Source: Escherichia coli O157 typing phage 4 | Length of the DNA: 64,000 nt | Direction: 5' to 3' (one strand) | Sequence record: KP869102 | Shown: in pieces, positions 1 to 64,000 of the stretch | How the letters are laid out: every line of letters begins with the position of its first letter | How positions within the stretch are numbered: position 1 is the first letter of the stretch | Notes under the pieces: generated by a model | Seen by the model: only the letters and a program-made list of their open reading frames with translations | What the model was told of the DNA's origin: nothing | Databases searched by the model: none | Program-made: the position numbers and the translations under genes

Positions 1-893
1 TGAGCATACTCTTTCTTAAGCTCAATGGTGACTACGTGCAGTGTTTTAGCCACGCCCAGTGGGTCGTCTACCTTAAACCCGCGATCCAGGATGATCTGCA
101 ACGCATTGATGCTATGCCCCGTTTCCACACCGATAGGGTCGTAAGAGGATTTACGCTTGCCACCAGAGCCTTGAGTGCCGTTCTCTGCCTTAGGAGGATA
201 GGCCTTGAAACCACTGATAATGTTTCCGGTGTCTTTGTCAACAATGGCTGCAACACGACCACCTACCACCAGGTCTTTAAGCTGCTCATCAGTTACAACC
301 ATAGCACCTTCGCCAATCTTGTGGTCATTAACAGTAACCACGTTGCCAACAATCTGAGTCACATCACCATAGATGCGTAAAACGTCCTGATTGGCATTCT
401 GCTGAGGTTTCTGCTTCTGGCCTTGTGATTGTGCACCTTGTTGCTGTTTTTGCTGCTGAGTCGCTGCTGGAGCCTCTCCTACACCCAGCTTAACCATCTT
501 AGCCAGTGAGCCTTTGTAATAGGTCTTACCGTTATGCTCGTTTGCCTTCAAAGGAATATTTACGATCCATCCTGGCGTTACGGTTTCCCACTTGTCATCA
601 ATCTTAACAGAGACAGAGTCTTGATGCCCCGGTTTAAGCAGCTTATCACCCATGCTGATCCAGACTTCTTCACCGCCTTGAAGCAGGTTATCAGAGGAAT
701 CCAGTTCAGAAATCAGTAAAGAGATAGTGTGGCTGGATTCAATTTTCTTACCTTGCCACACGGTGGTTTTAATACCTGTTGCAGGATCAGCCCCTTTAAT
801 AGGTTTAATGCTAACACGCTTGATCATGCCGTGAGCCAGTAAAACAGTTTCACGCGGATTCATCGGGTTAGCGAATTGTTGAATAACGCTCAT
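1..893 (-). CDS. hypothetical protein with Gln-rich linker, C-terminus outside window; possible replication-associated DNA-binding protein
   Basis: Manual minus-strand translation from ATG at 893-891 (RBS AAGGAGA upstream) stays open to position 1; absent from ORF track because no stop lies in the window; heads the replication block. Confidence 0.5.
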   Translation of the reverse strand, partial: MSVIQQFANPMNPRETVLLAHGMIKRVSIKPIKGADPATGIKTTVWQGKKIESSHTISLLISELDSSDNLLQGGEEVWISMGDKLLKPGHQDSVSVKIDDKWETVTPGWIVNIPLKANEHNGKTYYKGSLAKMVKLGVGEAPAATQQQKQQQGAQSQGQKQKPQQNANQDVLRIYGDVTQIVGNVVTVNDHKIGEGAMVVTDEQLKDLVVGGRVAAIVDKDTGNIISGFKAYPPKAENGTQGSGGKRKSSYDPIGVETGHSINALQIILDRGFKVDDPLGVAKTLHVVTIELKKEYA

Positions 894-1258
894 TATTTGT
901 CTCCTTGTTCTTCGTTAGTGTTTGCCGTGTGTGCAAACCCTGCTTGAATTAATTTGTCCTGAACTTGAGCCAACAGGCCCATTGCAAAACTTGTGGTCCC
1001 AGAGAGGGCCATCAGCATATCTCGTTGTTGAGCTACCCAACCTAAGGCATAGTCCAAACGACGATATTTTTCTTCTTCACGCAGAGCCTGAAATAATTGT
1101 TCAGCCTCCGGTTGTTGTGTGAGCTCCTGAAGTCTTCCCATGAAAGAAGAAAGCACTAGCAAAAGAGACACTTGATCTTTACTTAACCCTAAGAAAAATT
1201 CTTGAGGTTGTTCTTGCTCGTTCATCGCAACCGACTCTTGATCGTTCATTTGTTCCAT
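893..1258 (-). CDS. hypothetical acidic protein
   Basis: ORF track 121 aa; GGAGA RBS upstream; stop overlaps downstream start. Confidence 0.5.
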   Translation of the reverse strand: MEQMNDQESVAMNEQEQPQEFFLGLSKDQVSLLLVLSSFMGRLQELTQQPEAEQLFQALREEEKYRRLDYALGWVAQQRDMLMALSGTTSFAMGLLAQVQDKLIQAGFAHTANTNEEQGDK

Positions 1259-1341
1259 TATGGAATCTCCGATTTTATTTGAACAACATAGAAGGAGACA
1301 CTATTTTAGCATCCCCTTCTGTAAATTACAATAGGTATTTG

Positions 1342-1587
1342 TTAGCCAATCACTTCGAAAGTTCCCCAATTCCCGTCCAGCAGGCAGGTGATCGGATCCC
1401 CATCGTCGTCAAAGATTTCAAAGTTTTCAGCATCCAGGATGTGGCCCTCGAACACAATACTTTCGTCGCCACCACCAGAGATAACAGCGTATTCCTTACC
1501 TTGAGTCAAGTTTTGACACCCTTTGCCACCAAAACCTACTTCAACACAACGTACTTTCTGTCCTGCGCGAGCAACTACTTCAGTCAT
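1342..1587 (-). CDS. hypothetical small protein (DDDGD motif family)
   Basis: ORF track 81 aa; AGGAGA RBS upstream of ATG. Confidence 0.5.
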   Translation of the reverse strand: MTEVVARAGQKVRCVEVGFGGKGCQNLTQGKEYAVISGGGDESIVFEGHILDAENFEIFDDDGDPITCLLDGNWGTFEVIG

Positions 1588-1604
1588 CTTAAGGTCTCCT
1601 GATA

Positions 1605-1925
1605 TTAATCGTCAAGTTCAAAATAGATTTTAACAGCTTCATCGAAGATTGGAATCCCGATGTTGTTGATAAGCTGCCAAACTACCATATCTTTACCTGG
1701 ATCTGGGAGAATGTCAACCTTTCTCCATGCGCTGTATACCCAGTTCGGACCGCCTTCTGCACTAACTGGCAGATTTTCACCAGCCTCCTGTAGATACTTA
1801 TACAGCAAAAGATATTCTGGATACTCCAGAACACTGTCCTCTGTAGTATATAGCAGTTCACGGTATACTTTTAAGAACCCTGCTGGGGTGATGTTTTCAG
1901 TCTTCATTTGCTGCTTCTCCTGCAT
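1605..1925 (-). CDS. hypothetical protein
   Basis: ORF track 106 aa; internal ATG at 1907 has a better RBS (AGGAGAA) and may be the true start. Confidence 0.5.
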   Translation of the reverse strand: MQEKQQMKTENITPAGFLKVYRELLYTTEDSVLEYPEYLLLYKYLQEAGENLPVSAEGGPNWVYSAWRKVDILPDPGKDMVVWQLINNIGIPIFDEAVKIYFELDD

Positions 1926-2286
1926 TCATCAGATCTGCCATAGCGTCACCCACGAAGAGAACAACCACATCGTTTACCGCGTCAGCATCATCTTTGTTGA
2001 CGTTGCTGAATTTAGGACACACAGCAATAATCATATAGACACCGTTACCCACCTGAACTGTCCGTGTGGTGCACATCATGGCGGTATTTGTGCCTTCTTT
2101 GAAGGCGAAGCCTTGAAGACGCTCCTCTAGAGTGTTACCGGTAGACTTCAGAAGCGCCAGCTCGTCCAAGGCATAGATGATATCTCCGGAAGTTAGTGTT
2201 GCCTTGCCATCAGACACCATAATCACTTCATCAGCACCGTCAAGCTTAGAGGCTTCAAAGATATCAATATCCCAAATATTTTTCAT
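1897..2286 (-). CDS. hypothetical protein
   Basis: ORF track 129 aa; tightly packed in minus-strand operon. Confidence 0.5.
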   Translation of the reverse strand: MKNIWDIDIFEASKLDGADEVIMVSDGKATLTSGDIIYALDELALLKSTGNTLEERLQGFAFKEGTNTAMMCTTRTVQVGNGVYMIIAVCPKFSNVNKDDADAVNDVVVLFVGDAMADLMNAGEAANED

Positions 2287-2618
2287 TACGCTTCCTCGTC
2301 GTCTAAGTAATCATCAAGAGAGGTGAAGATTTCACCGAAGTATTCTAAGATTTCTAGCTCACGTGTGGTGCAGCAAACATAATCGCCTTGGTCGTCCTTA
2401 ATAGTGGCCTCTTTACCCAGAATATCTACTTCAAGTTCATCGTTCAACAGGACGGCCCCTGTGTAAACTTTGTCAGCTGTGCAGTCCCGAAAAGCAGAGT
2501 CCTTCTCCAGATAGTCTGGCTTAACCTTGGCTTTAATTCGTTGGTATTGTTTGGTCATTGTTGTGGTCCCCTTTCGTTTTGATAGGACCATTGTATTAGG
2601 TCCTATCGCTGTTGTCAA
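2286..2618 (-). CDS. hypothetical small protein, paralog of 2622-2876
   Basis: ORF track 110 aa; shares AFRDCT and KDDxGD motifs with the neighbouring ORF. Confidence 0.5.
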   Translation of the reverse strand: MTTAIGPNTMVLSKRKGTTTMTKQYQRIKAKVKPDYLEKDSAFRDCTADKVYTGAVLLNDELEVDILGKEATIKDDQGDYVCCTTRELEILEYFGEIFTSLDDYLDDEEA

Positions 2619-2621
2619 GTA

Positions 2622-2876
2622 TTAATGTTCAGGTTTTACAAAAACGACTTCATTAACAGTGCACCAGACAGAGTCTCCTTCATCATCTTTAAAGGTAAGG
2701 CACTGTGCTGAGTTTTCCAGCTCATCGATCTCTTCTTGTGATAAAGGGGCCCCTTCTTCCAGAAGGGCTTTTACCAGAGGGTTCTCACAAAACTCTGCTT
2801 CATAAATTGCACCGACTGTGCAATCTTTAAAAGCTCGGTCATTTGCAACGCATTCTGGCTTCAAAGTAATTTTCAT
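2622..2876 (-). CDS. hypothetical small protein, paralog of 2286-2618
   Basis: ORF track 84 aa; AFKDCT and KDDEGD motifs. Confidence 0.55.
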   Translation of the reverse strand: MKITLKPECVANDRAFKDCTVGAIYEAEFCENPLVKALLEEGAPLSQEEIDELENSAQCLTFKDDEGDSVWCTVNEVVFVKPEH

Positions 2877-2952
2877 CTTGGCAGTCTCCTTAGTTATTTA
2901 AAAATCACCGATCTGTTTGTGTGAAGCATCTTATATCTAATCTTACTTCTTG

Positions 2953-3351
2953 TCAATGGCTATTTTCAATCAGCCACACAGGGTCGAGGTAAATTTGTTG
3001 GCGTGTTGCCCAATGACAAACTTCATTGTACATCTGAATCTCTTTGTCCGTCAGTTCACGAATAGGCTCATCTATACCCTCATTTTTGTGGTAATCCCAG
3101 TCGGCATCGATTTCCCACAGCCATGACTTGTTGTCACCACGCTTACGCACACAGAAGTCACCGGGACGGCCTGCCAATGCATTTAAGAACTCGTTCTCCG
3201 CTCGCTCTTGGAGAATACTAAGGAGCAAAACGTTAGAACATGACCGTAGAATATGCTTCAGCTCACAATCATCAATCTCAACTTCAATACGTTGTTTGAC
3301 TGTGTGGGTACCTTTTACTAACATCCTACCTCCTCTAAACGAACTCTGCAA
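2953..3351 (-). CDS. hypothetical protein
   Basis: ORF track 132 aa. Confidence 0.5.
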   Translation of the reverse strand: MQSSFRGGRMLVKGTHTVKQRIEVEIDDCELKHILRSCSNVLLLSILQERAENEFLNALAGRPGDFCVRKRGDNKSWLWEIDADWDYHKNEGIDEPIRELTDKEIQMYNEVCHWATRQQIYLDPVWLIENSH

Positions 3352-3529
3352 GGGTTGTGTTGTTCACTGCACCGCAGTAAATGGAGTATCCCAGCCCATT
3401 AGAGTGCAGAAACCACGGCGTGCCGAAATTATCTTTCACGTAGACATCACCGTTGCTTGTAAAGGGCCAATATTCTTCACCAAGGGTGAAATACCTACTC
3501 ATACCCTCAGCCAGATACTTTACTTTCAT
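3335..3529 (-). CDS. hypothetical small protein (paralog family with 3526-3753 and 3750-4124)
   Basis: ORF track 64 aa; shared G..W[FY][IL] and LA[EK]FV motifs. Confidence 0.45.
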   Translation of the reverse strand: MKVKYLAEGMSRYFTLGEEYWPFTSNGDVYVKDNFGTPWFLHSNGLGYSIYCGAVNNTTLAEFV

Positions 3530-3753
3530 AGGCCCTCTTCAACAGCTACAAACTTGGCAAGCAGGGTGGTTCCGTAGATATGATACTCACCGTTTGCCAG
3601 ATGGGAGATAAACCAGGCAATCCCTTCCTCGTCTTTAATCATCTTGTTTGCACGATTTTTATCGTAATAAACCTCGTAGGTCTTTCCTTCTTTAAAGAAT
3701 GACAGGTCTGTCATCTTTTCTTCTACAAAAGTAGCTTTAACCAAAGTTGTCAT
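3526..3753 (-). CDS. hypothetical small protein (paralog family)
   Basis: ORF track 75 aa; KDEEGIAWFI motif. Confidence 0.5.
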   Translation of the reverse strand: MTTLVKATFVEEKMTDLSFFKEGKTYEVYYDKNRANKMIKDEEGIAWFISHLANGEYHIYGTTLLAKFVAVEEGL

Positions 3754-4124
3754 TGATCGGTCTCCTTCTTGTTAAGTCTGAATACTGCAATAATAGCATT
3801 CCCAAGGTGCAGTGTCAAATCATTTCCAAGATACCACAACATTCCACGGTCATCTTTAATGAAAGGGTAACAATCTGGTGCCTTCCAGACATTGTACACT
3901 TTCCCAACCTGAAAGAAATCAGGCCCTGTTGGGATTTTGGTGCCAGGCCACACTTGGGATACCTGAACACACTCCACCTGCATAATAACAGGAATAGTCA
4001 TGGATGTAAATGTTTTTGTTGGTTCTACTACCATAAAAGTCTCCTCTTTGCTTAACAGCACCTCCCTGTGCTGATAGTTTACATTAGTGACAATCACCCC
4101 AGTTACGACCACACAAGTATTCAC
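3750..4124 (-). CDS. hypothetical protein (paralog family)
   Basis: ORF track 124 aa; KDDRGMLWYL motif. Confidence 0.5.
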   Translation of the reverse strand: MNTCVVVTGVIVTNVNYQHREVLLSKEETFMVVEPTKTFTSMTIPVIMQVECVQVSQVWPGTKIPTGPDFFQVGKVYNVWKAPDCYPFIKDDRGMLWYLGNDLTLHLGNAIIAVFRLNKKETDQ

Positions 4125-6861
4125 CTGTGATCTGGAACGGGACTCCCATCATTTTAGAAGCTTGCCAGAAGCAATGTACCACCATCTCGCCCACAGGGCT
4201 CCAGATAAGTTCAAGCTTTCCGTCATCGTTCAGGATAGGATCGTACACCGTGTTTCCGTCTCTGTCAACCACTTCGTTTCCGTTTTCATCCTTGCGTGCC
4301 TTTTTGTACTTATGACCGTCGAACACATGAAGTTTGGCCTCCTGCTCTGCCTTAAATGCTTCCAATTCTTCAATTGTGTCGAAGGTGTACACAGTCTTAT
4401 ACTTCGGTGTGTCAGGTACTTGAAGCTGATATTCGTCATGGTAATAGATAATACGACGAACACCTTCATCGTACCACCCACGCTTCACCATTTGGTGGTG
4501 CATAAGTATCCCAACTAAGTCACACAGCGATGCACCACCATTCTGTTGGTATGCATTAAGTAAAGAGTGTTTAGATCGGGTCCAGATGGCATGACCATCA
4601 AAAGAGTAGATAAACTTCTTACCCGTTGCTTCCCAGAATTTCTCCAGATCCTCTTTACGCCCCTTAAGACCAGGGTTGGCATCCCAAAGTGCATCGATCA
4701 CCCTTTGTCCCAACTCTGGAGAGATGTCCAGCATATCTGCAACTTTATCTTTTTGTGCCCCGTACATAACCCCATACGTGATAGGTTTACCGTCGTTACG
4801 AGACACCTCTCTGCCTGCTACTTTTGTATATGCCTCAGCATTGTTTTGGTGTGCGTCCCCGTTACTTACAACATCATAATACAAGCCGTTGTCGAACTCA
4901 AAGGCACCCCAAGCCCCGATAAGCTGCTCTAAGTTGGACCCGTCAATACCGATCTCAAAGTATCCTGGAGGAACACCCCACAAGCTACGCATCTCTTTAC
5001 CCATAACCACTTTAGGAGAGGGTTTAGGCATGTTTGCACAAATACTGTGTTTCTGTCTGGAAGTGTTTGTTAATCCAGAGCTTTTAGCAGGAAGCTTATG
5101 GTCAATCTTCAAACGTGGGTGATTAAGAAGACCAGTGTCAACCTTATCCTCCTTGATTGGATCAAGTACCGATCTGCGGTTTCGCAATGATAACCATAAG
5201 ACGATATCTTTAGCCATCTCTCCGTTCAATTTTTCAAGATTCGGACACAGGTGTCCAAACGTATCTTTCAGTTGCGGAGAAGTAATAAGTGCCCTAGCTT
5301 TTCTACGTATTTTCCCGAATACTTCCTTTTTAATCCTTTCGGAGTTAGGAAAGCTTCGGAACTTGTGCACGGTTGTCTGGAACTTAGCATCAGTTTTGTT
5401 CCAGAAGTTGATAATTAGGTCACAATACTCTGACTCTAAAAGCTCGTCCATATATGCATATACTCGTGCATCAACATCTGCATCAGGTAGAGCTTTCTTC
5501 TTGCTGTCTTTAGTTACATCCTTAGTTCTCCACATTGTCGGAAGCCAACCAGCACTGATCAGGTATCGCTTAATGTCGTCCTGATTGCTGATTTTCATAG
5601 GTATCTTGCAGTCCGGCATTCGCTTCTGCTGTAGATCACTTATTGCCTGATCCATTAGCTCTTTAGGTAAAGGTTGTGGTGTGGAGGTGCCCTTAATATA
5701 ACCTCTCAAGAAATCAGCCATCTTGTCGGGGTCTTTGCAGCCCATCTCTTCGCACCATTTTATCCCCATCTTGCTGACATCTCCTGTGGAGGTAAATGCT
5801 CGCTTAGGCGGGGCTTTGAACTCTAAAGCGCTCATGTCTACAGGATAGCCAAGCTTATCTTTTAACCATTTCCAACCATTATTGGAGATTGTCCCATCTT
5901 GGTTAAACGGCTTTTCAGGGAACTTGGGCCGCTGAGACATTGACAGCTCTTTTAAAGGTAGTTGTGGTTCAACACGATCAGCTATTTCTTTCATCCACGC
6001 ATCACAACGGTCACGTAAAGCAATAGCTCCATCTATGTCAAAATACACACCCTGACGGGCCTGCAGCTCCATCAGGAAGTGCTGCAGCATGCCTCGGCGT
6101 AGTGCGTTCTTCCAGGTGATCTTCTTGAACCCTTTCGGCTTCTCTTTGGCAGGATCGTACATAAAGTTCTGCATGTCAGATTTGCCGTAGAATACACCTT
6201 TTGATTCCGCTACCAGCTCTTTCCAGAGCAGCTCCTGGATGATAACGTCCTCGAATACACGATCCACATACTTCCACAATGGAAGATCGCGCCAGTCATC
6301 AATTTGAACTTTCTGGTTACCAAGGGCGTAGCCCCATGCCATAAGGCCGTGAGGACCAACAGGCTGCATTTTCTTAGTAACCGGGTTGAATACAGAGTCC
6401 GGACAACCTTTTGGTAAAGGGCGATCAGGCCACAAGATTCGGCTCATCGCCAACGTATCAAACAGATTAACCTGGTGGTCGTTGATAGTCCCCATGCATT
6501 TAGGATCACGGAACATATCAAAATGAATACCGGATAATCTTTCCATCAGCATAAAGTCATAACTGTAGCAGTTATGGCAGTTCAAAGCTGTTGGTGACCA
6601 GTCGGAATTTCCTGTAAGCCAACCTTCCAACTCCGAAAAATCTGCTATGCGAACTTCAAAATCTTTATAAAGAGTTTTCTTTGCCAGAATAAAGTTCTTA
6701 GCCTTCTCTATATCCTCCTCGGAGTAGTGTGTGCGGTCATTTAGAGGAAGGAACAGCATAAAACGGTTCTTATTCAGCTCTTTAAACAGGCCGCAATGAT
6801 AATAAAGATCTGGGTCTTCCAAGAGCCCGGAGGCCTCCAGATCGAAGCACCAATTACTCAT
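4084..6861 (-). CDS. DNA polymerase, family A (Pol I/T7-like) with 3'-5' exonuclease domain
   Basis: 925 aa; exo motif FDLEASG; polymerase motif A-like DGSNLEQL, motif B KPITYGVMYG, motif C YYHDEYQ. Confidence 0.9.
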   Translation of the reverse strand: MSNWCFDLEASGLLEDPDLYYHCGLFKELNKNRFMLFLPLNDRTHYSEEDIEKAKNFILAKKTLYKDFEVRIADFSELEGWLTGNSDWSPTALNCHNCYSYDFMLMERLSGIHFDMFRDPKCMGTINDHQVNLFDTLAMSRILWPDRPLPKGCPDSVFNPVTKKMQPVGPHGLMAWGYALGNQKVQIDDWRDLPLWKYVDRVFEDVIIQELLWKELVAESKGVFYGKSDMQNFMYDPAKEKPKGFKKITWKNALRRGMLQHFLMELQARQGVYFDIDGAIALRDRCDAWMKEIADRVEPQLPLKELSMSQRPKFPEKPFNQDGTISNNGWKWLKDKLGYPVDMSALEFKAPPKRAFTSTGDVSKMGIKWCEEMGCKDPDKMADFLRGYIKGTSTPQPLPKELMDQAISDLQQKRMPDCKIPMKISNQDDIKRYLISAGWLPTMWRTKDVTKDSKKKALPDADVDARVYAYMDELLESEYCDLIINFWNKTDAKFQTTVHKFRSFPNSERIKKEVFGKIRRKARALITSPQLKDTFGHLCPNLEKLNGEMAKDIVLWLSLRNRRSVLDPIKEDKVDTGLLNHPRLKIDHKLPAKSSGLTNTSRQKHSICANMPKPSPKVVMGKEMRSLWGVPPGYFEIGIDGSNLEQLIGAWGAFEFDNGLYYDVVSNGDAHQNNAEAYTKVAGREVSRNDGKPITYGVMYGAQKDKVADMLDISPELGQRVIDALWDANPGLKGRKEDLEKFWEATGKKFIYSFDGHAIWTRSKHSLLNAYQQNGGASLCDLVGILMHHQMVKRGWYDEGVRRIIYYHDEYQLQVPDTPKYKTVYTFDTIEELEAFKAEQEAKLHVFDGHKYKKARKDENGNEVVDRDGNTVYDPILNDDGKLELIWSPVGEMVVHCFWQASKMMGVPFQITGEYLCGRNWGDCH

Positions 6862-7592
6862 ACTGTCTCCTCCTGTGTCTTCTCAGCATTCTTTCTTGCA
6901 GCTATTGCATCGTCCCTGTTCTTGAAATACCCAAGGCATTTCCTTTTACCATCTACATAAATTCTGGCTACCCATCTTTCATGGGTTTTATCCCAATTCA
7001 CCCCTGAGCAACCGCTGGTGTTATTATACTGCACGGCTCTTCCACTCTTGTGCGAAAAACCATTATCTTCGAAGAACTTTCTTGCCCACTCTGCCTCTTC
7101 AAAAGTTCTGTACTGGCCTAGCCAGACCCTTTCACCTACAGAGTCTGTGCCTTGAGCTACCCACGCCTCTCTTTCTTCAGAATAGTGCACCCCGACCCTG
7201 CCAGATTTGTTGTTGCTACGAGGTATCTTGCAACTTTTCTTTTTGTTATCTGTAGGTTCGAGTAGTTGCAAATTTTGAATACTGTTGTCAGCCACACCAC
7301 CTGTTTCCCTTATCTCCTTGATGTGGTCAACCTCATACCCTTCTGGTACAGGACCGTTAAACATTTCCCAGATTATAACGTGGGCACCTTTAGTGCAATG
7401 CTTTCCTAGACTAACCACAGGCCTGCCATCAGCATCTTGCCCCTTGTCAGCTCTGGAGCCTGCTGAAGTTTTAACATATCCTACACCGCTGCCTGCCAGA
7501 ATGTCTATCTTCCAAAAAAGATTTTGACCGTCATACTCCAATATTTCTGACCACAAGTGATTGGCTACACAGTGATCTCTGAACTCGTTCAT
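6858..7592 (-). CDS. HNH homing endonuclease with two AP2 DNA-binding domains
   Basis: 244 aa; HNH_3-like VIIWEMFNGPVPEGYEVDHI...NLQLL; two AP2-like repeats (GVHYSEEREAWVAQ, GVNWDKTHERWVARI); free-standing between pol and primase-helicase. Confidence 0.85.
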   Translation of the reverse strand: MNEFRDHCVANHLWSEILEYDGQNLFWKIDILAGSGVGYVKTSAGSRADKGQDADGRPVVSLGKHCTKGAHVIIWEMFNGPVPEGYEVDHIKEIRETGGVADNSIQNLQLLEPTDNKKKSCKIPRSNNKSGRVGVHYSEEREAWVAQGTDSVGERVWLGQYRTFEEAEWARKFFEDNGFSHKSGRAVQYNNTSGCSGVNWDKTHERWVARIYVDGKRKCLGYFKNRDDAIAARKNAEKTQEETV

Positions 7593-7650
7593 AAAGTGTT
7601 CTCCTTAAAGGGGAGGCGGTTGTACTACCCCTCCCACTCTTTGTTAAACA

Positions 7651-9729
7651 TTAAAAAGGTGTTTCATCATCCTCAAAACCAGGAACATGGTCAGAGGACG
7701 GATCATCGTACTGGAGGTCTTCCTGCGTGTCAACAGGCTTAACAGTAGGAGTTACAACCTTATCAGCCACAACCTTACCCATAGGTGTTTCTACAACTGC
7801 ATGCTCCTGATCCTCAAACATAGCCTGAGGTCTCCAAACAACCTCCCCACCTTCTCCATCTGTAAACATTTGCATTTCTTTGTCCCAGTACCAATTACTG
7901 GCATCATGGAACTTACCTGTATGTGGGTCCATAACCAAAGTGTCTGCAATACCTAAAGTTTTTGCTGGACGGTTTTTAAGACCTACCAGTCGGACACGCC
8001 CACGAGAACGATCCACCATTTCTTCGGCCTCGACACCTATGACTACCCAACTCAACTGTTCAAGCCCAGCCGATCCTCGCAAATTCTCTTTTCGCACAGG
8101 ATACCAGAAAGGTAACGGGTTACCATCCTTGTCCTTAGGAGGCACAATCTCTGTACGTTTGAGGTGAGCGATCACCAAGATAAACACATTGAACTGCTTA
8201 CAAAACGCAGCCAGCTGGGTCATAGCCATGTCCAGTTCTTTTCGCTCATCCTTAACATTAAGCCCCGAAATTACCATGGACAGGTGATCCAGCACAATAT
8301 AACGGCAATGGTACAGGCAAACCATTTGCTTAAGCTTGGTAATCAACTCGTCCACCGGAATAGACCCGAAATGTTTGAACACTTTGATTTTTCCAGCTTT
8401 TGCCCATGATTGGTGAATCTCTGCGTGTTCTTGATCAGTTAAAAACTGGCTAGGATCTTCAACAAACTCTTTAACATCAAACCCTAGCTGGTTTGCATAC
8501 AAGGAGTTAATTGCTTCCTCTGGGTCCTCCTCAAGATGGATCATGCATAGACGATCATCCTCTTCATAGTCATCGGCCTTCGGGCATGTCGGGTCCATCA
8601 AGTATCTTGCAATACAATGTTCCAGTTTTTTAGCTACAGTTGTTTTACCGCCCCCTGATGGCCCTGTAAGCATTACGAGTGTCCCTTTGTGCAAGCCTTT
8701 TAGCATTTTTTGCAGTTTTGGAAACTCTGCGCTGATATCTACCCCGTTGGAAGTCTTTTTCCGCAAAGATTCGATAGAGAAGTCTTCTAAATCCGACACA
8801 GCATCAGGCACATACTTAACAGGATGCCGGAACATGTTTACAATATCTTCCAGCTTTTTAGCCTTTAGCATGTCACGGATATCTTTTACACCGTCAGGAT
8901 CGTTTACCTCACCGGGGTATTCTACGTGGTAAACGTTATCAGCCATCAAAAATGCTGCGATATTGTGCGTGGCCTCAACACCTTTAATGACGTGTTTTTG
9001 CTTCTCTACCTCGTTAGCTGCATCGTTATCCATTGCCAGCACAACTGTTCCATAGCTACGGATAAACTTCTCATTGTTTGCAAAAGTATCTACTGCGTTT
9101 GCACATCCACAGTTAATTCCAACAAAAGGCAGGCATGGTTTTCCTGCCAGATCGCCACCGTTGATAACTGCATCGATCCCGTCCTGGACCTCTTTAGCCC
9201 ACTGTTTCACCTTTGCCGGGGCTTTAGCGTTGGTGAGAATCCCTTTTACTTGTATCTGATATGCAGCCTGCCATGCTGCAATAACATCACCTTCTCCCTC
9301 ACAAACGTTAATCTGCTTACGGTTGTTGGAAGATGCACACAGCTTTTGACCAAACATCTGAGAGTTAGCCTTTACTATGCCAACAACGGAGAAATGGCCT
9401 CTTTGCTCTTTAGGAATCGTCCAGTCACGCTTTTTGAAACCGGACAGATTTCCGTAGCGGTCGTAATATGGGAAATATGTTGCAGTGACTGTCACACCAT
9501 CTTCTTGGGATAATGCTGATCGCACACCAAAATATTGTGCAGCCATCAGACCGATATTTTGTTGTGGGACAGGGACAATTTTAGTATTTTCTAAAACAGT
9601 CTCTACAGTTTCAACTTCTTTTTCATCACGATAGTCTCGTTTCACACTTCCCCCACTTTTATACTTAGTTGCTTTCGGGTTTGGCTCACCGAAACGGTTG
9701 TATGCAGATGCCATAAATTTACTTCCCAT
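7651..9729 (-). CDS. bifunctional primase-helicase (T7 gp4-like: TOPRIM primase + DnaB-family helicase)
   Basis: 692 aa; TOPRIM VCEGEGD and MDNDAANE; Walker A TGPSGGGKT; Walker B IVLDHLSMV; acidic C-terminal tail ending in Phe. Confidence 0.9.
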   Translation of the reverse strand: MGSKFMASAYNRFGEPNPKATKYKSGGSVKRDYRDEKEVETVETVLENTKIVPVPQQNIGLMAAQYFGVRSALSQEDGVTVTATYFPYYDRYGNLSGFKKRDWTIPKEQRGHFSVVGIVKANSQMFGQKLCASSNNRKQINVCEGEGDVIAAWQAAYQIQVKGILTNAKAPAKVKQWAKEVQDGIDAVINGGDLAGKPCLPFVGINCGCANAVDTFANNEKFIRSYGTVVLAMDNDAANEVEKQKHVIKGVEATHNIAAFLMADNVYHVEYPGEVNDPDGVKDIRDMLKAKKLEDIVNMFRHPVKYVPDAVSDLEDFSIESLRKKTSNGVDISAEFPKLQKMLKGLHKGTLVMLTGPSGGGKTTVAKKLEHCIARYLMDPTCPKADDYEEDDRLCMIHLEEDPEEAINSLYANQLGFDVKEFVEDPSQFLTDQEHAEIHQSWAKAGKIKVFKHFGSIPVDELITKLKQMVCLYHCRYIVLDHLSMVISGLNVKDERKELDMAMTQLAAFCKQFNVFILVIAHLKRTEIVPPKDKDGNPLPFWYPVRKENLRGSAGLEQLSWVVIGVEAEEMVDRSRGRVRLVGLKNRPAKTLGIADTLVMDPHTGKFHDASNWYWDKEMQMFTDGEGGEVVWRPQAMFEDQEHAVVETPMGKVVADKVVTPTVKPVDTQEDLQYDDPSSDHVPGFEDDETPF

Positions 9730-10513
9730 TAATTCTGCTCCTTACTACAGGCTCGTTTGCTAAGAATACGGCTTTTGCCCAGCCACGTGGTGTGAGGCTT
9801 CGAATCATCTTCGTTCTTGCACTCTTTCCACCCAGCTTGGCGTGTTGCATGGAATACCCGCTAACCACGTCAACTATTTGCGGGACAGGTTTTGTGGCCG
9901 GGATTATAAATCCATTACCTATCCAGCCGCAAGTTATTTTTGGATAGGCATCACGTGGAGCTATAAATTCAGGAAACCATGGGTTTACATCATCTTCCGG
10001 TAAATACCCGCCATAGTCAGAAGGATGAAAACGGTAATCAGGTTTGCGCCACAGTGTGGACATAACACCTACAGGATTCTCTACATGCCACGGGCAATCG
10101 TAAATCTCTCCCAGCTCTTCCGCAACCCGAGCATCCCTTACAGCATTAATTTGGATCATGGGGTCCTTAGCCAGCTTTTTCTTAAAATGTGCAGCACCTG
10201 ATACCGCTAAATGCGTGCACGGAGGAAATGCAAGAATAAAGTCTGGAGCTGGGTACATGCAAAAAGTTTCCTGAGGGAACCATGGGTCAATCCAATAATC
10301 CACATAGTGAATGTTGGGATGATCGGTTATCACCTCTGCATAACTGCCGTGATCAGCACCTTCTGCATTAAAGCACAGGCACAGATACCCAGCTTTTGCC
10401 CAGTCAATGACTGCACCACCAGATCCGTCAAATAGGCTCCACACAACACCTTTGTGGTAGTGTTCTTTGTAGATAAATTTCAATTTGCTGTCTCCTAATG
10501 CAAAAAGCCCCAC
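9719..10513 (-). CDS. short C5-cytosine methyltransferase-like protein (no obvious target-recognition domain)
   Basis: Motif I-like LFDGSGG, motif IV-like FPPCTHLAVSG, motif VI-like ENPVGV; track start is GTG inside an upstream hairpin, TTG near 10483 with AGGAGA RBS is more likely. Confidence 0.6.
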   Translation of the reverse strand: MGLFALGDSKLKFIYKEHYHKGVVWSLFDGSGGAVIDWAKAGYLCLCFNAEGADHGSYAEVITDHPNIHYVDYWIDPWFPQETFCMYPAPDFILAFPPCTHLAVSGAAHFKKKLAKDPMIQINAVRDARVAEELGEIYDCPWHVENPVGVMSTLWRKPDYRFHPSDYGGYLPEDDVNPWFPEFIAPRDAYPKITCGWIGNGFIIPATKPVPQIVDVVSGYSMQHAKLGGKSARTKMIRSLTPRGWAKAVFLANEPVVRSRINGK

Positions 10514-10534
10514 CCTTTCGGGCAGGGCCTAGTG

Positions 10535-11017
10535 TTAAACCCGGATACCTATTGTATACTCGGTGGATACCAATGTCAAATCTAAATTTAAAATTTCTTG
10601 CATCTCATAATATGCGTCCAGGGTGAGATACATTTCCCCATCCTTTTCTACATACTTGTCCAAGTGCTTGAGGCATTTCGGATAACTATCGAGTGCAGCT
10701 TTCAGACACTCAAACTCTGTGCTGTTGATGAGTCCTTCCATCTTGGCTACCCGTTCTGGGGTAACGATAGCACTGTAGTGAGATTTAGCTTCCTGAATGC
10801 AATGGGTCCAAGCATCAACTTTCTCTTCGAAAAGCCCGAAGAATTTCTTTTTGGTGAGCTTCAGATTCTTTAAGTGCTTAAGCACTCGGTTGCCGATCAC
10901 AGCCACATCACGAAACTTAAGGATCACTTTGTCGATATCCTCGCGGCCTATTTTCACAAAGCAAGCCTCACACATTTCAGGAGCTGCGTAACCTACTTTC
11001 CACATAAAATCTGACAT
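10535..11017 (-). CDS. hypothetical protein
   Basis: ORF track 160 aa. Confidence 0.5.
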   Translation of the reverse strand: MSDFMWKVGYAAPEMCEACFVKIGREDIDKVILKFRDVAVIGNRVLKHLKNLKLTKKKFFGLFEEKVDAWTHCIQEAKSHYSAIVTPERVAKMEGLINSTEFECLKAALDSYPKCLKHLDKYVEKDGEMYLTLDAYYEMQEILNLDLTLVSTEYTIGIRV

Positions 11018-11029
11018 AACACTATCTCC

Positions 11030-11428
11030 TTATTCTTCCTGAAAAGCAACGATATCATATGAACTTGCAGACGATCCTGGTGAAGAATGACTCCAGTCTA
11101 GGTCATCAGAGTAGTCAGCGTACTGTGCACCACTACGTAGTTTATATTTTACCCACTTACCTGGTGCAGGGTTTTCACCACCTTCCCATACTTCCCAGCC
11201 TTCTGGCAGGCCGTCCTGGGAATAGTCATCCACCTCACTAATAATCTTAGGGTTTGGCACCAAGATCCCTGCAGGCTCTTCCTTCCGGATAAGTGTCCAC
11301 ACAACGTAGGTGTCTGAGCAGGCGCATGATAGCAAAGTATATCCACTATTCAGAACTTCTGCAAGCTCTTTTTCAGCATCTTCCAATTTGGTTAAGTGGT
11401 ATTGGAGAATCTTCACACCTGTAATCAT
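11030..11428 (-). CDS. hypothetical protein
   Basis: ORF track 132 aa. Confidence 0.5.
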   Translation of the reverse strand: MITGVKILQYHLTKLEDAEKELAEVLNSGYTLLSCACSDTYVVWTLIRKEEPAGILVPNPKIISEVDDYSQDGLPEGWEVWEGGENPAPGKWVKYKLRSGAQYADYSDDLDWSHSSPGSSASSYDIVAFQEE

Positions 11429-11772
11429 CAGAAACCTCCCACTTCTTCGGCAAATGCAGCTGCTGTCGTCGCTGCATCCAGATAGGACTCTAGTTCACGG
11501 GCTGCACGTTTGTAAATTGAGTGGCGAATATCGTTTGGCAGTTGGTGGAAGTCCACCTCTTCACCGTTGTGGTAAACATGCACATCAGTGATCTGTCTAA
11601 ATCCGTAATAGTCAACATCAGAATCACGGCACTCCGGGTCTGGCAACTGGACAACTGCCTGAGCTTCTACAGTGAACATATCGTCAAGTTCGAAATCGAT
11701 TTCAAAAGTGTATGGTTTATAACGTTTCATCATTTGATTGTACTCTTTATTGATCAGACTTATCTTTCGCAA
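11428..11772 (-). CDS. hypothetical protein
   Basis: ORF track 114 aa. Confidence 0.5.
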   Translation of the reverse strand: MRKISLINKEYNQMMKRYKPYTFEIDFELDDMFTVEAQAVVQLPDPECRDSDVDYYGFRQITDVHVYHNGEEVDFHQLPNDIRHSIYKRAARELESYLDAATTAAAFAEEVGGF

Positions 11773-13072
11773 TTAAGGTCGGGGCAAGTTTGTAATAACG
11801 GAAGCCACCACCACCTTGCCAGTTTACAGACTTAGAAATACCACCTTGATCTTCCCCATCGATCACTTTTTCCAAGCGCGGAATAATATGGGTATGGCAA
11901 TGATCACCAATCTCGATGGAGATCCAACGTCTTTTCATCTTGTGAGCTACAGCGGCAGTAGTTCCCGAACCACCGAATGAATCCAATACCAAATCACCTT
12001 CTCGCGTACACATTTCGAAAATCCGCTTCAAAAGCGCTTCTGGTTTTTTCCCATTTTTGAAACTAACGCCGCCTTCATTTGCTATTCCATTCCAACTAAT
12101 GTCTGTCCAAACATCAGTTATTAGTTCCGCAGGTTGCATATCACCGTCAATTTCCAAAAGCCTGTTGGAGTAAAAGACCATTTGCCTACCATTTGCGATA
12201 TAAAATCCTTCAACATCCTCATTTGGATGTACATAAACCTTATCCCTATCTTTCTTTGACTTCTCTATAGTTTCTTTTCTCTTTATTTTAGCACCACCAC
12301 CAATTGCAACAGATTGAAATACACGTTCTGCATTATCAATTGCAAATTGTGCTAATTCATCATCGAATGTGTCAGGCAGTTTTTTCTTGGCTTCTTTTGC
12401 ATCTTTATAGCCATTGGCCTTTGCAAACGCATCGGCAATACCGCACCACGTCCAATTTTTATAATGATCATCCGGGTTTAATAGGTATTTGTTATATCCG
12501 GTATCATACCCTTTAGGTATATAGATTTTGTTAAGCGGTTTCTGGGTGCGATCTTTTGCATATACAAGCAAAAAGTTTGCTGTGGAGAAAACTGTGGCTC
12601 CTGTTGCCTTAAATCCCGAAGGGGAATTTGTGGTCATCGATATGGTATTTAACTGATTTGCACGACCAAAAATCTCGTCCATCAAAACTTTTAAATACGC
12701 CATTTCGCAATCATCTAAGTGAACGAATATTACCCCGTCATCACTTAGAAGATTACGAATTATTTCTAACCTATCCCTCATTAAGCCCAACCAAATGGAA
12801 TGCTCCAGACTATCATCGTAGTGCTCAAAAGCCCTCCCGGTGTTGAATGGTGGGTCTATGTAAACACACTTCACTTTGCCTGCGTACTCTTGCTCTAGCG
12901 CCTTCAATGCTAATAAGTTATCTCCAAAAATCAGCTTATTATCAAAAATATCGTTTTCGGTAACTCTCTGGCTGTGGTAAGACTTACTCGAATCTTCTAA
13001 CAAAATGTGCGGCTCTAATTTTTTGCGCTCGTTTTTACCTATCCAGGTAAGTTCTAATTTGGTTTTGCTCAT
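11747..13072 (-). CDS. DNA amino-methyltransferase (N6-adenine or N4-cytosine), beta-class motif order
   Basis: 441 aa; motif IV VYIDPPFNTG near N-terminus, motif I DSFGGSGTT near C-terminus. Confidence 0.8.
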   Translation of the reverse strand: MSKTKLELTWIGKNERKKLEPHILLEDSSKSYHSQRVTENDIFDNKLIFGDNLLALKALEQEYAGKVKCVYIDPPFNTGRAFEHYDDSLEHSIWLGLMRDRLEIIRNLLSDDGVIFVHLDDCEMAYLKVLMDEIFGRANQLNTISMTTNSPSGFKATGATVFSTANFLLVYAKDRTQKPLNKIYIPKGYDTGYNKYLLNPDDHYKNWTWCGIADAFAKANGYKDAKEAKKKLPDTFDDELAQFAIDNAERVFQSVAIGGGAKIKRKETIEKSKKDRDKVYVHPNEDVEGFYIANGRQMVFYSNRLLEIDGDMQPAELITDVWTDISWNGIANEGGVSFKNGKKPEALLKRIFEMCTREGDLVLDSFGGSGTTAAVAHKMKRRWISIEIGDHCHTHIIPRLEKVIDGEDQGGISKSVNWQGGGGFRYYKLAPTLIAKDKSDQ

Positions 13073-13133
13073 CGTTTGGTGCTCTCCTTAGTTTTTTGTG
13101 GGGAGGAGGCCTCCCCTTTATACTCACATCTTA

Positions 13134-13475
13134 CTACTCAAGGTCTTCAGAGTCAAGCTCAAAAAGAATCAAACTGTGCATGCCTGCAGAGAGATCAACA
13201 CACCCTGCAACAATAAGGGTCTGATAGTAAGGTTCAGCACCCTCGATGTCTTCGTTAAAATCCACAACAAGGTAGTCACCTTTGTTAAAGGTGTATTTGT
13301 CCGATGTGAATGCAAAACCTGCCCAGTCCCCTACTGCAGGATCTTTATCAGTCACCTTTGTTAGCAGTAGATCTTTTTCACGAGATCTTTTAGTAAAATC
13401 GTGAATCACAACATCCTTCTCTTCAGGAGTTGGATTGCCACACACGTAGTTAACGATATTTCTCCACAAACTCAT
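13134..13475 (-). CDS. hypothetical protein
   Basis: ORF track 113 aa. Confidence 0.5.
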   Translation of the reverse strand: MSLWRNIVNYVCGNPTPEEKDVVIHDFTKRSREKDLLLTKVTDKDPAVGDWAGFAFTSDKYTFNKGDYLVVDFNEDIEGAEPYYQTLIVAGCVDLSAGMHSLILFELDSEDLE

Positions 13476-14842
13476 ACGTCCCCCTCTTCGGCTCTGGTTT
13501 CAAAATCTTTCCTGACAATTTTGTCTAAGTCAGGGAATGTTGTATTGTAAAACTCTACGACTCGCGGGTCAACAATAATGTCAACTTCTCTTAGTGGACG
13601 CAACAAGTTTATTCCTTGTATTGTCTTAACTCTGCTCAAAGCGACATACGTCATCCCAGGAGAGAAAGCTCCGTTCTTTCCAAGGTCTAGGTTGTAACAA
13701 TCTAGCGTAAGTCCTTGACTTTTATGAGATGTTACGGCGTACCCAGATTTCAGAGGAAGTTGCTTGTATGACCCAATCACTACCCTCTCTATAAACTTCT
13801 CCATCTTCCTTTCTGCAATGTTGTATCTCTGAGATGGCTTATACTCGTTATTCTCCCACAACCTCTGCTCTATGTCAACCTGTGTTCCATCTTCAAGCTC
13901 TACCACCACCGCCTTGTTCTTAAATTTAACAATTGTGGCACGTGTTCCGTTAACATAATAAGGTACTTTGTGCGTCGGGTCAACATCGTTGGCGGTTATC
14001 ATAACTTTCATGCCAATTTTCAACTTCATCTCCTGCTCAACTGGCAGGGTGGAGGGAAACTTACCCTTCATTTCCCCAGTGTATACCTTCTCCGGGGCGT
14101 TGATGGCATCATAGAACCTTCTGTTCACTTCCTCTGCTTGTTTGTTGGTGGCGCAAATTGTGAGAGCGTCTGTTGGTACACCGCCTTTGTAACAGCGAGC
14201 ATTAAGTTCTGCTACAACCTCTTTTATGCGACGACCCTCACGAACACAGTTGAGCATTGTGGCAAATCGAATAGACTCCTGTCGGAACTGATCTATTAGG
14301 GCTATGTTGTGGAGGTCAAGCTCTTTCCAAGATTCGGTATAGCAACACAGGTCTGTATGGTAGAAGTTGAAGTAGGCTTCCTTCTCCATAGAAGAGACAA
14401 CAGGAGGTGCCTGGTAAAAATCGCCAAACAATATGACCTGTATGCCTCCGAAAGGTTTGTCATTTTTTCGAAGGAAGCGAAGTTTCCTATCCATCTCTAT
14501 AAACTTATCAGCACGGATCATAGAGATTTCATCGATAATCAGGATGGTAAATGCCTTGCTTTTCAAAGGCTTTGCTGTTTTTGCCCTTATTGCGGTCCAG
14601 TCTGACTCCATGCTCACACCTGCTGCAAGATCGAAGGTTCGGTGTGCTGTTGCTCCATTAACGTTTAAAGCGGCTACCCCTGTCGGGGCAACCGTTATGC
14701 AAGAGTCTCCATACATTGACTGGATCATGTTGATGAGGTACGTCTTCCCACAACCTGCGGGTCCTGAAACGAAGACATTCTCACCGCTCATGATTGCAAC
14801 GAGGGCAGCATCTGTGCCTACATCATACTGCCCTTTTTCCAT
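13472..14842 (-). CDS. SF1 DNA helicase, Dda/Pif1/RecD-like
   Basis: 456 aa; Walker A GPAGCGKT; IIDEISMI; C-terminal YAVTSHKSQGLTLD. Confidence 0.85.
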   Translation of the reverse strand: MEKGQYDVGTDAALVAIMSGENVFVSGPAGCGKTYLINMIQSMYGDSCITVAPTGVAALNVNGATAHRTFDLAAGVSMESDWTAIRAKTAKPLKSKAFTILIIDEISMIRADKFIEMDRKLRFLRKNDKPFGGIQVILFGDFYQAPPVVSSMEKEAYFNFYHTDLCCYTESWKELDLHNIALIDQFRQESIRFATMLNCVREGRRIKEVVAELNARCYKGGVPTDALTICATNKQAEEVNRRFYDAINAPEKVYTGEMKGKFPSTLPVEQEMKLKIGMKVMITANDVDPTHKVPYYVNGTRATIVKFKNKAVVVELEDGTQVDIEQRLWENNEYKPSQRYNIAERKMEKFIERVVIGSYKQLPLKSGYAVTSHKSQGLTLDCYNLDLGKNGAFSPGMTYVALSRVKTIQGINLLRPLREVDIIVDPRVVEFYNTTFPDLDKIVRKDFETRAEEGDV

Positions 14843-16047
14843 TACGCCTCCTCGTAAAGAATGTCGATAGTGTTACCGTCTCGGTCAACCACGTATTCAA
14901 TCGGGTCTCCGTCCTTGCGTGCTTCCGGAGCTACCACAATCTCATAGCGGCATGCACGGCACTTAGCGCTATTGTGTTGGTATGGCACACTAACCACATC
15001 TGCAGGGTCAACCATGACAGTCATTACAGTGCCGTAGCTCTTCGCATACTCTTTGCTGGCGCAGTGTAAGCCATAGGAGCACGCAGCTTCAGGATCATCC
15101 TCTACAAAGTTACGAGGCATGGATACAAAAGCACCTTGGTATTGTGGGACTTTACCACTGTGCCAATCCACCCACTTGCTACCGTTAAACTGAACCCCTT
15201 TGTAGCAAATGATTCGACCATCTTCTGCAATCTGAATATCATTGGCCTGCATAAAATCGTAGAGCATGTTTACAGATTTTGCAGAAGGATTGCGTAGCAG
15301 GCGAACGAGGAATTTCACATAGCGGTCATCCAGCGTTCCGTCTGCATAATCTTTCTCAATTTTCTTTGCAATGGTGGATCGCATCTCTACACCGTAGTAG
15401 TAGAGCTTACCATCTTTCATGATCAGGTTGTCTGCAAGTGTGGTGAACTCATTCTTGCGTTCCAGCCAGACAAGGATTTCACCAATTGCCTCGTCATATT
15501 CCTGAACAGAGATATGGTCGAAGACTTTCTGGTAAACTTCCTCACTTTCGCTGCGGCGAATTTCAAAAATGCCTTCGTTGCAGGTGATCTGGAGGAGTTC
15601 CCCACAAATAACTACCAAAGGCTCGATGCTTCGAGTTTGTTGCTGAGACACACTGCTCACCACCTCCAGCACCGGATCTTTGACTTCTACTAAAGGTTCT
15701 TCTGACTTGATTGCCACCCCAGTGAACCCCACACCGTGAACAACACACAGTGGGTATACCACGCCCCAACGTTTAACGGAACCTTCGCCTAAGTCTAAGA
15801 TCATGGCGTACTTACCATTATCTTCCAATCCATAGCGGAATAAACGGGCCTCTTCGCGGGTTTCAAAATCCTCACGGGTGTAGCAGACGCTGTCACGGTC
15901 AGGATCGAACAACTCTGGGGCACCCACTGCCAGTGTCCAGGTTGTGTCGCCTTTCTCAATGGCACATGTGAAACCCTTCTTCTCAAGTTCTGCACGGCGG
16001 TCTCGTGCTTCTTTACGGGTTTTGAAATGTTCGTAGATGAAAATCAT
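14842..16047 (-). CDS. hypothetical protein, putative rIIB-like (by position next to rIIA-like gene)
   Basis: 401 aa; ATG with AAGGAGA RBS; the contig overlap places it directly downstream of the rIIA-like gene; no diagnostic motif. Confidence 0.5.
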   Translation of the reverse strand: MIFIYEHFKTRKEARDRRAELEKKGFTCAIEKGDTTWTLAVGAPELFDPDRDSVCYTREDFETREEARLFRYGLEDNGKYAMILDLGEGSVKRWGVVYPLCVVHGVGFTGVAIKSEEPLVEVKDPVLEVVSSVSQQQTRSIEPLVVICGELLQITCNEGIFEIRRSESEEVYQKVFDHISVQEYDEAIGEILVWLERKNEFTTLADNLIMKDGKLYYYGVEMRSTIAKKIEKDYADGTLDDRYVKFLVRLLRNPSAKSVNMLYDFMQANDIQIAEDGRIICYKGVQFNGSKWVDWHSGKVPQYQGAFVSMPRNFVEDDPEAACSYGLHCASKEYAKSYGTVMTVMVDPADVVSVPYQHNSAKCRACRYEIVVAPEARKDGDPIEYVVDRDGNTIDILYEEA

Positions 16048-16120
16048 CTTGGTCTCCTTATTTGATGTTATTCTTTGTATCGATCAGTTCACGGTATTCA
16101 ATCATAGCAGGAGTGTCCCA

Positions 16121-16130
16121 NNNNNNNNNN
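16121..16130. other. assembly gap (N10)
   Basis: Run of 10 N. Confidence 0.95.
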
Positions 16131-16440
16131 CTCAATGGTGACTACGTGCAGTGTTTTAGCCACGCCCAGTGGGTCGTCTACCTTAAACCCGCGATCCAGG
16201 ATGATCTGCAACGCATTGATGCTATGCCCCGTTTCCACACCGATAGGGTCGTAAGAGGATTTACGCTTGCCACCGGAGCCTTGAGTGCCGTTCTCTGCCT
16301 TAGGGGGATAGGCTTTGAAACCACTGATAATGTTTCCGGTGTCTTTGTCAACAATGGCTGCAACACGACCACCTACCACCAGATCTTTAAGCTGCTCATC
16401 GGTGACAACCATAGCACCTTCGCCAATCTTGTGGTCATTG
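16131..16440. repeat. 310-bp near-identical copy of window 21-330 (synonymous variant contig)
   Basis: By-eye alignment: about 6-7 substitutions; track translation of 16098-16454 (-) is identical to my translation of 21-330 (-). Confidence 0.85.
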
Positions 16441-16450
16441 NNNNNNNNNN
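16441..16450. other. assembly gap (N10)
   Basis: Run of 10 N. Confidence 0.95.
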
Positions 16451-16605
16451 GCACGATTGCATACCTTTGACAGATAATCTCATTACAGAGCGTTTAAGAG
16501 CTTCCTACAAACAAATCTCTCTTTCGAGCGTAGCGAGAACGCACGTCCGTTTTGACCCAAATCACCATACGCTCGGATTTTAACCAAACCCTCGCGGCGT
16601 TTCTA

Positions 16606-16634
16606 TTGACACATTACCGCTCCAGTGATAATAT
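16606..16634 (+). promoter_or_regulatory. sigma70-type promoter (TTGACA-17-TAATAT)
   Basis: -35 TTGACA at 16606-16611, 17-nt spacer, -10 TAATAT at 16629-16634; ATG at 16667 follows. Confidence 0.5.
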
Positions 16635-16666
16635 CCACACATAGTTTGTAGAATATGGGGTACACT

Positions 16667-16756
16667 ATGAGAACATTGTCCGAAGTTTTGGTGGTGATCC
16701 TGATGATCATTACGTCCATAGCGGCTGTTGCCGGAATACTCACGGGTGGAACATGA
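16667..16756 (+). CDS. hypothetical 29-aa hydrophobic micropeptide
   Basis: Manual ORF MRTLSEVLVVILMIITSIAAVAGILTGGT just downstream of the promoter; weak RBS. Confidence 0.35.
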   Translation: MRTLSEVLVVILMIITSIAAVAGILTGGT

Positions 16757-16965
16757 TAAACACACATGCATCTGAAGAGACATCCAAAGGAGTGACTATA
16801 TGTCCCTTGGCTGAGCCAGTGAAAGAGGAAAACTTCGATTCTGAAGATTCTCCATCTTCGCTCCAGGTAGATCCTGAGGCTGATGACCTAACGTGGGAAG
16901 ACATCGTAGATATCTGGTTCTCTATTATGCCTGAGCACGAAGAGTTCAGGGGTGGTAGACTATGA
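16753..16965 (+). CDS. hypothetical acidic protein
   Basis: ORF track 70 aa; same strand as promoter; no clear RBS. Confidence 0.3.
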   Translation: MINTHASEETSKGVTICPLAEPVKEENFDSEDSPSSLQVDPEADDLTWEDIVDIWFSIMPEHEEFRGGRL

Positions 16966-17086
16966 AGCACCGAGCCCACACAGGTTCCTCATGCTAAAGC
17001 ATGGCCTGAAGAGGCAAACGTGCATAATTCCTGTACATTGGGACGTATAAAACCCTGTTCACATTCTCATTTCCAGAGGAGATTTC

Positions 17087-17302
17087 ATGAAGATAGAAAT
17101 ATTTGGTGGAGCTGACAATACTCGTGGCCTGATTTACCTTGAATTCGATGAATCATACCTGCCAGAGGTGTTAAATATGGACTCTGTTGCTGATGCTTTG
17201 GGAGTAAGTCCTAAAGATCTCTACTCTGGTGCTGAGATTGATGGTTGGGAGGAGACCATGAACATTGATTTCAGTGAAGTAGGTGATGAACCACTGGACT
17301 GA
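17087..17302 (+). CDS. hypothetical acidic protein
   Basis: ORF track 71 aa; RBS AGGAGA upstream of ATG. Confidence 0.5.
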   Translation: MKIEIFGGADNTRGLIYLEFDESYLPEVLNMDSVADALGVSPKDLYSGAEIDGWEETMNIDFSEVGDEPLD

Positions 17303-18142
17303 CACACAATTAGCTACCCGGCTAAAGTGCTGGGAGCACCTATAACACATCTTTCAACTAAATTTCCTACCACCACAATCACTTACCTCCCACACATGAC
17401 TGTTTGCTTGTTTAGTGAGCAGTCATGCCTTGACATTCTTGCCTATCCTGATAAAATTAAGTTCTTCTCTTTTCTTTTACCGAGTAATTCGGGTTTTCTG
17501 TTCTCTTCGGTTTGAAGGGGTATGGAGATACACCTGAGTGAACAGGGTGAACAACCGAACATTTGGCTATGGCATTAGCATGGCGAAGCGGACGGGTGAC
17601 GAAAGAGGGGCCGGAGGACACCAGTCACTGCCATATGGTATATGGGTGATAACCTGAAGAGTCTGAATAAGTGTTTAAGTACCAGTCAGAGGAAAAGGTG
17701 AATGGTAGCCGAAGGGGGAGGGGGGTTTCTTGTATCTTTAATTTGTATATTATGTATACACTTGTAAACCAATCTCATTTGAATTTGTTTACCACACAAA
17801 GTGGATAGAGACAAATATTACCTATTAAACTTGAATTATTTATAGAAAATACCACAACACTACTTAAGTCTTTGATTTTACACACAAATCCTGCAGATAT
17901 TCACCCTCCATATTTAACATACTTGTAACATATTCCATACTCTACCTGCCCGATCAATTCACCCAACTACATCCCCATATTTTCCCTGTCTGTACTACCC
18001 CTGCCCCGCCGGGAGTCCCGTCATATCTGGCTTTCCAGCAAATATCACACCCACAAATATCATTGCCTGAAGAGGGTTTCGTCCCATAATACATGCCTTA
18101 CCTGAAGAGCGCTTCATATACCCCGTAAATTTTTTAATTGAC

Positions 18143-18172
18143 CCCCTCCCCGCCGCCGGAGGGGTCGGCTTT
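18143..18172 (+). terminator. possible intrinsic terminator hairpin (weak T-run)
   Basis: Stem CCCCTCC/GGAGGGG with loop CCGCCGCC followed by TCGGCTTTTCC. Confidence 0.25.
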
Positions 18173-18719
18173 TCCCACACAGACCTGAAGAGTCAGCCAG
18201 AAATATCTGAATGGACCCAATTCTGCCCTGTTATGAGCCGTAGCGACTGGAGTGCTGCCAGGCGGACGAAATGGGAATACTTCTCATTCTTATAACAATT
18301 CTCAAATATCGAGGCAGTGAGGCAAATTAATAGGTAAGGCCGTTCACATAGTGGCACAACATTTGCAGTCTATCTGATGTGGTTGAATGAGAATACCTAT
18401 CATTGTGAGAATAGTTATCATTACGGGCAATTTAACATAATACCCATTATGCGCACCACTGGCGATACATACAGGGATTGATAACATGAGTTACTGTTTA
18501 CGCATATAACAATTATATTTCTTATCATTTGTGTGGGATATAGTTAGCAGCCGATAGATTAGATATTGACCTGCGGACTTCTGACCGTCTAGACGTCTAA
18601 ACGCCCACACAACAAGGCTTATACATACATCGCTGAATGTAAACATGGCCGCAAAAATGCTACCATACAAGATTGTAAATTTTTCATGCAGCACTTGACA
18701 AAGAGGAGAAAAACTTGTC

Positions 18720-18762
18720 TGACACTTTAGACATACTGGTGACACAATATGACACTTTAGAC
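18720..18762. repeat. direct repeat, 2 x TGACACTTTAGAC
   Basis: Identical 13-mers at 18720-18732 and 18750-18762. Confidence 0.8.
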
Positions 18763-18779
18763 TTAATTGACATGCCTGA

Positions 18780-18956
18780 CTGTTTACGCTGTCACTATTC
18801 GCGCTATTACTATTCACTCCCTTTACTGTTCACGCTCTTACTGTTTACATGCTTAATGGTTTACATGCTTAATAGACTGCATGTCTAATAGTTTACATAG
18901 CTAACTGTTCACATACTTATCATTTACATGATTGACTGTTTACACAGAGATGATAA
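18780..18956. repeat. iteron-like array of TGTTTAC(A) motifs, including a tandem 16-bp unit
   Basis: (C)TGTTTAC at 18782, 18843, 18859, 18891, 18948 plus variants CATTTACAT, CTGTTCACAT, CTTTACTG; GTTTACATGCTTAATG twice in tandem at 18843-18874. Confidence 0.75.
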
Positions 18957-18963
18957 GCCATGA

Positions 18964-19234
18964 CATTCGTTTGCATGACAATAATTAACAAGATAACAAT
19001 TGACAAGCTAACAGCCAACAAGCTGACAATTAACTTGTTTACAATAGATGACATAATATAAAAGCAGGGCAACTATTAGAAGATCTATAGTTGCCTTGCT
19101 TGTTATGTCATGATTAACTAAATACAAGGCAACTATGATCTGATTAATAGTTTGCAAACAAACTATCACGGGGGTGATGGTTACTGCTTTTATATTATGT
19201 CGCGACTCCGTCGCGCCATGCCATTCGTTTGCAT
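18964..19234. repeat. 13-bp direct repeats CATTCGTTTGCAT bracketing the palindromic element
   Basis: Copies at 18964-18976 and 19222-19234. Confidence 0.8.
19050..19201. repeat. 152-bp element bounded by perfect 18-bp inverted repeats with nested palindromes (MITE-like or cruciform-forming)
   Basis: GACATAATATAAAAGCAG at 19050-19067 is the exact reverse complement of 19184-19201; internal inverted copies of AGGCAACTAT/ATAGTTGCCT and palindrome ATAGTTTG..CAAACTAT. Confidence 0.75.
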
Positions 19235-19850
19235 AGTTGCCTTATTGTTACAGATAAAATAATTGTATTGTTAATTATTTCTTATCTTTCTATTAGTCAT
19301 CTAATGATTCCAGTCAATATAGTAATGTACAGTAAACATTAGACGACTAAAGATTTATCTGCTTATAATAACTTACCGTGACAATTTCGGACTGTTTACG
19401 AAAAATGTTGGCACCTAAGCTGATTTATGTTATGCAGTTTACACGAATAATTATTTTATGCAGGTATTGACTATTCCATTATTCTATGGTTGGAATAAAT
19501 ACTTAGCAGACTATAGAATGGTGAGCGTACGTAAATTCTGAGATCTGGCGGCTATAGTTATACTCGATTTTTCACGTAGAGCACGCTTTTGTGGTTATGT
19601 AAGTGTATGACTTATAAAGATTTTTAGTTGTTGACAAGACACTGAAGATATGCATCAGGTTAAATTTTGTGCAATAGCTGCATTACGTGCAATTTTGGAA
19701 GGAAAAACGGGTAAAAATAGCCCTGCTACCACACAATGAAAAGTTATGCAATAGTTATTTTACATGTATATTTGTACAGTGTGTGGGGTTGATGGCTCGT
19801 CAATTATTCCACTTGCCAGGTAGGGCCGTTTATGGTAGGGGGAAGATCAG

Positions 19851-19876
19851 ACAAAAAGAAAGGGGCCTAAGCCCCT
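19851..19876 (-). terminator. intrinsic terminator
   Basis: Hairpin AGGGGC-CTAA-GCCCCT preceded on plus strand by an A-run (U-run on minus transcript), just downstream of the 19896 gene end. Confidence 0.55.
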
Positions 19877-19895
19877 TGATAATTCAGTTAAAAAA

Positions 19896-20315
19896 TTATA
19901 ATGATTCGTATATTTCAAAAATCCGATTTGCCAGGTCGTTACGGTACCGGAATTTTTCATCACGTTTGATCATAAGATCTTTATAGCCGTACTCTTTAAG
20001 CACTTCATTAACTTTATGGCGGCACACCTTCATATTATCCTGAGCGTCACCAATAAACCTGTTGCTATGGTGCATGGCTTTAATTTCTTCTTCCAGGACC
20101 AGGGCAACTATGCGGACCGGATCAAGCTGATAGGCGGTAACATCAATGCGGCATTGTAAACGGCTTTTTACGTCTGCCACCGGATATACTGCAACCTCTT
20201 CCCCGTCAACATTGACAATAATTAGTTTACCATCGATTTCGAATCCTTTCGCCGCCGGACCGTGACAAAAAGCGTTATCAAAGCTATATGCCGGATTATT
20301 AGATTTAATGTTCAT
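19896..20315 (-). CDS. hypothetical protein
   Basis: ORF track 139 aa; RBS GAGGTAAAAACACC before ATG. Confidence 0.5.
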   Translation of the reverse strand: MNIKSNNPAYSFDNAFCHGPAAKGFEIDGKLIIVNVDGEEVAVYPVADVKSRLQCRIDVTAYQLDPVRIVALVLEEEIKAMHHSNRFIGDAQDNMKVCRHKVNEVLKEYGYKDLMIKRDEKFRYRNDLANRIFEIYESL

Positions 20316-20354
20316 GGTGTTTTTACCTCTTAGTTAATTTTCTTACAACTTCCC

Positions 20355-20383
20355 TTTAAAAAAGAATATAGCAAAACTGCCGA
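20355..20383 (-). promoter_or_regulatory. sigma70-type promoter (TTGACA-17-TATATT on minus strand)
   Basis: Reverse complement gives TTGACA, 17-nt spacer, TATATT upstream of the 20315 start. Confidence 0.45.
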
Positions 20384-20460
20384 TCCTTGTCAATAAGGAT
20401 AGCATAATTTTTATGTGATCAAGGGGCTTTATTGCCCCCCTGACCATGTAACTTGTTGTA

Positions 20461-20724
20461 TTATTTGTTATTCATCCAGTTTTCCCAAGCTGCCTGATAA
20501 TCTGCTTCACTGCGGCGGATCTCTTCTTGCTCTTCAAGTCGGATCTCTTCTTCCAGGTACCCCAGGATATCGGCTTTTTTGGTCTGGCGTAACATCCAAT
20601 CATCTTTTTTACGGGTAAAGATCTTATATGCTTTCTCGCAAACCTCTTTTTTGCTACCTTTTTGGACTTCAAGAACTTTGTAGGCCATGTACTGAACTAG
20701 TTTGAGCTGATCAAGACGTTTCAT
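20461..20724 (-). CDS. hypothetical protein
   Basis: ORF track 87 aa; RBS AGAGGT; preferred over the overlapping 20472-20672 frame. Confidence 0.5.
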   Translation of the reverse strand: MKRLDQLKLVQYMAYKVLEVQKGSKKEVCEKAYKIFTRKKDDWMLRQTKKADILGYLEEEIRLEEQEEIRRSEADYQAAWENWMNNK

Positions 20725-20784
20725 GATGTTTACCTCTTTATGCGGTTCTGATTAGTGGGCCTTTTGGCCCGTGTCATTATCTTA

Positions 20785-21057
20785 TTACTTATGGCGGCAG
20801 AATTCAAGCGTTTTTAATTGATAATCTTCCTCAGCCTGGAGTACGACCGCCTCGATCATTTCGTTGGCATTGTTAAAGCCATAACCTTTAGCGAAATCAT
20901 CCGCGCCACCTTCGTGATCATGTTCTGCGTTCATCGCTTCCACAAAATGGAATTCCAAATTGTTGAGGTAGGGGCTTGATGTTCCGTCCTCTTTTTCGAT
21001 GAGATCCCAAATAGCATTAAAACGTGATTCTACTTCTTGATTAATCCAGCTTGACAC
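20785..21057 (-). CDS. hypothetical protein
   Basis: ORF track 90 aa. Confidence 0.5.
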   Translation of the reverse strand: MSSWINQEVESRFNAIWDLIEKEDGTSSPYLNNLEFHFVEAMNAEHDHEGGADDFAKGYGFNNANEMIEAVVLQAEEDYQLKTLEFCRHK

Positions 21058-21268
21058 AGTGTTTTCCTCTCTTCTGGTTGTTGTGTGGGCACTTTTGCCC
21101 CTTCAAGATAAATGTTACCCCACCCCATGGCAGATGTCAACGGTTTTTATAGTTCTTATATGACAGGCAGGCCCGGTGATTGTCTCCCCCCGTCGCCAGG
21201 TGCCTGCCGTGAAACAAGTATAACAAAAAACAGGACCATTGCAAGCCCTGTTTTGTAGTTTATAAATA

Positions 21269-21460
21269 TTATATTTTTTCGCCTATGTAGTCCGGTCGGT
21301 TTTTCTCTGTCATGCGCTTTAGCAATTCTTGCATGTTGCTTATGGCTTGTAGTGTATCCCCTTCCAGGCTTGAATCGACATAATCAGGATCGTCTATGAC
21401 CTTTCTATGATTATGATAACGCAGTACCGCCAATACCTTTCTGACTTGTTCGATATTCAT
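21269..21460 (-). CDS. hypothetical protein
   Basis: ORF track 63 aa. Confidence 0.45.
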   Translation of the reverse strand: MNIEQVRKVLAVLRYHNHRKVIDDPDYVDSSLEGDTLQAISNMQELLKRMTEKNRPDYIGEKI

Positions 21461-21472
21461 TTTTACCGCTCT

Positions 21473-21607
21473 TTAAAACAAGGTGCCAACCGTTTCCAAT
21501 AGATCACTGACTGCCAGGACAATACCGATCAGCACATATCTAACCATAAGGGGAAAGAGCGCCAATATTGCCACCACAATCCCCAAGGTGATAATTATCT
21601 TTCTCAT
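21473..21607 (-). CDS. hypothetical 44-aa membrane peptide
   Basis: Manual ORF MRKIIITLGIVVAILALFPLMVRYVLIGIVLAVSDLLETVGTLF; below the track length cutoff; abuts the upstream gene. Confidence 0.35.
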   Translation of the reverse strand: MRKIIITLGIVVAILALFPLMVRYVLIGIVLAVSDLLETVGTLF

Positions 21608-21609
21608 GG

Positions 21610-21903
21610 TTAACGGTTCACGTAAGTTTTCCCGTTCACGGTTATGGGCAGATCCTCCAGGTCTGGATCTTCCTTAAGGTCGCGAGCAAGCTCACCGCAC
21701 CGGATACCCTCGAATCCGTAGTACTCTGTTGTGCCGTCCTTAAAAGTTTTAGCGGCAAGGCATAAGCGATAAGTAACCCCGATTTGATTGACGGCATGAA
21801 TATCCGTTAGATTAACCTCTTTTGCCAGCTCTTTAGCCATTACAGGCGCATTAAGTCCAACAACCAGGGCAACCACTGCGATCATCTTTTTCATTGTGTC
21901 CAT
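21610..21903 (-). CDS. hypothetical secreted protein (N-terminal signal peptide)
   Basis: 97 aa; N-terminus MKKMIAVVALVVGLNAPVMA. Confidence 0.55.
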   Translation of the reverse strand: MDTMKKMIAVVALVVGLNAPVMAKELAKEVNLTDIHAVNQIGVTYRLCLAAKTFKDGTTEYYGFEGIRCGELARDLKEDPDLEDLPITVNGKTYVNR

Positions 21904-21985
21904 CCTCTTTCTGCTACGTTTAAGGCGGCGGTAACCGCCTGTTTATGCTTTGTTGGTTAATTTTCGGGTATAGGTATAAATTAAA

Positions 21986-22201
21986 CTATGCTGTACGCTC
22001 AACTATAACAACGGCTTGAGGGATCTCACCTTCAACCACTATCAAGGCTTTTTTCTGCGTGATAGATATCTTTACCCGCTTCAGCGTGGCGGTAAAATCT
22101 TTCATTTCGTCACGTGGTGTTTTAGTGCAATACCAGATCTCAGGCTTGCCGATCTGTAAGTTGCGTAAAAATTCTGTTTTGCCTGTTTTGTTAGTGATCA
22201 T
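21986..22201 (-). CDS. hypothetical protein
   Basis: ORF track 71 aa. Confidence 0.45.
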   Translation of the reverse strand: MITNKTGKTEFLRNLQIGKPEIWYCTKTPRDEMKDFTATLKRVKISITQKKALIVVEGEIPQAVVIVERTA

Positions 22202-22210
22202 TTGGCAACC

Positions 22211-22315
22211 TCACCCGATACCGTTGGAAGACAAGATCGCATTAGCCATGGTTGCAATCAGGCCAATACCCAGGGCAATAACCAAGATCACTGCATCGAT
22301 TAATTTCTGTTTCAT
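22211..22315 (-). CDS. hypothetical 34-aa membrane peptide
   Basis: Manual ORF MKQKLIDAVILVIALGIGLIATMANAILSSNGIG; weak RBS. Confidence 0.35.
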   Translation of the reverse strand: MKQKLIDAVILVIALGIGLIATMANAILSSNGIG

Positions 22316-22392
22316 GGTGTTTATTCTCTTCTGTTAGTAACCTTATTCATGGGGCCGCTACCACAGCCCCAAGGTAAGGCAGCTATGTGCTT

Positions 22393-22638
22393 TTAGTGTT
22401 TCATTCCAACCATCGCGGCACGGATCGCCGTAGTGCTGTACTTGAAGCCGTCCGGGGTCTTATCTTGTCCGGTTAGCTCCAGAAAAAGCATCATATCCCG
22501 CGCCGCATCATTACGATTAGCATTGGCGTTAATAAAGCCTTGGGCCAACCGGTACAATGACTCATCGTTATTAATCCAAAGGCTTACATTCCAATGAGTT
22601 TTGTTTTTGTAACCGTTATAACCTTTATTGCTTTTCAT
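22393..22638 (-). CDS. hypothetical protein
   Basis: ORF track 81 aa. Confidence 0.5.
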   Translation of the reverse strand: MKSNKGYNGYKNKTHWNVSLWINNDESLYRLAQGFINANANRNDAARDMMLFLELTGQDKTPDGFKYSTTAIRAAMVGMKH

Positions 22639-22729
22639 GGTGTTTACCTCTTCTTTGTTCCAGGTGGCGGATCATTCTACCACCTTATGTATTATGCTTT
22701 GTTAGATGGTTGTTTGTTGTCAAACTATT

Positions 22730-22909
22730 TTACCGATAATCATCATATGCTTTATTTACCTGGCGAATATAACATTCAAAAGCCAAATCAATAGATTTAT
22801 ATTCACGGATATACTCACCATAGGAAACCACATACATTTCTATAGCTTCCTCATATGCGAGGAGAATAGAATCTAAGCCTACGATCTCAGTCTTTGCAAT
22901 AATAGCCAT
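22730..22909 (-). CDS. hypothetical 59-aa protein
   Basis: Manual ORF MAIIAKTEIVGLDSILLAYEEAIEMYVV... with RBS AAGAGGA upstream. Confidence 0.45.
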   Translation of the reverse strand: MAIIAKTEIVGLDSILLAYEEAIEMYVVSYGEYIREYKSIDLAFECYIRQVNKAYDDYR

Positions 22910-22985
22910 GATTTTTTATCCTCTTTGTGGTTGGTGGGGTTCGTTGCCCCCTTTGATTTATATATTACAGTCTTATATGGTCATG

Positions 22986-23219
22986 TCAACTATTTTCAAA
23001 AAATTTTTCTGCTGTGATATTCTTCCCGGTAGGGTTCGCTACTTTCAAAATTTTATCATGCACTGGACGCCCAAAAGAATAAGCGCCGTACACAGTAAAC
23101 CAATAATCGCCGTCAGGTTGTACTATTACTGCCGCATATGGTACGCCTTTTTCGTTTTTGCTGACAAAATAGATCACGTTGCCATTAATAGCCTCGGCGC
23201 GTTTAATTTGTTCCATCAT
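22986..23219 (-). CDS. hypothetical protein
   Basis: ORF track 77 aa. Confidence 0.5.
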   Translation of the reverse strand: MMEQIKRAEAINGNVIYFVSKNEKGVPYAAVIVQPDGDYWFTVYGAYSFGRPVHDKILKVANPTGKNITAEKFFENS

Positions 23220-23275
23220 GATGATTTGCCTCTCTTTATTTTCATAATTGGGGGGCCTTTTCGGCCCCGCCAGGT

Positions 23276-23626
23276 TTATTTATTGATAGCGTGCAGCGGG
23301 AAAGGTACGCCAGGTTGATAGATAACCTTTACAACCTCATCAGGACAAAAGAAGTTGCAGAACTCACCGCAATAGGCCTCATCCTCTTTCAACTCTTCAT
23401 CAACATACTCAAAAAAGTAGTCGATGCTTGGATAATCTTGACCAGGGTTATAATCAACCATAGTGAGGACCAGTTCAAGATCATTGCGGATGATATGCAT
23501 ACCAGCTTTTAAATACTTCGCTTCCATTTTTACTACATCGCCAGCGGTAACAATAGCCATGGTTTTAACTCCTGTTTCTGTTAATGATTGGAGGCATAAC
23601 CCCCCTCGACAACTCTTATTATCCAT
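23276..23626 (-). CDS. hypothetical protein
   Basis: ORF track 116 aa. Confidence 0.5.
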   Translation of the reverse strand: MDNKSCRGGLCLQSLTETGVKTMAIVTAGDVVKMEAKYLKAGMHIIRNDLELVLTMVDYNPGQDYPSIDYFFEYVDEELKEDEAYCGEFCNFFCPDEVVKVIYQPGVPFPLHAINK

Positions 23627-23785
23627 ATTGTAGGGCTTGATGCAAGTACTTCTTTAAAAAATTTTTAAGTGCCTTGGAGGCCGCTGTAACGCCAAAATAA
23701 TAAAGGCCATGCAACCGCATAGCCTTTATGTGATTATATCGCTGCAGGCCCTGCTAGGGGCCTTATTTTGCATCATTTGCCGGAA

Positions 23786-24094
23786 CTATACAGAGAAAAC
23801 ATCGTTCACAATAGCGATCACAATGCCGCCCACCTTGTCACGGTCAACAATGCACAAATCACCATAGATCATGTGGTAGTCTGGATGATCTTTCACGGAA
23901 TAGTCAATGAGCGTTTTCTTGTCGTCCAGCTTTGTAACTTCCATTCTCATAACGATATGAGAATCATCAAAGGCATTATTCCGAAAAGTCATAGCCTGAC
24001 CACCAGGGCACCCAGTGATCTCCACTTCCACACCGTCTACGATCTGACCATCAAAGAAATAAAGATTATTAGCCAGGATAAACATGTTTATCAC
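23786..24094 (-). CDS. hypothetical protein
   Basis: ORF track 102 aa. Confidence 0.5.
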   Translation of the reverse strand: MINMFILANNLYFFDGQIVDGVEVEITGCPGGQAMTFRNNAFDDSHIVMRMEVTKLDDKKTLIDYSVKDHPDYHMIYGDLCIVDRDKVGGIVIAIVNDVFSV

Positions 24095-24177
24095 TCCTTG
24101 TTAACTGCGTGTTATTTTACCACGATTAAAATTTACTTTACTGATGGCCCTGGCGTCAAGGCCATCTAAAAATAAAT

Positions 24178-24378
24178 TTACAGGCCTACAATCTCTTTGA
24201 TTCGTTTAACTGCTGCCTCAGCGCCTTGGGGGTAGAAATTATGGTAACCGATCACGCGAGTGATACTAATCGCAGTTTGATGATCTTCATAATAGCCCTT
24301 GAAGATTTCTTGACCGTCAATCAGCACGGCAATTTTTTCTTCTTTTTTGAAGTTAATAACGCGGATATTGTTGCTCAT
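24178..24378 (-). CDS. hypothetical protein
   Basis: ORF track 66 aa. Confidence 0.45.
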   Translation of the reverse strand: MSNNIRVINFKKEEKIAVLIDGQEIFKGYYEDHQTAISITRVIGYHNFYPQGAEAAVKRIKEIVGL

Positions 24379-24493
24379 TTTGTTTCTCCTTTCTGGTTTT
24401 TGTGTTGGTGGGGATTAGCTCCCCGTTGATTATTATTATCCATATTTCGGACCGGATTGCAACACCCCGGAAGAAAAATTTTTTGAAAAAGTT

Positions 24494-24517
24494 AGGCCCC
24501 CAGGGATCGGGGGCCGT
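24494..24517 (-). terminator. intrinsic terminator
   Basis: Hairpin GGCCCCC-AGGGATC-GGGGGCC preceded on plus strand by an A-rich run. Confidence 0.5.
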
Positions 24518-24519
24518 TA

Positions 24520-24639
24520 TCAGTTACTTACAGCGATAAAATACATCCCTACGCCTAACAATATTTCAAGGGCGATGATCTCAAGCCATACCATAACCCG
24601 GCGCACCTTATCGGTGCGGGGCTTATCCTTGGTTGTCAT
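24520..24639 (-). CDS. hypothetical 39-aa membrane peptide
   Basis: Manual ORF MTTKDKPRTDKVRRVMVWLEIIALEILLGVGMYFIAVSN; strong RBS AGGGGGAGA. Confidence 0.45.
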   Translation of the reverse strand: MTTKDKPRTDKVRRVMVWLEIIALEILLGVGMYFIAVSN

Positions 24640-24881
24640 CGTCTCCCCCTTTCATCCTGGTAGTAGTGACGTGGTTTACAATGGCCCCCAGGAGTACCAT
24701 CACCACGCACATCACAAGAAAAATTATCTCTGTCGTTGTTCGATCCATTGTTATAAAATTCCTTAAGATCAGGCCTGAAAATAAAGCGTTCGTTATTGAA
24801 TCCATCACGCCAGGCGGCTGGCTTCAAATCTTCATCAAAGGGATTAATTAACGTGGTATTATTTAAACGGCTGGCCCACAT
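24636..24881 (-). CDS. hypothetical low-complexity protein
   Basis: ATG at 24881 with GAGAGGAA RBS; preferred over the RBS-less overlapping frame 24623-24808. Confidence 0.4.
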   Translation of the reverse strand: MWASRLNNTTLINPFDEDLKPAAWRDGFNNERFIFRPDLKEFYNNGSNNDRDNFSCDVRGDGTPGGHCKPRHYYQDERGRR

Positions 24882-25263
24882 ATTTTCTATTCCTCTCAAA
24901 TAGGCGATCCGCCTCAGTTAAACAAATCTCATGGGCGTGATCTCTGGTTTTAGCTTCATCGAAAACCTGTTGTGCAAGGCTGCAGCGTAGGGAGACTGGA
25001 AGATCACTATAATAGGCGTTGACAAATGTTTGCGCGTCATACAGGTCGGAAAATACTTTACCCTTTCTATTATCGCCTTTGTCAACAATTGCAAGGATAA
25101 CAAGTACAATAGTTGCAACCACCCCCAGGAAAATAGATATAATAAACCATAAAAAGGCGGATCTACCCATCTTGCCAGCGATCCAGGCGTTAAACAAGGC
25201 AACTAATACGGCCAAAATAATAAATTCCATTCTATGTACCTCTTTTGCAGTTCTGTTTAACAA
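24859..25263 (-). CDS. hypothetical membrane protein
   Basis: 134 aa; two hydrophobic helices (FIILAVLVALFNAWIAG and FLWFIISIFLGVVATIVLVILAIV). Confidence 0.5.
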   Translation of the reverse strand: MLNRTAKEVHRMEFIILAVLVALFNAWIAGKMGRSAFLWFIISIFLGVVATIVLVILAIVDKGDNRKGKVFSDLYDAQTFVNAYYSDLPVSLRCSLAQQVFDEAKTRDHAHEICLTEADRLFERNRKYVGQPFK

Positions 25264-25294
25264 TAAGGCGGCAAATATGCCGCCTGTTACCTGA

Positions 25295-25675
25295 TTAAAA
25301 ATTATCGCCGTAAATCTTTCCGCTTTCTGCCCACACCACCACGCGGGGCATACTATCCCACACGTCTTGTTTTAGATTGAGCGCGTGCAATTCTTCGGTG
25401 GTGCCCATACCAGGCACGGGCTGATTGTATACTGCAAAACGACCACCTGCATAATCATAGGCCAGGGTTAAATCACACTGAATCATCTTTTTGATCATGG
25501 CGTTGAGCATAGCGTTAGCCGCATACTGGTCACGTTTTAAAGGCAACTCTTTGATTAGTTTGCGATAGTTTTCAATGTGATCGCACACTGTTTCACGTGG
25601 AAGATCTTTCATATCCTCGCGAAAGGTAACCAGGTTAAACATAACGGTGTCAATAGCTTTAGTAGTGTTTTTCAT
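25295..25675 (-). CDS. hypothetical protein
   Basis: ORF track 126 aa. Confidence 0.5.
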   Translation of the reverse strand: MKNTTKAIDTVMFNLVTFREDMKDLPRETVCDHIENYRKLIKELPLKRDQYAANAMLNAMIKKMIQCDLTLAYDYAGGRFAVYNQPVPGMGTTEELHALNLKQDVWDSMPRVVVWAESGKIYGDNF

Positions 25676-25766
25676 AATGTTTTCCTCTTTGTTTTGTGTG
25701 GGGCAAACGTCTTGCCCCCCCTTGAGTTTTAATATAGCAAGTTTTTAGATTATTGCAACACTTTAT

Positions 25767-26295
25767 TTATGAAAAACTCATCTCTCCATATTCATCCACA
25801 TCAAACCGCCAATCATTGGCCTCAATAAGGCCGATCAGGTTTTCGGTAGTGAACTGTTCTAGATAGGCCTCCTCCAGGTCTACGTAAACCTTGCGGGATA
25901 GCTCCCGTACCGTCTCGGTGATCAGCTCTTCCAGGTCTTCCACTTTGTTTTCTTGTTTGGCGGTCAGATCTAGCCAGGTGGTATCAATGTATCCGCTTAC
26001 AGTGTTTTCATGGCTGTAATGGCTGTACTTGTCGCGTTCAATACTGGCTGATAACTCGCCATCGTGCATTGTGCCAAACAAGTGACGAATTGATCGGAAC
26101 TTGGTCAGGGCCTTTACTTTACGCAAGAATTTTTCTAAATCCACGTTTTCAGCACTGATTGACGCGCCGTCACCCTGGCACCAAAAGCCGGACCAATGTA
26201 CATCGGTATCTTCAAGGCCGTACTCTGGAAAAACTTGCTCTTTATAATATTCAATTACACTTTCTGCGAAAAAATCCTCTCCGCTGTGTTCTTCT
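25767..26295 (-). CDS. hypothetical protein, N-terminus cut off by the assembly gap
   Basis: Track reports 125 aa from an internal GTG, but the frame stays open upstream to the N-run at 26296. Confidence 0.5.
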
Positions 26296-26305
26296 NNNNN
26301 NNNNN
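26296..26305. other. assembly gap (N10)
   Basis: Run of 10 N. Confidence 0.95.
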
Positions 26306-26448
26306 CTTCTTCTCAAGTTCTGCACGGCGGTCTCGTGCTTCTTTACGGGTTTTGAAATGTTCGTAGATGAAAATCATCTTGGTCTCCTTATTTGATGTTA
26401 TTCTTTGTATCGATCAGTTCACGGTATTCAATCATAGCAGGAGTGTCC
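26306..26448. repeat. exact 143-bp copy of 15977-16119 (contig-end overlap)
   Basis: Identical sequence by eye; contains the start of the 14842-16047 gene and the stop of the rIIA-like gene. Confidence 0.85.
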
Positions 26449-28370
26449 CGATATTTCAAGCCCACATGCTTCAAAAGTGGATATTTCTTTTCCAATCTTG
26501 CAATATAGGCCTTCCCGCACTTAACCCGGTTGGCGATTAAGATTTTGGCACGATGATTTAGCTCACTGTGCTTCCACGCGGTGTTACCTTCCCACTTGTG
26601 GAAATGTGGCCGATAATTTCCAAAATCCTGCATGGGGATAATTTTCCCTAATTGTCTATACAGGCTGTCATATGAAGTTTCATTTGCTGCGCGAGTCAGT
26701 AAGAATTTCCAGGCGTCCTCTTTCAACAAATGTTCCACATTTTTCTCTGTAACATACTGGCAATCAGGATTAGTCCAAAGCAGACGGGATTCTGATACCA
26801 GGTACAGGTCTTCCCCTTCAGGAATCTGGAGTGCCGCACGCACACGGTCATAATTTTGCTGGTAGATGTTACTCAGCTGTCCCAGCCAACAACTTCCACG
26901 TTGGATATCACCCTCATAAGGAATGCAGTGCTTAATCTTCTTGAACTCTGCCTTAGTAATACGTTCACGGCGGAAGTAACCATCCTTCTCAAGCTTTTTA
27001 ACCCAATAACCTGGCTCGTAATGAGTTTTTGTTTCACCTTTCTTCGCAGGTCGGCGAGGGAGCTCTGATAACAATTTGACCGTATCTGCAAAGAACGGGT
27101 GGTGTGCCGCTTCTTTAAACTCTTCCACCAGATCCGTGTTACGGCAATAGAAAACGTTGCGTCCGGTGATCTCGCTTAAGTAGTTACATTTATTTCGGTT
27201 ATATTTGCCGTCTCCGTCGTTAAATACAAGGTATACACCTCGTAAGAACTCCGACTTTCCGTAACGAGCATAGCCTATGCGGCCTTTATTTAAGCCGCCA
27301 GCGAAAATTTCACAATCGCCTAAGTCGCCAAGCCCTGTTTCTTCCCAACGGTTCCACATAAAGTTTTTGCCGAAGATGTGTCCGAACACCCCACTATTCT
27401 TCATCATTTCACGTGCTTCTGCTGAGGTTTTTGCCGTCTCCAGTTCTGCAACAACTTCTGCCCCGCGAAGACGTATACCTTCTTTAACAAAGGCCTCCAG
27501 GCGATCCTGGAATCCACCGTCGTCATGGCCCTCTATGGTCCATTCACGCCCAGGGTTAATATTGCAATCCCCGATAGGAATTTCCACGCAGATTGCAGGG
27601 TAATCGGTCAATGTCTCCAGGAACTTAGAGCGGTAAGGTTGGTGACCCATCACAACACGGCTCTCATCAGAACTGGTATAACCTTTCAGGATGGTCATTT
27701 TCCAGCCATCCTTCTCGTAATGATACTGTGCCTCAACCTTGTCACCTTCTAACATCTTACTGGTCATGGGATCGGTGACGGTGAACGGAAACTTCGCATA
27801 GCGTAAGCACGATGCAATAGCAGTGCGATATTTCAGGACATGCTCTTTCTTAACATGAAACTGAACTTTTACCCCGTTGTGCTCTTCAGTCTTCCGCTCG
27901 CGGATCTTGGTAACGTTTGGGATACCCTGATCCAAGAACAATAGATATGTGCTTTCAACACCATTGTGCACACTGATAACATCGAAAGTGTCCACCATGC
28001 TGAACGGAGCCTTTGAACCAACACCTTTATTACCTACCAGAGCATTACTGTTGCGCTTGGTTGACTCTCCAAGGTTCATGAACGTGTTGCGGACCATCTC
28101 TTCTGACATGCCCAATCCAACGTCCTGCACAAAGAAGTATGGTTCAAGGTCTGTAGGAGAGTGAATGATGATCGGTACATCACCCCGTCCAGACTCAACA
28201 TGGGAGTCTACAGCGTTGAAGATTGGTTCACGGCAGCTTGCCAGCACCTTATCTTCGTAAATCCCTTTAATAATTAGCCCAAAAGTCTCTTTGTTCAGAG
28301 AAATTGAGCCCCTGGTGACCTCCATATTTCCGGTTAGCACTGCTTTAGTTTCATTACTGTTTACAATCAT
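26388..28370 (-). CDS. rIIA: rIIA-like protein with N-terminal GHKL-type ATPase domain
   Basis: 660 aa; GHKL N-box REPIFNAVDSH, G1 box QDVGLGMS, G2 box GNKGVGSKA. Confidence 0.7.
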   Translation of the reverse strand: MIVNSNETKAVLTGNMEVTRGSISLNKETFGLIIKGIYEDKVLASCREPIFNAVDSHVESGRGDVPIIIHSPTDLEPYFFVQDVGLGMSEEMVRNTFMNLGESTKRNSNALVGNKGVGSKAPFSMVDTFDVISVHNGVESTYLLFLDQGIPNVTKIRERKTEEHNGVKVQFHVKKEHVLKYRTAIASCLRYAKFPFTVTDPMTSKMLEGDKVEAQYHYEKDGWKMTILKGYTSSDESRVVMGHQPYRSKFLETLTDYPAICVEIPIGDCNINPGREWTIEGHDDGGFQDRLEAFVKEGIRLRGAEVVAELETAKTSAEAREMMKNSGVFGHIFGKNFMWNRWEETGLGDLGDCEIFAGGLNKGRIGYARYGKSEFLRGVYLVFNDGDGKYNRNKCNYLSEITGRNVFYCRNTDLVEEFKEAAHHPFFADTVKLLSELPRRPAKKGETKTHYEPGYWVKKLEKDGYFRRERITKAEFKKIKHCIPYEGDIQRGSCWLGQLSNIYQQNYDRVRAALQIPEGEDLYLVSESRLLWTNPDCQYVTEKNVEHLLKEDAWKFLLTRAANETSYDSLYRQLGKIIPMQDFGNYRPHFHKWEGNTAWKHSELNHRAKILIANRVKCGKAYIARLEKKYPLLKHVGLKYRDTPAMIEYRELIDTKNNIK

Positions 28371-28867
28371 TTATTGCGCTCCTTGTAGTAGATATGGCTC
28401 CCGAATTGAGCTGTCCTCTGCATCTTTTTTGCCCATTTCGGTCGTACTTTGGTTGTATGGTAGTGTGTTGCTCCACCTGTTATATCCATAGCCATGTATG
28501 CAACATGGTTGTTATTATAGACCTTTAGAAGCATCTTTGCAAGACTTTTAGCGTGATCCCATGAATCTTTTTCTGTCACCTTAAAAGTTTTGCCGTGGTT
28601 TGTCCACGAAAACTGGTTAGGTTGGTAGACAATCTTTCTTATAGTGTCTGGGTATTTAGGGTGAGATTTCCTGTTTAATGTGGCAAACCCAGATGCCAGC
28701 ATACCCATCGTGCCATCCCCTCTAGCTTCCCTGTAGATATTACATGCCAAAATGTTTTCCTTAGTATCTGAGGGCTTGCAAGTATGATATACTTTTTGTT
28801 TTGGTGCTGCAACAACAGGCAGCGATAAAAATGCGCTCAAAATAATAGCAAAGATCTTAATTTTCAC
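28367..28867 (-). CDS. secreted cell-wall hydrolase, SleB/CwlJ (Hydrolase_2) family; endolysin candidate
   Basis: 166 aa; signal peptide MKIKIFAIILSAFLSLPVVAAP; motifs YREARGDG, ATLNRK, QPNQFSW, ATHYHTTKVRPKWA. Confidence 0.75.
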   Translation of the reverse strand: MKIKIFAIILSAFLSLPVVAAPKQKVYHTCKPSDTKENILACNIYREARGDGTMGMLASGFATLNRKSHPKYPDTIRKIVYQPNQFSWTNHGKTFKVTEKDSWDHAKSLAKMLLKVYNNNHVAYMAMDITGGATHYHTTKVRPKWAKKMQRTAQFGSHIYYKERNK

Positions 28868-28878
28868 AATAACTCCAA

Positions 28879-28903
28879 ATAGAAAATCCCCGCCGAAGCG
28901 GGG
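28879..28903 (-). terminator. intrinsic terminator (CCCCGCCGAAGCGGGG hairpin)
   Basis: Perfect stem-loop at 28888-28903 preceded on plus strand by AGAAAAT. Confidence 0.6.
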
Positions 28904-28915
28904 TGGTCTTAGAAA

Positions 28916-29296
28916 TTAATCGTAGTGTGCCAAAATCTCTCCATCGTTGCAAGTTCCCTCTACAAAGTTATGGAGATTCATGCACTCATCTTGATAGAAG
29001 AATTTACCGCTTTTCAGCCGTAAGCCAAACAACTCCGCATCTCCACGATGGCAAGCCTCTACAAGTTCATAGATTTCATACGGCAACTCTCCGTCGTCAT
29101 GGAAGAACCCAGCCTTATCGTTGACATAGATGAAGAAATAATCACTGCTATCGCAAGCGTCCAATATTTTAAACCAGATTTCATCTACATCTTTTTCTCG
29201 GATATCGATCACGCAAGTGGAGCTGCATTCGTACTCCTTCTCCGGCTCCTCGGTCAATACCACCAGGTAGTTTCCCCGCTTACCTACTTTAGCCAT
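28916..29296 (-). CDS. hypothetical protein
   Basis: ORF track 126 aa. Confidence 0.5.
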   Translation of the reverse strand: MAKVGKRGNYLVVLTEEPEKEYECSSTCVIDIREKDVDEIWFKILDACDSSDYFFIYVNDKAGFFHDDGELPYEIYELVEACHRGDAELFGLRLKSGKFFYQDECMNLHNFVEGTCNDGEILAHYD

Positions 29297-29305
29297 ACAA
29301 CCTCC

Positions 29306-30490
29306 TTAAGCTTTAGCCAAAATGGCGCTAAACTCTTCACCAAACTCTTTTACAATCTTCATCAGGTTTGGGTATGCTTTGATCAGCTGAGCAACAATCT
29401 TGTCACGACCTTTACCGATAAGCAAGGCATTTCCTAAGGCATTAGGTTTCATCATCGCCATAAAGACTGAGAATACAAAATCTCGGTTCTCGTCCTTGAA
29501 GTTTTCCCAAAGGAAATCGAGGAAGTTTGCCACACAGCTAACAAGATCTTCGTCGGAGATACTTGCATTTTCCATCATATTACGAATAGCGATACAACCT
29601 TCAGATCCAAGAATCCACAAGATGTCTGGCTGTTTAGGGCCTACGTATTCTTTGCAACCTCCTGCCATAATCCGACCGATTTCCGGTAAGTTGCGTTTCT
29701 TGGTGTGGTAAGTCCAGATCTCTACCGCTGCAGTGTGACCAATAGCACCTTGCAGAAGAACACGGGCCATAGCGTCAGAAATAATACCGCTGTCAAAATC
29801 GTGCAAGATATCAGATGCAGCAACCCAAGATCGCGGTGTGGCAAAAGATGGACAATTAATCTCAGCCATGGCCTCATAATTATCAATAGCTGATGGAACT
29901 CTTTTCAGATATCCAATTACAGAGGAGTGCACCCCATTAAGGAATGCGTAGTCCTCAATAAACACCTCTGCGTTGCTTGTAACTTCTACAATGATAAAGC
30001 GGTTAGCCAGAGGGGCTTCGAGCGCCGAAAGAACAGCACCATCTGTAGAACGGTTACCTGCAGCTACAAAAACAGAGCCCTTAGGGAATGCATAGGTGCC
30101 GCACTTGTGGTCGAGCATAATCTGCATTGCAACCTTTTGCAGGTAGTTATCTGCATGAGTGAGCTCATCCAGAAAGACAATTCCGCTCCAGTCAGGATCC
30201 GCAGGCCAAAATTCTGGGATTGCAAACACTGTACGTGTAGTCCCATCCGCTTCTACAGGGATAGGTAGCCCAGATAAGTCGGCAGGATCTTTATCTGACA
30301 GCCGCACGTCAACCAGGTTGTCATCTCGCTCACCGAACATATTATCAGCGATCTGCTTCATCACCTGACTCTTTCCCACACCCATTGGTCCTAAAATCAG
30401 GACAGATCGGTTATGACGCTGGGCAAACTGAATGATAGCTGGCAACTCACGGACAGTGATTTGACCACTTTCAAATACGTTTCTTGACAT
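29306..30490 (-). CDS. AAA+ ATPase, MoxR/AAA_5-like
   Basis: 394 aa; Walker A GPMGVGKS; Walker B IVFLDELTHA. Confidence 0.85.
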   Translation of the reverse strand: MSRNVFESGQITVRELPAIIQFAQRHNRSVLILGPMGVGKSQVMKQIADNMFGERDDNLVDVRLSDKDPADLSGLPIPVEADGTTRTVFAIPEFWPADPDWSGIVFLDELTHADNYLQKVAMQIMLDHKCGTYAFPKGSVFVAAGNRSTDGAVLSALEAPLANRFIIVEVTSNAEVFIEDYAFLNGVHSSVIGYLKRVPSAIDNYEAMAEINCPSFATPRSWVAASDILHDFDSGIISDAMARVLLQGAIGHTAAVEIWTYHTKKRNLPEIGRIMAGGCKEYVGPKQPDILWILGSEGCIAIRNMMENASISDEDLVSCVANFLDFLWENFKDENRDFVFSVFMAMMKPNALGNALLIGKGRDKIVAQLIKAYPNLMKIVKEFGEEFSAILAKA

Positions 30491-30792
30491 TAGTAAAAGT
30501 CCTCTACTTGTGTGTAAGTGTTTTCAAAGTTTTCCAAAACAGATGTCACATCGGATCTGTCAATATCGTACACAACTTCCCAGTTGTATGCAACCCTTTC
30601 TGCTGTCGCCTCTTCAGGACTTAGCCGCCTGCTGGGGTGAAAGAATGCTGGAGTGCATCTTCTTAGTTGTCTTCCGGTTTTTCCATAACAATATCTGTGG
30701 ATAGCTTTGTCAAAATTTAACTCTTTTTCTGCACAAAGTTCGTGTTTCTGGTATAACATGTTTATTACTCTTTTAAGTGGCATCCTTGCCAC
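30490..30792 (-). CDS. hypothetical protein
   Basis: ORF track 100 aa. Confidence 0.5.
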   Translation of the reverse strand: MARMPLKRVINMLYQKHELCAEKELNFDKAIHRYCYGKTGRQLRRCTPAFFHPSRRLSPEEATAERVAYNWEVVYDIDRSDVTSVLENFENTYTQVEDFY

Positions 30793-30798
30793 TACCTG

Positions 30799-31179
30799 CT
30801 AGAATACAGTCCGAATCCAGACAAGGTTCTTATCTGCCCAATCGTAGAGGCAAGTCATTGCGCTATTAAATTGCTCGCACGGAGGATAATCTTCTTCCAT
30901 CTGGCGCATAGCAGAGCCTTGTGGGTAAAGCTCTCGTGCTGCAAACCACGCATCGTAGTCATCCACGGTATCGAAGTAGTATACAACATCCTCCAACTCA
31001 GGATCGAACTTTGAATTATCAGGATCCAGTTGTTCAGGGAACTTGGAGCGTAACTTGCCAGCCACAATGCTTGCCAACTCGCTAACATGCTTATTGTCCC
31101 ACTCCACTAGTTTCCCGTCTTCAGTGATGCGTCCTAACCACTGATCATGAAGGTCAACTGTTGTCTTCCACCGTGCCAT
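30799..31179 (-). CDS. hypothetical protein
   Basis: ORF track 126 aa. Confidence 0.5.
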   Translation of the reverse strand: MARWKTTVDLHDQWLGRITEDGKLVEWDNKHVSELASIVAGKLRSKFPEQLDPDNSKFDPELEDVVYYFDTVDDYDAWFAARELYPQGSAMRQMEEDYPPCEQFNSAMTCLYDWADKNLVWIRTVF

Positions 31180-31181
31180 TA

Positions 31182-31439
31182 TCAGTCCACCTCTTCTTCT
31201 CGTTGTAGTTCAAGATACCCGTAGGTCTGGACATTTTGAAGGGTGTGGAACTCCCCCTCTGCCGCCAAGGCACGAACAACTTGGCACAAAACCTTATGAG
31301 GAACTTCATCCAGACCCAGATTCAGTGCAGGAAACACCTTATCTAAGTCAACAAAATAAACAAACTGTAGCTCACCAGCTTCAAAAGGTGTATCTTCAAT
31401 AAACATCTTCTCGGCATTAGTCAAGATCTGCACTTTCAT
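31182..31439 (-). CDS. hypothetical protein
   Basis: ORF track 85 aa. Confidence 0.5.
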   Translation of the reverse strand: MKVQILTNAEKMFIEDTPFEAGELQFVYFVDLDKVFPALNLGLDEVPHKVLCQVVRALAAEGEFHTLQNVQTYGYLELQREEEVD

Positions 31440-31816
31440 TATTCTACCTCCTCTTCTTTTTCTTCGACATTAGTTTCAGGGCTGCCCCACTCTGGAGTTT
31501 CAACCTCGATAGTAAACTCACGCACTACACGGTAATTACCCATGAAGCGCTCCACTTCGTCAAGGCTTACGGAGAAGCCATTGGCAACCAGGTCTGCAGC
31601 ACCCTCTTCTACCAGGTAGTCCAGATTGGCTTCCAGAGCTTCAGGCTCAAACCCTGTCAATGCAATCAGATAACCTTCCCCTTCATCAGGTAGGACAATA
31701 CAGCCCAACTGATTTTCTTTAAAAAGGCAGTGACCATCATTATTGATCGGGTGTTCATTGCAGTAAATAGCTGCACGATAAGTAACTTTAGACATAGGTA
31801 AGGCCTCCTTAGGCAA
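31439..31816 (-). CDS. hypothetical protein
   Basis: ORF track 125 aa. Confidence 0.5.
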   Translation of the reverse strand: MPKEALPMSKVTYRAAIYCNEHPINNDGHCLFKENQLGCIVLPDEGEGYLIALTGFEPEALEANLDYLVEEGAADLVANGFSVSLDEVERFMGNYRVVREFTIEVETPEWGSPETNVEEKEEEVE

Positions 31817-32087
31817 TTGTCATTTTACATTCTTGAAATTTTAACACAAGACGGTGATTGTGCCTAGTGTCTAAAAAGATTTTCTCAACCATCAGGCACA
31901 CGGTATAACCGTCCATCTTGTTGATAACAAAATCTCCAGGGTGAGGGAGGATGTCTCCCGGATTGGGGAAACATAGTCCACTCAGAAAGGCATCGTCAGT
32001 GGTGGACTTAATAGATTTCCACACACTGTCTGCCTGAACATGCTCACCGACGTAATATACATTACCACATGCCTTCATCATAGTCAA
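31809..32087 (-). CDS. hypothetical protein
   Basis: ORF track 92 aa. Confidence 0.5.
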   Translation of the reverse strand: MTMMKACGNVYYVGEHVQADSVWKSIKSTTDDAFLSGLCFPNPGDILPHPGDFVINKMDGYTVCLMVEKIFLDTRHNHRLVLKFQECKMTIA

Positions 32088-32983
32088 ATCCCCGCATAAA
32101 TTAAACTTGTATCAGTATACTTCTTTAACGGGTAAATATCCTGTCCGTAGATGTAGTCATTAAACACCTCATCTACCCAAAGACTGCATTTATACCCCAT
32201 CATTTCTAAAACACCCATCTCTTCATCAGTAAATTTATCACCACTTTTGCAGGATGTCAATACCTCATTTTGTACTCTTGCCAGTTCAAAAATGTTGTTA
32301 GCAATGTCACTATTAACGATCAGGTATTCACCTAAAGGGTGTGCGGCATTAAAGATGCACAGTGGGCGGTTGACGTAATAGTCCCCAGGTGTATAGAAAT
32401 TGTTGAGGTCCTTCACTAGAACATTCTTATCAGTCACTTCATTTATAACATCATGCATATCGCACATCTTTATGTGCTTGAGGATTCCATCCCCCATCAC
32501 AAAATAAAAACTTGCTGAGATACTCTCGGCATAGATCTTACTGGACCCGTTGTAGTTGTATTTTACGCGAATGCTCACGGGGGTTTTTCCTGTCGCGTTA
32601 GCCATCATCCAAAGGAACGGAAGTTCAAACTTCTCTTCTGAGGAAACAAAAGGTGAAGTTGCCAGAGATCGGAAACCTCCAGAAAAGTTGAAAGTCACAG
32701 AACCGCTCCGGCGGTATGATACCGCGTATTCTACTTTTATATCGACATACCCGTTGGAATAGGTGTGTCCTTCATTATCTAAATATGTCCACTTATCAGA
32801 CCCCGATACCAATCTACGCTCAATCACCTTCATCACTATAGGAATTAGCGGGTTGGTACAAACCGCTTTTGAAGTAGCTTTAGCATCTAAATCCTCGTAA
32901 ATTGCAGAAAGGATGTCTCCAGCTGAAAGATTGGTTGTTATATCCTGTTGCCACCGCGTACTAAAACTGTTAAGATTTGCCAT
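32084..32983 (-). CDS. hypothetical protein
   Basis: ORF track 299 aa. Confidence 0.55.
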   Translation of the reverse strand: MANLNSFSTRWQQDITTNLSAGDILSAIYEDLDAKATSKAVCTNPLIPIVMKVIERRLVSGSDKWTYLDNEGHTYSNGYVDIKVEYAVSYRRSGSVTFNFSGGFRSLATSPFVSSEEKFELPFLWMMANATGKTPVSIRVKYNYNGSSKIYAESISASFYFVMGDGILKHIKMCDMHDVINEVTDKNVLVKDLNNFYTPGDYYVNRPLCIFNAAHPLGEYLIVNSDIANNIFELARVQNEVLTSCKSGDKFTDEEMGVLEMMGYKCSLWVDEVFNDYIYGQDIYPLKKYTDTSLIYAGI

Positions 32984-33065
32984 GAGTGAGTGCTCCTATG
33001 TTAGTTTTCTTTCGAATGGGTGCACTATATCGGAGATTTAGAGTAAAGTCAACACGTTTTTGATG

Positions 33066-33094
33066 TTGACATCTGTTGAGACAATTGATAAGAT
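33066..33094 (+). promoter_or_regulatory. sigma70-type promoter (TTGACA-17-TAAGAT)
   Basis: -35 at 33066-33071, 17-nt spacer, -10 at 33089-33094; sits inside the track-predicted N-terminus of the next ORF. Confidence 0.45.
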
Positions 33095-33125
33095 TTCTTC
33101 ACTTACAGAGCACGAGAGACAACTC

Positions 33126-34103
33126 ATGAATCTTGAAAAATATTATACACCAGAAGAGTTAGAGCGCCTGCTCAAAAAATATAGACGCAAACAGAATAAT
33201 GCACGGAAACGAGATATAGAGTTCGACCTGTCGTGGGAAGAATACCTACTATTTGGTAAAAAACTTTTAGGGGAAGGGGTATGCGACTACACCCTTATAC
33301 CTTTCGACATGCACACAGATGAAAACGGACTGGGAAATCCTTTCTATCCATCTCTGGAGCGGATAGATGATGAAGGTCCTTACGCAATTGATAATTGTTG
33401 TGTGGTAGGGTTGAGGTGCAACGCTCTGAAGGACTGTCTGGTAGATAAAAAGACTGCAATCTTGATAAAAGACAAAACTGATCGAAAAATTGTCCAGCAG
33501 ATGATGCTCCACCTGAGCGAAGAGCGTATGGAGAAATTGAAAGGTGATTATACTTTTGAAGATTTCATCTTGCAATACGGGACAGAAGAAGATAAACTAG
33601 CACTTTTTGACGAAGAGGAAGAAGATATGTCACCAATGCAGGACTTTAAAAATTTCATGGCTGATCGTGCAGCCAACAAACACATTTCAGATATCGTAAA
33701 CGAAACTGTGACAGAAGAAATTGAAGAACAGAACTCTGAAGAGGAAAAAGAGCCTCAGGAGGTCGAAGAGGAGATTGCAGAAGAGGTTCCTGCACTGCCT
33801 GATGATGTTGAGGTTGCTAAGGCTTACACTTTCTATTGTCAAACGTTCTACGATGCAGGTATGAAAGTTGATCTGTCGTTCAGCCAATTTAAGAGTTCAT
33901 ATATTCGCAAATGCTGTGCTTTAACTGGTGAACGTCTCGGAGCTGGACTTAAACCGCTGTTGGTGACCGACTGGAATAAAGGTTTCACTAAAGGAAACTT
34001 TATGGTAGTATCTCCAATTATGGAAAAAGCCATGACAGATCTTATGAAGACCACTCGCATGACAATGACTGAGTTGGCAGGTATTTTCAAACACGTTAAA
34101 TAA
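33126..34103 (+). CDS. hypothetical protein with internal duplication, degenerate HNH-like motif and acidic linker
   Basis: Track ORF 33060-34103 (347 aa, TTG start); ATG at 33126 lies downstream of the promoter; the two halves resemble each other; HNH-like RIDDEGPYAIDNCCVVGLRCNALK; Glu-rich linker. Confidence 0.5.
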   Translation: MNLEKYYTPEELERLLKKYRRKQNNARKRDIEFDLSWEEYLLFGKKLLGEGVCDYTLIPFDMHTDENGLGNPFYPSLERIDDEGPYAIDNCCVVGLRCNALKDCLVDKKTAILIKDKTDRKIVQQMMLHLSEERMEKLKGDYTFEDFILQYGTEEDKLALFDEEEEDMSPMQDFKNFMADRAANKHISDIVNETVTEEIEEQNSEEEKEPQEVEEEIAEEVPALPDDVEVAKAYTFYCQTFYDAGMKVDLSFSQFKSSYIRKCCALTGERLGAGLKPLLVTDWNKGFTKGNFMVVSPIMEKAMTDLMKTTRMTMTELAGIFKHVK

Positions 34104-34107
34104 TGAC

Positions 34108-34124
34108 AGGGGCCAATGGCCCCT
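34108..34124 (+). other. GC-rich hairpin (AGGGGCC-AAT-GGCCCCT), no T-run
   Basis: Perfect 7-bp stem between the two plus-strand genes; overlaps the track start of the vWA ORF. Confidence 0.4.
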
Positions 34125-34136
34125 TCTGGAGTTTTA

Positions 34137-35597
34137 ATGGATAGCAGAAGTTCAGAAATCGTTGCCTCACAGAAAGATGATGCCCTGAGAATGTTGCAGG
34201 CTGCACGTATGTATCTCCTTGAAAAGCTGCCGTTTTATGGCACACTGCTGTCAGGGTTGCAGTTCGTAGAAAACCACACATGGTGCTCCACCATGGCAAC
34301 CGACCATAAACGCATCTATTACAGCCCTGAGTTCATTATGGGATTGGCTGATGAACGCAAGGCTATTCTTAAGGCTTCTCTAACTGACAAGCAGTTTGAG
34401 ATGGCTGAGGTTTTCTATTCCCCCAAATCTGTGAAAGAGGTGGCCTTTCTTCTGTCGCATGAGGTGGGGCATATTATCTGTGATCACCTGGTCCGTGGTA
34501 AAAGCTTTGAGCCGGAACTGTTCAATATTGCTTGTGATCACGTTATCAACACAGGCCTTGTGGTTGACTTTAGCAAACCTCCTTGTGTTTTCTTCTCGAA
34601 GGGGAAAAGCACTACGTTCGTGAAAGGTAAGCCTTTTGGCTTCTTAGCCAGCTGCTACTGCGACATGAAGTTTCATGGATGGATTGCTGAGAACGTCTAT
34701 GCAGTTCTTGATAAGCAAAGAGATCAGAATAACGGTAAAAGTAAGAGCGGTAAAGGTGAGAACTCTCAAGGAGATAAGCGACAAACCGATGATCACATGA
34801 GCGGGAACGGTGGCACCAGTGATGATCTTGGAAAGGCTATGGGGTATGATCAGCCACAACCTGTAATCAGCCAATCTGATAAAGATCAGGCCATGCAGGA
34901 CTCTGGTGACATGCTGGAGGCAGCAATGCAAGCTTCTGGAGGTCGTTGCCCTGAGGCGGTGCGTGAGTTTGTCAAGAATAGAGGTAAGCCTGTAATCAAT
35001 TATATAGACATCATCAAGCAACGCATGTTGTCTAAAAGAAAGGCCGAACTGACCTACAGAAAACCTGGTCGCCGATCTGGGTCTTTGACCAGCACAATGC
35101 GAAAAGTCGGAGCTATAAACAAGAACCAACACGTTATTGTTCCTGGTCGTAATCCGGAAAACACTATAGATATTGTGGTGGCTTTGGACGTTTCTGGTTC
35201 GATCTCTCAAAGAACTTTAAAGAAAATGTTCAATGAGATCACAGGATTGTGCAATCTGTATAAAGAGTTTAAGGTTACAATGTTCTGTTGGTCAACTGAG
35301 GTTGGAGAGGTTAAAGTATACACTCGCGGCAACATAGACGAGATGATCAACTATGAGGTACACTCAACATGGGGCACAACGGCTGCTTGCGTGTTCGAGT
35401 ATCTGGATGCCAACATACCGAATGCAAAAGATGTCATCGTCCTGACCGACCTATACTTTGAGCATAACTTTGAACAAAAGGCTGTTGACAACAAGTGGAA
35501 AAAGTACGATACTTTATGGGTTCTAACCGAAGGGTATAATAAAAATTATATCCCTAGCTTTGGTAAAACTGTGGAATTAATCGAGTACGCTAAGTAA
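34137..35597 (+). CDS. vWA-domain protein with N-terminal HExxH metallopeptidase-like domain
   Basis: Track ORF 34116-35597 (493 aa); HEVGHIICDH zinc-binding motif; vWA MIDAS motif VVALDVSGSI; second ATG at 34137 avoids the hairpin. Confidence 0.75.
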   Translation: MDSRSSEIVASQKDDALRMLQAARMYLLEKLPFYGTLLSGLQFVENHTWCSTMATDHKRIYYSPEFIMGLADERKAILKASLTDKQFEMAEVFYSPKSVKEVAFLLSHEVGHIICDHLVRGKSFEPELFNIACDHVINTGLVVDFSKPPCVFFSKGKSTTFVKGKPFGFLASCYCDMKFHGWIAENVYAVLDKQRDQNNGKSKSGKGENSQGDKRQTDDHMSGNGGTSDDLGKAMGYDQPQPVISQSDKDQAMQDSGDMLEAAMQASGGRCPEAVREFVKNRGKPVINYIDIIKQRMLSKRKAELTYRKPGRRSGSLTSTMRKVGAINKNQHVIVPGRNPENTIDIVVALDVSGSISQRTLKKMFNEITGLCNLYKEFKVTMFCWSTEVGEVKVYTRGNIDEMINYEVHSTWGTTAACVFEYLDANIPNAKDVIVLTDLYFEHNFEQKAVDNKWKKYDTLWVLTEGYNKNYIPSFGKTVELIEYAK

Positions 35598-35603
35598 GAG
35601 AGG

Positions 35604-35870
35604 ATGTTATTTATGGCAACAGAGGTAGTAATTAAAGCTGAACGCCCAGTTAAAAAAGCTATCAACACGTTCCCTGTGGGAACCATTGTGAGCATGATCA
35701 CAGAGTCAGGTCGTGTATCTACGCTACTGATTGTGAAATCTGCATGTTCTTCTTGTGTGTGGGCTTACGATCTGGACGAGAAAGAACTAAAAGATTTTGT
35801 TGGGGAGCTGAAAGCAACCGAGCTCGATGCTCGTATCGAAGTATTTGGTGAAACTATGGAGGAAGAGTAA
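35604..35870 (+). CDS. hypothetical protein
   Basis: 88 aa; RBS AGAGGA. Confidence 0.5.
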   Translation: MLFMATEVVIKAERPVKKAINTFPVGTIVSMITESGRVSTLLIVKSACSSCVWAYDLDEKELKDFVGELKATELDARIEVFGETMEEE

Positions 35871-36133
35871 TGACCACGAAAATCACTATTGCAGAACCGA
35901 AAGCTAACACACAACCTATCGAAAAGTTTAAATGCGGCGAGGTGGTAACATTCACACCAGATAATGAAGATGCTAAGATTTTCGCTATGGTCACAGCTGA
36001 GTGGATGTGTGACAATACCACACAAGTACTACGTTTCGATACCTACCTCACAGATGAGATCCGAAACGATAAGATCGTGACAGGTGTGGACACTGAAATT
36101 ATTTTCTACAAGAGCTTTTTAGAGGGTTTCTGA
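35870..36133 (+). CDS. hypothetical protein
   Basis: 87 aa; RBS GGAGGAAGAG; ATGA overlap. Confidence 0.5.
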   Translation: MTTKITIAEPKANTQPIEKFKCGEVVTFTPDNEDAKIFAMVTAEWMCDNTTQVLRFDTYLTDEIRNDKIVTGVDTEIIFYKSFLEGF

Positions 36134-36134
36134 T

Positions 36135-36368
36135 ATGGCAAAAATTCGTAAATTATCCAGCAATCAGGTTGTGAAAGACTTTGAATCTGGAGAGATTCTG
36201 TATGTTCGTGATGCAGATGACGAAGGTGAAGATCTTGTTATGTTGGTGGGGCACGCTGAGGACGGATGCATCCAAGCTGTTTTTCTTGAAACAGCCATGG
36301 TGCACTGGATAGAGCTGGACTTGAAAGCACGAAAACCTAAAGCAGAAATCCTGATTTACGAAGATTAA
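36135..36368 (+). CDS. hypothetical protein
   Basis: 77 aa; RBS AGAGGG. Confidence 0.5.
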   Translation: MAKIRKLSSNQVVKDFESGEILYVRDADDEGEDLVMLVGHAEDGCIQAVFLETAMVHWIELDLKARKPKAEILIYED

Positions 36369-36384
36369 CAAAAAGGAGATAGCC

Positions 36385-36834
36385 GTGTTGAGCAAGCGTG
36401 AATGCGACAGCATTAGCCTGAATTCTTATAAGAAACAATGGTTTGGGGTAGAAGTTTGCCGACTGCGGCTAGGCTCCTACCTGAACTTCGTTTATTATGA
36501 GAGCGATAGTCGTATCGTTTCTTATGAAGTGTTCTACACTAAGAACACCTTCGAACTGCGCCGTAAAGTGGATGGTGGGAGAACTACCCCCCAGAATAAT
36601 TGGGAAACTATCCTCCCTACAGATGTTATAGGAAGTCCCCTGAATGTATCTGAAGATGAAAATCTTATGGTTCATGCTATGATGGGACTTGACAGCTTAG
36701 AGCTGGCGATCTATGATATGTCCATCGAAGCAGTTAAGCTGGACTACATCGAAAACACTTTAGAGGAAGGTATCAAGAAGTTTCTCAGTGAGAAATTAAA
36801 AGACCACTTTCATAAGGAGCTATACCTGTTATGA
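36385..36834 (+). CDS. hypothetical protein
   Basis: 149 aa; GTG start with AAGGAGA RBS. Confidence 0.5.
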   Translation: MLSKRECDSISLNSYKKQWFGVEVCRLRLGSYLNFVYYESDSRIVSYEVFYTKNTFELRRKVDGGRTTPQNNWETILPTDVIGSPLNVSEDENLMVHAMMGLDSLELAIYDMSIEAVKLDYIENTLEEGIKKFLSEKLKDHFHKELYLL

Positions 36835-37076
36835 AGACCCGTAAAGAACGTAACAAAATTTTACCAGGAGCTCTCGAACACCTGATGAAGTGCAGGTCTA
36901 TTTGGCACTCTGCCAAGGAAGGGCAGAAGGTGGTTGTGGTTAGTGACAATACCAACCCGTTTGGAGATTATACCACCATGATGGCCCCATATGTCCGTGA
37001 TGGCGTTGTAGAAGTGGTCCCTTACAACGGTCTGCATGAACGGCACTTTGAAAGCACTTTGTTAGTGGAGCTATAG
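36831..37076 (+). CDS. hypothetical protein
   Basis: 81 aa; overlaps the previous stop. Confidence 0.5.
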   Translation: MKTRKERNKILPGALEHLMKCRSIWHSAKEGQKVVVVSDNTNPFGDYTTMMAPYVRDGVVEVVPYNGLHERHFESTLLVEL

Positions 37077-37078
37077 TC

Positions 37079-37645
37079 ATGGCGGTCAATGTGGCTTACA
37101 ACACAGGAAAGCTTGACAGAGACATTGGGTGTCTTGTCCTTTCAGATACAGAAGAATATTGGGGTTATGGGTTGCTGTCAGACCCACACCCGAGCAACCT
37201 TGTATCAACAGTGCTATACCGCTACGACCCTGTGCCAACGGTACACGACAAAGACATTCACGACCTTCGTATCAAGTGCCTGGAAGATCTGCTGAACAAT
37301 GGTTGCAACGATCTGCGGGTAGCCAGGGAGAAGCTTACAAACATTCACAAAGAGGAAGTGATGAGCACCCTCAGTAAGAGATCAGTGCACAAAAAGATGA
37401 TGCTGAACTTTGCAATGGGTATCTACATGGACGGGTATAAGGGAGGTGATCCGATTCTCAAGCTTCGCTGCCCAACACTGTGGGAAAGAGTGGTTGACAG
37501 TAAGGACGGTACTGCCCTGCTCGAACTCCACACTGCAGGTTGGATTTGGCGGTATGTAGACGGATACCCTCTGTGGGCATGTGGACCTGGGGAATTTGTT
37601 GACAGACCTAGTGCGGTGGTGGACTTACTATTGCAGTTTGAATAA
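37079..37645 (+). CDS. hypothetical protein
   Basis: ORF track 188 aa. Confidence 0.5.
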   Translation: MAVNVAYNTGKLDRDIGCLVLSDTEEYWGYGLLSDPHPSNLVSTVLYRYDPVPTVHDKDIHDLRIKCLEDLLNNGCNDLRVAREKLTNIHKEEVMSTLSKRSVHKKMMLNFAMGIYMDGYKGGDPILKLRCPTLWERVVDSKDGTALLELHTAGWIWRYVDGYPLWACGPGEFVDRPSAVVDLLLQFE

Positions 37646-37703
37646 AAAAGGTGAGTTATAAGGTATTCATACACCTACCAACAATACAACAGGAGAGACT
37701 GAG

Positions 37704-37979
37704 ATGACGAAAGAAGAGGCCGACGTATTAGATTTTGCACTAGAGGCTACGCAGGAGGCTTTGGTGTTAGCTTGGAAAATGAACCAGCGTGCTGCAGAAT
37801 GCAACCGTCGCATCAATGAGATTCTGGGCATGTCTATGTATGATTTCACTATGCATGCCGGAGAGATTCCTGAATTAACTGCAGAGATGAATGATCTTGA
37901 CAATAAGATTAATATCATTCTGAAGACAGCAGAAACAACTCACCAAACCGCCCGTAAATTTATCAACGAGAAGGTGTGA
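37704..37979 (+). CDS. hypothetical protein
   Basis: 91 aa; RBS CAGGAGAGA. Confidence 0.5.
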   Translation: MTKEEADVLDFALEATQEALVLAWKMNQRAAECNRRINEILGMSMYDFTMHAGEIPELTAEMNDLDNKINIILKTAETTHQTARKFINEKV

Positions 37980-38455
37980 ATATGGACTACAGCTACTGCG
38001 GGGAAGAAGTTCCTTTTAACTACGGTAATCTTACCACAAGCAATCCATACGAGACTCGCCACGGCACACACATCATTGCCATTGACTTTGATGAAACGTT
38101 TAATGCGAGCCCTTTCATCTTCTCCCGCCTGATCAGGGACCTGAAGAAGGAGAGGTGGACAGTATACCTTGTGACTTCCCGATTCATTACTCAAGACAAT
38201 GTGGACATTGAGTATTGGCGCAAGGAGCTTGATGTTGGTGTGTTTTATACTGGAGGTATTCAGAAGGCAGCCTATCTGGCGCAGTTTGATATCTATCCAG
38301 ATATTTGGATTGATGATTCTCCGGCATGTATTCCGGCTAAAAATCAGTTAGAGTTTGCAATGAAGGAGATCGAGTATAAGTCTGAGGCTAAGCGGAACGG
38401 ATGGCCCTTTATTATTGAAGATTACCCAGATCCTGAACCGGAGAAAGAGCCATGA
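37976..38455 (+). CDS. hypothetical protein, possible HAD-superfamily phosphatase
   Basis: 159 aa; HIIAIDFDETF resembles HAD motif I (DxDxT); weak. Confidence 0.45.
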   Translation: MNMDYSYCGEEVPFNYGNLTTSNPYETRHGTHIIAIDFDETFNASPFIFSRLIRDLKKERWTVYLVTSRFITQDNVDIEYWRKELDVGVFYTGGIQKAAYLAQFDIYPDIWIDDSPACIPAKNQLEFAMKEIEYKSEAKRNGWPFIIEDYPDPEPEKEP

Positions 38456-38622
38456 GGCGAAGATATCATTACCTGATGTGGAAGTTATATCATGGTGCTG
38501 CTAAAGCCTACCGCACCGTGTTTGGTAATGACAATCACTGCATTATGTTACACCTTACCGCCATTGAACATCACAATGAGTGGATTCGTGCAATCGTAAT
38601 AGGTGACAAAGATTTTAAGTAA
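38452..38622 (+). CDS. hypothetical 56-aa protein
   Basis: Manual ORF MRRRYHYLMWKLYHGAAKAYRTVFGNDNHC...; ATGA overlap with the previous stop. Confidence 0.35.
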   Translation: MRRRYHYLMWKLYHGAAKAYRTVFGNDNHCIMLHLTAIEHHNEWIRAIVIGDKDFK

Positions 38623-38652
38623 AGTATTGCTTTCTAGATGGAGACTGATTAA

Positions 38653-39033
38653 ATGTGCAAGTGTAAATCCTATAATTGGAAAGTGAAAGGTGCCAAGCAT
38701 CAAAATGTTATCGTTGATGTGCCTAAAAAGCTCCGTGACGGCAAAAAACGTGTGTGCCTTGATAAGTGCATGGCTAAGCCTATCATGAGTCTATGGGCGG
38801 CAGGATTGAAAACTCTAAACTGCTGCTGTGGTCATAACAAAGATGTTCCAAGTATCATTATCCCAGAGGATGCAGACCCTAAAGCTTATGCCAAAATACT
38901 GACTCGCTACCCCAGCACCTTTCTGATCGGAAAATGGTGTCACGATGAACTTCAATGGTGGGTAGCATACGGTAGTATAGGTACTGCTTTTGGCTTCCCA
39001 GCTTTGTCAGAGCGCTACGTCAAAGTGTCATAA
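38653..39033 (+). CDS. hypothetical Cys-rich protein
   Basis: 126 aa; several Cys pairs (CKCKS, CLDKC, NCCCGH). Confidence 0.5.
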   Translation: MCKCKSYNWKVKGAKHQNVIVDVPKKLRDGKKRVCLDKCMAKPIMSLWAAGLKTLNCCCGHNKDVPSIIIPEDADPKAYAKILTRYPSTFLIGKWCHDELQWWVAYGSIGTAFGFPALSERYVKVS

Positions 39034-39138
39034 CCTATTTTAAGGCCTCAAACGAGGCCTGTGCCTTCATAAATTGCCCTACCCTGTGAGATTACCCTCC
39101 TGAACAAAATACCTCCCCAGAATCGCTTAAAATTAAAC

Positions 39139-39167
39139 TTGACACCAACACCAGATCTATGTATGAT
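39139..39167 (+). promoter_or_regulatory. sigma70-type promoter (TTGACA-17-TATGAT)
   Basis: -35 at 39139-39144, -10 at 39162-39167; overlaps the track start of the next ORF. Confidence 0.45.
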
Positions 39168-39197
39168 TATCTCACCAACCGAACAGAGGAGATCGTC

Positions 39198-39605
39198 ATG
39201 GATAATCTTGCGGATGTAAATGTCGAGATTGTTAAACTAAAGTTCTTGGGCTTTCGAGACCCTTATTCTTTAACAGCTATACTAATGGACACTCACTTCA
39301 CACCAGGTAAAGAGTACCCAGCCTTCCGTTATATTTGTGGAGATCACGAATCAGCTTATAGTGTGAATACAAACCTCGGCGAGGGATATTTCATCAGAGA
39401 TATCACAGATCACTTATGGGGAATGTGGGAGTTGGTGGAAGAAGAGAATAAATCCCTTCCTAAAGAGATTTGGGTGCACACCTTCCACACAGGCAAGTTT
39501 GGAGGTACGGAACATAAGTCTATCCACTATGATGAAGAAAGTGCCATCAAACAACAAGCTGTGCTTGGTGGATCTGTAGAAAAATTTGTTAAATGCGAGG
39601 ACTGA
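39198..39605 (+). CDS. hypothetical protein
   Basis: Track ORF 39159-39605; ATG at 39198 with AGAGGAGA RBS lies downstream of the promoter. Confidence 0.5.
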   Translation: MDNLADVNVEIVKLKFLGFRDPYSLTAILMDTHFTPGKEYPAFRYICGDHESAYSVNTNLGEGYFIRDITDHLWGMWELVEEENKSLPKEIWVHTFHTGKFGGTEHKSIHYDEESAIKQQAVLGGSVEKFVKCED

Positions 39606-39608
39606 GAA

Positions 39609-39809
39609 ATGGCTGATTTTTGTAAAGATTGCTCTGAAGAGTTATTTGGCTTTGACTGCAAAGATTTGGAAGGTCTGATCACTGAGGATCAGTGGAAGGA
39701 AGGCTATGCAGCACCTGTTATTTGTGAAGGCTGTGGTTACACCTATGTCGATCATGAAGGTAAGCGTGTCCAGCCGTCTGAAGATGGGTCGTGTTGGGAA
39801 TACTACTAA
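39609..39809 (+). CDS. hypothetical small Cys-rich protein, possible zinc ribbon
   Basis: 66 aa; CKDCS...CEGCG; RBS GAGGA. Confidence 0.5.
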   Translation: MADFCKDCSEELFGFDCKDLEGLITEDQWKEGYAAPVICEGCGYTYVDHEGKRVQPSEDGSCWEYY

Positions 39810-39813
39810 TTAT

Positions 39814-39850
39814 AAAAAGAAAGGGGCCAAACGGCCCCTTTTTATTTACC
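39814..39850. terminator. bidirectional intrinsic terminator
   Basis: Hairpin GGGGCC-AAAC-GGCCCC at 39824-39839 with an A-run upstream and a T-run downstream, between convergent transcription units. Confidence 0.7.
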
Positions 39851-39855
39851 CCTTG

Positions 39856-42800
39856 TTAACGAGAAAAGGTTGCGTAGGCTTCTAGACGATACTGCTGGTC
39901 ACCAGGGAACATAACACCTATAGAGGCTGTCCCTAGAATCCTGCCTTCCTTTCCAGACTCCATTCTGAACCCTACCCATCCTGAACTTCTTGCAGCCTCG
40001 ATGTTGTCGCTATACCCGAAAGTGGCAAGATCGTCAACACCAGCCCCAAACAGCAACTGAAGCTGACTTCTCGGAAGCCCTATAATTTCAGGAATATACG
40101 CACCAAAGTACACCATCTGCCCTACCTTAGGACCGCTGCCGTACTCCATCGGTTTGCTTGTAGAGAAAGTCTTCATACCAGAAGTACCTGCCGGATTAGG
40201 GTATGCCCCGTTTGTTGCTGTACCTATCCACATTCTCCACTGTGGTGCCATCTGTTTGACAGTAAAAGATGTTGAAGACGTTTTGCGCCCTGCATCATCA
40301 GTAACTACAAACTTTATGGTGACATTCCCAGTAGCTTTAAATGTTACCAGTCCTGTGGTAGCATCTACTGTTGCAATGTTGGTATTACTACTTTCCCAAG
40401 TCTTTCTAATCCCGGCTACGTTGGAAGGGGTAATAGAAGGTTCCTGCATCTGCAGTTTACCACCAACAATCCCTATGCCGTTGCCCGGATTATACAGCAC
40501 ACCAACCTCATCTATAATGTTCCCTGCTTTGAGAATATACTTCCTTGAGAAGTTGTAAGTTCCGTTATAAGTGTGTGTCCCTGAGAAGGTGACATCTGCT
40601 TTTCCGTAAGAGATGCAAACCAAAGCATACTTCCTGTCAGGCAACGTTGCTCCCGTCTCCGGGTGAGTTTTACCAACCTGGAACACGCTGGGGTCAGTAG
40701 AATCGTGGCTATCGCTGACAGAGCTTGGACCACCCATCAACTGAGGTAAGCAATTCCTTACCCACGTCCAGTTATTGTCACTAGAGAAGTCAACAGCCAG
40801 ATCAAATACAACCCACTCATTTGGCTTCCATACAGGTGTTGCAATGGATTTACCTACACCACCTCCTTGAAGTGTTGCCGACTGTTCAGTGATCAGGGCC
40901 GCATAGGCCAGAGTTCCTAAACTCAGAGTCTGGCTTGCTGTCCTCACTACCTTAGAATCAGCATCTGTGAAGTTGTTGATGATCTGGAATGTGCCATAAG
41001 TGTTTTTACAGGTAATTCTGGCGTTCAGCGTGTCAATCTTCCTCACATCTGCCATAGCAGTGTTAGACACAGAGAAGTCAGAAGCTTTAGCTGAGTTTGC
41101 CGCAACAGCAGGATCAACGTTAAGAGTTGCGTTGAACTGACAGGCAGGGGTAACCAGCAGCTTGTTATCACCTATTTGTTTCCATGAAACACTTTGAACA
41201 GGAAGATTCCATTTAATACCTGAGAAAACTTTAGCAACCCTTGGCCCCAAAGCTCCAGTCCTGTTGTCTTTACAGCACATGGACATGGTGATCGTTGACG
41301 GAGTGGCCTGACCAAATAATTGCTGTGCTTTTGCAGAGGACATAATATAGAAATTGTCCTTAACAAACTCATCAGCAGCTAAAGATCCATCAGCTCCCCA
41401 CCACTGAACCTGATACCCTGTTTTGTCCCAACCACCGACCTGCTTCAAGTCCTCCCAGGAGATTTCCAGATCCCCAGTGGTAGGGTTGATTGCAGCAGTT
41501 CCCGGTGTTCCAGAGGACCATAATGGGATATCGAACCACGCTGGTTTAACAGATTGTACTGCGTTCGGTCCTATTGCAGCAGCAAGTTGCTGACCCATCA
41601 ACACACGAGCATCTTTTACCAAGCCCCATTCAATCATGGACCCGGAGTAGCCTTCTTTCTTATAGGCCGAAGATCCGTTCAAATGGATAAGCCTGCTGCA
41701 GTCGAAACCATACGCCCCGCCACCGTTAGGATCTGCAAAGTTAGTTATGATTCTATCCCTTATATTTTTCCATGCCCTGCCTCCAATCTCATAGTCATGG
41801 TCATAACATCTCTGCAGCGTTGTCCAGCAAATGATTGCCATTCTTCTGCCACCAGTAAACCCGAAAGCGCCGTCATTCAACTCTTTCCACAGATAGCAGT
41901 TAGTTGCCCACATAGCTCTGTGGATATTGAACCAGTTTATAGACTTAGCAGAATTGTCCCACTGAGTTCCCGGTAATTCAGGCCACACCGCATTCACCAG
42001 CATATCCTCTGTGCCAGCATCGACCAAGAAGCCTCTTACCTTCCTACCCATCCCTTCTCTGTCTTTAGCAATCCAATTGCCAAACAGCCTCAGTTTTGGA
42101 CCATAAACAACATCTTCAGGGTGCTCAAAAGAGACATACTTCAAGTATACCGTAGGATCACCGTAGGTGCCATCACAAACACTTTTATGCATGTTCTCAC
42201 CCAGGTCTAGACGAAGTCCTGTCACCACTTTAGATGTGTCGGTGAATTTGTCTGTTAAATCAAATTCATACCACCACCATCCGCCACCAAGCATAAATTT
42301 CTTGCACCGCGCAGTGTCTGTATCTGATATTCTCTTATCCCCTGCAAAAGGTGAATCAGCAAACTGATAGTGCAGAGCAGTCTCAAATAGATGTGTTGAG
42401 GTTCCGTTTTCTGCAAGAACTTGCTTACCTATTAAGTCGCACTTAATGATCATCACAACACGCTTGTAGCCGTTTGTTATCGGAACCTGCATAGATATGG
42501 ATGTTCCGTCCATGTTCGATCTTAGTGCGGTCATGATGATGTAAGGATCAACAGCATTACCCAAAGTTTCAGGTCCTGGAATTATCTTGTACTTCTTGAC
42601 CTGCCCCATGAATCTGTCACTGGCGTAAGTTGCAGCCTCGAAGCAAGACCCACCACCAGGTAGTTCCCCCGGACCCCAGAAAAATGCGCCATAACAGTTA
42701 TAAAACCACTTGTTAGGGTCATATTTATTCTTGAAGGTCTGAACCTCGTTGGCCTGTTTTGTCAAGAAAACCTGCGTATCTGTGAAGATTGCAGGGTTTA

Positions 42801-45492
42801 CTCTCGCCTGTCTTGGAGGGTAACCTGTTGATTGGTTAAACCACTGATTGCAAGAGATATCCCTCATATAGTCATAATCAGAGTATTTGTTTACATCTTC
42901 GTTCCAACACATGTTCAGGTTGGTACCGCCCATGCATACAATATACTCTGCGACATACTTATCACTTCTGGTAGGAATACCTATGAACCATCTGTTAACA
43001 GGCTCATCCCAAGCTGTGCGCTCATCTTTAACGCAGATAGCAATCCAGTCATGTGTTCCTGTTTTCTTGCACACATCTCGCTTCATACCATAGTAGAACT
43101 CTTTAGTATTCGGCTCGGGTGCATTTATCAGGTAACTCCATGCCTGATTTGCATAAGTTCCATTGGTGCGCGGATCATGATCAAAGGCATACATGATGAT
43201 CCTTTCCCCACCAAGATGTTCGCCAAGAGTAACTTTGACATTCACATCGCCGTAACCATTGCGAACAACATCCATATTGTCAATAGAGATACCTCTGGGC
43301 GTGTAGGCAATTTTCAGTGAGTTATCTTCACTAGTGCCGCCAAGTGTAATCCCTATGTTGTTTGTTGTCCCGTCGGCATATCTTACTGTAGCTTCCCAGC
43401 GTATTCCGAAATATCCTGCATCATGGCTGACAATTTTCAGTGTACGAGCGCCAGGGTGAGGTTTTCCAGGATCAGGCCAAGGGTCTGGGTGTTCGTGGAC
43501 AGTTAACGACGTTCCGTTTTGCTCGTTAACCTGCAACATTTTACCACCTCTGCCGTTAGGGTTGAACTCCCATACGGCCTGTGTCTGCACCAAGTTGTTG
43601 TAGGTATTTCTTCTCTGATCATAAATCTCTTGGGTAACATCATAAGTGACTGATCCAGCATCCATTCTGTGGAGTCGGACCATATACGATGTATCCCCTT
43701 CTACTGCAGGCTGAGTACCATTCAGCCCAAAGTATACAGTATCGTTAACATGGAACTGCTTGCTTCTACCAACGGTATGCCACTTGCCGTTAGACGGATA
43801 CGCAGGAACTATAGTGTTCCAGTTCAAAGTCCTTGTTGTGTGAGTTCTGCCTGTGCCATGCTTGTCATGATAGGTTATTTTTACAGAGTACAGGCCACGT
43901 CTGTTAACATTTCTGTTATACTGGGTAACAACAACTTCGTTGGCCCCACCGTGGTTCCAGTTGGTGGAGAATTGATAATTTGCATCTGTAACAACCGTAC
44001 CTGCAGCATTTACCAGTTCAATCTTGTCAATAATGAACGTAGCCCCCTCTGGCTGAGGCTTCAATTTCATCTTGACCGTGTCGCCAATGTAAATATTGCT
44101 AACGCTGCTAACACCGTTGACGTCGAAAATATCATCAACACCCCAACTGTCTACCGGGACATTTTTATACCAATTCTCAGGAACCTCTGTGAACCCCTGA
44201 CTATTAAGTCTGCCGCCAAACAGGTTGTTAGAGCCTGCAAAACTTCCCCTTGGGATGCCTGACCACCAAAGTTTGCCATTAACAACAGTAAAGGTTCCTA
44301 AGAAACCTTCCCTGTGGATGCCTTGGAAATAAACACTCTCTGTCCAGCTAACTGGCAGGCGTTGCTCAACATATTTAGCTGTAGCAAGAGCCTGATAGTG
44401 GATAAAATTGGCCCTAGGGCTATTGTTTGCAGATTGTGCACCAATATCATTACACAAGTTGCGAGAGAATCCACGATACTGTTTAGTGCCATTATTGAAG
44501 AAAATGCCACTTGTGCCGTATCCACGAGCCATTATCACCTCATGGGTGTAGGTGATATTTAAGGAACGCCATGTGTCATCTCCCCAAACGTCTTGCCCGT
44601 AGAATACGTTAACAAGCTGCTGGTCATTGGGTTTGTGCATCCTCTGCGTGGCAATTATTGCCCCGTTAGGACCACACATAAACCCTTTCCACTCCTCATC
44701 TGCAGGAATGCCCCTCAAATCGTTACGAGTAATCTGCACAGGAGGCCAAACAAGGTCGTTTCTACTGTTATTTCTCAGAAAGTCGTATCCAGCAATCCAG
44801 AAACCTCTAGGACCACCGAAAATAACAGAGTTGTCATGCACCTCACAGTTAATGCTTGGGTTTTTCCAAGGGCCTGTTTCAGGATTTTCCGATGTCTCAC
44901 CAATCTTTACAGGGGTTGCATGCTGATTTTTATCTACATGCAAAGATCCGTAGGTGTTGTTACCAGATCCATACAGGTTAAGTATGCCAGTGCCTTCTGC
45001 TTCTGCAATAACCCAGACCGTGTTGTTAATACCACCCATCACCTCAATAAGGCGCTCTGGGTGGGTGTCAAGGTGCAACCCTTTAACGATCTGTTCAGGA
45101 AGAGGTGTCCACTCTCTTACACAAACATCATTACCGCCTGCAGCATCAGACCCGATAAGCCCTGCAGTGCAGCCGATGTAGAAAAACTGGTTATCAAAAG
45201 TTCGGATCACAAACGCGCGGTCTGCTCTCCACACATGATCAACGTTCCAGGCAGCCTCGTTGGGGTAGTTTATCGTGTCAAGATCCCCAGTGCGGCACTC
45301 TCCGAACCTGTTATAGCCCGTGATATTAAGTTGACCATCATCAAAAAGTATAGCTAAGCTATTTACATAGGATACTGTAGTACTTGTGCCATCACTGTTG
45401 TCTATTGGGTATGACAGAACAGCAAGTTCCTTAATTCCACCCCTCTTATCGAGGAAATGACGACCAAGTTTTAGCAAAGGGATTGGAAGCAT
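39856..45492 (-). CDS. very large beta-rich structural protein with C-terminal Big_2-like Ig domain
   Basis: 1878 aa; last gene of the minus-strand late operon; Big_2-like segment NIATVDATTGLVTFKATGNVTIKFVVTDDAG; Gly/Thr/Asn/Trp-rich. Confidence 0.7.
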   Translation of the reverse strand: MLPIPLLKLGRHFLDKRGGIKELAVLSYPIDNSDGTSTTVSYVNSLAILFDDGQLNITGYNRFGECRTGDLDTINYPNEAAWNVDHVWRADRAFVIRTFDNQFFYIGCTAGLIGSDAAGGNDVCVREWTPLPEQIVKGLHLDTHPERLIEVMGGINNTVWVIAEAEGTGILNLYGSGNNTYGSLHVDKNQHATPVKIGETSENPETGPWKNPSINCEVHDNSVIFGGPRGFWIAGYDFLRNNSRNDLVWPPVQITRNDLRGIPADEEWKGFMCGPNGAIIATQRMHKPNDQQLVNVFYGQDVWGDDTWRSLNITYTHEVIMARGYGTSGIFFNNGTKQYRGFSRNLCNDIGAQSANNSPRANFIHYQALATAKYVEQRLPVSWTESVYFQGIHREGFLGTFTVVNGKLWWSGIPRGSFAGSNNLFGGRLNSQGFTEVPENWYKNVPVDSWGVDDIFDVNGVSSVSNIYIGDTVKMKLKPQPEGATFIIDKIELVNAAGTVVTDANYQFSTNWNHGGANEVVVTQYNRNVNRRGLYSVKITYHDKHGTGRTHTTRTLNWNTIVPAYPSNGKWHTVGRSKQFHVNDTVYFGLNGTQPAVEGDTSYMVRLHRMDAGSVTYDVTQEIYDQRRNTYNNLVQTQAVWEFNPNGRGGKMLQVNEQNGTSLTVHEHPDPWPDPGKPHPGARTLKIVSHDAGYFGIRWEATVRYADGTTNNIGITLGGTSEDNSLKIAYTPRGISIDNMDVVRNGYGDVNVKVTLGEHLGGERIIMYAFDHDPRTNGTYANQAWSYLINAPEPNTKEFYYGMKRDVCKKTGTHDWIAICVKDERTAWDEPVNRWFIGIPTRSDKYVAEYIVCMGGTNLNMCWNEDVNKYSDYDYMRDISCNQWFNQSTGYPPRQARVNPAIFTDTQVFLTKQANEVQTFKNKYDPNKWFYNCYGAFFWGPGELPGGGSCFEAATYASDRFMGQVKKYKIIPGPETLGNAVDPYIIMTALRSNMDGTSISMQVPITNGYKRVVMIIKCDLIGKQVLAENGTSTHLFETALHYQFADSPFAGDKRISDTDTARCKKFMLGGGWWWYEFDLTDKFTDTSKVVTGLRLDLGENMHKSVCDGTYGDPTVYLKYVSFEHPEDVVYGPKLRLFGNWIAKDREGMGRKVRGFLVDAGTEDMLVNAVWPELPGTQWDNSAKSINWFNIHRAMWATNCYLWKELNDGAFGFTGGRRMAIICWTTLQRCYDHDYEIGGRAWKNIRDRIITNFADPNGGGAYGFDCSRLIHLNGSSAYKKEGYSGSMIEWGLVKDARVLMGQQLAAAIGPNAVQSVKPAWFDIPLWSSGTPGTAAINPTTGDLEISWEDLKQVGGWDKTGYQVQWWGADGSLAADEFVKDNFYIMSSAKAQQLFGQATPSTITMSMCCKDNRTGALGPRVAKVFSGIKWNLPVQSVSWKQIGDNKLLVTPACQFNATLNVDPAVAANSAKASDFSVSNTAMADVRKIDTLNARITCKNTYGTFQIINNFTDADSKVVRTASQTLSLGTLAYAALITEQSATLQGGGVGKSIATPVWKPNEWVVFDLAVDFSSDNNWTWVRNCLPQLMGGPSSVSDSHDSTDPSVFQVGKTHPETGATLPDRKYALVCISYGKADVTFSGTHTYNGTYNFSRKYILKAGNIIDEVGVLYNPGNGIGIVGGKLQMQEPSITPSNVAGIRKTWESSNTNIATVDATTGLVTFKATGNVTIKFVVTDDAGRKTSSTSFTVKQMAPQWRMWIGTATNGAYPNPAGTSGMKTFSTSKPMEYGSGPKVGQMVYFGAYIPEIIGLPRSQLQLLFGAGVDDLATFGYSDNIEAARSSGWVGFRMESGKEGRILGTASIGVMFPGDQQYRLEAYATFSR

Positions 45493-45540
45493 TGTGTTCT
45501 CCAGATAAGAAAACCGCCCCGTCAGGAGCGGTTAGATATA

Positions 45541-47286
45541 TTAACGTTGTGCAATTACTACGTCTACGATATCACCAACACCACAATACGTTAATTGCAG
45601 CAAGGTAACACTGTTAGCCTTGTTGTTAATAACAGGTGTTGCCGACAGGATAGCATACTTATCGTGCAAAGTCACGTTGTGACCTACAGCATCCTGAATG
45701 ACATAGATAACTGCAGTGAATGGATAAGGTTTATCTTCAGCTGATGTCCCAGGCCACTGACCTATTGTAAAATCCCCCTTAGCGTGGACAACATACATAC
45801 TGGCCTGCCCGTTAGGTGTCCATGTCCCACTAGACGCGTCAACCTCCTCTAAATCAAAATCTACCTTTCCTGCGTGGAAAGTAGGGGCAGTAATGGTTTT
45901 ACCTGCCTCAATTTCTTGAGAGGTGGTTATCTTACCGCTGGAGTTAATGCCATTACAAACAAAGTTGACATTAGAGAAGTCTGGCAGCCACCCAGTCACT
46001 GTGCCGGATATTTCAAGGTTGTGAAGGTAGGTGGTGCCCGTACCTGCTGCGTTTAAACTAACATCCCCATTTACCTGCAAGTTTCTGGTAACGTTGCAGT
46101 TTTCAGAGTTTGCAGTTGTTGCAGTTAAAGTAGTTGTTGTCAGCTCGGTAATTATGCCTTTGTTGGCTGTAAGCCCTTCCCCTTCAAAAGTTGCACGCTC
46201 ATTGACTCTCAGGGTATTCAGAGCTATGTTTTGGATAGAGGCTGTGCCTCGAATAACTACAGACCCACCAACCTCTAAATCGCCATTTATCAATGCATCA
46301 CCCGTGCTTTCAATATAGCTAGGGTAGATCATGGTGCCATCGACAGAGTAGGTTATCCCTGTAACGGTGCCTGTCACCTCAAGGTTCTTAACCCTGGTGG
46401 TCCCATCGACCTGCAATGTCGGTTCGGTTGCTGCCTTCATGGCATTACCACGAATGTACACGTAGTCAAAAAAGTTATTACCCAGACCATCAAAATGTAC
46501 ATCGTTATTATTAGCCACTGGTTTCCCAGAAGTTATAGTGTCAGCTATAACCCTGTGGGTGGACACTTCATGAGGTTGCAGCTCTGTGCTTCTCCAGTCT
46601 GCATGCTTAGGATCGCTCCACGCAAAAGTAAGTGTAGAAGTATTTGCCGTGAGGATTAGGTTCCTGAAGCGTGCAGTAGAATCTGCTCCATTAACAGGTC
46701 CATGTAAGGTAAGGGTGCCCCCAACTATGGTGTTGGCGAGTTCTGTAAGACCTTTTACCACCAAAGACCCTACAGTAACTTTCATCCCCTCCATGGCTTC
46801 AAATATGCTATCAACATAGTCAACAACAAACTCTGTGTTTGCTATGGACTCTGACTTATCGTCCATTGGAGGTGTAGGTACTCGCGGGTCACCTTCGAAC
46901 CTTGGGCTGTTAAGTTTTGCGTAGTATTTTGCCATTACTGCAGAGTCGGTGTATAATCTCCAGTTTGGAGATTGTGAAGGATCTGCTGGCATTCTAACCG
47001 GGTTAGATTTTGATGCTGCGGGAGCGTACCACCACTGAGGGCCTGTATCCCCTTTAAACTCATACAGCTGGTTAAAAACTGTTGTGGATGCACCATACGC
47101 CCAAGGGATCGGTGGCGTTTTAAAATAAAGGGTGTCAAGCATGGCTTTTCGTACCGTAGGGATGGTGGTCCCATCCTCTACGACAACTTCATCCACAGCG
47201 TTACCGTTGACAATCAGGTGCAAACGTTCAGAATCAACAATTACTTGATCTACCGCCTGCTCAAAGCTTGTCATGTCTTGCGCCAT
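45541..47286 (-). CDS. tail fibre or tail-associated beta-helix-like protein
   Basis: 581 aa; Thr/Gly/Asn-rich repeats typical of fibre or beta-helix proteins; late-operon position. Confidence 0.6.
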   Translation of the reverse strand: MAQDMTSFEQAVDQVIVDSERLHLIVNGNAVDEVVVEDGTTIPTVRKAMLDTLYFKTPPIPWAYGASTTVFNQLYEFKGDTGPQWWYAPAASKSNPVRMPADPSQSPNWRLYTDSAVMAKYYAKLNSPRFEGDPRVPTPPMDDKSESIANTEFVVDYVDSIFEAMEGMKVTVGSLVVKGLTELANTIVGGTLTLHGPVNGADSTARFRNLILTANTSTLTFAWSDPKHADWRSTELQPHEVSTHRVIADTITSGKPVANNNDVHFDGLGNNFFDYVYIRGNAMKAATEPTLQVDGTTRVKNLEVTGTVTGITYSVDGTMIYPSYIESTGDALINGDLEVGGSVVIRGTASIQNIALNTLRVNERATFEGEGLTANKGIITELTTTTLTATTANSENCNVTRNLQVNGDVSLNAAGTGTTYLHNLEISGTVTGWLPDFSNVNFVCNGINSSGKITTSQEIEAGKTITAPTFHAGKVDFDLEEVDASSGTWTPNGQASMYVVHAKGDFTIGQWPGTSAEDKPYPFTAVIYVIQDAVGHNVTLHDKYAILSATPVINNKANSVTLLQLTYCGVGDIVDVVIAQR

Positions 47287-47295
47287 GATTTCTCC

Positions 47296-47562
47296 TTAAG
47301 CTTTTTGCTCTTCGTTTTTAACGTGGTCAGGGTGCTGGCAACCCCACCGGAGCGAGATGAATTTGCTAATAAGCTGGGGGCAAGCTACCGAAGGCGCGTA
47401 TATCCACGCATACCATTCAGGAAGCGTATCATTATACCCCATATGAATAAACACCCCAGTCATTACCGCCATGCCTATGTTCGACCATAGCTTAGATTGG
47501 GACACTTTCGTAGGGTCATCAGATGCCGCAACCAATCCCCATAAAAACTGAGTTAGTTTCAT
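47296..47562 (-). CDS. small membrane protein, holin candidate
   Basis: 88 aa; hydrophobic helix WSNIGMAVMTGVFIHM; lies between fibre genes. Confidence 0.4.
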   Translation of the reverse strand: MKLTQFLWGLVAASDDPTKVSQSKLWSNIGMAVMTGVFIHMGYNDTLPEWYAWIYAPSVACPQLISKFISLRWGCQHPDHVKNEEQKA

Positions 47563-47573
47563 TTACCCTCTTT

Positions 47574-48617
47574 TTAAGCATAAGATATAGTGATCCATTG
47601 ACCGTTTACAAGTTTTTGGATAGCACCTGTCCAGTAATCACCTTGATAAGGGTGTTTATAAGCGTAGTTACCAGAGCACATCACATGTCCAGGGTAGACT
47701 CTTGACTCTCTGTAGGTGGTTTTGAAACGGTTTGCTATCCTTACATCGTCAACCCCTCTACTAGGCATAGGGATAGTAAGGTTACCACTACCGTCTGCGC
47801 TGTTACCATTTACCCTGCGGACCACGTTTCTTCCACCAACTGTTGCATATTGGCCTCTAACGGTTTCATCGTTACAATCAACTCTTCCACCTATTTGAGC
47901 GCTTCCGCAGGATTGTTGTCCGTTAACAGTGGCTCTTGGTATCGTGACCGCATTGGCATTTGCAGAGGAACTTTTTGCATCGTTGCATTCAAGATTTCCT
48001 TGGATAGCCAGTCTTGCACGGTTGGCAGTTATAGCATTGAGCTTCATAGCCGAAAACACAGGCTGCCCACCAGAAGGCTGAAATCTCCAACGGAACCCGT
48101 CTATTTGGTGAGAAGGATCATCAAGATCTGTGCCGTCAGCACCACCAATGTTGTCCATAATCCAGAAATCCATCATCGTCTTGTCTGAGGTTATGGTGGT
48201 ATATATTGCCGCATTGTCTGTTGACGCAGATGCAAACTCGATTCTTTGAAGGCCCAAAGTTTGAGTCTGAGTCATTATGTCTCCAGACTTGTCAACATAC
48301 AGATCGTCCATTTCTTCAGGCGAGTATACATTGAGAACTTGACGTGCAGCAGCTTTGTCTGGAACGTCTGCTAGATTATTAGTAACCCTTAAGAATCTAT
48401 TATCCCATCCTGGGACAACATCTTCTGTTAGATGCTTTAACCACGCAGAAAGCATGTGAAGTTCAAAGTTAACAACTTCACATGCCACTCTTTGTGTCAT
48501 ATCCCAACCTTTCAATCTCTCTTCTTTTTTTGGTTGAGACTTATTCAACTCTCCCGTATTTTCAAGCACAACATCCTGATTGGCCCAAATATCAAGAGGG
48601 ATAACTGGTTTAGTCAT
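47574..48617 (-). CDS. tail fibre protein (paralog of 49632-50672)
   Basis: 347 aa; N-terminus MTKPVIPLDIWANQD and C-terminus QKLVNGQWITISYA shared with the paralog; C-terminus resembles P2 gpH. Confidence 0.7.
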   Translation of the reverse strand: MTKPVIPLDIWANQDVVLENTGELNKSQPKKEERLKGWDMTQRVACEVVNFELHMLSAWLKHLTEDVVPGWDNRFLRVTNNLADVPDKAAARQVLNVYSPEEMDDLYVDKSGDIMTQTQTLGLQRIEFASASTDNAAIYTTITSDKTMMDFWIMDNIGGADGTDLDDPSHQIDGFRWRFQPSGGQPVFSAMKLNAITANRARLAIQGNLECNDAKSSSANANAVTIPRATVNGQQSCGSAQIGGRVDCNDETVRGQYATVGGRNVVRRVNGNSADGSGNLTIPMPSRGVDDVRIANRFKTTYRESRVYPGHVMCSGNYAYKHPYQGDYWTGAIQKLVNGQWITISYA

Positions 48618-48706
48618 CGCGTTCTCCTGAGAAAATTCCTTAGGACTATTTTAACACTTTAGAGAACAAAATGCAAGAACGGAGTCCTTTCCGTTCTGAC
48701 CTTTGT

Positions 48707-49021
48707 TTACCTTTTACTATGCTCTACGAGCATGTGCAAAATCTTTTGTACATCAGCTCGGATACCGGAGACATCTGTCCTGACATCCTGCTTAAGGTCG
48801 TTAATATCGGCCTCTAGCTTGCTTAACCGGGTCTCGATAACGGAATCAAGTTTATCTTTTGTAACCATACTGTTTTTCACTAAGATGAGGTCTTTCTCCA
48901 GTTCATCCAACCTCTTGGAAATGCCTTTCCATTTGGTGTGCCACTGGTTGAAAGCCCATACACAGATCGGGACAACGGTACCCATGCAGATACCGTACAA
49001 TGCCGCCAAATCCAACTCCAC
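48707..49021 (-). CDS. small membrane and coiled-coil protein (holin or spanin-like candidate)
   Basis: 104 aa; N-terminal hydrophobic segment then charged coiled-coil. Confidence 0.4.
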   Translation of the reverse strand: MELDLAALYGICMGTVVPICVWAFNQWHTKWKGISKRLDELEKDLILVKNSMVTKDKLDSVIETRLSKLEADINDLKQDVRTDVSGIRADVQKILHMLVEHSKR

Positions 49022-49032
49022 AACACCTCCTC

Positions 49033-49617
49033 TTAGAGGGTAGGTCGCTCCGGGAAGAAAATGTCAGGGGCTTTAGATGTATCTATTTCAAGAAGTTTTA
49101 CCCTGTACATTTTCAAATCTCTGATGTTACGTTTCTGGTCATCAGTAAGATCATATTCAAGGTCAATCATGTCTTGATAGGCACCAATTCTAGCAGTAGC
49201 CCAAGCAAGTTCTGTCTCTATGACACCCTCTGCCTGTTGAACAAAGAATTCATTATCTGTGACAAATTCATCACCAACTAAACGCAAAGCGTCGTGGTGA
49301 AGCATAATGTTTTCTGGTACCTCTTCTTTTTTGGCGATAACCACACGAAGACCTGGAGCAGGCCATAAGGCATCAGGTTCTTCTGTAGATGTCTTAAGAA
49401 TTCCCTTCTCGTCAACAAGTAGGAAGATACAACCCGGATTTTCTTGTCGTAATGTTCGTGACTGCACATACCAATCGCCATCATCATTACGTAAAAAATA
49501 CCCAGTGTATGCGGTGTAATCCTCAACCTCTTGGGGGGTCAGCTCCTTGGTTTCCTTGTTGGCGTGGTATTCGCCAGATCCCGGTTGGTAAAGTTTAAAC
49601 TCTTGAAGTATTTTCAT
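49033..49617 (-). CDS. tail fibre assembly chaperone (Tfa/gpG-like)
   Basis: 194 aa; C-terminus YRVKLLEIDTSKAPDIFFPERP matches the conserved Tfa C-terminal motif; directly downstream of a fibre gene. Confidence 0.7.
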   Translation of the reverse strand: MKILQEFKLYQPGSGEYHANKETKELTPQEVEDYTAYTGYFLRNDDGDWYVQSRTLRQENPGCIFLLVDEKGILKTSTEEPDALWPAPGLRVVIAKKEEVPENIMLHHDALRLVGDEFVTDNEFFVQQAEGVIETELAWATARIGAYQDMIDLEYDLTDDQKRNIRDLKMYRVKLLEIDTSKAPDIFFPERPTL

Positions 49618-49631
49618 GCTAGTCCTCCGAT

Positions 49632-50672
49632 CTATGCATAATTAACAGTGATCCATTGACCATTTACAAGTTTTTGTAAAGGTCCTGCCCAGTAGGTTGA
49701 ACCACGCATCTCTTTTTTGTCACCGAAATGCCAGCCTGTGACAACGTAGCCGTTGCGAATTGGAGATTCAGAAACGCCGTCAACAAGTCTTGCACCGATT
49801 CTGATGTCTTGCACACCTGTCTGCGGGATAGTGATTGTTACATCACCGTTACCGTTAGCCGTCACTCCATTCACAGAGCGCACCACATTTCTGTTACCGA
49901 CAACACAGTGCTGACTTCTTACAACCATACTGTCACAACTTGCACCACTATTAACATACACTGACCCAGTCGTCAACTGACTAGCCACATTACAGTTGGT
50001 GAATGTTGCTGTATTGCTGATAGTAAGGTTATTACACCTCATGTTATCGACAACTTCAACATTGCCGACCACTTTCAACAGCGCACGGTTAGCCGTGATC
50101 GCGTTAAGGTACATCAAAGTGAACTCTGGATTAATATCCGGCTGAGTTGGCTGGAATCTCCAACGAAACGCATCTACTGTAGATGTACCACCATCATCAA
50201 ACGACCCGGTATTATCACTTAACCCAAAGTCGAGAGTTGTCTTATCTGGGCCAATAGTTGTCTCTATCCAAGCCTTATCTGTCTCGGCAGCTTTAAAGTT
50301 GATACGTTGCAAACCCAATGGGCCTGTCATTGTATCACCTGTAACTTTTACATACCTGGCGTCTGCCTCTTCCTTAGTAATAATCCCAAGGTTTCTACGG
50401 GCAACAGGAATGTTCAAAAGATCACTCAAGTTATTATCACGTACCAGATAACGGCCTTCTTGAGCGGGGATCTGCTCGTCAGCAATGTATTTTGCCCAAG
50501 TTCCGAGCATATTGAAAATATAGTTAAGTTCTTCACATGAGGGCTTTTGACCAAGATCCCAACCTTTTCTCCACAAATCATCAATCGGGCGTAGCCTGTT
50601 CTGTCTGTGGGTGTTAGGCAGAACCTGATCCTCCTCTGCCCAAATCTCTAATGGAAAACTAGGTTTTGACAT
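49632..50672 (-). CDS. tail fibre protein (paralog of 47574-48617)
   Basis: 346 aa; N-terminus MSKPSFPLEIWAEED and C-terminus QKLVNGQWITVNYA. Confidence 0.7.
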   Translation of the reverse strand: MSKPSFPLEIWAEEDQVLPNTHRQNRLRPIDDLWRKGWDLGQKPSCEELNYIFNMLGTWAKYIADEQIPAQEGRYLVRDNNLSDLLNIPVARRNLGIITKEEADARYVKVTGDTMTGPLGLQRINFKAAETDKAWIETTIGPDKTTLDFGLSDNTGSFDDGGTSTVDAFRWRFQPTQPDINPEFTLMYLNAITANRALLKVVGNVEVVDNMRCNNLTISNTATFTNCNVASQLTTGSVYVNSGASCDSMVVRSQHCVVGNRNVVRSVNGVTANGNGDVTITIPQTGVQDIRIGARLVDGVSESPIRNGYVVTGWHFGDKKEMRGSTYWAGPLQKLVNGQWITVNYA

Positions 50673-50684
50673 TTTATCTCCTGA

Positions 50685-52757
50685 TTATGAGAAGTCTGGC
50701 GGGACAACATCCTCTACATACCCTTTCAGAGCAACCTGCCCCATATGAAGCACGGTAGAATCTCTAGCGGTAACAGTGATGCTGTCAGACATTACTTGCG
50801 GGTATGCCCACACATACTGTTTTACCTCAGGGTATCTATACTCTATAGTTGCCATGTTTCCGCAAATACATCTCCATAAAAATTCTTGGTAATTCCTAGT
50901 TGGGTCGTAGCCATATACCGGAGCAAGCTCTTTACTAGGAACGAACCCTGCAAGGTATTGTATTTCAGACGGTTGCCAACCTAACTTAACGATAGGTATG
51001 TTTACAGACTCTTTTGCCTTTTCAATACCCCCCTGCATTACCCAATCGTAGCACTCGGTGCAGAAGAAATCAAGAGCACCTGCTTCTTTTTTATATTGGT
51101 CAGCAAGGTTCAGCTTTTGCGTAAGCTCGGTTTCCATAATGGTTGGGAAAAACAGCAGAGCTGTCATCTGAGCTGATGCAGCGTGTGCCTTTATTGCCTT
51201 TGAAATAGCCGCAATACGAGCGCCAAGCTTACCACGACAAAATGCTACATACTTGTCGTAAACACCGCCAGTTTTAGGATCGTCAATAGTCCCAATATCT
51301 AATGCATACTCACCTGTCTCATCATAAAACGCCTGCTTTGTAGGGTAATCATAAATACAAGGTCTACGAGTATCGGTATTGTACCACCACCATGGTTCAC
51401 CAACCTGCATAATCACTGGCAGGTTGTTTCTCATGGCGGCTGATGCAAAATTCTTAAATACTGCAGTAAGGAAATTCATACCCTCTTCAATGGTTGGAGA
51501 CAGGAGGTAGCTACAAGGTGTATACCCTGTTTTAGCGTAGTTATCGTTCCAGTCTCTTTGGGTCCATTCCAACGGACAGGCATCGCTGTAAAGCTCAAAA
51601 CTTACAGACTGCATAACGTCGAAGTTATGTCGTTTGGCATTGTACATAAAATCATCATGCCATTTATAAGCTGCAGCGTTTAGCGCTCCTGTTCTGTTTA
51701 TAGACCATTGGGTTCCTGACCATGTGTAGTCATAATAATGACTCATACCAACATAATGGTTTATGGTTCCGGTATAGCCCAGACGCTTGATATTGTTCAA
51801 CACCCTTAAAGGAGATACGTTCCACATATCGTCATATGCGGTGCAGATCCCAACGTCGTGCTCTTTAACCTGAATATTGTTAAGTTGCATCATTTTCCAG
51901 CCCGTGTCTGGCTGAAGCAGATCTAGGCGCAACTCACACTCTACATTTTCCGTTCTCGGGTCTGTGCTATTACTTACCCAATCTTTAGGCATAAGCGGTA
52001 TTAAAATCCTTCTCACCTGGCGAGGATCAACACCCATCATGTTGTTGTTCTGATCCATCCCGACGCAGTCCTCGAAATCAATATGAATCTCTGCAACATT
52101 CTTATCCTCTGAGATGCTGGCAGCATATTGAGCTAAAGGAACATAGATGATTGTGCCATCAACAAGGTCTACAGTCATAATCATCTTTTCAGGGGTGGAG
52201 AAGTTGCTGGCATTGGTTATTGACATTCTGAACCAAAGCTTGGTGTTTCTCATCTCATAGTGATCATCAAACCCAATACCGAAATGGTCATACTTATCAA
52301 CTGTTTCCCAAATGCACCCGGCCATACCTCCATATGTTCTTGACACTAAACGGTTAATACAACAGTTGTTATCTGCAACAATACAGGTACTTTCAGTCTG
52401 CTGAGTGGTTGTAACCCAATATCTTGGGTGAAACATTCTCTCCTCAACAGTATCCCAAGATATCCTGTCAAGATTCTCATCTGAAACTATTGTACATTTC
52501 GCCCTTTGTGTTCCAATCATTACCCCTTGGGATTTTGATGAAAACTCCATGAAGAAGCTTCGTGGCAACCTGTTGGGTAATTTGTCAACAATTTCCACGG
52601 GGATCTCAATACTGGTTGCCCCAACTGGGATAGTTATATCGCCCTCAACATGATCATAATCCCTACCAGGAACGGCAGTATCCTGAACTGTGCGGTAATG
52701 AAACCGTGCAGCCATTGTAGAGTAATCACGGTAAGGTTTAAAAACAGCTGTTGCCAT
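50685..52757 (-). CDS. tail-associated structural protein, function unknown
   Basis: 690 aa; late operon between J-like and fibre genes; Trp/Tyr-rich. Confidence 0.55.
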   Translation of the reverse strand: MATAVFKPYRDYSTMAARFHYRTVQDTAVPGRDYDHVEGDITIPVGATSIEIPVEIVDKLPNRLPRSFFMEFSSKSQGVMIGTQRAKCTIVSDENLDRISWDTVEERMFHPRYWVTTTQQTESTCIVADNNCCINRLVSRTYGGMAGCIWETVDKYDHFGIGFDDHYEMRNTKLWFRMSITNASNFSTPEKMIMTVDLVDGTIIYVPLAQYAASISEDKNVAEIHIDFEDCVGMDQNNNMMGVDPRQVRRILIPLMPKDWVSNSTDPRTENVECELRLDLLQPDTGWKMMQLNNIQVKEHDVGICTAYDDMWNVSPLRVLNNIKRLGYTGTINHYVGMSHYYDYTWSGTQWSINRTGALNAAAYKWHDDFMYNAKRHNFDVMQSVSFELYSDACPLEWTQRDWNDNYAKTGYTPCSYLLSPTIEEGMNFLTAVFKNFASAAMRNNLPVIMQVGEPWWWYNTDTRRPCIYDYPTKQAFYDETGEYALDIGTIDDPKTGGVYDKYVAFCRGKLGARIAAISKAIKAHAASAQMTALLFFPTIMETELTQKLNLADQYKKEAGALDFFCTECYDWVMQGGIEKAKESVNIPIVKLGWQPSEIQYLAGFVPSKELAPVYGYDPTRNYQEFLWRCICGNMATIEYRYPEVKQYVWAYPQVMSDSITVTARDSTVLHMGQVALKGYVEDVVPPDFS

Positions 52758-53443
52758 TAACCCTCCTGTCTAGTTGCGTTTACTGTAATACTTTCACAAT
52801 AAATGGTTGTGGTGTCCCAATCAGGTCTTACGTCAGGAACATATAGCAAAGTAGCCAGCCCACCAACTCCGAATTGGTTTTCTTCCCACACTGATCCGAA
52901 GCCAAGAGCTGTAGAGTCCCCTTCAAAACCAAAAGCTTGCCCTTGCGATTCTGTAAGACGCAAATGACAAGGCAATGGTAGCATATCTAAGATCTGATCG
53001 ATAGACTGCAATATGTCAAAGCAAGTTTTTCTAATATTTATGTCAAACCTGAAGTTGTCTCCTTTCCACGTATCGAAATTGTCTCTTCCGAACAATTGTC
53101 GCAAGGTGGAGATGACATCTTCGCGAGTCCCGCCCCTTGATGCTGCGGCCTGCTGAATAATTAGTGTGGCACGAAAATCAGCATCTGAAAGTCCATTCCT
53201 AAGAATACCAAGTTGATTACCAACTTCGTCGAGGTATCTTCCGCTGGCATTGTTAAGCAATCTTCCTTCAGCCAAACCTACCAGCATCTTATCAACATCC
53301 TCCAACCTTTTAAGGTATACGGTTAAGAATGTGACTAAATTAACCTTCTCAGCCAGAAAATCTCCAGGTAGGTAGTCAAGACCTCCCTGAACAAAATCTG
53401 GCAGAGTGTGGATGTGGTTAACATCCGACTTAATCTCTGCCAT
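52757..53443 (-). CDS. tail-associated protein, function unknown
   Basis: ORF track 228 aa; late operon. Confidence 0.5.
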   Translation of the reverse strand: MAEIKSDVNHIHTLPDFVQGGLDYLPGDFLAEKVNLVTFLTVYLKRLEDVDKMLVGLAEGRLLNNASGRYLDEVGNQLGILRNGLSDADFRATLIIQQAAASRGGTREDVISTLRQLFGRDNFDTWKGDNFRFDINIRKTCFDILQSIDQILDMLPLPCHLRLTESQGQAFGFEGDSTALGFGSVWEENQFGVGGLATLLYVPDVRPDWDTTTIYCESITVNATRQEG

Positions 53444-53454
53444 ATCTCACCGCC

Positions 53455-54945
53455 TTAAATAGTTTGTTGGAAAGTTATATTACTTTCGTCGAGGTCAAAC
53501 ACCTCGGTCATGTTCGCAACAATGTCGTTTGTGGTGTAAGCTTCATCAGAAGCTCCTACTGGTTTAACTTGAATTACCAGTCTATTAAATCTACCTATTG
53601 ACACAGCAGCAGATGCAGCACCGACCAATTGGATATTATACAACGTATCTGCAACATCCAGTCCGTTAACAACCTGCAAAAGAGCCTCTACAATGGCATC
53701 TTTTTCGGTTGTGGAAAGCGCAGCACCAGAGTAGGTAATTCTTACATCCAAGCGGTAGGTATTTGCCTTGGAGTAATAAATTCTTTCAGTTTGACCGTCA
53801 GATGTAGTGACATCGTAGAAAATATTACCATAAGTCCTGTTCGTACAGGCTATAGTTTGGTAAAGTGCTTGGCAAATGTCCTCCGTTGCACCACCAAACA
53901 CAACCACTTGGAACTTGTAAGGAGGTATACCTTTAGCATCAGTTTTATCAGTGTTGTTGGAGAACACTCTCACTTTCTCAACACCTTTCACCTCGCTTAC
54001 AGCGCTAAGGATTGCAGGACGGGTAGCCTTCGATGTTAACTGTTTTGTGCTGGAAGCTCTTAAGCGATACTCGGAATCTTTCTCAACATCCCTGCCCTCG
54101 TTGAATCTTTCTCGGTTGGTAAGCTTGATAAATCCGCTGGGAGTAGGTGACATTGTTGTCACGGTCTCTGCCTCTCTTGACAGCTCACCAGCCTCGTTAG
54201 CTATAACATCTAGGGTGATAGTTCTTTCCCCTACAATCGGGGATACTCTGAAATCTACCCTGCTATTAAGTCCAACTTGATCAAGATTAGAATTGTACCC
54301 TATCCACAACGTTCCTGTCAACATATCGATCTGAATCAGATCGTCGTTCAATAGAGTTGTATTATCGACAATGAATTGCTTAATCTCTCCGTAAAAGCTT
54401 GGCAGATCAGAAGAGTCCAGAGCCTTATCTGTTAAAACCAGACTTTTTGTTTTGATACTTCCATCTGTCTGGTTGGTAATTTGAAAGTTGTATTTCCCAA
54501 TTCTTAGATCTGGAGCGTTTATCCTGTGAGCAATAAGATTCCCTGCTACCTGCACGTCATTGCTAAGAACAAAGTTCCCACTGTCTAATGTGTAAGTTTT
54601 GGAATCGTAAATCATGTTGTACGGCACAGTTGTGTTGATCGTCAACTGGCAGGTACCTGATGATTTAGAACGGCCTCTTCGGTAAATACCCTGTCTTCCA
54701 AGAAGTTCATCTAGGTAAATACCTTCTGCCCCATACAGCGTCTGCGATGCGTATACAGATGCTGCCATAAGAATAAGTTGATACTCTCGCTCGTTGAAGA
54801 TAGTGGTCAGCTTATCTGCAACGGAGTTACTCTGTACGTTGAAGTTTTCGCCAAAAGCACGGATCAGGCTTTGCTTAGTTTCAACGATTAGGTCATTTAG
54901 GGTTGGTATAACGAAACCAGCCTCTGTCAATCCATACTTAGCCAC
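53455..54945 (-). CDS. tail-associated structural protein (weak resemblance to baseplate-J-type N-termini)
   Basis: 496 aa; N-terminal pattern GLTEAGFVIPTLNDLIVE...AFG only loosely resembles baseplate J/gp47 starts. Confidence 0.45.
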   Translation of the reverse strand: MAKYGLTEAGFVIPTLNDLIVETKQSLIRAFGENFNVQSNSVADKLTTIFNEREYQLILMAASVYASQTLYGAEGIYLDELLGRQGIYRRGRSKSSGTCQLTINTTVPYNMIYDSKTYTLDSGNFVLSNDVQVAGNLIAHRINAPDLRIGKYNFQITNQTDGSIKTKSLVLTDKALDSSDLPSFYGEIKQFIVDNTTLLNDDLIQIDMLTGTLWIGYNSNLDQVGLNSRVDFRVSPIVGERTITLDVIANEAGELSREAETVTTMSPTPSGFIKLTNRERFNEGRDVEKDSEYRLRASSTKQLTSKATRPAILSAVSEVKGVEKVRVFSNNTDKTDAKGIPPYKFQVVVFGGATEDICQALYQTIACTNRTYGNIFYDVTTSDGQTERIYYSKANTYRLDVRITYSGAALSTTEKDAIVEALLQVVNGLDVADTLYNIQLVGAASAAVSIGRFNRLVIQVKPVGASDEAYTTNDIVANMTEVFDLDESNITFQQTI

Positions 54946-55012
54946 GTCACTCCTCCGGTATGAAAATCTCTACAAGGTATTTTACCAAATTTTGTAACAA
55001 TAGTCAATCTGA

Positions 55013-55041
55013 GCATAAAAATAAACCCCGCCGAAGCGGGG
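55013..55041 (-). terminator. intrinsic terminator (CCCCGCCGAAGCGGGG hairpin)
   Basis: Same hairpin as at 28888; preceded on plus strand by an A-rich run; immediately after the 1279-aa gene stop. Confidence 0.6.
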
Positions 55042-55050
55042 CTTTAAAGG

Positions 55051-58000
55051 TTAGTCGTGAGACTCGTTCCAAGGTCCTTGGAAGCTTGAGTTAGAACGGC
55101 TTACCACAACAGTAGGACAGGATATTGCGACCCCTGTTACAGAAGACGTTGACCATGGTGTGTAGATTTCAACAACAATATCTATGGTTTGTTCACCAAG
55201 ACCTGTTATCCCTACCGCACACATGCCGTTGTTGTCGTTTCCGTACTTCTTCCCTGCAAGGATTTGATGTCCGGCTATCCAAACGTTGAGCTGGGAGCCA
55301 GACAAGGTTCCGTTTAGTTTAAAGAAGAATGTTACGTTCTTACCTTGTCCTGAAACGTTGTCCACATATCTCCACCTCCAACGGCAAACCCTCTGCTGCG
55401 AGTTATATACTGGAGGACAGTCACCGTAGGTTCTGTGTGCAACTATTGCACCTTCGAACTGGTTAGCACGGATAACAGAAGCTTCTACACGCCCACGGAA
55501 GGTACCTCCGGTTGCATCTATGGTGCCCCTAAAGCTACCATTATTGGCATAAACATCCCCACGGAAGGTACCACTAGTGGCGTTAACTGCCCCTGTGAAG
55601 TTACCAGAACTAGCGTTGATGTTGCCTTTCACCCACACATCCATAAATTGGGCGTGCCCGTTCTTGTTAATATACCAACCGTATTTATGGTACCCGTTGC
55701 CATCGTAGTTGTTTGACGAGATTTCTTGTGCGATCTTGGCAGAGGAGATCGTGCCATTCTCTATAAAAGCGTCTTTCAAGAACGCTTGGTTGTTCTTGAT
55801 TGCGAAAGCAAGGGTTGCTGTTCCATTTCCTGGGTTGTATACCGCAAAATTGTTTGCACTAACCATGAAGTAGGATTGAACTTGGCCTCCAGACCCTTCC
55901 ATCCCCAACTGAATACCTGCAACATATTTATTCCCTGCGGAGTCTACCTGTATTTTTGTGCCCCATTGAGCATTTACTTTACCCTCTAAGTCGGTTACAG
56001 CCTTAGATGTTGTAGCTACTGCAGCCCTGATCTCAGACACATCCCCAACATCATCCATGATCTCCTGCTTAGCAACAGCAAGTTCTTGACGAATAGCTGA
56101 CGCTGTGCCGTTGATAAGGTCCACAGTGGCTTTGTTGGTATCGGAAATTGTAGCATCCAGCGCTGTTTTTGTGGAGGTCAGTTTTCCATCCAAAGCATCA
56201 ATCGCTTGCTTGTTGGTAGAAATCTCCCCACGTGCAGAAGTTATCTGCTCTGACAGTGCAGATGTTTTCTGATTCAGCAGGTCAGTGGTGGCCTTGTTGG
56301 TATTGGCAATCAAGGTGTTGAGGTCAGTTTTTGCGGTAGTTATCTTTCCGTCAAGGGTGGTATAGTTTTTAGATACCGTCGCGTTTGTCTGACTAATCTT
56401 TTGATCCAGAGTTTCAGATGTCCTGTTCAAAAGATCCACAGTGGCTTGGTTAGTGCTCAAGATGCTTGCGTCAAGTTCTGTTCTCTGAGTATTGATCTTA
56501 CCATCTAGAGTTTTATCTCCGGCTAAATACCCGCTCTCAACTCCCTCTAGCTGCTCTACCAGTTCACCTTTGGCGGCAACCAATTTCTCATCTAAAGCCT
56601 CTGTCTTTTTGTTCAGAAGATCAGTAGTTGCTTTATTGGTTGTCTCAATCAGAGATGCCAATCTTCCACTTTCAGTGTTCAGATCGTTGGTGAACTTGTT
56701 CTGTGCAGCAACAAGTTTCCTATCCAGCGCTGTGATATTGCCATTGACATCCTCAAACTTCTGAGTTGTCTCTGTAACTACCGCACCTATTCTGTCCCCA
56801 AGTTGCTGGAATGCCTCATCTACCCTACCATCCATGTATTTATTAAGCTCTGTGACACGATTTTCAACCTCTTCAATAGAGGAATCCAAAGTGCTCATCA
56901 ACTCTTTATAAGTTTCTGTCTTTTTGAATTCAGCATCTATCTGAGGCATCAAATCCTCGATAGAGGTGTAGCAGTGTGCAGCGCATTCTACAAACTGAGA
57001 GCTACCAAAAGCGTTTGTGGTTCGAATATACCAATAATAAACCTTATCGTTCTGCAGGCCTTCAGATGTCCAAGTTGAACCAACACCCATACGGGTGGCG
57101 TTTGAAGTAACGGTTGCATCACTGGTGTCTGGCAACCTTGTCATACCAGATGTCCAAAAGTCATACTGGGTGCTAACACTTGCTAAATCCCTACTATGCG
57201 GAATCAAGGTGATAGCAAAGTATCCTTGCTTAACCTCTACAGAAACCGGAGCTTCAGGTGCCTGAATGTTAAACTCACAGTACGCTTCTGGAGATACACC
57301 ACCTTTATAGGATGTTGCAACCACGGTTGCTGTGTATGACCCTTTGGTCAAGCCTTCTACTCGGACAAACTGCTCAACTGTCTGTGCTGTCCAAACAATC
57401 TCTCCGTTCTTTCTTACCTGCACAATATTTTGAGCGTAAGTCCCAACGTTGTCCCAAGCCAAAACACCGTGAGTTACTTCCCCAGCTTGGAGAACGGAAT
57501 ATCTGAAGTTTTGCGGTTGAGCTACACCAGATGGAGATATTGGAATATCTACATCGCCAGAATCCGGAAGTTGTCCTGTGGCATCATTCCACTCTTTAGC
57601 ATCTTGACGAAGTTTTACCTTGACACCACCCTTTTTGGTAAACTCCCATTCAAGAACTCTCATTTCTTGGCCCACTATACCAATACTTGGGAGGTCCATT
57701 GTAACGTAACGACCAGGTTTAAATTTGAAACCTCGCATATTGCAGGTGACTTCAATAATCCTGCCAGCTCTGGCACGTCTTAGGAAGATTGCAGAAACAC
57801 GCTGAGCTTGATAAGGACTGGTAACAAAGCGATAGTCTATATCGATTATCTTTCTTTCTCCATCCTTCTCTATCCACTCTGGGACAAACACTGATGGAAA
57901 ATCTGTTTCAGAATACCCTTTGGTAGGACTGGTGAATCTGCCAGTTATTGTGTTGGATCTTTTGTCAAATGAGGCTTCCGGATAGATCTTGACCTCACCA

Positions 58001-58890
58001 CAGACACAATCCTCACTCAGTGTCATTGTTGCCGGGCCATAGTATGCACCAACCAGCAAACCATACTTACCAGCTACATAGCTGAGATCTGCGCCACAAG
58101 CTTTCAGCATTTCTGCCATAATACTTGCTGGGGCCTCATCCATATCGAACTCGCCATTAATTGTGTAACGGCGCTCACTGGTTCCGTCTGCGTTTTTTAC
58201 CGCCTCGTCGCATATGTTGGCAGCCTCCTTGAAGGACTCCCAGTTGATGGTTTCGTCAGGACATTTAAGGTACGTTCTTAAATAGTCTAGAATCACCAAG
58301 GCTGCGTTATTGGTGTACACCTCTTTACTGATACGAGGATCATAGCATTTTTTACCAACCTTAACGAGTGTAACGTTTGGCAACCCAAAAGGAAACTTGT
58401 TAGGGTCAAACTTGAAGCTGGCACGTAGCCAACTGATCCCTCTACCTATCATGTCTGGTGACCACGATGGGCAGTGTGTCCCCATGAAAGGATCAGCTGT
58501 TTTTCTGTCGTTATGTAGCTCCCACGATACCAAATCCCCATATGAGGAAATAGGATTACCGTCGATAAGTATATCCTCTATACCTTCCAAAGGGTGATTG
58601 GCAAGAACAATAGCACAATGGAGAGTTCTGTCTCTATCCTGCTCCAAAAACGCAAGCAATCCGGATGTGCGTGTCTTCCCATACACTACAGAGCAAGGTG
58701 CAGCAGAAGATCTGAGAAGCTTTTGTCTATCTTGCTGACTTCTGTAAGATTTGTTGCCCTCAAAAATCTTATCCAGAGTTCTGGTGGTAACAGTGTTCAG
58801 GCTGTCAGCCAGAGCTGCCTTGGATGCGTTCCAGTCATAACTTGAAGATCTTGCAGAAGCAACGATGTTATCAATCATTGCAATTGGCAT
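55051..58890 (-). CDS. lambda J-like tail tip / host-specificity protein with expanded coiled-coil repeat array
   Basis: 1279 aa; segments QGYFAITLIPH...YDFW...YYWYIRTTNAFGSSQFVE and NKYVAGIQLGMEG...FMVSANNFAVYNPGNG recalled as matching lambda J; central heptad repeats of about 300 aa. Confidence 0.75.
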   Translation of the reverse strand: MPIAMIDNIVASARSSSYDWNASKAALADSLNTVTTRTLDKIFEGNKSYRSQQDRQKLLRSSAAPCSVVYGKTRTSGLLAFLEQDRDRTLHCAIVLANHPLEGIEDILIDGNPISSYGDLVSWELHNDRKTADPFMGTHCPSWSPDMIGRGISWLRASFKFDPNKFPFGLPNVTLVKVGKKCYDPRISKEVYTNNAALVILDYLRTYLKCPDETINWESFKEAANICDEAVKNADGTSERRYTINGEFDMDEAPASIMAEMLKACGADLSYVAGKYGLLVGAYYGPATMTLSEDCVCGEVKIYPEASFDKRSNTITGRFTSPTKGYSETDFPSVFVPEWIEKDGERKIIDIDYRFVTSPYQAQRVSAIFLRRARAGRIIEVTCNMRGFKFKPGRYVTMDLPSIGIVGQEMRVLEWEFTKKGGVKVKLRQDAKEWNDATGQLPDSGDVDIPISPSGVAQPQNFRYSVLQAGEVTHGVLAWDNVGTYAQNIVQVRKNGEIVWTAQTVEQFVRVEGLTKGSYTATVVATSYKGGVSPEAYCEFNIQAPEAPVSVEVKQGYFAITLIPHSRDLASVSTQYDFWTSGMTRLPDTSDATVTSNATRMGVGSTWTSEGLQNDKVYYWYIRTTNAFGSSQFVECAAHCYTSIEDLMPQIDAEFKKTETYKELMSTLDSSIEEVENRVTELNKYMDGRVDEAFQQLGDRIGAVVTETTQKFEDVNGNITALDRKLVAAQNKFTNDLNTESGRLASLIETTNKATTDLLNKKTEALDEKLVAAKGELVEQLEGVESGYLAGDKTLDGKINTQRTELDASILSTNQATVDLLNRTSETLDQKISQTNATVSKNYTTLDGKITTAKTDLNTLIANTNKATTDLLNQKTSALSEQITSARGEISTNKQAIDALDGKLTSTKTALDATISDTNKATVDLINGTASAIRQELAVAKQEIMDDVGDVSEIRAAVATTSKAVTDLEGKVNAQWGTKIQVDSAGNKYVAGIQLGMEGSGGQVQSYFMVSANNFAVYNPGNGTATLAFAIKNNQAFLKDAFIENGTISSAKIAQEISSNNYDGNGYHKYGWYINKNGHAQFMDVWVKGNINASSGNFTGAVNATSGTFRGDVYANNGSFRGTIDATGGTFRGRVEASVIRANQFEGAIVAHRTYGDCPPVYNSQQRVCRWRWRYVDNVSGQGKNVTFFFKLNGTLSGSQLNVWIAGHQILAGKKYGNDNNGMCAVGITGLGEQTIDIVVEIYTPWSTSSVTGVAISCPTVVVSRSNSSFQGPWNESHD

Positions 58891-59327
58891 TAATACCTCC
58901 AGACATCAACAACGATAGAATCTTTCATGTCGAACATAAAGACCCCTTTATCACCTTTCGCCCAAATCTGGTTGTTCCAGAACACACCAGCGGTGAGCCC
59001 GTTCAGACCTTCGAAAATGACAATATCTCCACGCTGAACCTGTTTAGGAGTGTCCAGGCGAGTCATAAAGAAATCAAAAATAGTGGGCAAATGTGTGGTT
59101 TTGAAATGAAGCATGCACCATCTCTTGCTTTCCAACTCTGTTTTATACGTTCCTTCGAAGTTAGAAAGAAAATCTGTTCCGTATTGGGCATCAACACACT
59201 TAGCCGCAAAAGTGCAACAATCGTGGAATCCCCATTCAAAAGGTATGGTGGCCTCTTCGTCAAATACTTTCCACAACCTTTCTTGCCAGTCCACTAGACG
59301 AGGATGTGTGCTCATTAAACCTCCCAA
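58890..59327 (-). CDS. minor tail protein, possible NlpC/P60-like
   Basis: 145 aa; directly upstream of the J-like gene; Cys-containing FHDCCTFAAKC. Confidence 0.5.
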   Translation of the reverse strand: MGGLMSTHPRLVDWQERLWKVFDEEATIPFEWGFHDCCTFAAKCVDAQYGTDFLSNFEGTYKTELESKRWCMLHFKTTHLPTIFDFFMTRLDTPKQVQRGDIVIFEGLNGLTAGVFWNNQIWAKGDKGVFMFDMKDSIVVDVWRY

Positions 59328-59881
59328 ATGATCGGGCGGCTCGCCACCTGATCCACATATTTAAAAAATCTGTCATTATCGTTTCTTGAGCTGTGGCTTT
59401 CCTCCGTGTACCGATAAGGAAAACCTCTTAACCAACTGTTGAAGATGGAAGAGATGGATATGGACAAAGCACTATTCTCACCCGTCTGAATAGCCATATC
59501 TGTTATAAGTCCGTCAAACAAGCCATTAGTTGTAACAGGCAGACCATTCTCCATAGCGGTAATGTACAACGTGGCACGACAACCAGAATACTCCGTCTTC
59601 AGCAGATCACCCACATACTTAGGATCAAACCCGTTTAATGTTGCTACCACAGATCCGAAGTTGGTGGCATCTTTCTCAGACACAGCAGTTAATGTTGCTG
59701 ATCCACCTATCCCTATAAAATGTTGTCCCTCAATTACTACAACACCAGTACCTGAGCACACCCTGACAGTTCCTGTCGGGAGCTCCAGTTTTGCAGCAAT
59801 CAAGATCTCAACACCATCAAGCTCCAGTTTTTCAAGAAATAAATTATCTAATGGCGCTCTAATCATCTTAGAAATCCTCAA
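59315..59881 (-). CDS. minor tail protein
   Basis: 188 aa; position in the tail-tip cassette. Confidence 0.5.
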   Translation of the reverse strand: MRISKMIRAPLDNLFLEKLELDGVEILIAAKLELPTGTVRVCSGTGVVVIEGQHFIGIGGSATLTAVSEKDATNFGSVVATLNGFDPKYVGDLLKTEYSGCRATLYITAMENGLPVTTNGLFDGLITDMAIQTGENSALSISISSIFNSWLRGFPYRYTEESHSSRNDNDRFFKYVDQVASRPIIWEV

Positions 59882-60458
59882 AGAAGTTGATAACTATATT
59901 ATCACCTTTTTGCATAGCATCGACTTTTTGCTTAATTTTATAAATATCTCTGATATGAAACCTGCCCTTCGGAGATTGAGTTATTATCTTCATAGTGTCC
60001 CCTGCGGCAATAGGTTTTCTAAGTCTTGGAGATATGCTTATAACAGCAGACCCAACACCATCGCTACGCACTGGAGCTGTTACCACTTTCAATTCATCAT
60101 TGACAGATATTTTATCTCCGGCTCTGGCTATGTCTCTGTTTGGCTCCCACCCAACCGTCTTCAAAAAATCGTCGTTACCAGTAGGCCCAAGGGCGATTGG
60201 CTCATTAGCTGTTACTGAGTGACCGTAAGTTTTAATAAGAAAGATGTTCCCATCTTTATACACCTGATCAACAAAACTCTTAAGCTCTAGCAACTGTGAC
60301 TCGCTGATATTGGAGACCGTCAAAGTGCCTTTCCAGTTAGGTGTGGCATAGGTTACTTTTTGCGTTTTACCTGTAAACGGACTTTTAAACGTAACAATAT
60401 CTGCCAACAGCTCCAATCTAATATCTGGAAGGTATCTAGGCCTTTCCCATAAAAACAT
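59868..60458 (-). CDS. minor tail protein
   Basis: 196 aa; position in the tail-tip cassette. Confidence 0.5.
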   Translation of the reverse strand: MFLWERPRYLPDIRLELLADIVTFKSPFTGKTQKVTYATPNWKGTLTVSNISESQLLELKSFVDQVYKDGNIFLIKTYGHSVTANEPIALGPTGNDDFLKTVGWEPNRDIARAGDKISVNDELKVVTAPVRSDGVGSAVISISPRLRKPIAAGDTMKIITQSPKGRFHIRDIYKIKQKVDAMQKGDNIVINFFEDF

Positions 60459-60520
60459 TGTGCCTCCAGGTTAAACAATCATGATAGTTATTTTACCAGA
60501 TTTTGAGTTAATACGCAATA

Positions 60521-60550
60521 CAAACAAAAAGCCCCCGCCGAAGCGAGGGC
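60521..60550 (-). terminator. intrinsic terminator (imperfect CCCCGCCGAAGCGAGGG hairpin)
   Basis: 8-bp stem with one mismatch, preceded on plus strand by CAAACAAAAA. Confidence 0.5.
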
Positions 60551-60556
60551 AATACT

Positions 60557-60889
60557 TTAAAGTACTTCCAAGGTGGATACTGATGGGTCGAACATGTTCA
60601 ACCTTATCGGATCTACAACTTTTCCGCTTTTAGAGATGATGTTTTCTGCATCCTCGTCCAGAGCCAGAACGTTAACATAAAACAATTCACTTTTCTCGCA
60701 AACTGGGTAGACAACCATGTTGCCAAACTCATCTTCGGCCTCATAAGTATCTCCAGTCTCTGTGTAAATGAACCCGACAACCTCTACAAGAAGGGTGTTT
60801 TGCAACACCTCATTCTCGTAAAAGCCGATTTCGTCCATGAAACCATTAAAATCCTCCCTGTCAGTAAACCCAAGGGTAAAAGTATTCAT
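60557..60889 (-). CDS. hypothetical acidic protein
   Basis: ORF track 110 aa; followed by a terminator. Confidence 0.5.
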   Translation of the reverse strand: MNTFTLGFTDREDFNGFMDEIGFYENEVLQNTLLVEVVGFIYTETGDTYEAEDEFGNMVVYPVCEKSELFYVNVLALDEDAENIISKSGKVVDPIRLNMFDPSVSTLEVL

Positions 60890-63800
60890 TATTCAACACT
60901 CTCCATCATAAGCTGGGTGTCTGTCAGTGCAGAGTTCCAAACCCTTATGTCCTTAATATGACCAAATAAGTGTCTTTCACCTGTCGCCGTTTGACCACCA
61001 ATGCGGATGAAAGCGCCTCCTGCCAGGAATTCCCAAGAAGACTGCGTTTCCGTGCTCACCAGTCCGTTAGCAAAAGAGCAGGTTTTACCATCATCTTTTA
61101 TCCTGAACCCAATTTTCAATTTACGGGCTTTAGCCATCTCGTAAACACGTCTGTTTGACCCTCCAATATCACAGTATGGGTGACCATCATCCGCAATATT
61201 TGTTGCAGAGCCAAATCCCATGATAAATGCAGCACCGGATTGATGACCTTCTGTATCAATAACCCTAGGAGCTGCGTTAGGAGCTTTGCCCCAGCCTCTC
61301 CAGTTGGCATCAACCGTAGCGGCGATAGTGAACGGTCTGGGCGCTAGGTTATCCGTCATTGGAAATTTACAAAGATCTGCCGCCCTGGTTACAGGTGAAG
61401 ACCCTGTAGGGATAAACGAGGACTCACAAGATCCTAACTCAAACTGAGGTATTGCAACGTCAACCCAATCTCCTACGGCATGTTGAGAACTCTTCGGCGG
61501 GACAATCTGGAATTGGCACCCGATATTCCTGTCAGAGGCCACTGCCTCAAACGTAGCAACAACCCTTGTCCAAGCAGGTCCGGCTGTTTGCCATCTCTCA
61601 GCTTTTACTTTAATTCTCCCCGCTGCACCACCTGTTGTTTCCACTTCAAGTGTTGACAGGTTAACATAAGCATCGCCTTGAAATGTTGTGGTGGATCCGT
61701 CGTACATGTCGAATCTTATACGCAGTCTCTGGTGAGCTTTACCGCCTCTTGCAAGGATAGACCCAGTACAGAATTTCTCAGCACCTGTTACATCGGCACC
61801 TCTGGTGGCTGGAACTACAGCCAAGTTTAACGCCGTTGTTTCTACACCGGACGTGGTGTTTACTGTAAATCTTGCACCTTTTGTGCCGTTGGTGTTTGTT
61901 ACAGTGCTACCGACAGTAATCGCCTGCTGTGCACCCCATTTACTCGGGTCTTCACTGTTAAGCATCAGGTTTGTCCTTTGCCCCTCAATAAGCAACCCAT
62001 CTCTTTCAAAACGTGGTTGGTTTGCTTGTGCAACAGCCATAACACCGCGCTTAGTGAAATAGGTTGCTGTAGAAGGTCTGGAGAAGACCATCTCACCTTC
62101 ACCCAGTGCAGGTTTTAGGTTAGAGGTTAAAGGCAACCACAAGTCAGGCATAACTGGAGCGGTGGTGTTTTCTGGGAAGCTTGTTCTCTTCCAAGGGCTC
62201 CAAGCCATTCCGCTGCCAAGGTTATTGTAATACCTTTCCCATGTTCCGCCAAGATACATTTTATATATCTGGATACAACCTGTTCCTTCGTTAGCGGAGT
62301 TTCTAAGCACGATCAGCGTACCTGCCATCTGCTGACCTGGTGGGTAATTTCTTTCCGCTGTGGCGTTGGCATTCGCCTCTTGATGGTAAATCCCTTCACG
62401 ATCTGCCTTGTAGTCGTTAAGGTCATTAGTTCCCAACCCTTGACCACGGTGCTGAATAACTTTGTTCCACGCTCTGTGGTTTCCTTGCTCTATGGAACGA
62501 GTGTATAGCTGGTCTAAACGACCTGCCATCTGGAAAGCGTAGTTTCCAGAAAATGCCACAGACAACCCGCCAACAACCATGGAACCTTCAGGTCCGTTGA
62601 CGTTACCAGCCATTATTTTAGAAGGGTTGTTATTCCCGAACTGGTTGTTCCAGTCTGCACCTGTGTGGCATACAAAACCACCAGGAGCTGAGAAAGTGCC
62701 ATCTTTGTTGAAGTTGTAGAATCTATGGGCTGAACCAACAACATCTCTAACAATGACCTGACCCGCCTCTGGGGTAGATCTGAACTCGGCCTGTCCTTTG
62801 AGACCAGCACCATTACCGCATTTAGAGGTAAATGTACCGTTAGTTAAATCCTCTGTTCCATCTGATGCACACTGGAATCCTGCATTAGAGAATAACGCCT
62901 TTCTAGGACTGCCGTAACACAAATAGTCAAGACCGTCTGCCCATAGCTCGACTTTTGGCATATTCATTTTGCTCATCACAGCATAGCGTTCAGCAGTGCC
63001 TATATAGTGCCACTGTGTGCCGCCGCCAGTGTAGAACCCAGAGGTACCTTTGAAGTCAACAATAGGTCTGGTATTGGTGTTGTTATCTCCAAGAACAGCG
63101 AGATTCAAATCTGCTGACTGGAGAGGTGCAACGAACTTAACACCGTCCTGATTGTTTGTTACAGAGCCGACCTGGTAATCTTGCTCTCTGGTAAACACTT
63201 CGACAACATTTCTACTTGCGTATATGCTGACAGGGAAAGCACGAGCCTCTACATAGAAAGCAACATACTCTTGTTTACCCCTTGTTGGAGCAACCATCCC
63301 AAGAAGTGCTTTTTCATTCTGGTAGAAATTTACTACCCCGTAGAAAGAGTCTCCTCTGTCTGTCCAACCACCAGTCCTATAGTGACACTGTAAGGTAGCA
63401 CAGTTCATAGGGTCATTTCCAGATGACGATCTGGTAACTATGGTAATATCAGTACCAGTTGCTGGAGCATAGTACGGATCTGTTCTAACGATGATCGGGT
63501 AGTATTTCCCATCTTCCATCCCTGCGGTTCTTGGCAGTGTTAAGAAGTCTTTCACACCTGCTGCTATAGGAACTTTGAACAGATTCTGAGCATCTGCTAA
63601 AGTTGTAGCCCCAGTACCACCTGCGGCTTGAGGTAAAGGTTCCCACTTGGCCTTCCGGTTGTTATAAACACCCCATTCCAGAGTGCCGTTACCGGATTCG
63701 TCCATCCCACCATCCCAGACAACCATCTTGGCGGCTTTCTTGGACCCCCAGAAGCCTCTTTCTGCCCCTGAACTACGGATCCATTCTCCAAGACCCCAGT

Positions 63801-64000
63801 TTGTCAGCTGACCAGTAAGATCCCCAACCTGCATGTATTTAGGGCAGTCTAACACGCCATCTTCGCGGAAACCTAAATATCTATGAGTTTCAGATCCTTT
63901 TGCACCTTTGTGCAGGTGGATTGTCAACCAAGCCTTATTGTCGTTTCTTACCTCAGAGTAGATCCTATATCCATGCTCAAGGACACCGTCAGCGCTGTAT
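60889..64000 (-). CDS. large beta-rich tail fibre/spike-like protein with C-terminal LamG-like lectin domain; N-terminus outside window
   Basis: Track starts at TTG 63927, but the frame stays open to position 64000; C-terminal HLFGHIKDIRVWNSALTDTQL resembles LamG domains; Gly/Thr/Asn-rich. Confidence 0.7.
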   Translation of the reverse strand, partial: YSADGVLEHGYRIYSEVRNDNKAWLTIHLHKGAKGSETHRYLGFREDGVLDCPKYMQVGDLTGQLTNWGLGEWIRSSGAERGFWGSKKAAKMVVWDGGMDESGNGTLEWGVYNNRKAKWEPLPQAAGGTGATTLADAQNLFKVPIAAGVKDFLTLPRTAGMEDGKYYPIIVRTDPYYAPATGTDITIVTRSSSGNDPMNCATLQCHYRTGGWTDRGDSFYGVVNFYQNEKALLGMVAPTRGKQEYVAFYVEARAFPVSIYASRNVVEVFTREQDYQVGSVTNNQDGVKFVAPLQSADLNLAVLGDNNTNTRPIVDFKGTSGFYTGGGTQWHYIGTAERYAVMSKMNMPKVELWADGLDYLCYGSPRKALFSNAGFQCASDGTEDLTNGTFTSKCGNGAGLKGQAEFRSTPEAGQVIVRDVVGSAHRFYNFNKDGTFSAPGGFVCHTGADWNNQFGNNNPSKIMAGNVNGPEGSMVVGGLSVAFSGNYAFQMAGRLDQLYTRSIEQGNHRAWNKVIQHRGQGLGTNDLNDYKADREGIYHQEANANATAERNYPPGQQMAGTLIVLRNSANEGTGCIQIYKMYLGGTWERYYNNLGSGMAWSPWKRTSFPENTTAPVMPDLWLPLTSNLKPALGEGEMVFSRPSTATYFTKRGVMAVAQANQPRFERDGLLIEGQRTNLMLNSEDPSKWGAQQAITVGSTVTNTNGTKGARFTVNTTSGVETTALNLAVVPATRGADVTGAEKFCTGSILARGGKAHQRLRIRFDMYDGSTTTFQGDAYVNLSTLEVETTGGAAGRIKVKAERWQTAGPAWTRVVATFEAVASDRNIGCQFQIVPPKSSQHAVGDWVDVAIPQFELGSCESSFIPTGSSPVTRAADLCKFPMTDNLAPRPFTIAATVDANWRGWGKAPNAAPRVIDTEGHQSGAAFIMGFGSATNIADDGHPYCDIGGSNRRVYEMAKARKLKIGFRIKDDGKTCSFANGLVSTETQSSWEFLAGGAFIRIGGQTATGERHLFGHIKDIRVWNSALTDTQLMMESVE

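Follow-up and report, generated by a model that had tools for sequence, protein, structure and literature searches.

The gene that stands between the DNA polymerase and primase-helicase genes of Escherichia phage JES2013 is very probably a free-standing HNH(HNN)-AP2 homing endonuclease, a selfish element inserted precisely at the DNA polymerase start codon. The window analysed here is a 64,000-nucleotide stretch of DNA whose sequence is that of JES2013, an rV5-like Vequintavirus, and the JES2013 coordinates given below are window positions. The gene occupies 6858-7592 on the minus strand and encodes a 244-aa protein, as determined from the open reading frame (ORF) call, Pfam and PHROG matches, alignments, an AF2 model and Foldseek; its existing annotation is putative homing endonuclease, and a literature search found no paper on the protein. 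Its downstream neighbour is the family A DNA polymerase (4084-6861, minus strand; 925 aa, uninterrupted; PHROG 8888/17) and its upstream neighbour a DnaB-like primase-helicase (7651-9729, minus strand; DnaB_C; PHROG 239); both are on the minus strand, so the endonuclease gene lies between the two, as a preliminary description of this region had stated. The four-nucleotide overlap with the polymerase start claimed there was recovered as ATGA, which joins the endonuclease stop codon TGA (6860-6858) to the polymerase ATG (6861-6859). Within the span of 6858-7650 given there, the ORF ends at 7592, and positions 7593-7650 form a 58-nt intergenic spacer towards the primase-helicase. The gene has its own ATG behind an AAGGAG motif and lies between two complete ORFs, that is, it is free-standing; an intron or intein context was rejected because the polymerase is uninterrupted and of the same length as in non-carriers.

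The protein comprises an N-terminal region, an HNH_3 'HNN' domain (residues ~68-120) and two AP2 domains (~127-178 and ~191-243). The HNH-AP2 assignment of the preliminary description was confirmed by matches to PF13392 (HNH_3; residues 68-116, E=5 × 10−12, 45.7 bits, above the cut-off of 24.8), to Pfam AP2 in two stretches (30.9 bits, slightly below the gathering cut-off of 33.3) and to PHROG 99, 'HNH endonuclease' (E=2 × 10−51). The residues of the HNN motif are D89-H90, N103, N107 and N116; in alignments of homologues down to ~25% identity, H90, N107 and the adjoining L108 were invariant, and D89, N103 and N116 invariant or nearly so. No cysteine pairs (CxxC) were found around the motif in the sequence. 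The AF2 model (mean pLDDT of 82.6) contains two three-strand-plus-helix units, E135-138/E143-149/E155-161/H164-177 and E198-201/E206-213/E216-223/H226-243, and Foldseek matched it to the DNA-bound tandem AP2 domains of WRINKLED1 (E=2 × 10−4) as well as to TEM1, ERF and ApiAP2. The nuclease region, for which a beta-beta-alpha metal finger would be expected, was modelled with good pLDDT as a strand (87-90), a helix (94-97), a second strand (108-111) and a second helix (113-120), and the sole nuclease among the top Foldseek matches was I-HmuI (1u3e), a weak match (E=0.049, probability 0.80, TM 0.27-0.36). A sequence search against PDB chains returned nothing meaningful (best matches betaine aldehyde dehydrogenase and ERF096, E~0.5), and no paralogue of the protein turned up elsewhere in the window by tblastn. 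By sequence, the protein is a member of the HNH_3/I-HmuI-like 'HNN' subgroup with two AP2 domains and a predicted nuclease activity, for which we infer cleavage, homing and marker exclusion.

The gene is sporadically distributed. Among 117 matching records of relatives, copies of at least 95% identity (tblastn) were present in nine, representing seven phages, and the gene is missing from over 90% of the very close relatives, whose neighbouring genes and spacer are identical. In a spread sample of 60 of the 117 records, two-piece matches across the junction came from carrier records only. Junctions were read in 19 genomes and four metagenomic loci, and in every non-carrier read (12 genomes) exactly 731 nt were absent with no remnants; the missing segment corresponds to 6864-7594 on the minus strand, a placement that can be shifted by a few nucleotides, and the insertion point is between the native ribosome-binding site of the polymerase and its ATG. 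The comparison of this junction in relatives, which the preliminary description had put forward as the way to judge its own proposal, thus yielded both gene-bearing phages and empty sites, and the sporadic presence, precise empty sites, mosaic flanks and low divergence of the gene (see below) support its reading as a selfish homing endonuclease. The GC content of the insert (45.4%) bears no foreign mark relative to the polymerase (45.2%) and the primase (44.7%). Very few substitutions separate the copies; those of JES2013 and five other phages are intact with conserved catalytic residues, and the ORF of HdK5 is split by the loss of one nucleotide from a run of GGG. A pattern scan of IMG/VR for the hairpin and Shine-Dalgarno sequence described below retrieved two contigs only, both non-carriers, and a metagenome scan with the AAGGAG prefix, a pattern that fits empty sites only, retrieved one contig from the same phage as an IMG/VR match.

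Comparison of the junctions showed directly that, with the 731-nt insert in place, the ribosome-binding site native to the polymerase and the hairpin upstream of it come to stand before the endonuclease gene instead. The native Shine-Dalgarno sequence AAGGAG (7601-7606, minus strand; annotated as a ribosome-binding site in Murica) serves the polymerase in non-carriers and the endonuclease gene in JES2013. The insert brings a new AGGAGG ribosome-binding site and the ATGA stop/start overlap, so that the polymerase is still translated; this replacement Shine-Dalgarno sequence, AGGAGGAG (6867-6874, minus strand), is part of the 3'-terminal coding sequence of the endonuclease, with 5 nt separating it from the polymerase ATG, and is kept as AGGAGG in loci L021, L022 and L025. 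The spacer sequence ACTTT (7593-7597, minus strand) travels with the element, non-carriers having TGTAT at this position with the exception of Pr121LW, which has ACTTT. The GC hairpin that the preliminary description placed before the gene at about 7601-7633 is real but offset: it falls within 7610-7635 on the minus strand, with stem GGGAGGGGT (7635-7627), loop AGTACA and second arm ACC-G-CCTCCC (7620-7611), and 7601-7606 is the Shine-Dalgarno sequence. It precedes the gene as described, yet it is a native feature of the primase-polymerase spacer outside the mobile element, conserved in all relatives with compensatory stem changes in divergent phages. The hairpin was therefore rejected as a part of the element, whether terminator or recognition structure, since it is identical in non-carriers. 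Its folding energy by itself improves only modestly on chance (76-nt fold, −22.8 kcal/mol, z=−2.46; 6 of 200 shuffles equal or better), and with three T residues after it the hairpin was not classed as terminator-like in the promoter and terminator scan. The same scan gave no convincing promoter for the endonuclease gene, the two sigma-70-like matches being weak and close in number to the 1.7 that chance would give, and an Rfam search of window positions 6000-8200 gave no match at E≤1.

The history of the gene is discordant with that of its flanks, which by sequence comparison indicates horizontal spread. Across six carrier genomes, 8 of 730 sites segregate in the gene as compared with 185 of 2,750 in the flanks (90/1,380 and 95/1,370; Fisher P=1.7 × 10−11), so that the gene is ~6-fold less polymorphic than the adjoining essential genes, and the closest neighbours of the carrier flanks are non-carriers at 0.1% divergence. 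JES2013 and the non-carrier isim differ by 2 mismatches in ~3.3 kb upstream of the insert, then by 16 mismatches in the ~40 nt (42 nt) downstream of it, and by none in the following 280 nt (P=2 × 10−30). Homologues with 85, 81, 68 and 64% amino acid identity follow the primase-helicase and keep the 4-nt polymerase overlap in divergent metagenomic phages. Nucleotide identity to JES2013 was higher for the gene than for the adjacent polymerase in L021 (86.5% versus 69.6%) and L022 (78.0% versus 58.4%), and about equal for the two in L025 and L026 (71 versus 70% and 67 versus 68%). At the sequence level, the low divergence of the gene, the mosaic flanks, the linked substitutions in the polymerase 5' end and the use of the same site in divergent phages are clear signs of mobility.

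These patterns can be accommodated by a homing cycle in which a carrier meets a relative without the gene in a mixed infection. The two AP2 domains would bind a long site and the I-HmuI-like His-Me finger domain would nick or cut at or near the 5' end of the polymerase gene, most probably within its first ~40 nt and/or across the insertion point, and repair by recombination with the carrier would transfer the gene, along with a short flank, to the genome that had been cut. The polymerase is the likely target gene; its first ~40 nt (6822-6863, minus strand), which encode the Exo I motif F-D-x-E and were delimited by comparing carriers with non-carriers, are a candidate target or immunity region plus co-converted flank. 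We infer this target site from linked polymorphism only: polymerase codons 3 (AAT), 5 (TGC) and 8 (CTG) are common to all seven carriers, CTG at codon 8 and GAGGCCTCCGGGCT, which belong to the carrier haplotype, also occur in the non-carriers IMGVR_279 and JEP1, and in the distant carrier L025 codon 3 remains ATG. Carriers would be spared through the interruption of the site by the insert and through the linked substitutions at these three codons. Enzymes of the I-HmuI type are able to nick carrier and non-carrier DNA alike, however, which may make the proposed immunity model inapplicable here. Among gene-free genomes, the first ~45 nt form the most polymorphic stretch of the polymerase 5' region (16 of 45 sites segregating versus 177 of 1,355), a pattern compatible with repeated rounds of invasion and loss and with selection of target variants that resist cleavage. 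On this basis we raise, as a rather speculative proposal, that these ~45 nt are an arms-race hotspot and that the element has in addition captured, with the hairpin and Shine-Dalgarno sequence, a possible translational operator of the polymerase, analogous to the translational operator of T4 gene 43; if true, the captured operator would couple the dosage of the endonuclease to regulation of the polymerase.

Other readings of the gene were weighed against homing. Presence and absence data alone do not separate gain from loss, and the gene might be a passive accessory gene, gained once, inherited vertically and deleted many times, its patchiness reflecting loss and ordinary recombination. Such a history would predict the co-divergence of gene and polymerase seen in L025 and L026, and the carrier-type ACTTT of Pr121LW, where the gene is absent, could be a footprint of loss. 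It is nevertheless improbable given that the same 731 nt are missing without remnants at all 12 empty sites read, that the gene is several-fold less polymorphic than its essential neighbours, that JES2013 is far closer to L021 or L022 in the gene than in the polymerase, and that carrier flanks are within 0.1% of non-carrier flanks. General homologous recombination among the members of a mosaic population of phages could also have spread the insert without nuclease activity.

The dN/dS ratio of the endonuclease (0.07-0.24) indicates purifying selection through long divergence, and the gene is coupled to polymerase translation behind the polymerase's conserved hairpin and Shine-Dalgarno sequence and so would be expressed with the replication genes, features that would suit a domesticated protein of benefit to the phage: an AP2-type regulator of replication genes, or a means of marker exclusion that destroys the genomes of competitors, as free-standing T4 endonucleases are known to exclude competitor markers (PMC2330249, PMC2790892). 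We regard domestication as unlikely, because nearly all very close relatives manage with the same neighbours and spacer and no gene, and an actively homing element would likewise show purifying selection; competitor exclusion, moreover, follows from homing and is no true alternative to it. The split ORF of HdK5 raises the further idea of an inactive, decaying remnant with no cutting left, decay being the end of the standard life cycle of homing endonuclease genes. This is very improbable for the JES2013 gene in view of the six intact copies with catalytic residues kept and so few substitutions between them, and the primase-helicase in the HdK5 record is also split, suggesting sequencing errors.

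As a homing endonuclease gene, it is an ordinary member of an already known kind of element. I-HmuI and I-HmuII of the Bacillus phages SPO1 and SP82 likewise have an HNH_3 'HNN' domain free of zinc-binding cysteine pairs, elongated multi-domain DNA binding and a phage family A polymerase gene as target (putative for JES2013). The coding sequence of I-HmuI lies within a group I intron, and the enzyme has DNA-binding modules of the NUMOD/helix-turn-helix type; the JES2013 gene, in contrast, is free-standing, sits at the polymerase start codon and encodes two AP2 domains. Domain architecture and sporadic distribution are shared with the free-standing HNN-AP2 genes of Xp10/OP1/Xop411, T5, T1 and RB16/RB43, which are counted as putative homing endonuclease genes (PMC2248197, PMC2993671). 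The Xanthomonas phage genes have no conserved insertion context, and sequence-independent transfer was proposed for them (PMC2248197), whereas the JES2013 lineage holds one precise site across genus-level divergence. A positional parallel is the distant CB7_54 of Pectobacterium phage CB7 (Certrevirus, Vequintavirinae), which combines HNH with AP2, is directly upstream of and overlaps the polymerase start, and was not spliced by RT-PCR and hence is free-standing (PMC7344957); it differs in being 188 aa long with a single AP2 domain, in having 24-36% identity to the JES2013 protein and in following a structural-protein gene rather than a primase-helicase. T4 MobE and SegB/SegG resemble the JES2013 gene in being intergenic, between essential DNA-metabolism genes, with the neighbouring conserved gene as their target, flank co-conversion, and exclusion of competitor markers in mixed infection (PMC2790892, PMC2330249), a way of life predicted for the JES2013 gene too. 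The Seg proteins are GIY-YIG enzymes and MobE is an HNH enzyme without AP2, and these T4 systems are known from experiment, the JES2013 gene from sequence.

Phages abound in HNH-AP2 endonucleases; to our knowledge, however, the target site has been mapped for almost none of them. The donor and recipient alleles represented by JES2013 and isim are nearly alike outside the element, as the 3.3 kb upstream illustrate, so that homing, co-conversion length and target-site immunity are directly testable in existing E. coli phages. The AP2 domain of these enzymes is thought to be ancestral to the AP2/ERF transcription factors of plants and the ApiAP2 factors of apicomplexans (Magnani et al. 2004, as cited in PMC2248197). 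Furthermore, such elements distort the phylogenies and synteny of Vequintavirus genomes in phage therapy and biocontrol use, a distortion remarked on for the BASEL collection (PMC8594841).

A separate observation concerns the WalterGehring locus, where an Rfam search gave nothing at the gathering score and where a second insertion, internal to the polymerase gene, was seen.

By megablast, Escherichia phage JES2013 (KC690136 / NC_022323) matched positions 4000-10600 of the window at 100% identity, and a further 121 Vequintavirus (rV5-like) records matched the same region, mostly at 90-99%. In RefSeq the gene of interest is P766_gp211 ('HNH endonuclease'), flanked by gp210 (DNA polymerase) and gp212 (the primase-helicase, labelled AAA family ATPase). 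The preliminary description of an HNH-AP2 gene lying on the polymerase start was borne out: the gene is a 244-aa ORF on the minus strand (6858..7592), and its stop codon TGA (6860-6858) shares bases with the polymerase ATG (6861-6859). The span of 6858-7650 originally assigned to it, however, was too long, since the ORF ends at 7592 and the remainder, up to 7650, is a 58-nt intergenic spacer on the primase side.

The encoded protein carries a Pfam HNH_3 domain at residues 68-116 (E=5e-12, above threshold) and two AP2 stretches scoring 30.9 bits, slightly below the threshold of 33.3; it also matched the PHROGs family phrog_99 ('HNH endonuclease', E=2e-51). Across the alignments D89-H90, D102-N103, N107-L108 and N116 are kept, and an NN(K/T)SG motif opens each AP2 unit. 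On its sequence, the protein is classed as an 'HNN' variant without zinc-binding cysteine pairs, a type to which I-HmuI likewise belongs. An AlphaFold2 model built from an alignment of 26 sequences (mean pLDDT 82.6) displayed elements consistent with the expected beta-beta-alpha core, together with two modules, each of three strands plus a helix. When the model was compared with the PDB using Foldseek, AP2 matches were obtained to DNA-bound WRINKLED1 (E=2e-4), Toxoplasma mitoribosomal ApiAP2-like proteins, TEM1 and ERF, and a further match to I-HmuI (1u3e; E=0.049); the TM-scores of the matches were low, which is expected of a flexible protein with three domains. At E<=1e-3 the wider family is very large, comprising 14,140 cluster representatives, gathered chiefly through the AP2 units, among which the lineage of this gene is confined to one 50% cluster. 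The dN/dS values of 0.07-0.24 argue that the protein is maintained by selection. We conclude that the JES2013 gene is a typical free-standing phage homing endonuclease gene of the HNN-AP2 class, resembling T4 MobE and the Seg proteins in lifestyle and I-HmuI in catalytic type; the 'HNN' variant has been described among phage HNN-AP2 endonucleases (PMC2248197). Public records already name it 'putative HNH endonuclease' or 'putative homing endonuclease', and our literature search did not find a paper analysing the element.

The proposal that this is a homing-type insert was supported by comparing presence and absence among relatives. Using tblastn, copies at 98.8-100% identity were found only in JES2013, HdK5, navn, WalterGehring, FFH2 and the 'Campylobacter phage' C2 and C5 (nine records, seven phages), the next-best matches being ~44% identical proteins of unrelated siphoviruses. 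An empty-site probe of 458 nt, taken from phage nomine, matched 117 records; of the 60 that were listed, carriers alone matched it in two pieces. The gene is thus not universal, and empty-site alleles exist that differ by a 731-nt block (6864-7594), located between the ribosome-binding site and the polymerase ATG. The 58-nt spacer, with its hairpin and AAGGAG, is shared by both allele types; in non-carriers it precedes the polymerase, and in carriers it stands before the HNH gene. As read from the sequence, the insert's own ATG opens the block where the polymerase ATG would stand, and its 3' end is AGGAGGAGACAGT-ATGA, thereby supplying a replacement ribosome-binding site and coupling polymerase translation to the HNH stop codon. 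Among four divergent metagenomic phage contigs with homologues, the AGGAGG...ATGA layout recurs in L021, L022 and L025, and in L026 the ATGA overlap is kept behind CGGAGG. The non-carrier Escherichia phage Pr121LW has the carrier-type spacer ACTTT, not TGTAT, before the polymerase ATG, which could be a footprint of element loss or resemble the ancestral pre-insertion site. In the HdK5 copy, loss of 1 nt from a GGG run (equivalent of window position 7129) splits the ORF in two; because the primase-helicase gene is also split in that record, sequencing error and real decay are equally likely.

The preliminary description had also placed a GC hairpin at about 7601-7633; the hairpin exists, but it occupies 7610-7635 (minus strand; stem GGGAGGGGT paired with ACC(G)CCTCCC, loop AGTACA; -22.8 kcal/mol, z=-2.46), and the Shine-Dalgarno sequence AAGGAG directly after it lies at 7606-7601. 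Its sequence is the same whether or not the HNH gene is present, and divergent phages show compensatory stem changes with the loop core AGTACA kept (for example, GAGGGCCG...CGGTCCCTC in L022), so that it represents a native element of the primase-polymerase spacer, immediately upstream of the ribosome-binding site. It had no Rfam match and was not terminator-like in a pattern scan; a translational operator and a processing site are possibilities.

Evidence for movement among close relatives came from the comparison of the gene with its flanks. The six full-length copies contained 8 segregating sites in 730 nt, as against 90/1380 at the 3' end of the primase gene and 95/1370 in the polymerase of the same genomes (Fisher P=1.7e-11). 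Selection does not explain this difference, because both flanking genes are essential and constrained; recent common ancestry of the copies does. The flanks of carriers are most similar to those of non-carriers, with 0.1% divergence in the primase gene between JES2013 and isim, and likewise between WalterGehring and C2 on the one hand and nomine and MaxTheCat on the other. Between JES2013 and isim there are 2 mismatches in ~3.3 kb upstream, 2 at 7596-7597, the 731-nt indel, 16 mismatches in 6822-6863 and none in the next 280 nt, followed by ordinary scattered differences (cluster versus upstream, P=2e-30); the differing unit is therefore ~6822-7597, the gene and a very short flank. Polymerase codons 3 (AAT), 5 (TGC) and 8 (CTG) are common to all seven carriers, whereas non-carriers have ATG at codon 3, TCK, AGC or AAT at codon 5 and, with the exception of one having CTG, TTT at codon 8.

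The same site is occupied in more distant phages. Homologues in a large protein database showed 85, 81, 68, 64, 63 and 62% identity, and all four that were looked up lie directly after a DnaB-like primase-helicase gene with a 4-nt overlap onto the next gene, the polymerase; their contigs are genus-level relatives. The L021 polymerase has only ~71% DNA identity to any isolated phage, the best match being a Vequintavirus. The HNH genes of L021 and L022 are 86.5% and 78.0% identical in DNA to the JES2013 copy, compared with 69.6% and 58.4% in the adjacent 1.5 kb of polymerase, and in L021 the synonymous divergence of the gene (pS 0.31) is far from the saturation seen in polymerase and primase (0.81-0.87); this points to transfer of the gene into this one site across divergent lineages. 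In L025 and L026 gene and polymerase are about equally diverged, consistent with long co-residence. Certrevirus CB7 encodes a 188-aa HNH-AP2 protein (24-36% identity), likewise on the polymerase start, and RT-PCR demonstrated that its gene is free-standing rather than spliced out (PMC7344957). L026 also carries a second, 35% identical HNH-AP2 gene (1200-1871) just upstream of the primase-helicase gene, and the primase-helicase ORFs of L022 (944-3934; 996 aa) and L025 (1-3936; >1347 aa), compared with 692 aa in JES2013, suggest inteins or other insertions.

Architecture, precise insertion, takeover of the polymerase translation signals, patchy distribution, discordant divergence and a tight block of linked substitutions were observed directly. 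In the most likely mechanism, the enzyme would recognise a long site at the polymerase 5' end of genomes without the gene and nick or cut there, recombinational repair would copy the gene with a short flank, and the insert and altered polymerase codons would protect carriers. The likely target codes for the Exo I motif (F-D-x-E-x-S-G-L), conserved active-site sequences being what homing endonucleases typically exploit. The carrier haplotype is also partly present in some non-carriers, and distant carriers differ at codon 3; I-HmuI-type enzymes may nick both alleles. In nine close non-carriers (L001, L003, L005, L006, L013-L016 and L019), the first 45 nt of the polymerase (6817-6861) contained 16 segregating sites, compared with 177 across the 1355 nt that follow (Fisher P=1.5e-4). 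Over the full 1.4 kb, polymorphism peaks in the 45-nt window beginning at nt 10, and among the changes in the first 45 nt are non-synonymous substitutions at codons 4, 5, 8 and 10, surrounding the Exo I motif. This pattern is suggestive only, whether of footprints of earlier invasions and losses or of selection for resistant target variants. The JES2013 locus is chiefly of value in offering experiments a very clean, naturally occurring donor/recipient pair.

In the rV5 RefSeq record (NC_011041), polymerase codon 6 contains an extra nucleotide (TGGTCTCTTCGAT versus TGGTCTTTCGAT), probably a sequencing error; the resulting frameshift leaves the polymerase annotated ~150 aa short, at 775 aa (PMC3606486) versus 925 aa in relatives. 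The polymerase of isim, WalterGehring, FFH2 and APECc02 carries a second insertion, 842 nt long and containing a 168-aa HNH ORF (742-1574 in both L003 and L002), between 4438 and 4437 on the minus strand, within the codons for the motif 'YYHDEY'. BASEL annotates this polymerase as joined (intron) and other records as two polymerase ORFs; no group I intron was detected in Rfam at gathering score. JES2013 is empty at this site and is set apart from the alleles with the insertion by 8 changes in a row at third codon positions just downstream (4405-4435). Finally, MG065655, MG065659 and 14 other UNVERIFIED 'Campylobacter phage' GenBank records carry a Campylobacter jejuni phage label and share 97-98% identity with E. 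coli vequintaviruses across the 6.6-kb region; the host label is doubtful.

Follow-up and report, generated by a model that had tools for sequence, protein, structure and literature searches.

A T7 gp4-type phage primase-helicase that lacks a zinc ribbon and ends in a tip resembling that of bacterial SSB

Can a DnaG-type primase do its work without a zinc-binding domain (ZBD)? To our knowledge, studies of DnaG-type primases (E. coli DnaG, T7 gp4, T4 gp61 and plant Twinkle) have all regarded this domain as indispensable for recognizing the template and handing off the primer. The known forms that lack it, T7 gp4B (PMC2910064) and animal Twinkle (PMC2241861), do not prime. The question is raised by a gene in Escherichia coli O157 typing phage 4 (record KP869102), of which we analyzed a stretch of 64,000 nucleotides, hereafter the window. 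A literature search returned nothing specific on characterized ZBD-less gp4-type phage primases or on mimicry of SSB tails by a helicase.

The gene is a real open reading frame with an ATG start, encoding 692 aa followed by a stop. It and the features around its start are as follows.

Positions 7651 to 9729, minus strand: complete primase-helicase coding sequence (Pfam, phrog_239, T7 gp4 chains, identity to phage JES2013).
Positions 9738 to 9743, minus strand: Shine-Dalgarno sequence AAGGAG, 8 nt 5' of the ATG, read from the sequence.
Positions 9719 to 10513, minus strand: upstream gene for a Dcm-like C5 methyltransferase, which overlaps the primase-helicase start by 11 nt.
Positions 9622 to 9729, minus strand: residues 1-36, a basic, Cys-free segment predicted to be disordered (AF2 pLDDT <50, alignment, no Pfam match).

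The product is ~100% identical to a protein of Escherichia phage JES2013 annotated as "putative DNA replicative helicase/primase", and window positions 1-16057 correspond to JES2013 120854-136910. The source is an rV5-like myovirus and the product is its replicative primase-helicase. It matched phrog_239, "DNA primase/helicase" (E=7e-160, beginning at profile position 86), the Pfam families DnaB_C (1.9e-13) and AAA_25 (2.1e-15), and T7 gp4 PDB chains (E=4e-16, with T7 gp4 393-545 aligned). An AF2 model of residues 1-325 (pLDDT 84) matched the T7 primase domain with probability 1.0 and a TM of up to 0.85, the best Foldseek matches being the T7 gp4 primase entries 6n9u, 1nui and 5ikn, followed by DnaG catalytic cores. 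These results bear out the first-pass annotation, which had called the protein a T7 gp4-like primase-helicase: it is a T7 gp4-type bifunctional enzyme, in which a DnaG-type RNA polymerase domain (RPD) is fused to an SF4 helicase. The 63-kDa T7 gp4A (PDB 1nui, 1q57, 5ikn, 6n7i-6n9x) has the same series of RPD/TOPRIM, linker, SF4 helicase and acidic Phe-ended tail, the same primase fold with E157, D207, D209 and D237 conserved, and likewise a gp5-type Pol A encoded nearby, at an overall identity of ~20-27%.

The N-terminus is where the two enzymes part. T7 gp4A carries a Cys4 ribbon in residues 1-56, whereas in the phage enzyme the first His is residue 112 and the first Cys residue 131, in agreement with the earlier observation that the first 120 residues hold no such ribbon. 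A Pfam search with the N-terminal 139 aa matched zero families even at E<=10, including PF08273, the Cys4 zinc ribbon for template recognition; T7 gp4 residues 1-65, run as a positive control, returned PF08273 Zn_Ribbon_Prim at 2e-12. Structure prediction of the N-terminus and alignment to T7 gp4 and homologs had both been proposed as checks. In the former, residues 1-36 are disordered. In the latter, which included T7 gp4A and ZBD-bearing relatives, they align with the T7 ZBD-RPD linker (…KRKPSGGKPM) and occupy the place of the ribbon, which is missing clade-wide. A cryptic zinc-binding fold is ruled out by the lack of Cys and His, the lack of a Pfam match beside a positive T7 control, and the predicted disorder at 1-36. 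We also considered a degenerate ribbon formed from the four pre-TOPRIM Cys of a P0029-like subgroup; these Cys are scattered and do not form CxxC pairs.

A misplaced start codon, a frameshift or an intron might have concealed a ribbon. This phage group does include interrupted genes, such as the polymerase gene of WalterGehring, which is split by a homing-endonuclease insertion, but we found no support for a split at the primase-helicase. In-frame stops crowd the sequence 5' of its ATG and the methyltransferase gene overlaps its start, so that no upstream exon or frameshift could add a ribbon, and the strong Shine-Dalgarno sequence at 8 nt speaks against an alternative start as well. No Cys4 ORF on a real gene lies within window positions 1-22000, and the same N-terminus recurs in 120 homolog clusters and >100 phage genomes. 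An annotation or assembly artefact is refuted by the sequence itself, and we give it practically no chance. Neither a cryptic fold nor an upstream exon or frameshift, the two findings that the first-pass annotation had named as fatal to its reading, was encountered.

The Cys4 ribbon was absent from 93 of 102 cluster representatives (50% identity). Across the ~95 closest clusters at 50% identity the CxxC…CxxC pattern was absent and the TOPRIM lay at residue ~100-135; canonical ribbons were confined to distant matches, in which the TOPRIM lies at ~145-180. Judged by these sequences, the ZBD-less state is a trait of a large, diverse clade and not peculiar to this gene; it is the sole product here and the ancestral state of that clade. 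The 56-kDa T7 gp4B, which arises from an internal start without a ZBD, has essentially the same architecture and begins just before the RPD. Unlike the phage form, which is the only product, it is co-made with gp4A from one gene and has no template-directed primase activity (PMC2910064).

It is conceivable that the zinc module is supplied in trans by a small zinc-ribbon protein that joins the hexamer. In T7 and plant Twinkle the primase ZBD can act in trans, even as a physically separate piece (PMC10557236), and ~10 kb from the primase-helicase gene JES2013 encodes ORF192 (64 aa, PF23903 "phage zinc binding domain"), one of its small Cys4 proteins. In the related locus L008, a protein weakly similar to ORF192 (36% over 42 aa) is encoded 5 kb upstream of the primase-helicase. 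That similarity, however, is marginal (E about 0.1-0.3 in a pooled search), the small Cys4 proteins match neither PF08273 nor the T7 ZBD, and the window, the related loci L007, L009 and L010, and ICP1 share no conserved Cys4 ORF in the vicinity of the gene. We regard supply in trans as very improbable.

Whether an enzyme of this build could prime depends on its catalytic center, which lies within the following features.

Positions 8800 to 9609, minus strand: primase (RNA-polymerase) domain, residues 41-310, N-terminal subdomain plus TOPRIM (AF2 pLDDT mostly >90, Foldseek).
Positions 9286 to 9300, minus strand: TOPRIM motif E144-G-E146-G-D148 (T7 E157/E159/D161), invariant in the homolog alignment.
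Positions 9022 to 9030, minus strand: metal-binding motif D234-N-D236 (T7 D207/D209), invariant in the homolog alignment.
Positions 8881 to 8883, minus strand: D283 (T7 D237), the third TOPRIM acidic site; K282-D283 is invariant in the homolog alignment.
Positions 9163 to 9294, minus strand: two-helix hairpin in the TOPRIM, residues 146-189 (helices H146-166 and H172-189 in the AF2 model; alignments).
Positions 7900 to 8739, minus strand: SF4 helicase domain (DnaB/gp4-type, RecA-fold), residues 331-610 (AAA_25, DnaB_C, T7 gp4 alignment).

Among the ZBD-less representatives, the equivalent of T7 E157 (E144) is kept in 93 of 93, those of D207 and D209 in 88 of 93, with gaps in the remainder, and that of D237 in 89 of 93. 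The basic cleft residues K99/R101 are also conserved clade-wide. As far as an alignment can tell, the active site of the ZBD-less clade is under purifying selection and, since the catalytic residues are nearly invariant, the primase domain is probably active, unlike that of animal Twinkle. The TOPRIM differs from that of T7 in bearing a helical hairpin insertion of ~45 aa. This arm (roughly residues 157-196) is lineage-specific, being found in the rV5, phi92 and ICP1 types and missing from T7 and some Vibrio-phage relatives. In the helicase domain, the Walker A motif GPSGGGKT occupies residues 356-363 (nt 8641-8664) and LRGS, the H4 "RGS" motif, residues 550-553.

The primase-like domain may nonetheless have stopped priming and, like its counterparts in metazoan Twinkle and T7 gp4B, be needed only for structure, loading or ssDNA binding, with lagging-strand and initiation primers coming from transcripts or from recombination-dependent replication. 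T7 gp4B is fully functional as a helicase but does no template-directed priming (PMC2910064), and human TWINKLE, without a Zn finger, has no detectable primase (PMC2241861). No second primase was found among the JES2013 annotations, yet a Dda-like helicase, an exonuclease and recombination-type genes are present in the phage. Metazoan mitochondrial Twinkle (PDB 7t8b, 8e2l) does resemble the phage enzyme, being a helicase of the gp4 family whose N-terminal domain is primase-like and which has no functional zinc finger, but it lost its Mg-binding acidic residues along with the ribbon and has no primase activity (PMC2241861), whereas the phage clade keeps these residues nearly invariant. Inactivation of the metazoan type, in which both zinc finger and Mg-binding residues are gone, was thus not seen in the phage enzyme. 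The clade-wide conservation of E144, D234, D236, D283 and K99/R101 looks like a signature of retained catalysis, and we consider a non-priming module improbable. The first-pass suggestion of a different mode of priming-site recognition seems a reasonable inference, given that the catalytic residues persist in enzymes with no ZBD.

The other end of the protein carries the second unusual element.

Positions 7654 to 7899, minus strand: acidic Pro/Val-rich C-terminal linker, residues 611-692 (composition and charge; gap-rich, variable alignment columns).
Positions 7654 to 7677, minus strand: tip F-E-D-D-E-T-P-F-COOH, a putative docking motif of the SSB-Ct class (homolog tails, SSB comparison).

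The C-terminus reads ...PGFEDDETPF, with a net charge of -9 in the final 30 residues and -15 in the final 80, and Phe692 directly precedes the stop codon, leaving a free alpha-carboxylate. The C-terminal linker is longer than that of T7 gp4A. Homolog clusters end in -PF in 114 of 120 cases; P and F are invariant in 40 of 40 distinct tails, in which D is dominant at -3 (28/40), -5 (21/40) and -7 (21/40). Such conservation marks the acidic, Phe-ended tail as a functional element. In the JES2013 genome the primase-helicase is the single ORF with an acidic ...PF exactly at its C-terminus, the corresponding tip of a second protein, ORF199, being masked by an extension.

The first-pass annotation had likened this tail to those of T7. 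That it is acidic, Phe-ended and conserved held up, but the T7 gp4-type label did not, as the SSB-Ct class fits better. The tip of E. coli SSB is DFDDDIPF (PMC3936761), and its terminal Phe, penultimate Pro and free carboxylate are important (PMC3936761, PMC3632105). Like bacterial SSB-Ct (...DFDDDIPF), the phage tail places an acidic run (here E-D-D-E at -6 to -3), an invariant penultimate Pro (P691, the ssb-113 position) and a terminal Phe after a long flexible acidic linker; T7 gp4A, without the Pro, ends in ...SNDTDF. Some homolog tips (…PADFDDDTPF, …PQDFDNDTPF) agree with SSB-Ct at 6-7 of 8 positions. In its residues, then, the tail is closer to the bacterial SSB-Ct tip than to the …DTDF of T7. 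Two differences from SSB-Ct stand out. The tip sits on a replicative SF4 helicase and not on an OB-fold SSB with a disordered linker, a description that ORF199 fits. Position -2 holds Thr690, where SSB-Ct has a hydrophobic Ile, Val or Leu; in the helicase tails this residue is E in 14, T in 13, S in 7, C in 3 and P in 1, versus I in 24, V in 6 and L in 1 of the ORF199/SSB-like tails. Since -2 is polar (T/S/E) in the helicase tips and I/V/L in the SSB tips, the pockets that receive them may differ.

If the tail is a docking peptide, its partners may be encoded close by.

Positions 4084 to 6861, minus strand: T7 gp5-like family A DNA polymerase, 925 aa (BLASTP collinear with T7 gp5, including the C-terminal ...CH).
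Positions 6858 to 7592, minus strand: HNH/AP2 homing-endonuclease gene (Pfam HNH_3, AP2).
Positions 1 to 893, minus strand: ORF199 homolog, N-terminal ~297 codons, the window cutting the gene (JES2013 correspondence).

The order primase-helicase then Pol A is kept in ICP1, L007, L008, L009 and L010. The HNH/AP2 gene that sits between the two genes here is absent in many relatives, as judged from a nucleotide comparison in which many of them cover query positions 590-3601 only. From the synteny and by analogy with T7, docking of the tail to the polymerase is plausible, and the family A polymerase would be its most likely partner. A docking site was sought on the polymerase and none was identified. 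It carries a 121-aa insert at the position of the T7 TBD; this thumb insert, unlike that of T7 gp5, is not a thioredoxin-binding loop, and it is not net basic (19 K+R vs 17 D+E). Of the four basic residues of the T7 front patch two align, R590/R591 being kept as KK/KR. A conserved basic docking patch was rejected as a candidate on these grounds, conservation being partial.

ORF199 is an unannotated OB-fold SSB-like protein with two OB-like domains and a helical bundle. The full form of the homolog ends in ...YDFCDDIPF, to which JES2013 adds a 15-aa extension. The motif D-F-D-D-D-[IVL]-P-F ends 69 of 70 ORF199-family clusters, many of them identical to E. coli PPMDFDDDIPF. The likeness is confined to that end: an ORF199-family profile searched against PDB sequences matched E. 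coli SSB through the tip only, and E. coli SSB (as an approximate query) and T7 gp2.5 gave no matches in a sequence search of all JES2013 ORFs. One explanation for the extension ("AP[VI]GLQY…"), that it arises purely from the reading frame at the start of the downstream homing-endonuclease gene, fits JES2013 but not L007, where the homing-endonuclease gene is unrelated and the extension peptide is conserved across synonymous changes. In relatives, the SSB-like gene adjoins the conserved pair of primase-helicase and T7-like polymerase, and the trio of a primase-helicase tip, an adjacent Pol A and a nearby protein ending in ...IPF or ...VPF was found in ICP1, Vibrio phage 277E43-1 and a metagenomic relative. 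A search of the 10 kb flanking the primase-helicase gene on each side in L009 turned up no SSB-like tail.

The arrangement recalls the docking of T7 gp2.5, gp4 and gp5, in that helicase and SSB-like protein share acidic, Phe-ended tips around a gp5-like polymerase; it differs in having tips like those of bacterial SSB and in that ORF199 is unrelated in sequence to gp2.5.

Alternatively, the tail could be an SSB-Ct mimic aimed at host proteins, through which the phage helicase would join the host's network of SSB interactions. The candidate targets are the helicase-binding domain of DnaG, which is the most interesting, the clamp-loader chi-psi and PriA. The host DnaG primase has its own ZBD; were it to provide sequence-specific priming, a phage ZBD would be dispensable. 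The clients with pockets for SSB-Ct include chi, DnaG-C, ExoI, RecQ, RecO and PriA. In DnaG-C, chi, ExoI, RecQ and RecO the pocket that receives SSB-Ct is hydrophobic and rimmed by basic residues (PMC3632105), and the phage tip shares with the SSB-Ct consensus an acidic run, a penultimate Pro and a terminal Phe (PMC3936761). The SSBs of the clade's hosts (E. coli, Vibrio) end in ...DDDIPF, and T7 gp4B, without a ZBD, cannot carry out template-directed priming (PMC2910064). Against this, a near-invariant active site over 93 diverse clusters is hard to explain if DnaG primes, and the polar -2 residue in place of Ile/Val/Leu, seen across 40 distinct helicase tails, suggests discrimination from SSB tips. 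The synteny of primase-helicase and Pol A and the T7 precedent favor a phage partner, and polymerase, ligase and RNase H-type functions are encoded by the phage itself. We hold a host target to be unlikely. A broader proposal, in which the clade primes without any ZBD by a new, possibly sequence-relaxed or helicase-guided engagement of the template, while the helicase's SSB-Ct mimic lets the replisome use or compete for SSB-client pockets on the phage polymerase and on host factors such as DnaG, chi and PriA, is one that we entertain only tentatively.

The reading we prefer, to which we assign a probability of roughly 0.6, is that of an active primase-helicase without a ZBD, whose SSB-Ct-class tips couple helicase, polymerase and SSB in the T7 style; such coupling is the most likely function of the tips. 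The protein consists of a basic stub (1-36), the RPD/TOPRIM, the SF4 helicase, an acidic linker of ~80 aa and D-D-E-T-P-F-COOH. By analogy it would form a hexamer in this role. The primase domain would make lagging-strand primers without a zinc ribbon, so that the selection of template sites would be relaxed or otherwise different, and ssDNA would presumably be fed to it from the attached helicase ring. The six C-terminal tips would act as SSB-Ct-class docking peptides, with the terminal Phe and the Pro in a hydrophobic pocket and the Asp/Glu residues touching a basic rim. They may tether the T7-like DNA polymerase encoded downstream, on which the same or a similar site could serve the ...DDIPF tips of ORF199 and host SSB. 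The outcome would be the coupling and hand-off logic of T7 gp4/gp2.5/gp5 rebuilt with tips of the bacterial SSB type.

T7 offers a precedent, in that the acidic tails of gp4 bind basic patches on gp5 (PMC12593628). Also in favor are the gp5-like character of the polymerase, its insert at the TBD position and the two front-patch basic residues that it keeps. Several observations count against this reading. The ZBD-less 56-kDa gp4 of T7 "lacks template-directed primer synthesis" (PMC2910064), the ORF199 tip of JES2013 is masked by its 15-aa extension, and only two of the four T7 front-patch basic residues align in the polymerase. In addition, some clade members have non-PF tips (…DGSF, …HQEF) with no obvious matching change in the SSB-like partner; in L008 a helicase tip of …DGSF accompanies an SSB-like tip of …EEVPF.

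The findings concern rV5-, phi92- and ICP1-like phages, which are therapeutically and ecologically important; they include the dominant phage of cholera, ICP1, and the rV5-like phages employed against O157. In all three groups an unannotated OB-fold SSB with a host-identical tip can now be recognized, a gain in annotation for ORF199/phrog_4477 and ICP1 ORF68/phrog_2544, which are currently "hypothetical". The tip and the OB-fold SSB together suggest how the replisome is wired, possibly into the host SSB interactome, and an SSB-type ...PF tip on a replicative helicase widens the acidic-tail paradigm of T7. With a large natural clade that has no ribbon and yet appears to hold its catalytic center under strict selection, experiments can ask directly what the ZBD is really needed for.

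The open reading frame at 7651-9729 is real, and its product is clearly a relative of T7 gp4. The protein falls in phrog_239 ('DNA primase/helicase', E=7e-160), its residues 331-589 match Pfam DnaB_C and AAA_25, and its best PDB sequence matches are T7 gp4 chains (E=4e-16). We modelled residues 1-325 with AlphaFold2 (mean pLDDT 84, pTM 0.80); the top structural match was the T7 gp4 primase domain (6n9v, 6n9u, 1nui and 5ikn; probability 1.0, TM up to 0.85 on target), with bacterial DnaG catalytic cores next. The first-pass annotation of a T7 gp4-like protein with TOPRIM and helicase motifs was thus borne out; the primase/helicase annotation of the gene and its family were already known. The gene and its neighbors are as follows.

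7651-9729, minus strand: primase-helicase ORF, 692 aa, ATG start, AAGGAG Shine-Dalgarno 8 nt upstream
9719-10513: Dcm-like methyltransferase gene, preceding gene, overlapping the primase-helicase start codon
6858-7592, minus strand: HNH/AP2 homing-endonuclease gene, between the primase-helicase and polymerase genes
4084-6861: T7 gp5-like Pol A, 925 aa, gene downstream of the primase-helicase

Over window 7000-10600 the sequence is that of Escherichia phage JES2013 (100% identity), an rV5-like myovirus (genus Vequintavirus), and ~100 further rV5-like genomes share 97-98% identity with it. The homing-endonuclease gene is missing from many close relatives, whose match covers only query 590-3601, and phage WalterGehring carries a different homing-endonuclease insertion, one that splits the polymerase gene itself. 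Three records, MG065655, MG065659 and MG065662, are labelled 'Campylobacter phage' (host C. jejuni), yet C2 and C5 share 97.7-97.9% DNA identity with E. coli rV5-like phages and A142 encodes a protein 99.6% identical to theirs; these host labels look doubtful.

The same annotation had proposed that the N-terminus lacks the Cys4 ribbon of T7 gp4, and this held on every line we followed. The earliest Cys is residue 131 and the earliest His residue 112. Residues 1-139 gave no Pfam match at a threshold as loose as E<=10, while T7 gp4 residues 1-65, the positive control, matched PF08273 (Zn_Ribbon_Prim) at 2e-12. Residues 1-36 were predicted to be disordered (pLDDT <50), with confident structure, a T7-type primase fold, from approximately residue 41, and we found no cryptic zinc fold. 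In an alignment with T7 gp4A and relatives bearing the zinc-binding domain (ZBD), the T7 ribbon (C17/C20…C36/C39) is simply missing from the JES2013 protein, and the flexible T7 linker between the ZBD and the RNA-polymerase (primase) domain (...KRKPSGGKPM) aligns with residues 1-36, so that the protein resembles the 56-kDa short form, gp4B, with this linker added. The least likely alternative, that an annotation artefact hides a ZBD, is refuted: the frame upstream of the ATG is blocked by stop codons, the methyltransferase gene overlaps the start codon, and there is therefore no exon or frameshift able to add an N-terminal domain.

We found no Cys4 motif in close homologs down to ~43% identity, including those of rV5, phi92/Av-05, 4MG, ICP1 types and other Vibrio phages. 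The primase half, searched exhaustively against 1.84 billion cluster representatives, gave 189 matches. The ~95 closest clusters were without CxxC…CxxC, and their TOPRIM motif lay at residue ~100-135; only in the most distant matches, with TOPRIM at ~145-180, did canonical ribbons (CPSCR…CNRC, CDKCGSSDA…CYAC) occur. On these alignments, absence of the ribbon is a trait of the clade.

An alternative, which we rank second, is that the primase-like domain is non-catalytic, as may be illustrated by human TWINKLE, in which the zinc finger and Mg-binding residues are both lost and primase activity is undetectable (PMC2241861). In the ZBD-less phage clade, by contrast, the catalytic acidic residues are essentially invariant: the equivalent of T7 E157 is kept in 93/93 representatives, those of D207 and D209 in 88 (the remainder being gaps) and that of D237 in 89, and K122 and R124 of the basic cleft are also mostly retained. 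This pattern argues for a functional primase center. One candidate replacement for the ribbon was the following.

9163-9294 (residues 146-189): lineage-specific two-helix hairpin inserted in TOPRIM, after the EGEGD motif and ahead of the following strand

The hairpin is found in rV5, phi92 and ICP1-type proteins and is missing from T7 and from some ZBD-less Vibrio-phage relatives, so it is no universal ZBD substitute. In homologs of ~975-1015 aa, an insertion of 308-323 aa lies exactly at helicase motif LRG|S. It begins with Cys and ends ...TGN followed by Ser, signatures by which it is an intein, although Pfam did not flag it; the window gene is without it (corresponding site ~8071-8076, the codons of G552|S553).

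Because the ZBDs of T7 and plant Twinkle can act in trans (PMC10557236), we searched for a separately encoded ribbon. A zinc protein acting in trans ranks third among the alternatives; against it, comparison of the window with ICP1 and with four metagenomic or phage contexts showed no conserved Cys4 ORF near the gene, and none of the Cys4 ORFs that were nearby resembled the T7 ZBD. No second primase is annotated in JES2013. One Cys4 protein of JES2013 lies just outside the window.

JES2013 stretch L004, 17720-17914: ORF192, 64 aa, Cys4, PF23903 'phage zinc binding domain'

In a metagenomic relative (L008), a ribbon protein with which ORF192 shares marginal similarity is encoded 5 kb upstream of the primase-helicase. 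We rejected ORF192 as a trans-acting primase ribbon, since its family is not the primase ribbon and the role is without support.

The protein ends ...VPGFEDDETPF, with a net charge of -9 across the final 30 residues, and is the only ORF of the 137-kb JES2013 genome with an acidic ...PF end. The ending -PF occurs in 114/120 homolog clusters once two C-terminal extension cases are trimmed. The 40 distinct helicase tails all share Pro(-1) and Phe(0), and their commonest residue at -3, -5 and -7 is Asp. The acidic, Phe-ended tail noticed at first pass is therefore real and conserved, but its likeness is closer to the bacterial SSB C-terminal tip (SSB-Ct), with its penultimate Pro, than to T7 gp4 (...WSNDTDF) or gp2.5 (...ADEDGDF). 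DFDDDIPF is the E. coli SSB tip (PMC3936761), and the homolog helicase tips ...PADFDDDTPF and ...PQDFDNDTPF are near-copies of it. Position -2 differs systematically, being Thr/Ser/Glu in helicases and Ile/Val/Leu in SSB. By sequence comparison, we show that the helicase carries a conserved SSB-Ct-class tip. Three features of the SSB tip are critical: its terminal Phe, its penultimate Pro (ssb-113) and a free carboxylate (SSB+Gly mutant). Chi, DnaG-C, ExoI, RecQ and RecO bind this tip via a hydrophobic pocket that has a basic rim (PMC3632105). In the likeliest alternative to the reading we prefer, the helicase tip would be aimed at SSB clients of the host, notably DnaG-C, and the host primase would supply the ZBD.

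The phage also encodes an SSB-like protein.

JES2013 stretch L004, 20475-21746, minus strand: ORF199, 423 aa, phrog_4477 'unknown function'
1-893, minus strand: first ~297 codons of ORF199, cut by the window start

ORF199 combines two OB-like beta domains with a helical bundle, a Q-rich linker and a disordered acidic tail. Its tip is ...DDPMDQNPAQYDFCDDIPF, followed by 15 extra residues in JES2013; with the extension trimmed, 69/70 homolog clusters end D-F-D-D-D-[IVL]-P-F, many identically to E. coli ...PPMDFDDDIPF. When the family profile was run against the PDB, the tip alone accounted for its match to E. coli SSB. We show that the phage encodes an OB-fold SSB-like protein with a genuine SSB-Ct tip, and ORF199, annotated as hypothetical, looks like the phage SSB. 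SSB-tipped proteins also lie near the replication genes of ICP1, a Vibrio phage and a metagenomic relative, and are probably unannotated SSBs. In ICP1 (L006) the primase-helicase ends ...DQDGDEPF, with Pol A directly after, and ORF68 (30435-31601; phrog_2544, unknown function) ends ...GIDLDDSIPF, with no phmmer-level similarity to ORF199. In Vibrio phage 277E43-1 (L010) the helicase ends ...EDIDEPF and a 402-aa protein (17866-19074) ends ...ETPMDFDDDIPF. In L008 the helicase ends ...NYDGSF and a 261-aa protein (14882-15667) ends ...EEFDEEVPF.

The 15-aa extension, AP[VI]GLQY[AG]x[HS]xI[YH]x[LI], is a conserved peptide that comes after the ...PF tip in 25/70 SSB-like and 2/120 primase-helicase clusters, for example at these sites.

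L004, 20475-20522: 3' end of JES2013 ORF199
Homolog locus L007, 6017-6064: primase-helicase homolog P0023

It always adjoins a homing-endonuclease gene; these genes are unrelated, and the peptide is kept across synonymous changes. The extension would mask the terminal Phe carboxylate. Window 21-329, part of the SSB-like gene, recurs as a 309-bp duplicate (98%) at 16131-16439. Window 1-16057 corresponds to JES2013 120854-136910 (99.8% identity), and collinearity is lost further along; the duplicate lies ahead of a ~10-kb block downstream of rIIB, within 16058-26387, that matches JES2013 101851-111695. Both could reflect a rearrangement, an artefact of assembly or terminal redundancy.

The order primase-helicase then Pol A was kept in all contexts examined. 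Pol A follows T7 gp5 collinearly, starting at the exonuclease motifs and continuing through the C-terminal ...CH, and has a clade-conserved 121-aa insert, not net basic, at the position of the T7 76-aa thioredoxin-binding loop (TBD). The front-patch residues of T7 gp5 we take to be K587, K589, R590 and R591, numbers consistent with the T7 sequence. Pol A retains two of the four, R590 and R591, as KK or KR, and the loop bearing K587 and K589 is missing. As two patch residues are kept but the insert is not net basic, we consider a candidate tip-docking site on Pol A plausible. In T7, the acidic tails of gp4 dock on gp5 at its TBD and front basic patches, and processivity falls when 17 C-terminal residues are deleted (PMC12593628).

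Together, these comparisons show a gp4-type primase-helicase without a ZBD, with conserved catalytic residues and a gp5-like polymerase encoded alongside. In the reading we prefer, six helicase tips would tether the phage polymerase at the fork, and perhaps also bind SSB-client pockets more generally, allowing the coupling and polymerase exchange for which T7 is known. The polar residue at -2 may serve to tune affinity or to let the helicase tip be told apart from SSB tips, and primers would be made without a ribbon, the attached helicase passing template to the primase. Our literature search found no paper on clade-wide ZBD absence with a conserved active site, on the SSB-Ct-class tip carried by this helicase, or on ORF199 and ICP1 ORF68 as SSBs. 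These data suggest a concrete, testable wiring of the replisome of these phages, and the clade is a clean, naturally occurring system in which the need of DnaG-type primases for a zinc finger can be tested.

Follow-up and report, generated by a model that had tools for sequence, protein, structure and literature searches.

The DNA analysed here (the window) is a 64,000-nucleotide stretch of Escherichia coli O157 typing phage 4 (KP869102), an rV5-like E. coli phage of the genus Vequintavirus. Five co-directional, tightly packed genes on the minus strand, ORFs A to E, lie in it between a primase/helicase gene on one side and a Pif1-like helicase gene on the other:

7651..9729, minus strand: DNA primase/helicase, the next gene downstream of ORF A, the two overlapping by 11 nt
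9719..10483, minus strand: ORF A, compact 'Dcm-like' DNA cytosine-C5 methyltransferase of 254 aa, from the likely TTG start
10505..10530, minus strand: GC-rich hairpin with GAAA loop and trailing U-run, intrinsic-terminator-like (-21.8 kcal/mol, z -3.9)
10535..11017, minus strand: ORF B, 160 aa (phrog_12900), restricted to the genus Vequintavirus
10551..10579, minus strand: sigma-70-like promoter match, TTGACA-17-TACAAT, 11/12 positions
11030..11428, minus strand: ORF C, 132 aa, acidic, pI 4.4 (phrog_11995)
11428..11733, minus strand: ORF D, 100-101 aa, acidic, pI 4.5, synteny kept across Vequintavirinae genera
11738..13072, minus strand: DNA from a type III mod gene of the E. coli chromosome, at about 94% nucleotide identity
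11747..13072, minus strand: ORF E, 441 aa, N6-adenine methyltransferase of the beta class, a type III Mod truncated at its C-terminus (PF01555, 1.6e-42)
13100..13156, minus strand: leader with a promoter-like match (13156-13128) and a short GC hairpin (13116-13100)
13134-13475, minus strand: acidic 113-aa ORF, inside the flank 13134..14842
13472-14842, minus strand: Pif1/Dda-like helicase, inside the same flank

The initial annotation had described two methyltransferases bracketing three ORFs of unknown function, and all five genes are indeed present on this strand, with 1.23-1.26 kb between ORFs A and E, in agreement with its estimate of about 1.2 kb. ORFs A to D are kept in about 115 phage records and ORF E in 87, and the whole block from helicase to polymerase is syntenic among relatives. 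Compared with phage ECP26, pN/pS is 0.04 for ORF A (0.04-0.05), 0.04 for B, 0.14 for C and 0.04 for D. Because of this conservation and the pN/pS values of 0.04-0.14, ORFs B, C and D are real genes and not chance ORFs.

ORF E was correctly recognised as a beta-class amino-methyltransferase with a DPPF motif (residues 73-76, with FGGSG at 366-370), the class following from the motif order IV-TRD-I. Its closest solved relatives are the type III Mod chains 6k0w and 4zcf, and the PADLOC profile MTase_III matches at 6.8e-205 over positions 2-444 of 575. Residues 2-440 of a 568-aa Mod encoded on the E. coli chromosome match it at 96% identity (423/439 residues, including the target-recognition domain, TRD); in strain 2014C-3011, the gene after that for the 568-aa Mod encodes a 912-aa Res (PF04851; REase_III, 9e-191). 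A gene with 94% identity to ORF E is present in 24 of 5,426 E. coli genomes. No Res partner was found in the phage, and neither the 113-aa ORF nor the Pif1/Dda-like helicase in the flank 13134..14842 is a Res subunit.

The mod-derived segment is inserted exactly at the start codon of ORF D. Close to the 3' end of the segment, 11 nt have been deleted, which gives rise to the stop codon of ORF E, and ORF E is without the C-terminal 128 residues of the parent Mod. The catalytic domain is nevertheless complete, as the alignment to the 260-aa M.MboIIA ends only 18 residues short of the C-terminus of that enzyme. About a quarter of Vequintaviruses are without ORF E, among them phiWec189, in which the insertion site is cleanly empty. 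Another allele present in phages is truncated at the identical point. Between two phage copies there are 12 synonymous and 1 non-synonymous changes (dN/dS 0.021, versus 0.067 against the host copy). ORF E is thus under purifying selection, which suggests that it is probably a captured "antidote" methylase. The insertion also explains a discrepancy in the lengths first assigned to the intervening ORFs: 160 and 132 aa hold for B and C, but ORF D starts at the ATG at 11733/11730 and has 100-101 aa, not 114, the 13 extra codons being leftover host mod sequence. The leader at 13100..13156, the hairpin of which is weak (-13.8 kcal/mol, z -1.6), serves ORF E here and ORF D in phages that lack E.

In ORF A, the expected C5-methyltransferase motifs were confirmed (264-aa numbering: motif I, FDGSG, 28-32; motif IV, PPC, 97-99; motif VI, ENP, 145-147), together with the corresponding fold. 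That numbering stems from a mechanical reading of 9719-10513 with a GTG start. However, this GTG sits within the terminator-like hairpin (10530-10505), and a ribosome-binding site, AGGAGA, precedes the TTG at 10483 by 7 nt, so that the latter is the likely start; the resulting 254-aa version is the form annotated, as 'Dcm-like C5 cytosine methyltransferase', in BASEL phages that are 98.6% identical. ORF A matches PHROG 757 at 5.6e-87, tblastn finds it in 1,504 of 50,697 phage records, and PPC and ENP are present in 205 and 233 of 245 family sequences, respectively. No match of ORF A itself to Pfam PF00145 was obtained at E < 0.1; its relatives P0054 and P0069 pass the gathering score. ORF A is, by motifs and fold, an unusually small C5-methyltransferase from a widespread and already annotated family. 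The view that it is too short to hold a TRD was right about its size (family median 234 aa) but overstated, since about 43 residues separate a motif VIII-like strand from the C-terminal helix and a conserved insert of about 30 residues lies immediately ahead of that strand. The family has no canonical motif X, and an invariant Arg243 begins the C-terminal helix.

Within the subfamily, ORF A belongs to the old core genes and always adjoins the primase/helicase gene. Family copies in prophages and other phages lie in early or replication regions, frequently next to a phage adenine methylase, and no nuclease is located close by. The terminator-like hairpin is located after the ORF B stop codon and before the ribosome-binding site of ORF A, and its position together with the TTG start codon suggests that ORF A expression is low. 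Upstream of both, within the 3' end of ORF B, lies the promoter match at 10551..10579, which is a consensus match only, as the total number of promoter matches equals the shuffle expectation; in phage ECML-10, a promoter is annotated under ORF B (H116).

The three small genes between the methyltransferases look unrelated. As had been noted, they have no recognisable motifs: no match was found in Pfam, NCBIfam or PADLOC. By synteny, ORF D and the N-terminus of ORF C are old neighbours of ORF A, and B is genus-specific. The N-terminal domain of ORF C, about 50 aa, matches phrog_10384 at 1.4e-6 and is also kept beside the Dcm-like gene of other genera (tblastn matches of ORF C to L008 and L009 at 1e-4); the order D-like, C-N-like, Dcm-like, primase is found in Klebsiella, Erwinia and Av-05 relatives, with B and E missing. 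ORF B occurs in 115 records, every one at least 96% identical, and is absent from the syntenic loci of other genera.

Quite probably, therefore, the locus is a replication-gene module that carries two independent orphan methyltransferases of different age and origin, with ORFs B to D forming no functional bridge between them. This reading builds directly on homology, fold, catalytic motifs, the capture event with its junctions, presence or absence across genomes and purifying selection; from these we infer the enzymatic activities in this phage, their target sites and a protective role. ORF A would be a self-sufficient, very compact SAM-dependent enzyme that uses Cys99 (FPPC) and Glu145 (ENP) for catalysis and places 5mC on phage DNA during replication, possibly at CCWGG, a site proposed by analogy with the sole tested relative, the family's site itself being only assumed. 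ORF E represents an E. coli type III Mod reduced to its first ~440 codons, recently captured from a host, and, having kept the whole catalytic domain and the TRD, would methylate adenine N6 at the same sites as the host type III system. Progeny DNA would thereby be shielded against the cognate Res on entering the next cell. Most likely, both methyltransferases let the phage pre-methylate its own DNA. It should be noted that several observations count against this explanation. About 76% of Vequintaviruses keep ORF E, although the matching host system is rare (0.4% of complete E. coli genomes). Of all 5-mers in the window, CCWGG is the most strongly under-represented (O/E 0.72), whereas avoidance would not be expected of a site that is fully protected. 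ORF A also differs from the sole tested relative, the K42 Dcm, in a variable loop and gives no PF00145 match of its own at E < 0.1. In addition, Vequintavirinae are reported to be exceptionally sensitive to the restriction-modification systems examined in BASEL (PMC8594841), so that any protection must be narrow.

It is unlikely that the five genes form one anti-defence module, as their bracketing had implied, in which B to D are partner subunits or regulators (for example, a split methyltransferase subunit that provides the absent TRD or motif IX) or DNA-mimic anti-restriction proteins. Co-directionality and tight packing would fit such a unit, as would the small size and acidity of C, D and the 113-aa ORF (pI 4.4-4.5), weak matches of D to PHROGs labelled 'DNA methyltransferase' (phrog_1573, 3.6e-5) and the persistence of D-like and C-N-like genes immediately upstream of the Dcm-like gene in four genera. 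However, the conserved order may only reflect the replication module, because the whole helicase-to-polymerase block is syntenic, and neither KarlJaspers nor the prophage copy has D-like or C-like neighbours. B is set apart from A by a terminator-like hairpin, searches of Pfam, NCBIfam and PADLOC with B to D gave no match, and the predicted model of D, a small sheet-plus-helix, has no enzyme-like structural match. The related K42 Dcm produced 5mC, detected by LC-MS, when expressed in E. coli alone from a plasmid with no other phage gene (10.1101/2023.08.16.553469), which also supports the initial idea of a minimal methyltransferase. Judged by their distribution, ORFs A to E are not one module, because B and E are later, lineage-specific insertions of different ages.

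Only a small probability is assigned to roles other than anti-restriction, with the methyltransferases serving phage physiology (replication, packaging or transcription timing, or host gene expression) or ORF E being a non-functional remnant. The location of ORF A in a replication module next to the primase, the loss of 128 residues from ORF E through a frameshifting deletion, the rarity of the matching host system and the high restriction sensitivity of Vequintavirinae despite both genes would be in accord with this. Nevertheless, strong purifying selection acts on ORF E between phage copies, the gene is intact in 87 records with two alleles sharing an end point, and its catalytic motifs and TRD are intact; keeping exactly the TRD of a restriction system's Mod is as predicted for an antidote. 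The BASEL sensitivity says little here, since the tested restriction systems have other specificities.

Very improbable is the suggestion that the ORF A fold has been repurposed, either to add a non-methyl group, such as 5-carboxymethylcytosine as in CmoX, or to make 5mC as the start of a hypermodification completed by B to D: although Cx-SAM is supplied in E. coli by CmoA (PMC12783734), the family has no canonical motif X, the invariant Arg243 might correspond to R350 of CmoX and B to D have no assigned function, CmoX candidates are defined by SPPC, R350 and CmoA/ligase neighbours (PMC12783734), ORF A has FPPC and SPPC occurs in 0 of 245 family members, the nine proteins in and around the region contain no Pfam domain typical of a CmoA-type Cx-SAM synthase, CmoY-type ligase, TET-like dioxygenase or glycosyltransferase, B to D are 100-160 aa long without cofactor motifs, genera that keep A lack B, the K42 homologue makes 5mC, and Vequintavirinae are very sensitive to restriction-modification.

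The observation of two orphan methyltransferase genes is real but largely ordinary. ORF A shares the PHROG 757 family with the Dcm of K42/KarlJaspers (Bas06), the trigger of retron Ec86 (10.1101/2023.08.16.553469), with 54% identity over 235 residues (E 4e-86) and a similar size (254 versus 236 aa). The K42 mutant C82A/E128A/K175A/K176A is dead (10.1101/2023.08.16.553469), and these positions align with C99, E145, K192 and I193 of ORF A, which thus retains the catalytic Cys, the Glu of the ENP motif and, of the KK pair, the first Lys but not the second, which is Ile. The loop between motif VIII and the C-terminal helix also differs ('GYSMQH' versus 'NPGW' in K42), and ORF A is part of a myovirus replication module, whereas the K42/KarlJaspers gene lies in a siphovirus early region. 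The layout of insert, motif VIII-like strand and C-terminal helix resembles that of the compact DNMT3 enzymes; however, identity to the DNMT3A/DNMT3B catalytic domain is only 14-17%, and the DNMT3 enzymes possess canonical motifs IX and X and act as oligomers, formed with DNMT3L or with themselves. Compared with M.HhaI, M.HaeIII and E. coli Dcm (PF00145), ORF A is 70-220 residues shorter, has no large TRD, shows no motif IX/X recognisable in its sequence, and scores below the Pfam threshold. CmoX (PDB 8yf3; PMC12783734) differs in having SPPC and CmoA-type or CmoY-type partners, domains not recognisable in the neighbours of ORF A.

ORF E shares the beta class, DPPF and FGGSG with the type III Mods of 2014C-3011, EcoP15I (4zcf) and H. 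pylori (6k0w). It differs from these in its missing C-terminal 128 residues, the lack of an adjoining Res gene, its location in a phage, its insertion at the start codon of another gene and its presence/absence polymorphism among Vequintaviruses. Orphan phage methyltransferases include T4 Dam, P1 Dmt and the Dam plus Dcm pairs of T1-like phages, and stand-alone methylases of lytic phages are presumed to pre-protect progeny DNA. Pairs of an adenine and a cytosine methyltransferase are also found in KarlJaspers and a lambdoid prophage; unlike orphan phage methyltransferases generally, ORF E is truncated and can be traced, at 94% nucleotide identity, to a specific host restriction system.

The segment at window positions 9500-13300 is 100% identical to Escherichia phage JES2013 (NC_022323/KC690136), an rV5-related Vequintavirus, and about 100 other records are 97-99% identical to it. 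All five open reading frames proposed in the initial annotation were recovered on the minus strand, with gene starts corrected, packed tightly between a primase/helicase gene (7651-9729) and a 113-aa ORF plus a Pif1/Dda-like helicase gene (13134-14842):

9719-10483, minus strand: ORF A, compact Dcm-like C5-methyltransferase of 254 aa (264 aa from GTG 10513; residue numbers follow the longer form)
10535-11017, minus strand: ORF B, small protein
11030-11428, minus strand: ORF C, small protein
11428-11733, minus strand: ORF D, small protein
11747-13072, minus strand: ORF E, beta-class methyltransferase of 441 aa, a shortened type III Mod

ORFs A-D are intact in about 115 phage records, and pN/pS values against phage ECP26 are low (0.04 for ORF A, 0.04 for ORF B, 0.14 for ORF C and 0.04 for ORF D), so that all four are real genes. 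The BASEL phage MaxBurger is 98.6% identical over the region and carries the annotations 'Dcm-like C5 cytosine methyltransferase', three times 'hypothetical protein', and 'putative N6 adenine methyltransferase', and RefSeq names ORF A 'DNA methyltransferase' and ORF E 'methyltransferase'; thus, the finding concerns genes that are already publicly annotated. Searches of the window for tRNA genes and Rfam families gave no matches.

It should be noted that the window contains three N10 runs (16121-16130, 16441-16450 and 26296-26305), and that window 1-16057 corresponds to NC_022323 120854-136910 and window 16451-26295 to NC_022323 101851-111695. It follows that the window is put together from separate JES2013 segments, and neighbours across the N runs are not truly adjacent; the ORF A-E region is far from these joins. 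In JES2013, an HNH endonuclease gene (NC_022323 ORF211, window ~6858-7592) lies between the DNA polymerase and primase/helicase genes, and MaxBurger has no such gene there. Window 9500-13300 also shows about 98% identity with sixteen GenBank MG065xxx records titled 'Campylobacter phage' (host C. jejuni), which are probably mislabelled or contaminant assemblies.

A new detail in this region is that a type III Mod of the host was captured and truncated in a way that can be traced. ORF E matches PF01555 at 1.6e-42, with DPPF at residue 73, FGGSG at 366 and the target-recognition domain (TRD) between them; since motif IV is N-terminal to motif I, the enzyme is of the beta class, as had been proposed from the DPPF motif. 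Its best solved relatives are type III Mods (6k0w, 1e-28; EcoP15I Mod, 4zcf, 3e-24), and the PADLOC profile MTase_III (PDLC03636) matches at 6.8e-205, over profile positions 2-444 of 575 only. When 5,426 complete E. coli genomes were searched at the DNA level, 24 of them proved to carry a chromosomal gene with 94.4% identity to nt 1-1318 of the 1326 nt of ORF E. In strain 2014C-3011, this gene encodes a 568-aa Mod that spans the whole profile and is directly followed by a 912-aa Res (PF04851; REase_III 9e-191). ORF E is identical to residues 2-440 of that Mod at 423 of 439 positions (96%), the whole TRD included, and the host protein runs 128 residues beyond the homology, so the C-terminal region of a full-length Mod is missing from the phage protein. 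No Res gene lies beside ORF E: its neighbours are the 113-aa ORF and ORF D, and the nearby helicase is Pif1-like, not ResIII. The parent gene resides in an island at tRNA-Sec, between setC and yicJ (NZ_CP027591.1 5062284-5071633), which contains a mad1-like HTH gene, a DrmD-like SNF2 helicase (964 aa), AbiD, a 206-aa protein of unknown function, Mod and Res, together with ArdA and integrase remnants.

Both ends of the captured fragment are visible. Homology to the host mod reaches window 11738, beyond the ORF E stop codon, and an 11-nt deletion relative to the host gene shifts the ORF E frame into TAA, while the host frame of the captured fragment would continue into ORF D (…INKEYNQ-MMKRY…). 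This open host frame is the reason why an ORF of 114 aa had initially been read here; ORF D itself comprises 100-101 aa from ATG 11733/11730. The 13 codons before the ORF D ATG (window 11734-11772) derive from the host mod and keep its reading frame (…INKEYN), and a fusion of Mod with ORF D may have existed in the captured fragment before the 11-nt deletion. ATGA stands on either side of the insertion. In phiWec189, a Vequintavirus whose empty site is clean, the leader and ribosome-binding site that ORF E employs here belong to ORF D. The transfer was from host to phage, because the host gene has the family's full-length form and host codons, now out of frame, still follow the stop in the phage.

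ORF E is found in 87 phage records, compared with about 115 for ORFs A-D, and is absent from syntenic loci in other genera. A second allele in phage ECP26 (MK883717.1 407-1750; 447 aa, 96% identical) has the same cut point in the parent gene, but it differs at its 3' end and is separated from ORF D by 59 nt. Among the tblastn matches of ORF D, the type matching residues 12-114 carries this second allele, and only the 15-114 type (phiWec189) is without ORF E. For ORF E, comparison with the host gene gave a dN/dS of 0.067 and comparison of two phage copies one of 0.021 (12 synonymous changes and 1 non-synonymous), indicating that the truncated gene has been kept by selection in the phages. Its catalytic domain is complete, as judged from the alignment with the 260-aa M.MboIIA, which stops 18 residues short of the C-terminus of that enzyme.

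Type III Mod subunits methylate DNA without Res. The most economical reading is that ORF E would pre-methylate the phage DNA at the sites of a 2014C-3011-type restriction system. More speculatively, the truncated protein might poison the type III complex of the host by forming Mod dimers unable to bind Res, and it is likewise speculation that loss of the C-terminus prevents ORF E itself from binding Res.

For ORFs B, C and D, the description as lacking recognizable motifs held, in that no Pfam, NCBIfam or PADLOC match was obtained. ORF C, ORF D and the 113-aa ORF are small and acidic (pI 4.4-4.5), and the structure model of ORF D (pLDDT 86) combines a four-stranded sheet with a long helix and yielded no informative structural neighbour. 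PHROG 10384 and 10936, which touch ORF C and 13134-13475, carry the label 'DNA ligase', which has passed into GenBank annotations of relatives; because the labelled proteins have only 72-107 aa, these labels are probably spurious and were treated as such.

Gene order in other genera shows how the five genes came to lie together. A Klebsiella myovirus, an Erwinia Henunavirus and Escherichia phage Av-05 share one gene order, namely helicase, small ORFs, a D-like gene (phrog_4240), a gene resembling the N-terminal part of ORF C (phrog_10384), the Dcm-like gene and primase/helicase, and ORFs B and E are absent from these three loci. The common order indicates that ORF D and the N-terminal ~50 residues of ORF C are old neighbours of ORF A; ORF B is confined to Vequintavirus, and ORF E is a recent insert. 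On these grounds, the five-gene unit implied by two bracketing methyltransferases is not supported, and no evidence of joint action of the five genes was seen. A role of ORF D or ORF C as a partner or in anti-restriction is possible but unlikely.

The second enzyme, ORF A, was initially described as a short protein with C5-methyltransferase motifs I, IV and VI, and all three are present. Motif I (FDGSG, residues 28-32) is kept across the family and aligns with motif I of M.HhaI and DNMT3B; WID provides the Asp of motif III; motif IV (FPPC) contains C99, which is invariant in the family alignment, aligns with M.HhaI C81 and corresponds to C82 of the Dcm of phage K42, a residue mutated in that enzyme; and motif VI (ENP, 145-147) is also invariant, its Glu corresponding to K42 Dcm E128. 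K192 (K42 Dcm K175) lies on a motif VIII-like strand (194-199), which is preceded by a nearly invariant insert of 30 residues and separated by ~43 residues from a single C-terminal helix (243-263) containing 'LTPRGWAKAVF', which is motif IX-like in appearance. In view of these ~43 residues and of the insert, the statement that the protein appears too short for a TRD was only partly right.

ORF A has no PF00145 match at E < 0.1. Its relatives P0054 (24.7 bits) and P0069 (28.5 bits), which share 55-56% identity with it, exceed the 22-bit cut-off, in an alignment limited to motifs I-IV. Searches of the PDB with phmmer and with the family profile gave only sub-threshold matches over motifs I-IV (DNMT3B, E 0.18; M.HaeIII, E 0.42), and hhalign against M.HhaI aligned the same motifs only, with C99 on C81. 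No sequence match to canonical motifs IX or X was found in ORF A, and the C-terminal 82 residues as a lone query matched nothing. The AlphaFold2 model (pLDDT 83.8, pTM 0.85) gives ORF A the predicted three-dimensional fold of a C5-methyltransferase, its top structural matches being exclusively enzymes of this class. Foldseek placed DNMT3A/B at E ~5e-6, and in view of the compact design DNMT3 is the nearest structure.

ORF A belongs to a large phage family. It matches PHROG 757 ('DNA methyltransferase') at 5.6e-87 over residues 10-261, a full-length profile match, and its size lies within the ~225-260 aa expected of a member. The family has a median length of 234 aa; of 245 sequences, 205 contain PPC and 233 contain ENP. 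Close homologues (219-262 aa) number more than 3,550, matches at E < 1e-3 came from 2,002 clusters built at 50% identity, and tblastn detected the gene in 1,504 of 50,697 phage records, including Escherichia, Klebsiella, Salmonella, Vibrio and Arthrobacter phages. No close DNA match to ORF A was found in E. coli genomes.

One member of the family has been characterized. The 711-bp dcm of phage K42 (a strain of KarlJaspers/Bas06) is the trigger of retron Ec86, it raised 5mC on msDNA, as measured by LC-MS, when expressed by itself, and the C82A/E128A/K175A/K176A mutant was inactive (10.1101/2023.08.16.553469). ORF A is 54% identical to the KarlJaspers Dcm (E 4e-86), and the four mutated residues align with C99, E145, K192 and I193. 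As the K42 enzyme is active alone, ORF A is most likely a genuine minimal methyltransferase, one of the two readings that had been offered, and PHROG 757 membership and the modelled fold agree with it. By analogy, ORF A would make 5-methylcytosine in DNA, an activity seen for the K42 Dcm only, and the family may comprise the smallest self-sufficient DNA C5-methyltransferases, lacking the canonical TRD and motifs IX/X.

In KarlJaspers and in a lambdoid prophage, the Dcm-like gene lies near a phage Dam gene and has no D-like or C-like neighbours. The prophage copy (E. coli contig JBRAPV010000005.1 4494-6747) is in a nin-type region with NinG, RusA and an antiterminator, two genes after a PF05869 phage Dam, and the pairing of orphan adenine and cytosine methylases recurs in unrelated phages. 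A split methyltransferase, in which ORF D or ORF C would complete ORF A, was rejected on two grounds: the K42 Dcm needs no other phage gene when supplied on a plasmid, and these copies stand without such neighbours.

As the target site of the K42 Dcm, the retron study assumed CCWGG by analogy with E. coli Dcm, and a change of CCTGG in the msDNA stem abolished defence (10.1101/2023.08.16.553469); for PHROG 757 as a whole, CCWGG specificity is only assumed in the literature, from this msDNA mutant. CCWGG is the lowest of 1,024 5-mers in the window (108 observed vs 151 expected, O/E 0.72), but KarlJaspers, which carries the tested Dcm, shows no depletion of it (O/E 1.11), and neither does a T4-like phage, so these statistics are ambiguous as a test of specificity. 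The balance for CCWGG as the site of ORF A is about even. It is rather improbable that ORF A reads DNA unusually and is not a simple CCWGG 'Dcm', for example, by a very short or relaxed site, by DNMT3-like dimer recognition, or by preferring DNA in hairpin or single-stranded form, of which retron msDNA is an instance; the loop at the TRD position is 'GYSMQH' in ORF A vs 'NPGW' in the K42 Dcm, the sole tested member. Klebsiella phage KP36 was reported to be resistant to EcoRII (PMC3620542), a lead that was set aside because it is confounded by host Dcm. Over the whole window, strong avoidance is seen for several palindromes: TGGCCA (0 vs 8.1 expected), CGATCG (0 vs 8.4), GGCGCC (0 vs 4.8), CTAG (64 vs 126) and GTAC (132 vs 202).

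The other reading that had been offered, a fold repurposed for a different modification, fared badly. Three features distinguish the natural C5-carboxymethyltransferase CmoX: SPPC, Arg350 where M.HhaI has Asn304, and genes for CmoA and a ligase nearby (PMC12783734). ORF A has FPPC instead, SPPC occurs in 0 of 245 PHROG 757 sequences, and the nine genes between 7651 and 16047 contain no Pfam domain typical of a CmoA-type synthase or a CmoY-type/amide ligase. Likewise, ORFs B, C and D and the flanking genes have no Pfam, NCBIfam or PHROG match to a 2OG-Fe(II)/TET-like dioxygenase or a transferase. The C-terminal region of ORF A gave no alignment with canonical enzymes at the Asn304/Arg350 position, and family members differ in the residue at the K247 position (among others K, R, L, E and Q). 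Moreover, Vequintavirinae were found to be 'exceptionally susceptible' to restriction-modification systems in BASEL (PMC8594841), which argues against a bulky genome-wide modification. Together with 5mC formation by the 54%-identical homologue, the FPPC motif, the domain searches and the restriction sensitivity speak clearly against repurposing.

The expression of ORF A might be kept low by the signals at its 5' end, and a similar arrangement precedes ORF E:

10579-10551, minus strand: near-consensus sigma-70 match TTGACA-17-TACAAT within the end of ORF B; a consensus match only
10530-10505, minus strand: terminator-like hairpin downstream of the promoter match (-21.8 kcal/mol, z -3.9), then UUUUU
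13072-13156, minus strand: ORF E leader with promoter-like match, GC hairpin, ribosome-binding site and start; weaker than the ORF A arrangement

The GTG start at 10513, obtained mechanically, falls in the 3' arm of the hairpin. An AGGAGA ribosome-binding site lies 7 nt before TTG 10483, 30 bases downstream of the GTG, resulting in the 254-aa product also given by gene callers and BASEL. Over-production of Dcm has been reported to be toxic (10.1101/2023.08.16.553469), and the terminator and the TTG start would fit low expression of ORF A, matching this toxicity. The layout of promoter-like match, GC hairpin, ribosome-binding site and start is repeated before ORF A (10483-10579) and ORF E (13072-13156); overall, promoter matches were no commoner than in shuffles.

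Taken together, the initial interpretation is partly supported: the beta-class enzyme is real and ORF A most likely is a minimal C5-methyltransferase, while the repurposed fold and the five-gene unit are not upheld. Both ORF A and ORF E belong to familiar types of orphan enzyme and have been annotated already, and the interest of the region is low to moderate and its practical value modest. The capture of ORF E is traceable at 94% nucleotide identity, with both junctions and the frame-ending deletion visible. Because ORF E is present in some close relatives and absent in others, Vequintaviruses with and without it, including BASEL phages, offer a clean natural experiment, and because rV5-like phages are candidates for therapy, the host restriction systems against which they would be pre-armed bear on host range. 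The short enzyme is no mystery fold: it belongs to a common, already annotated phage family whose one characterized member, the K42 Dcm, is notable in that its 5mC activity sets off the retron Ec86 defence.
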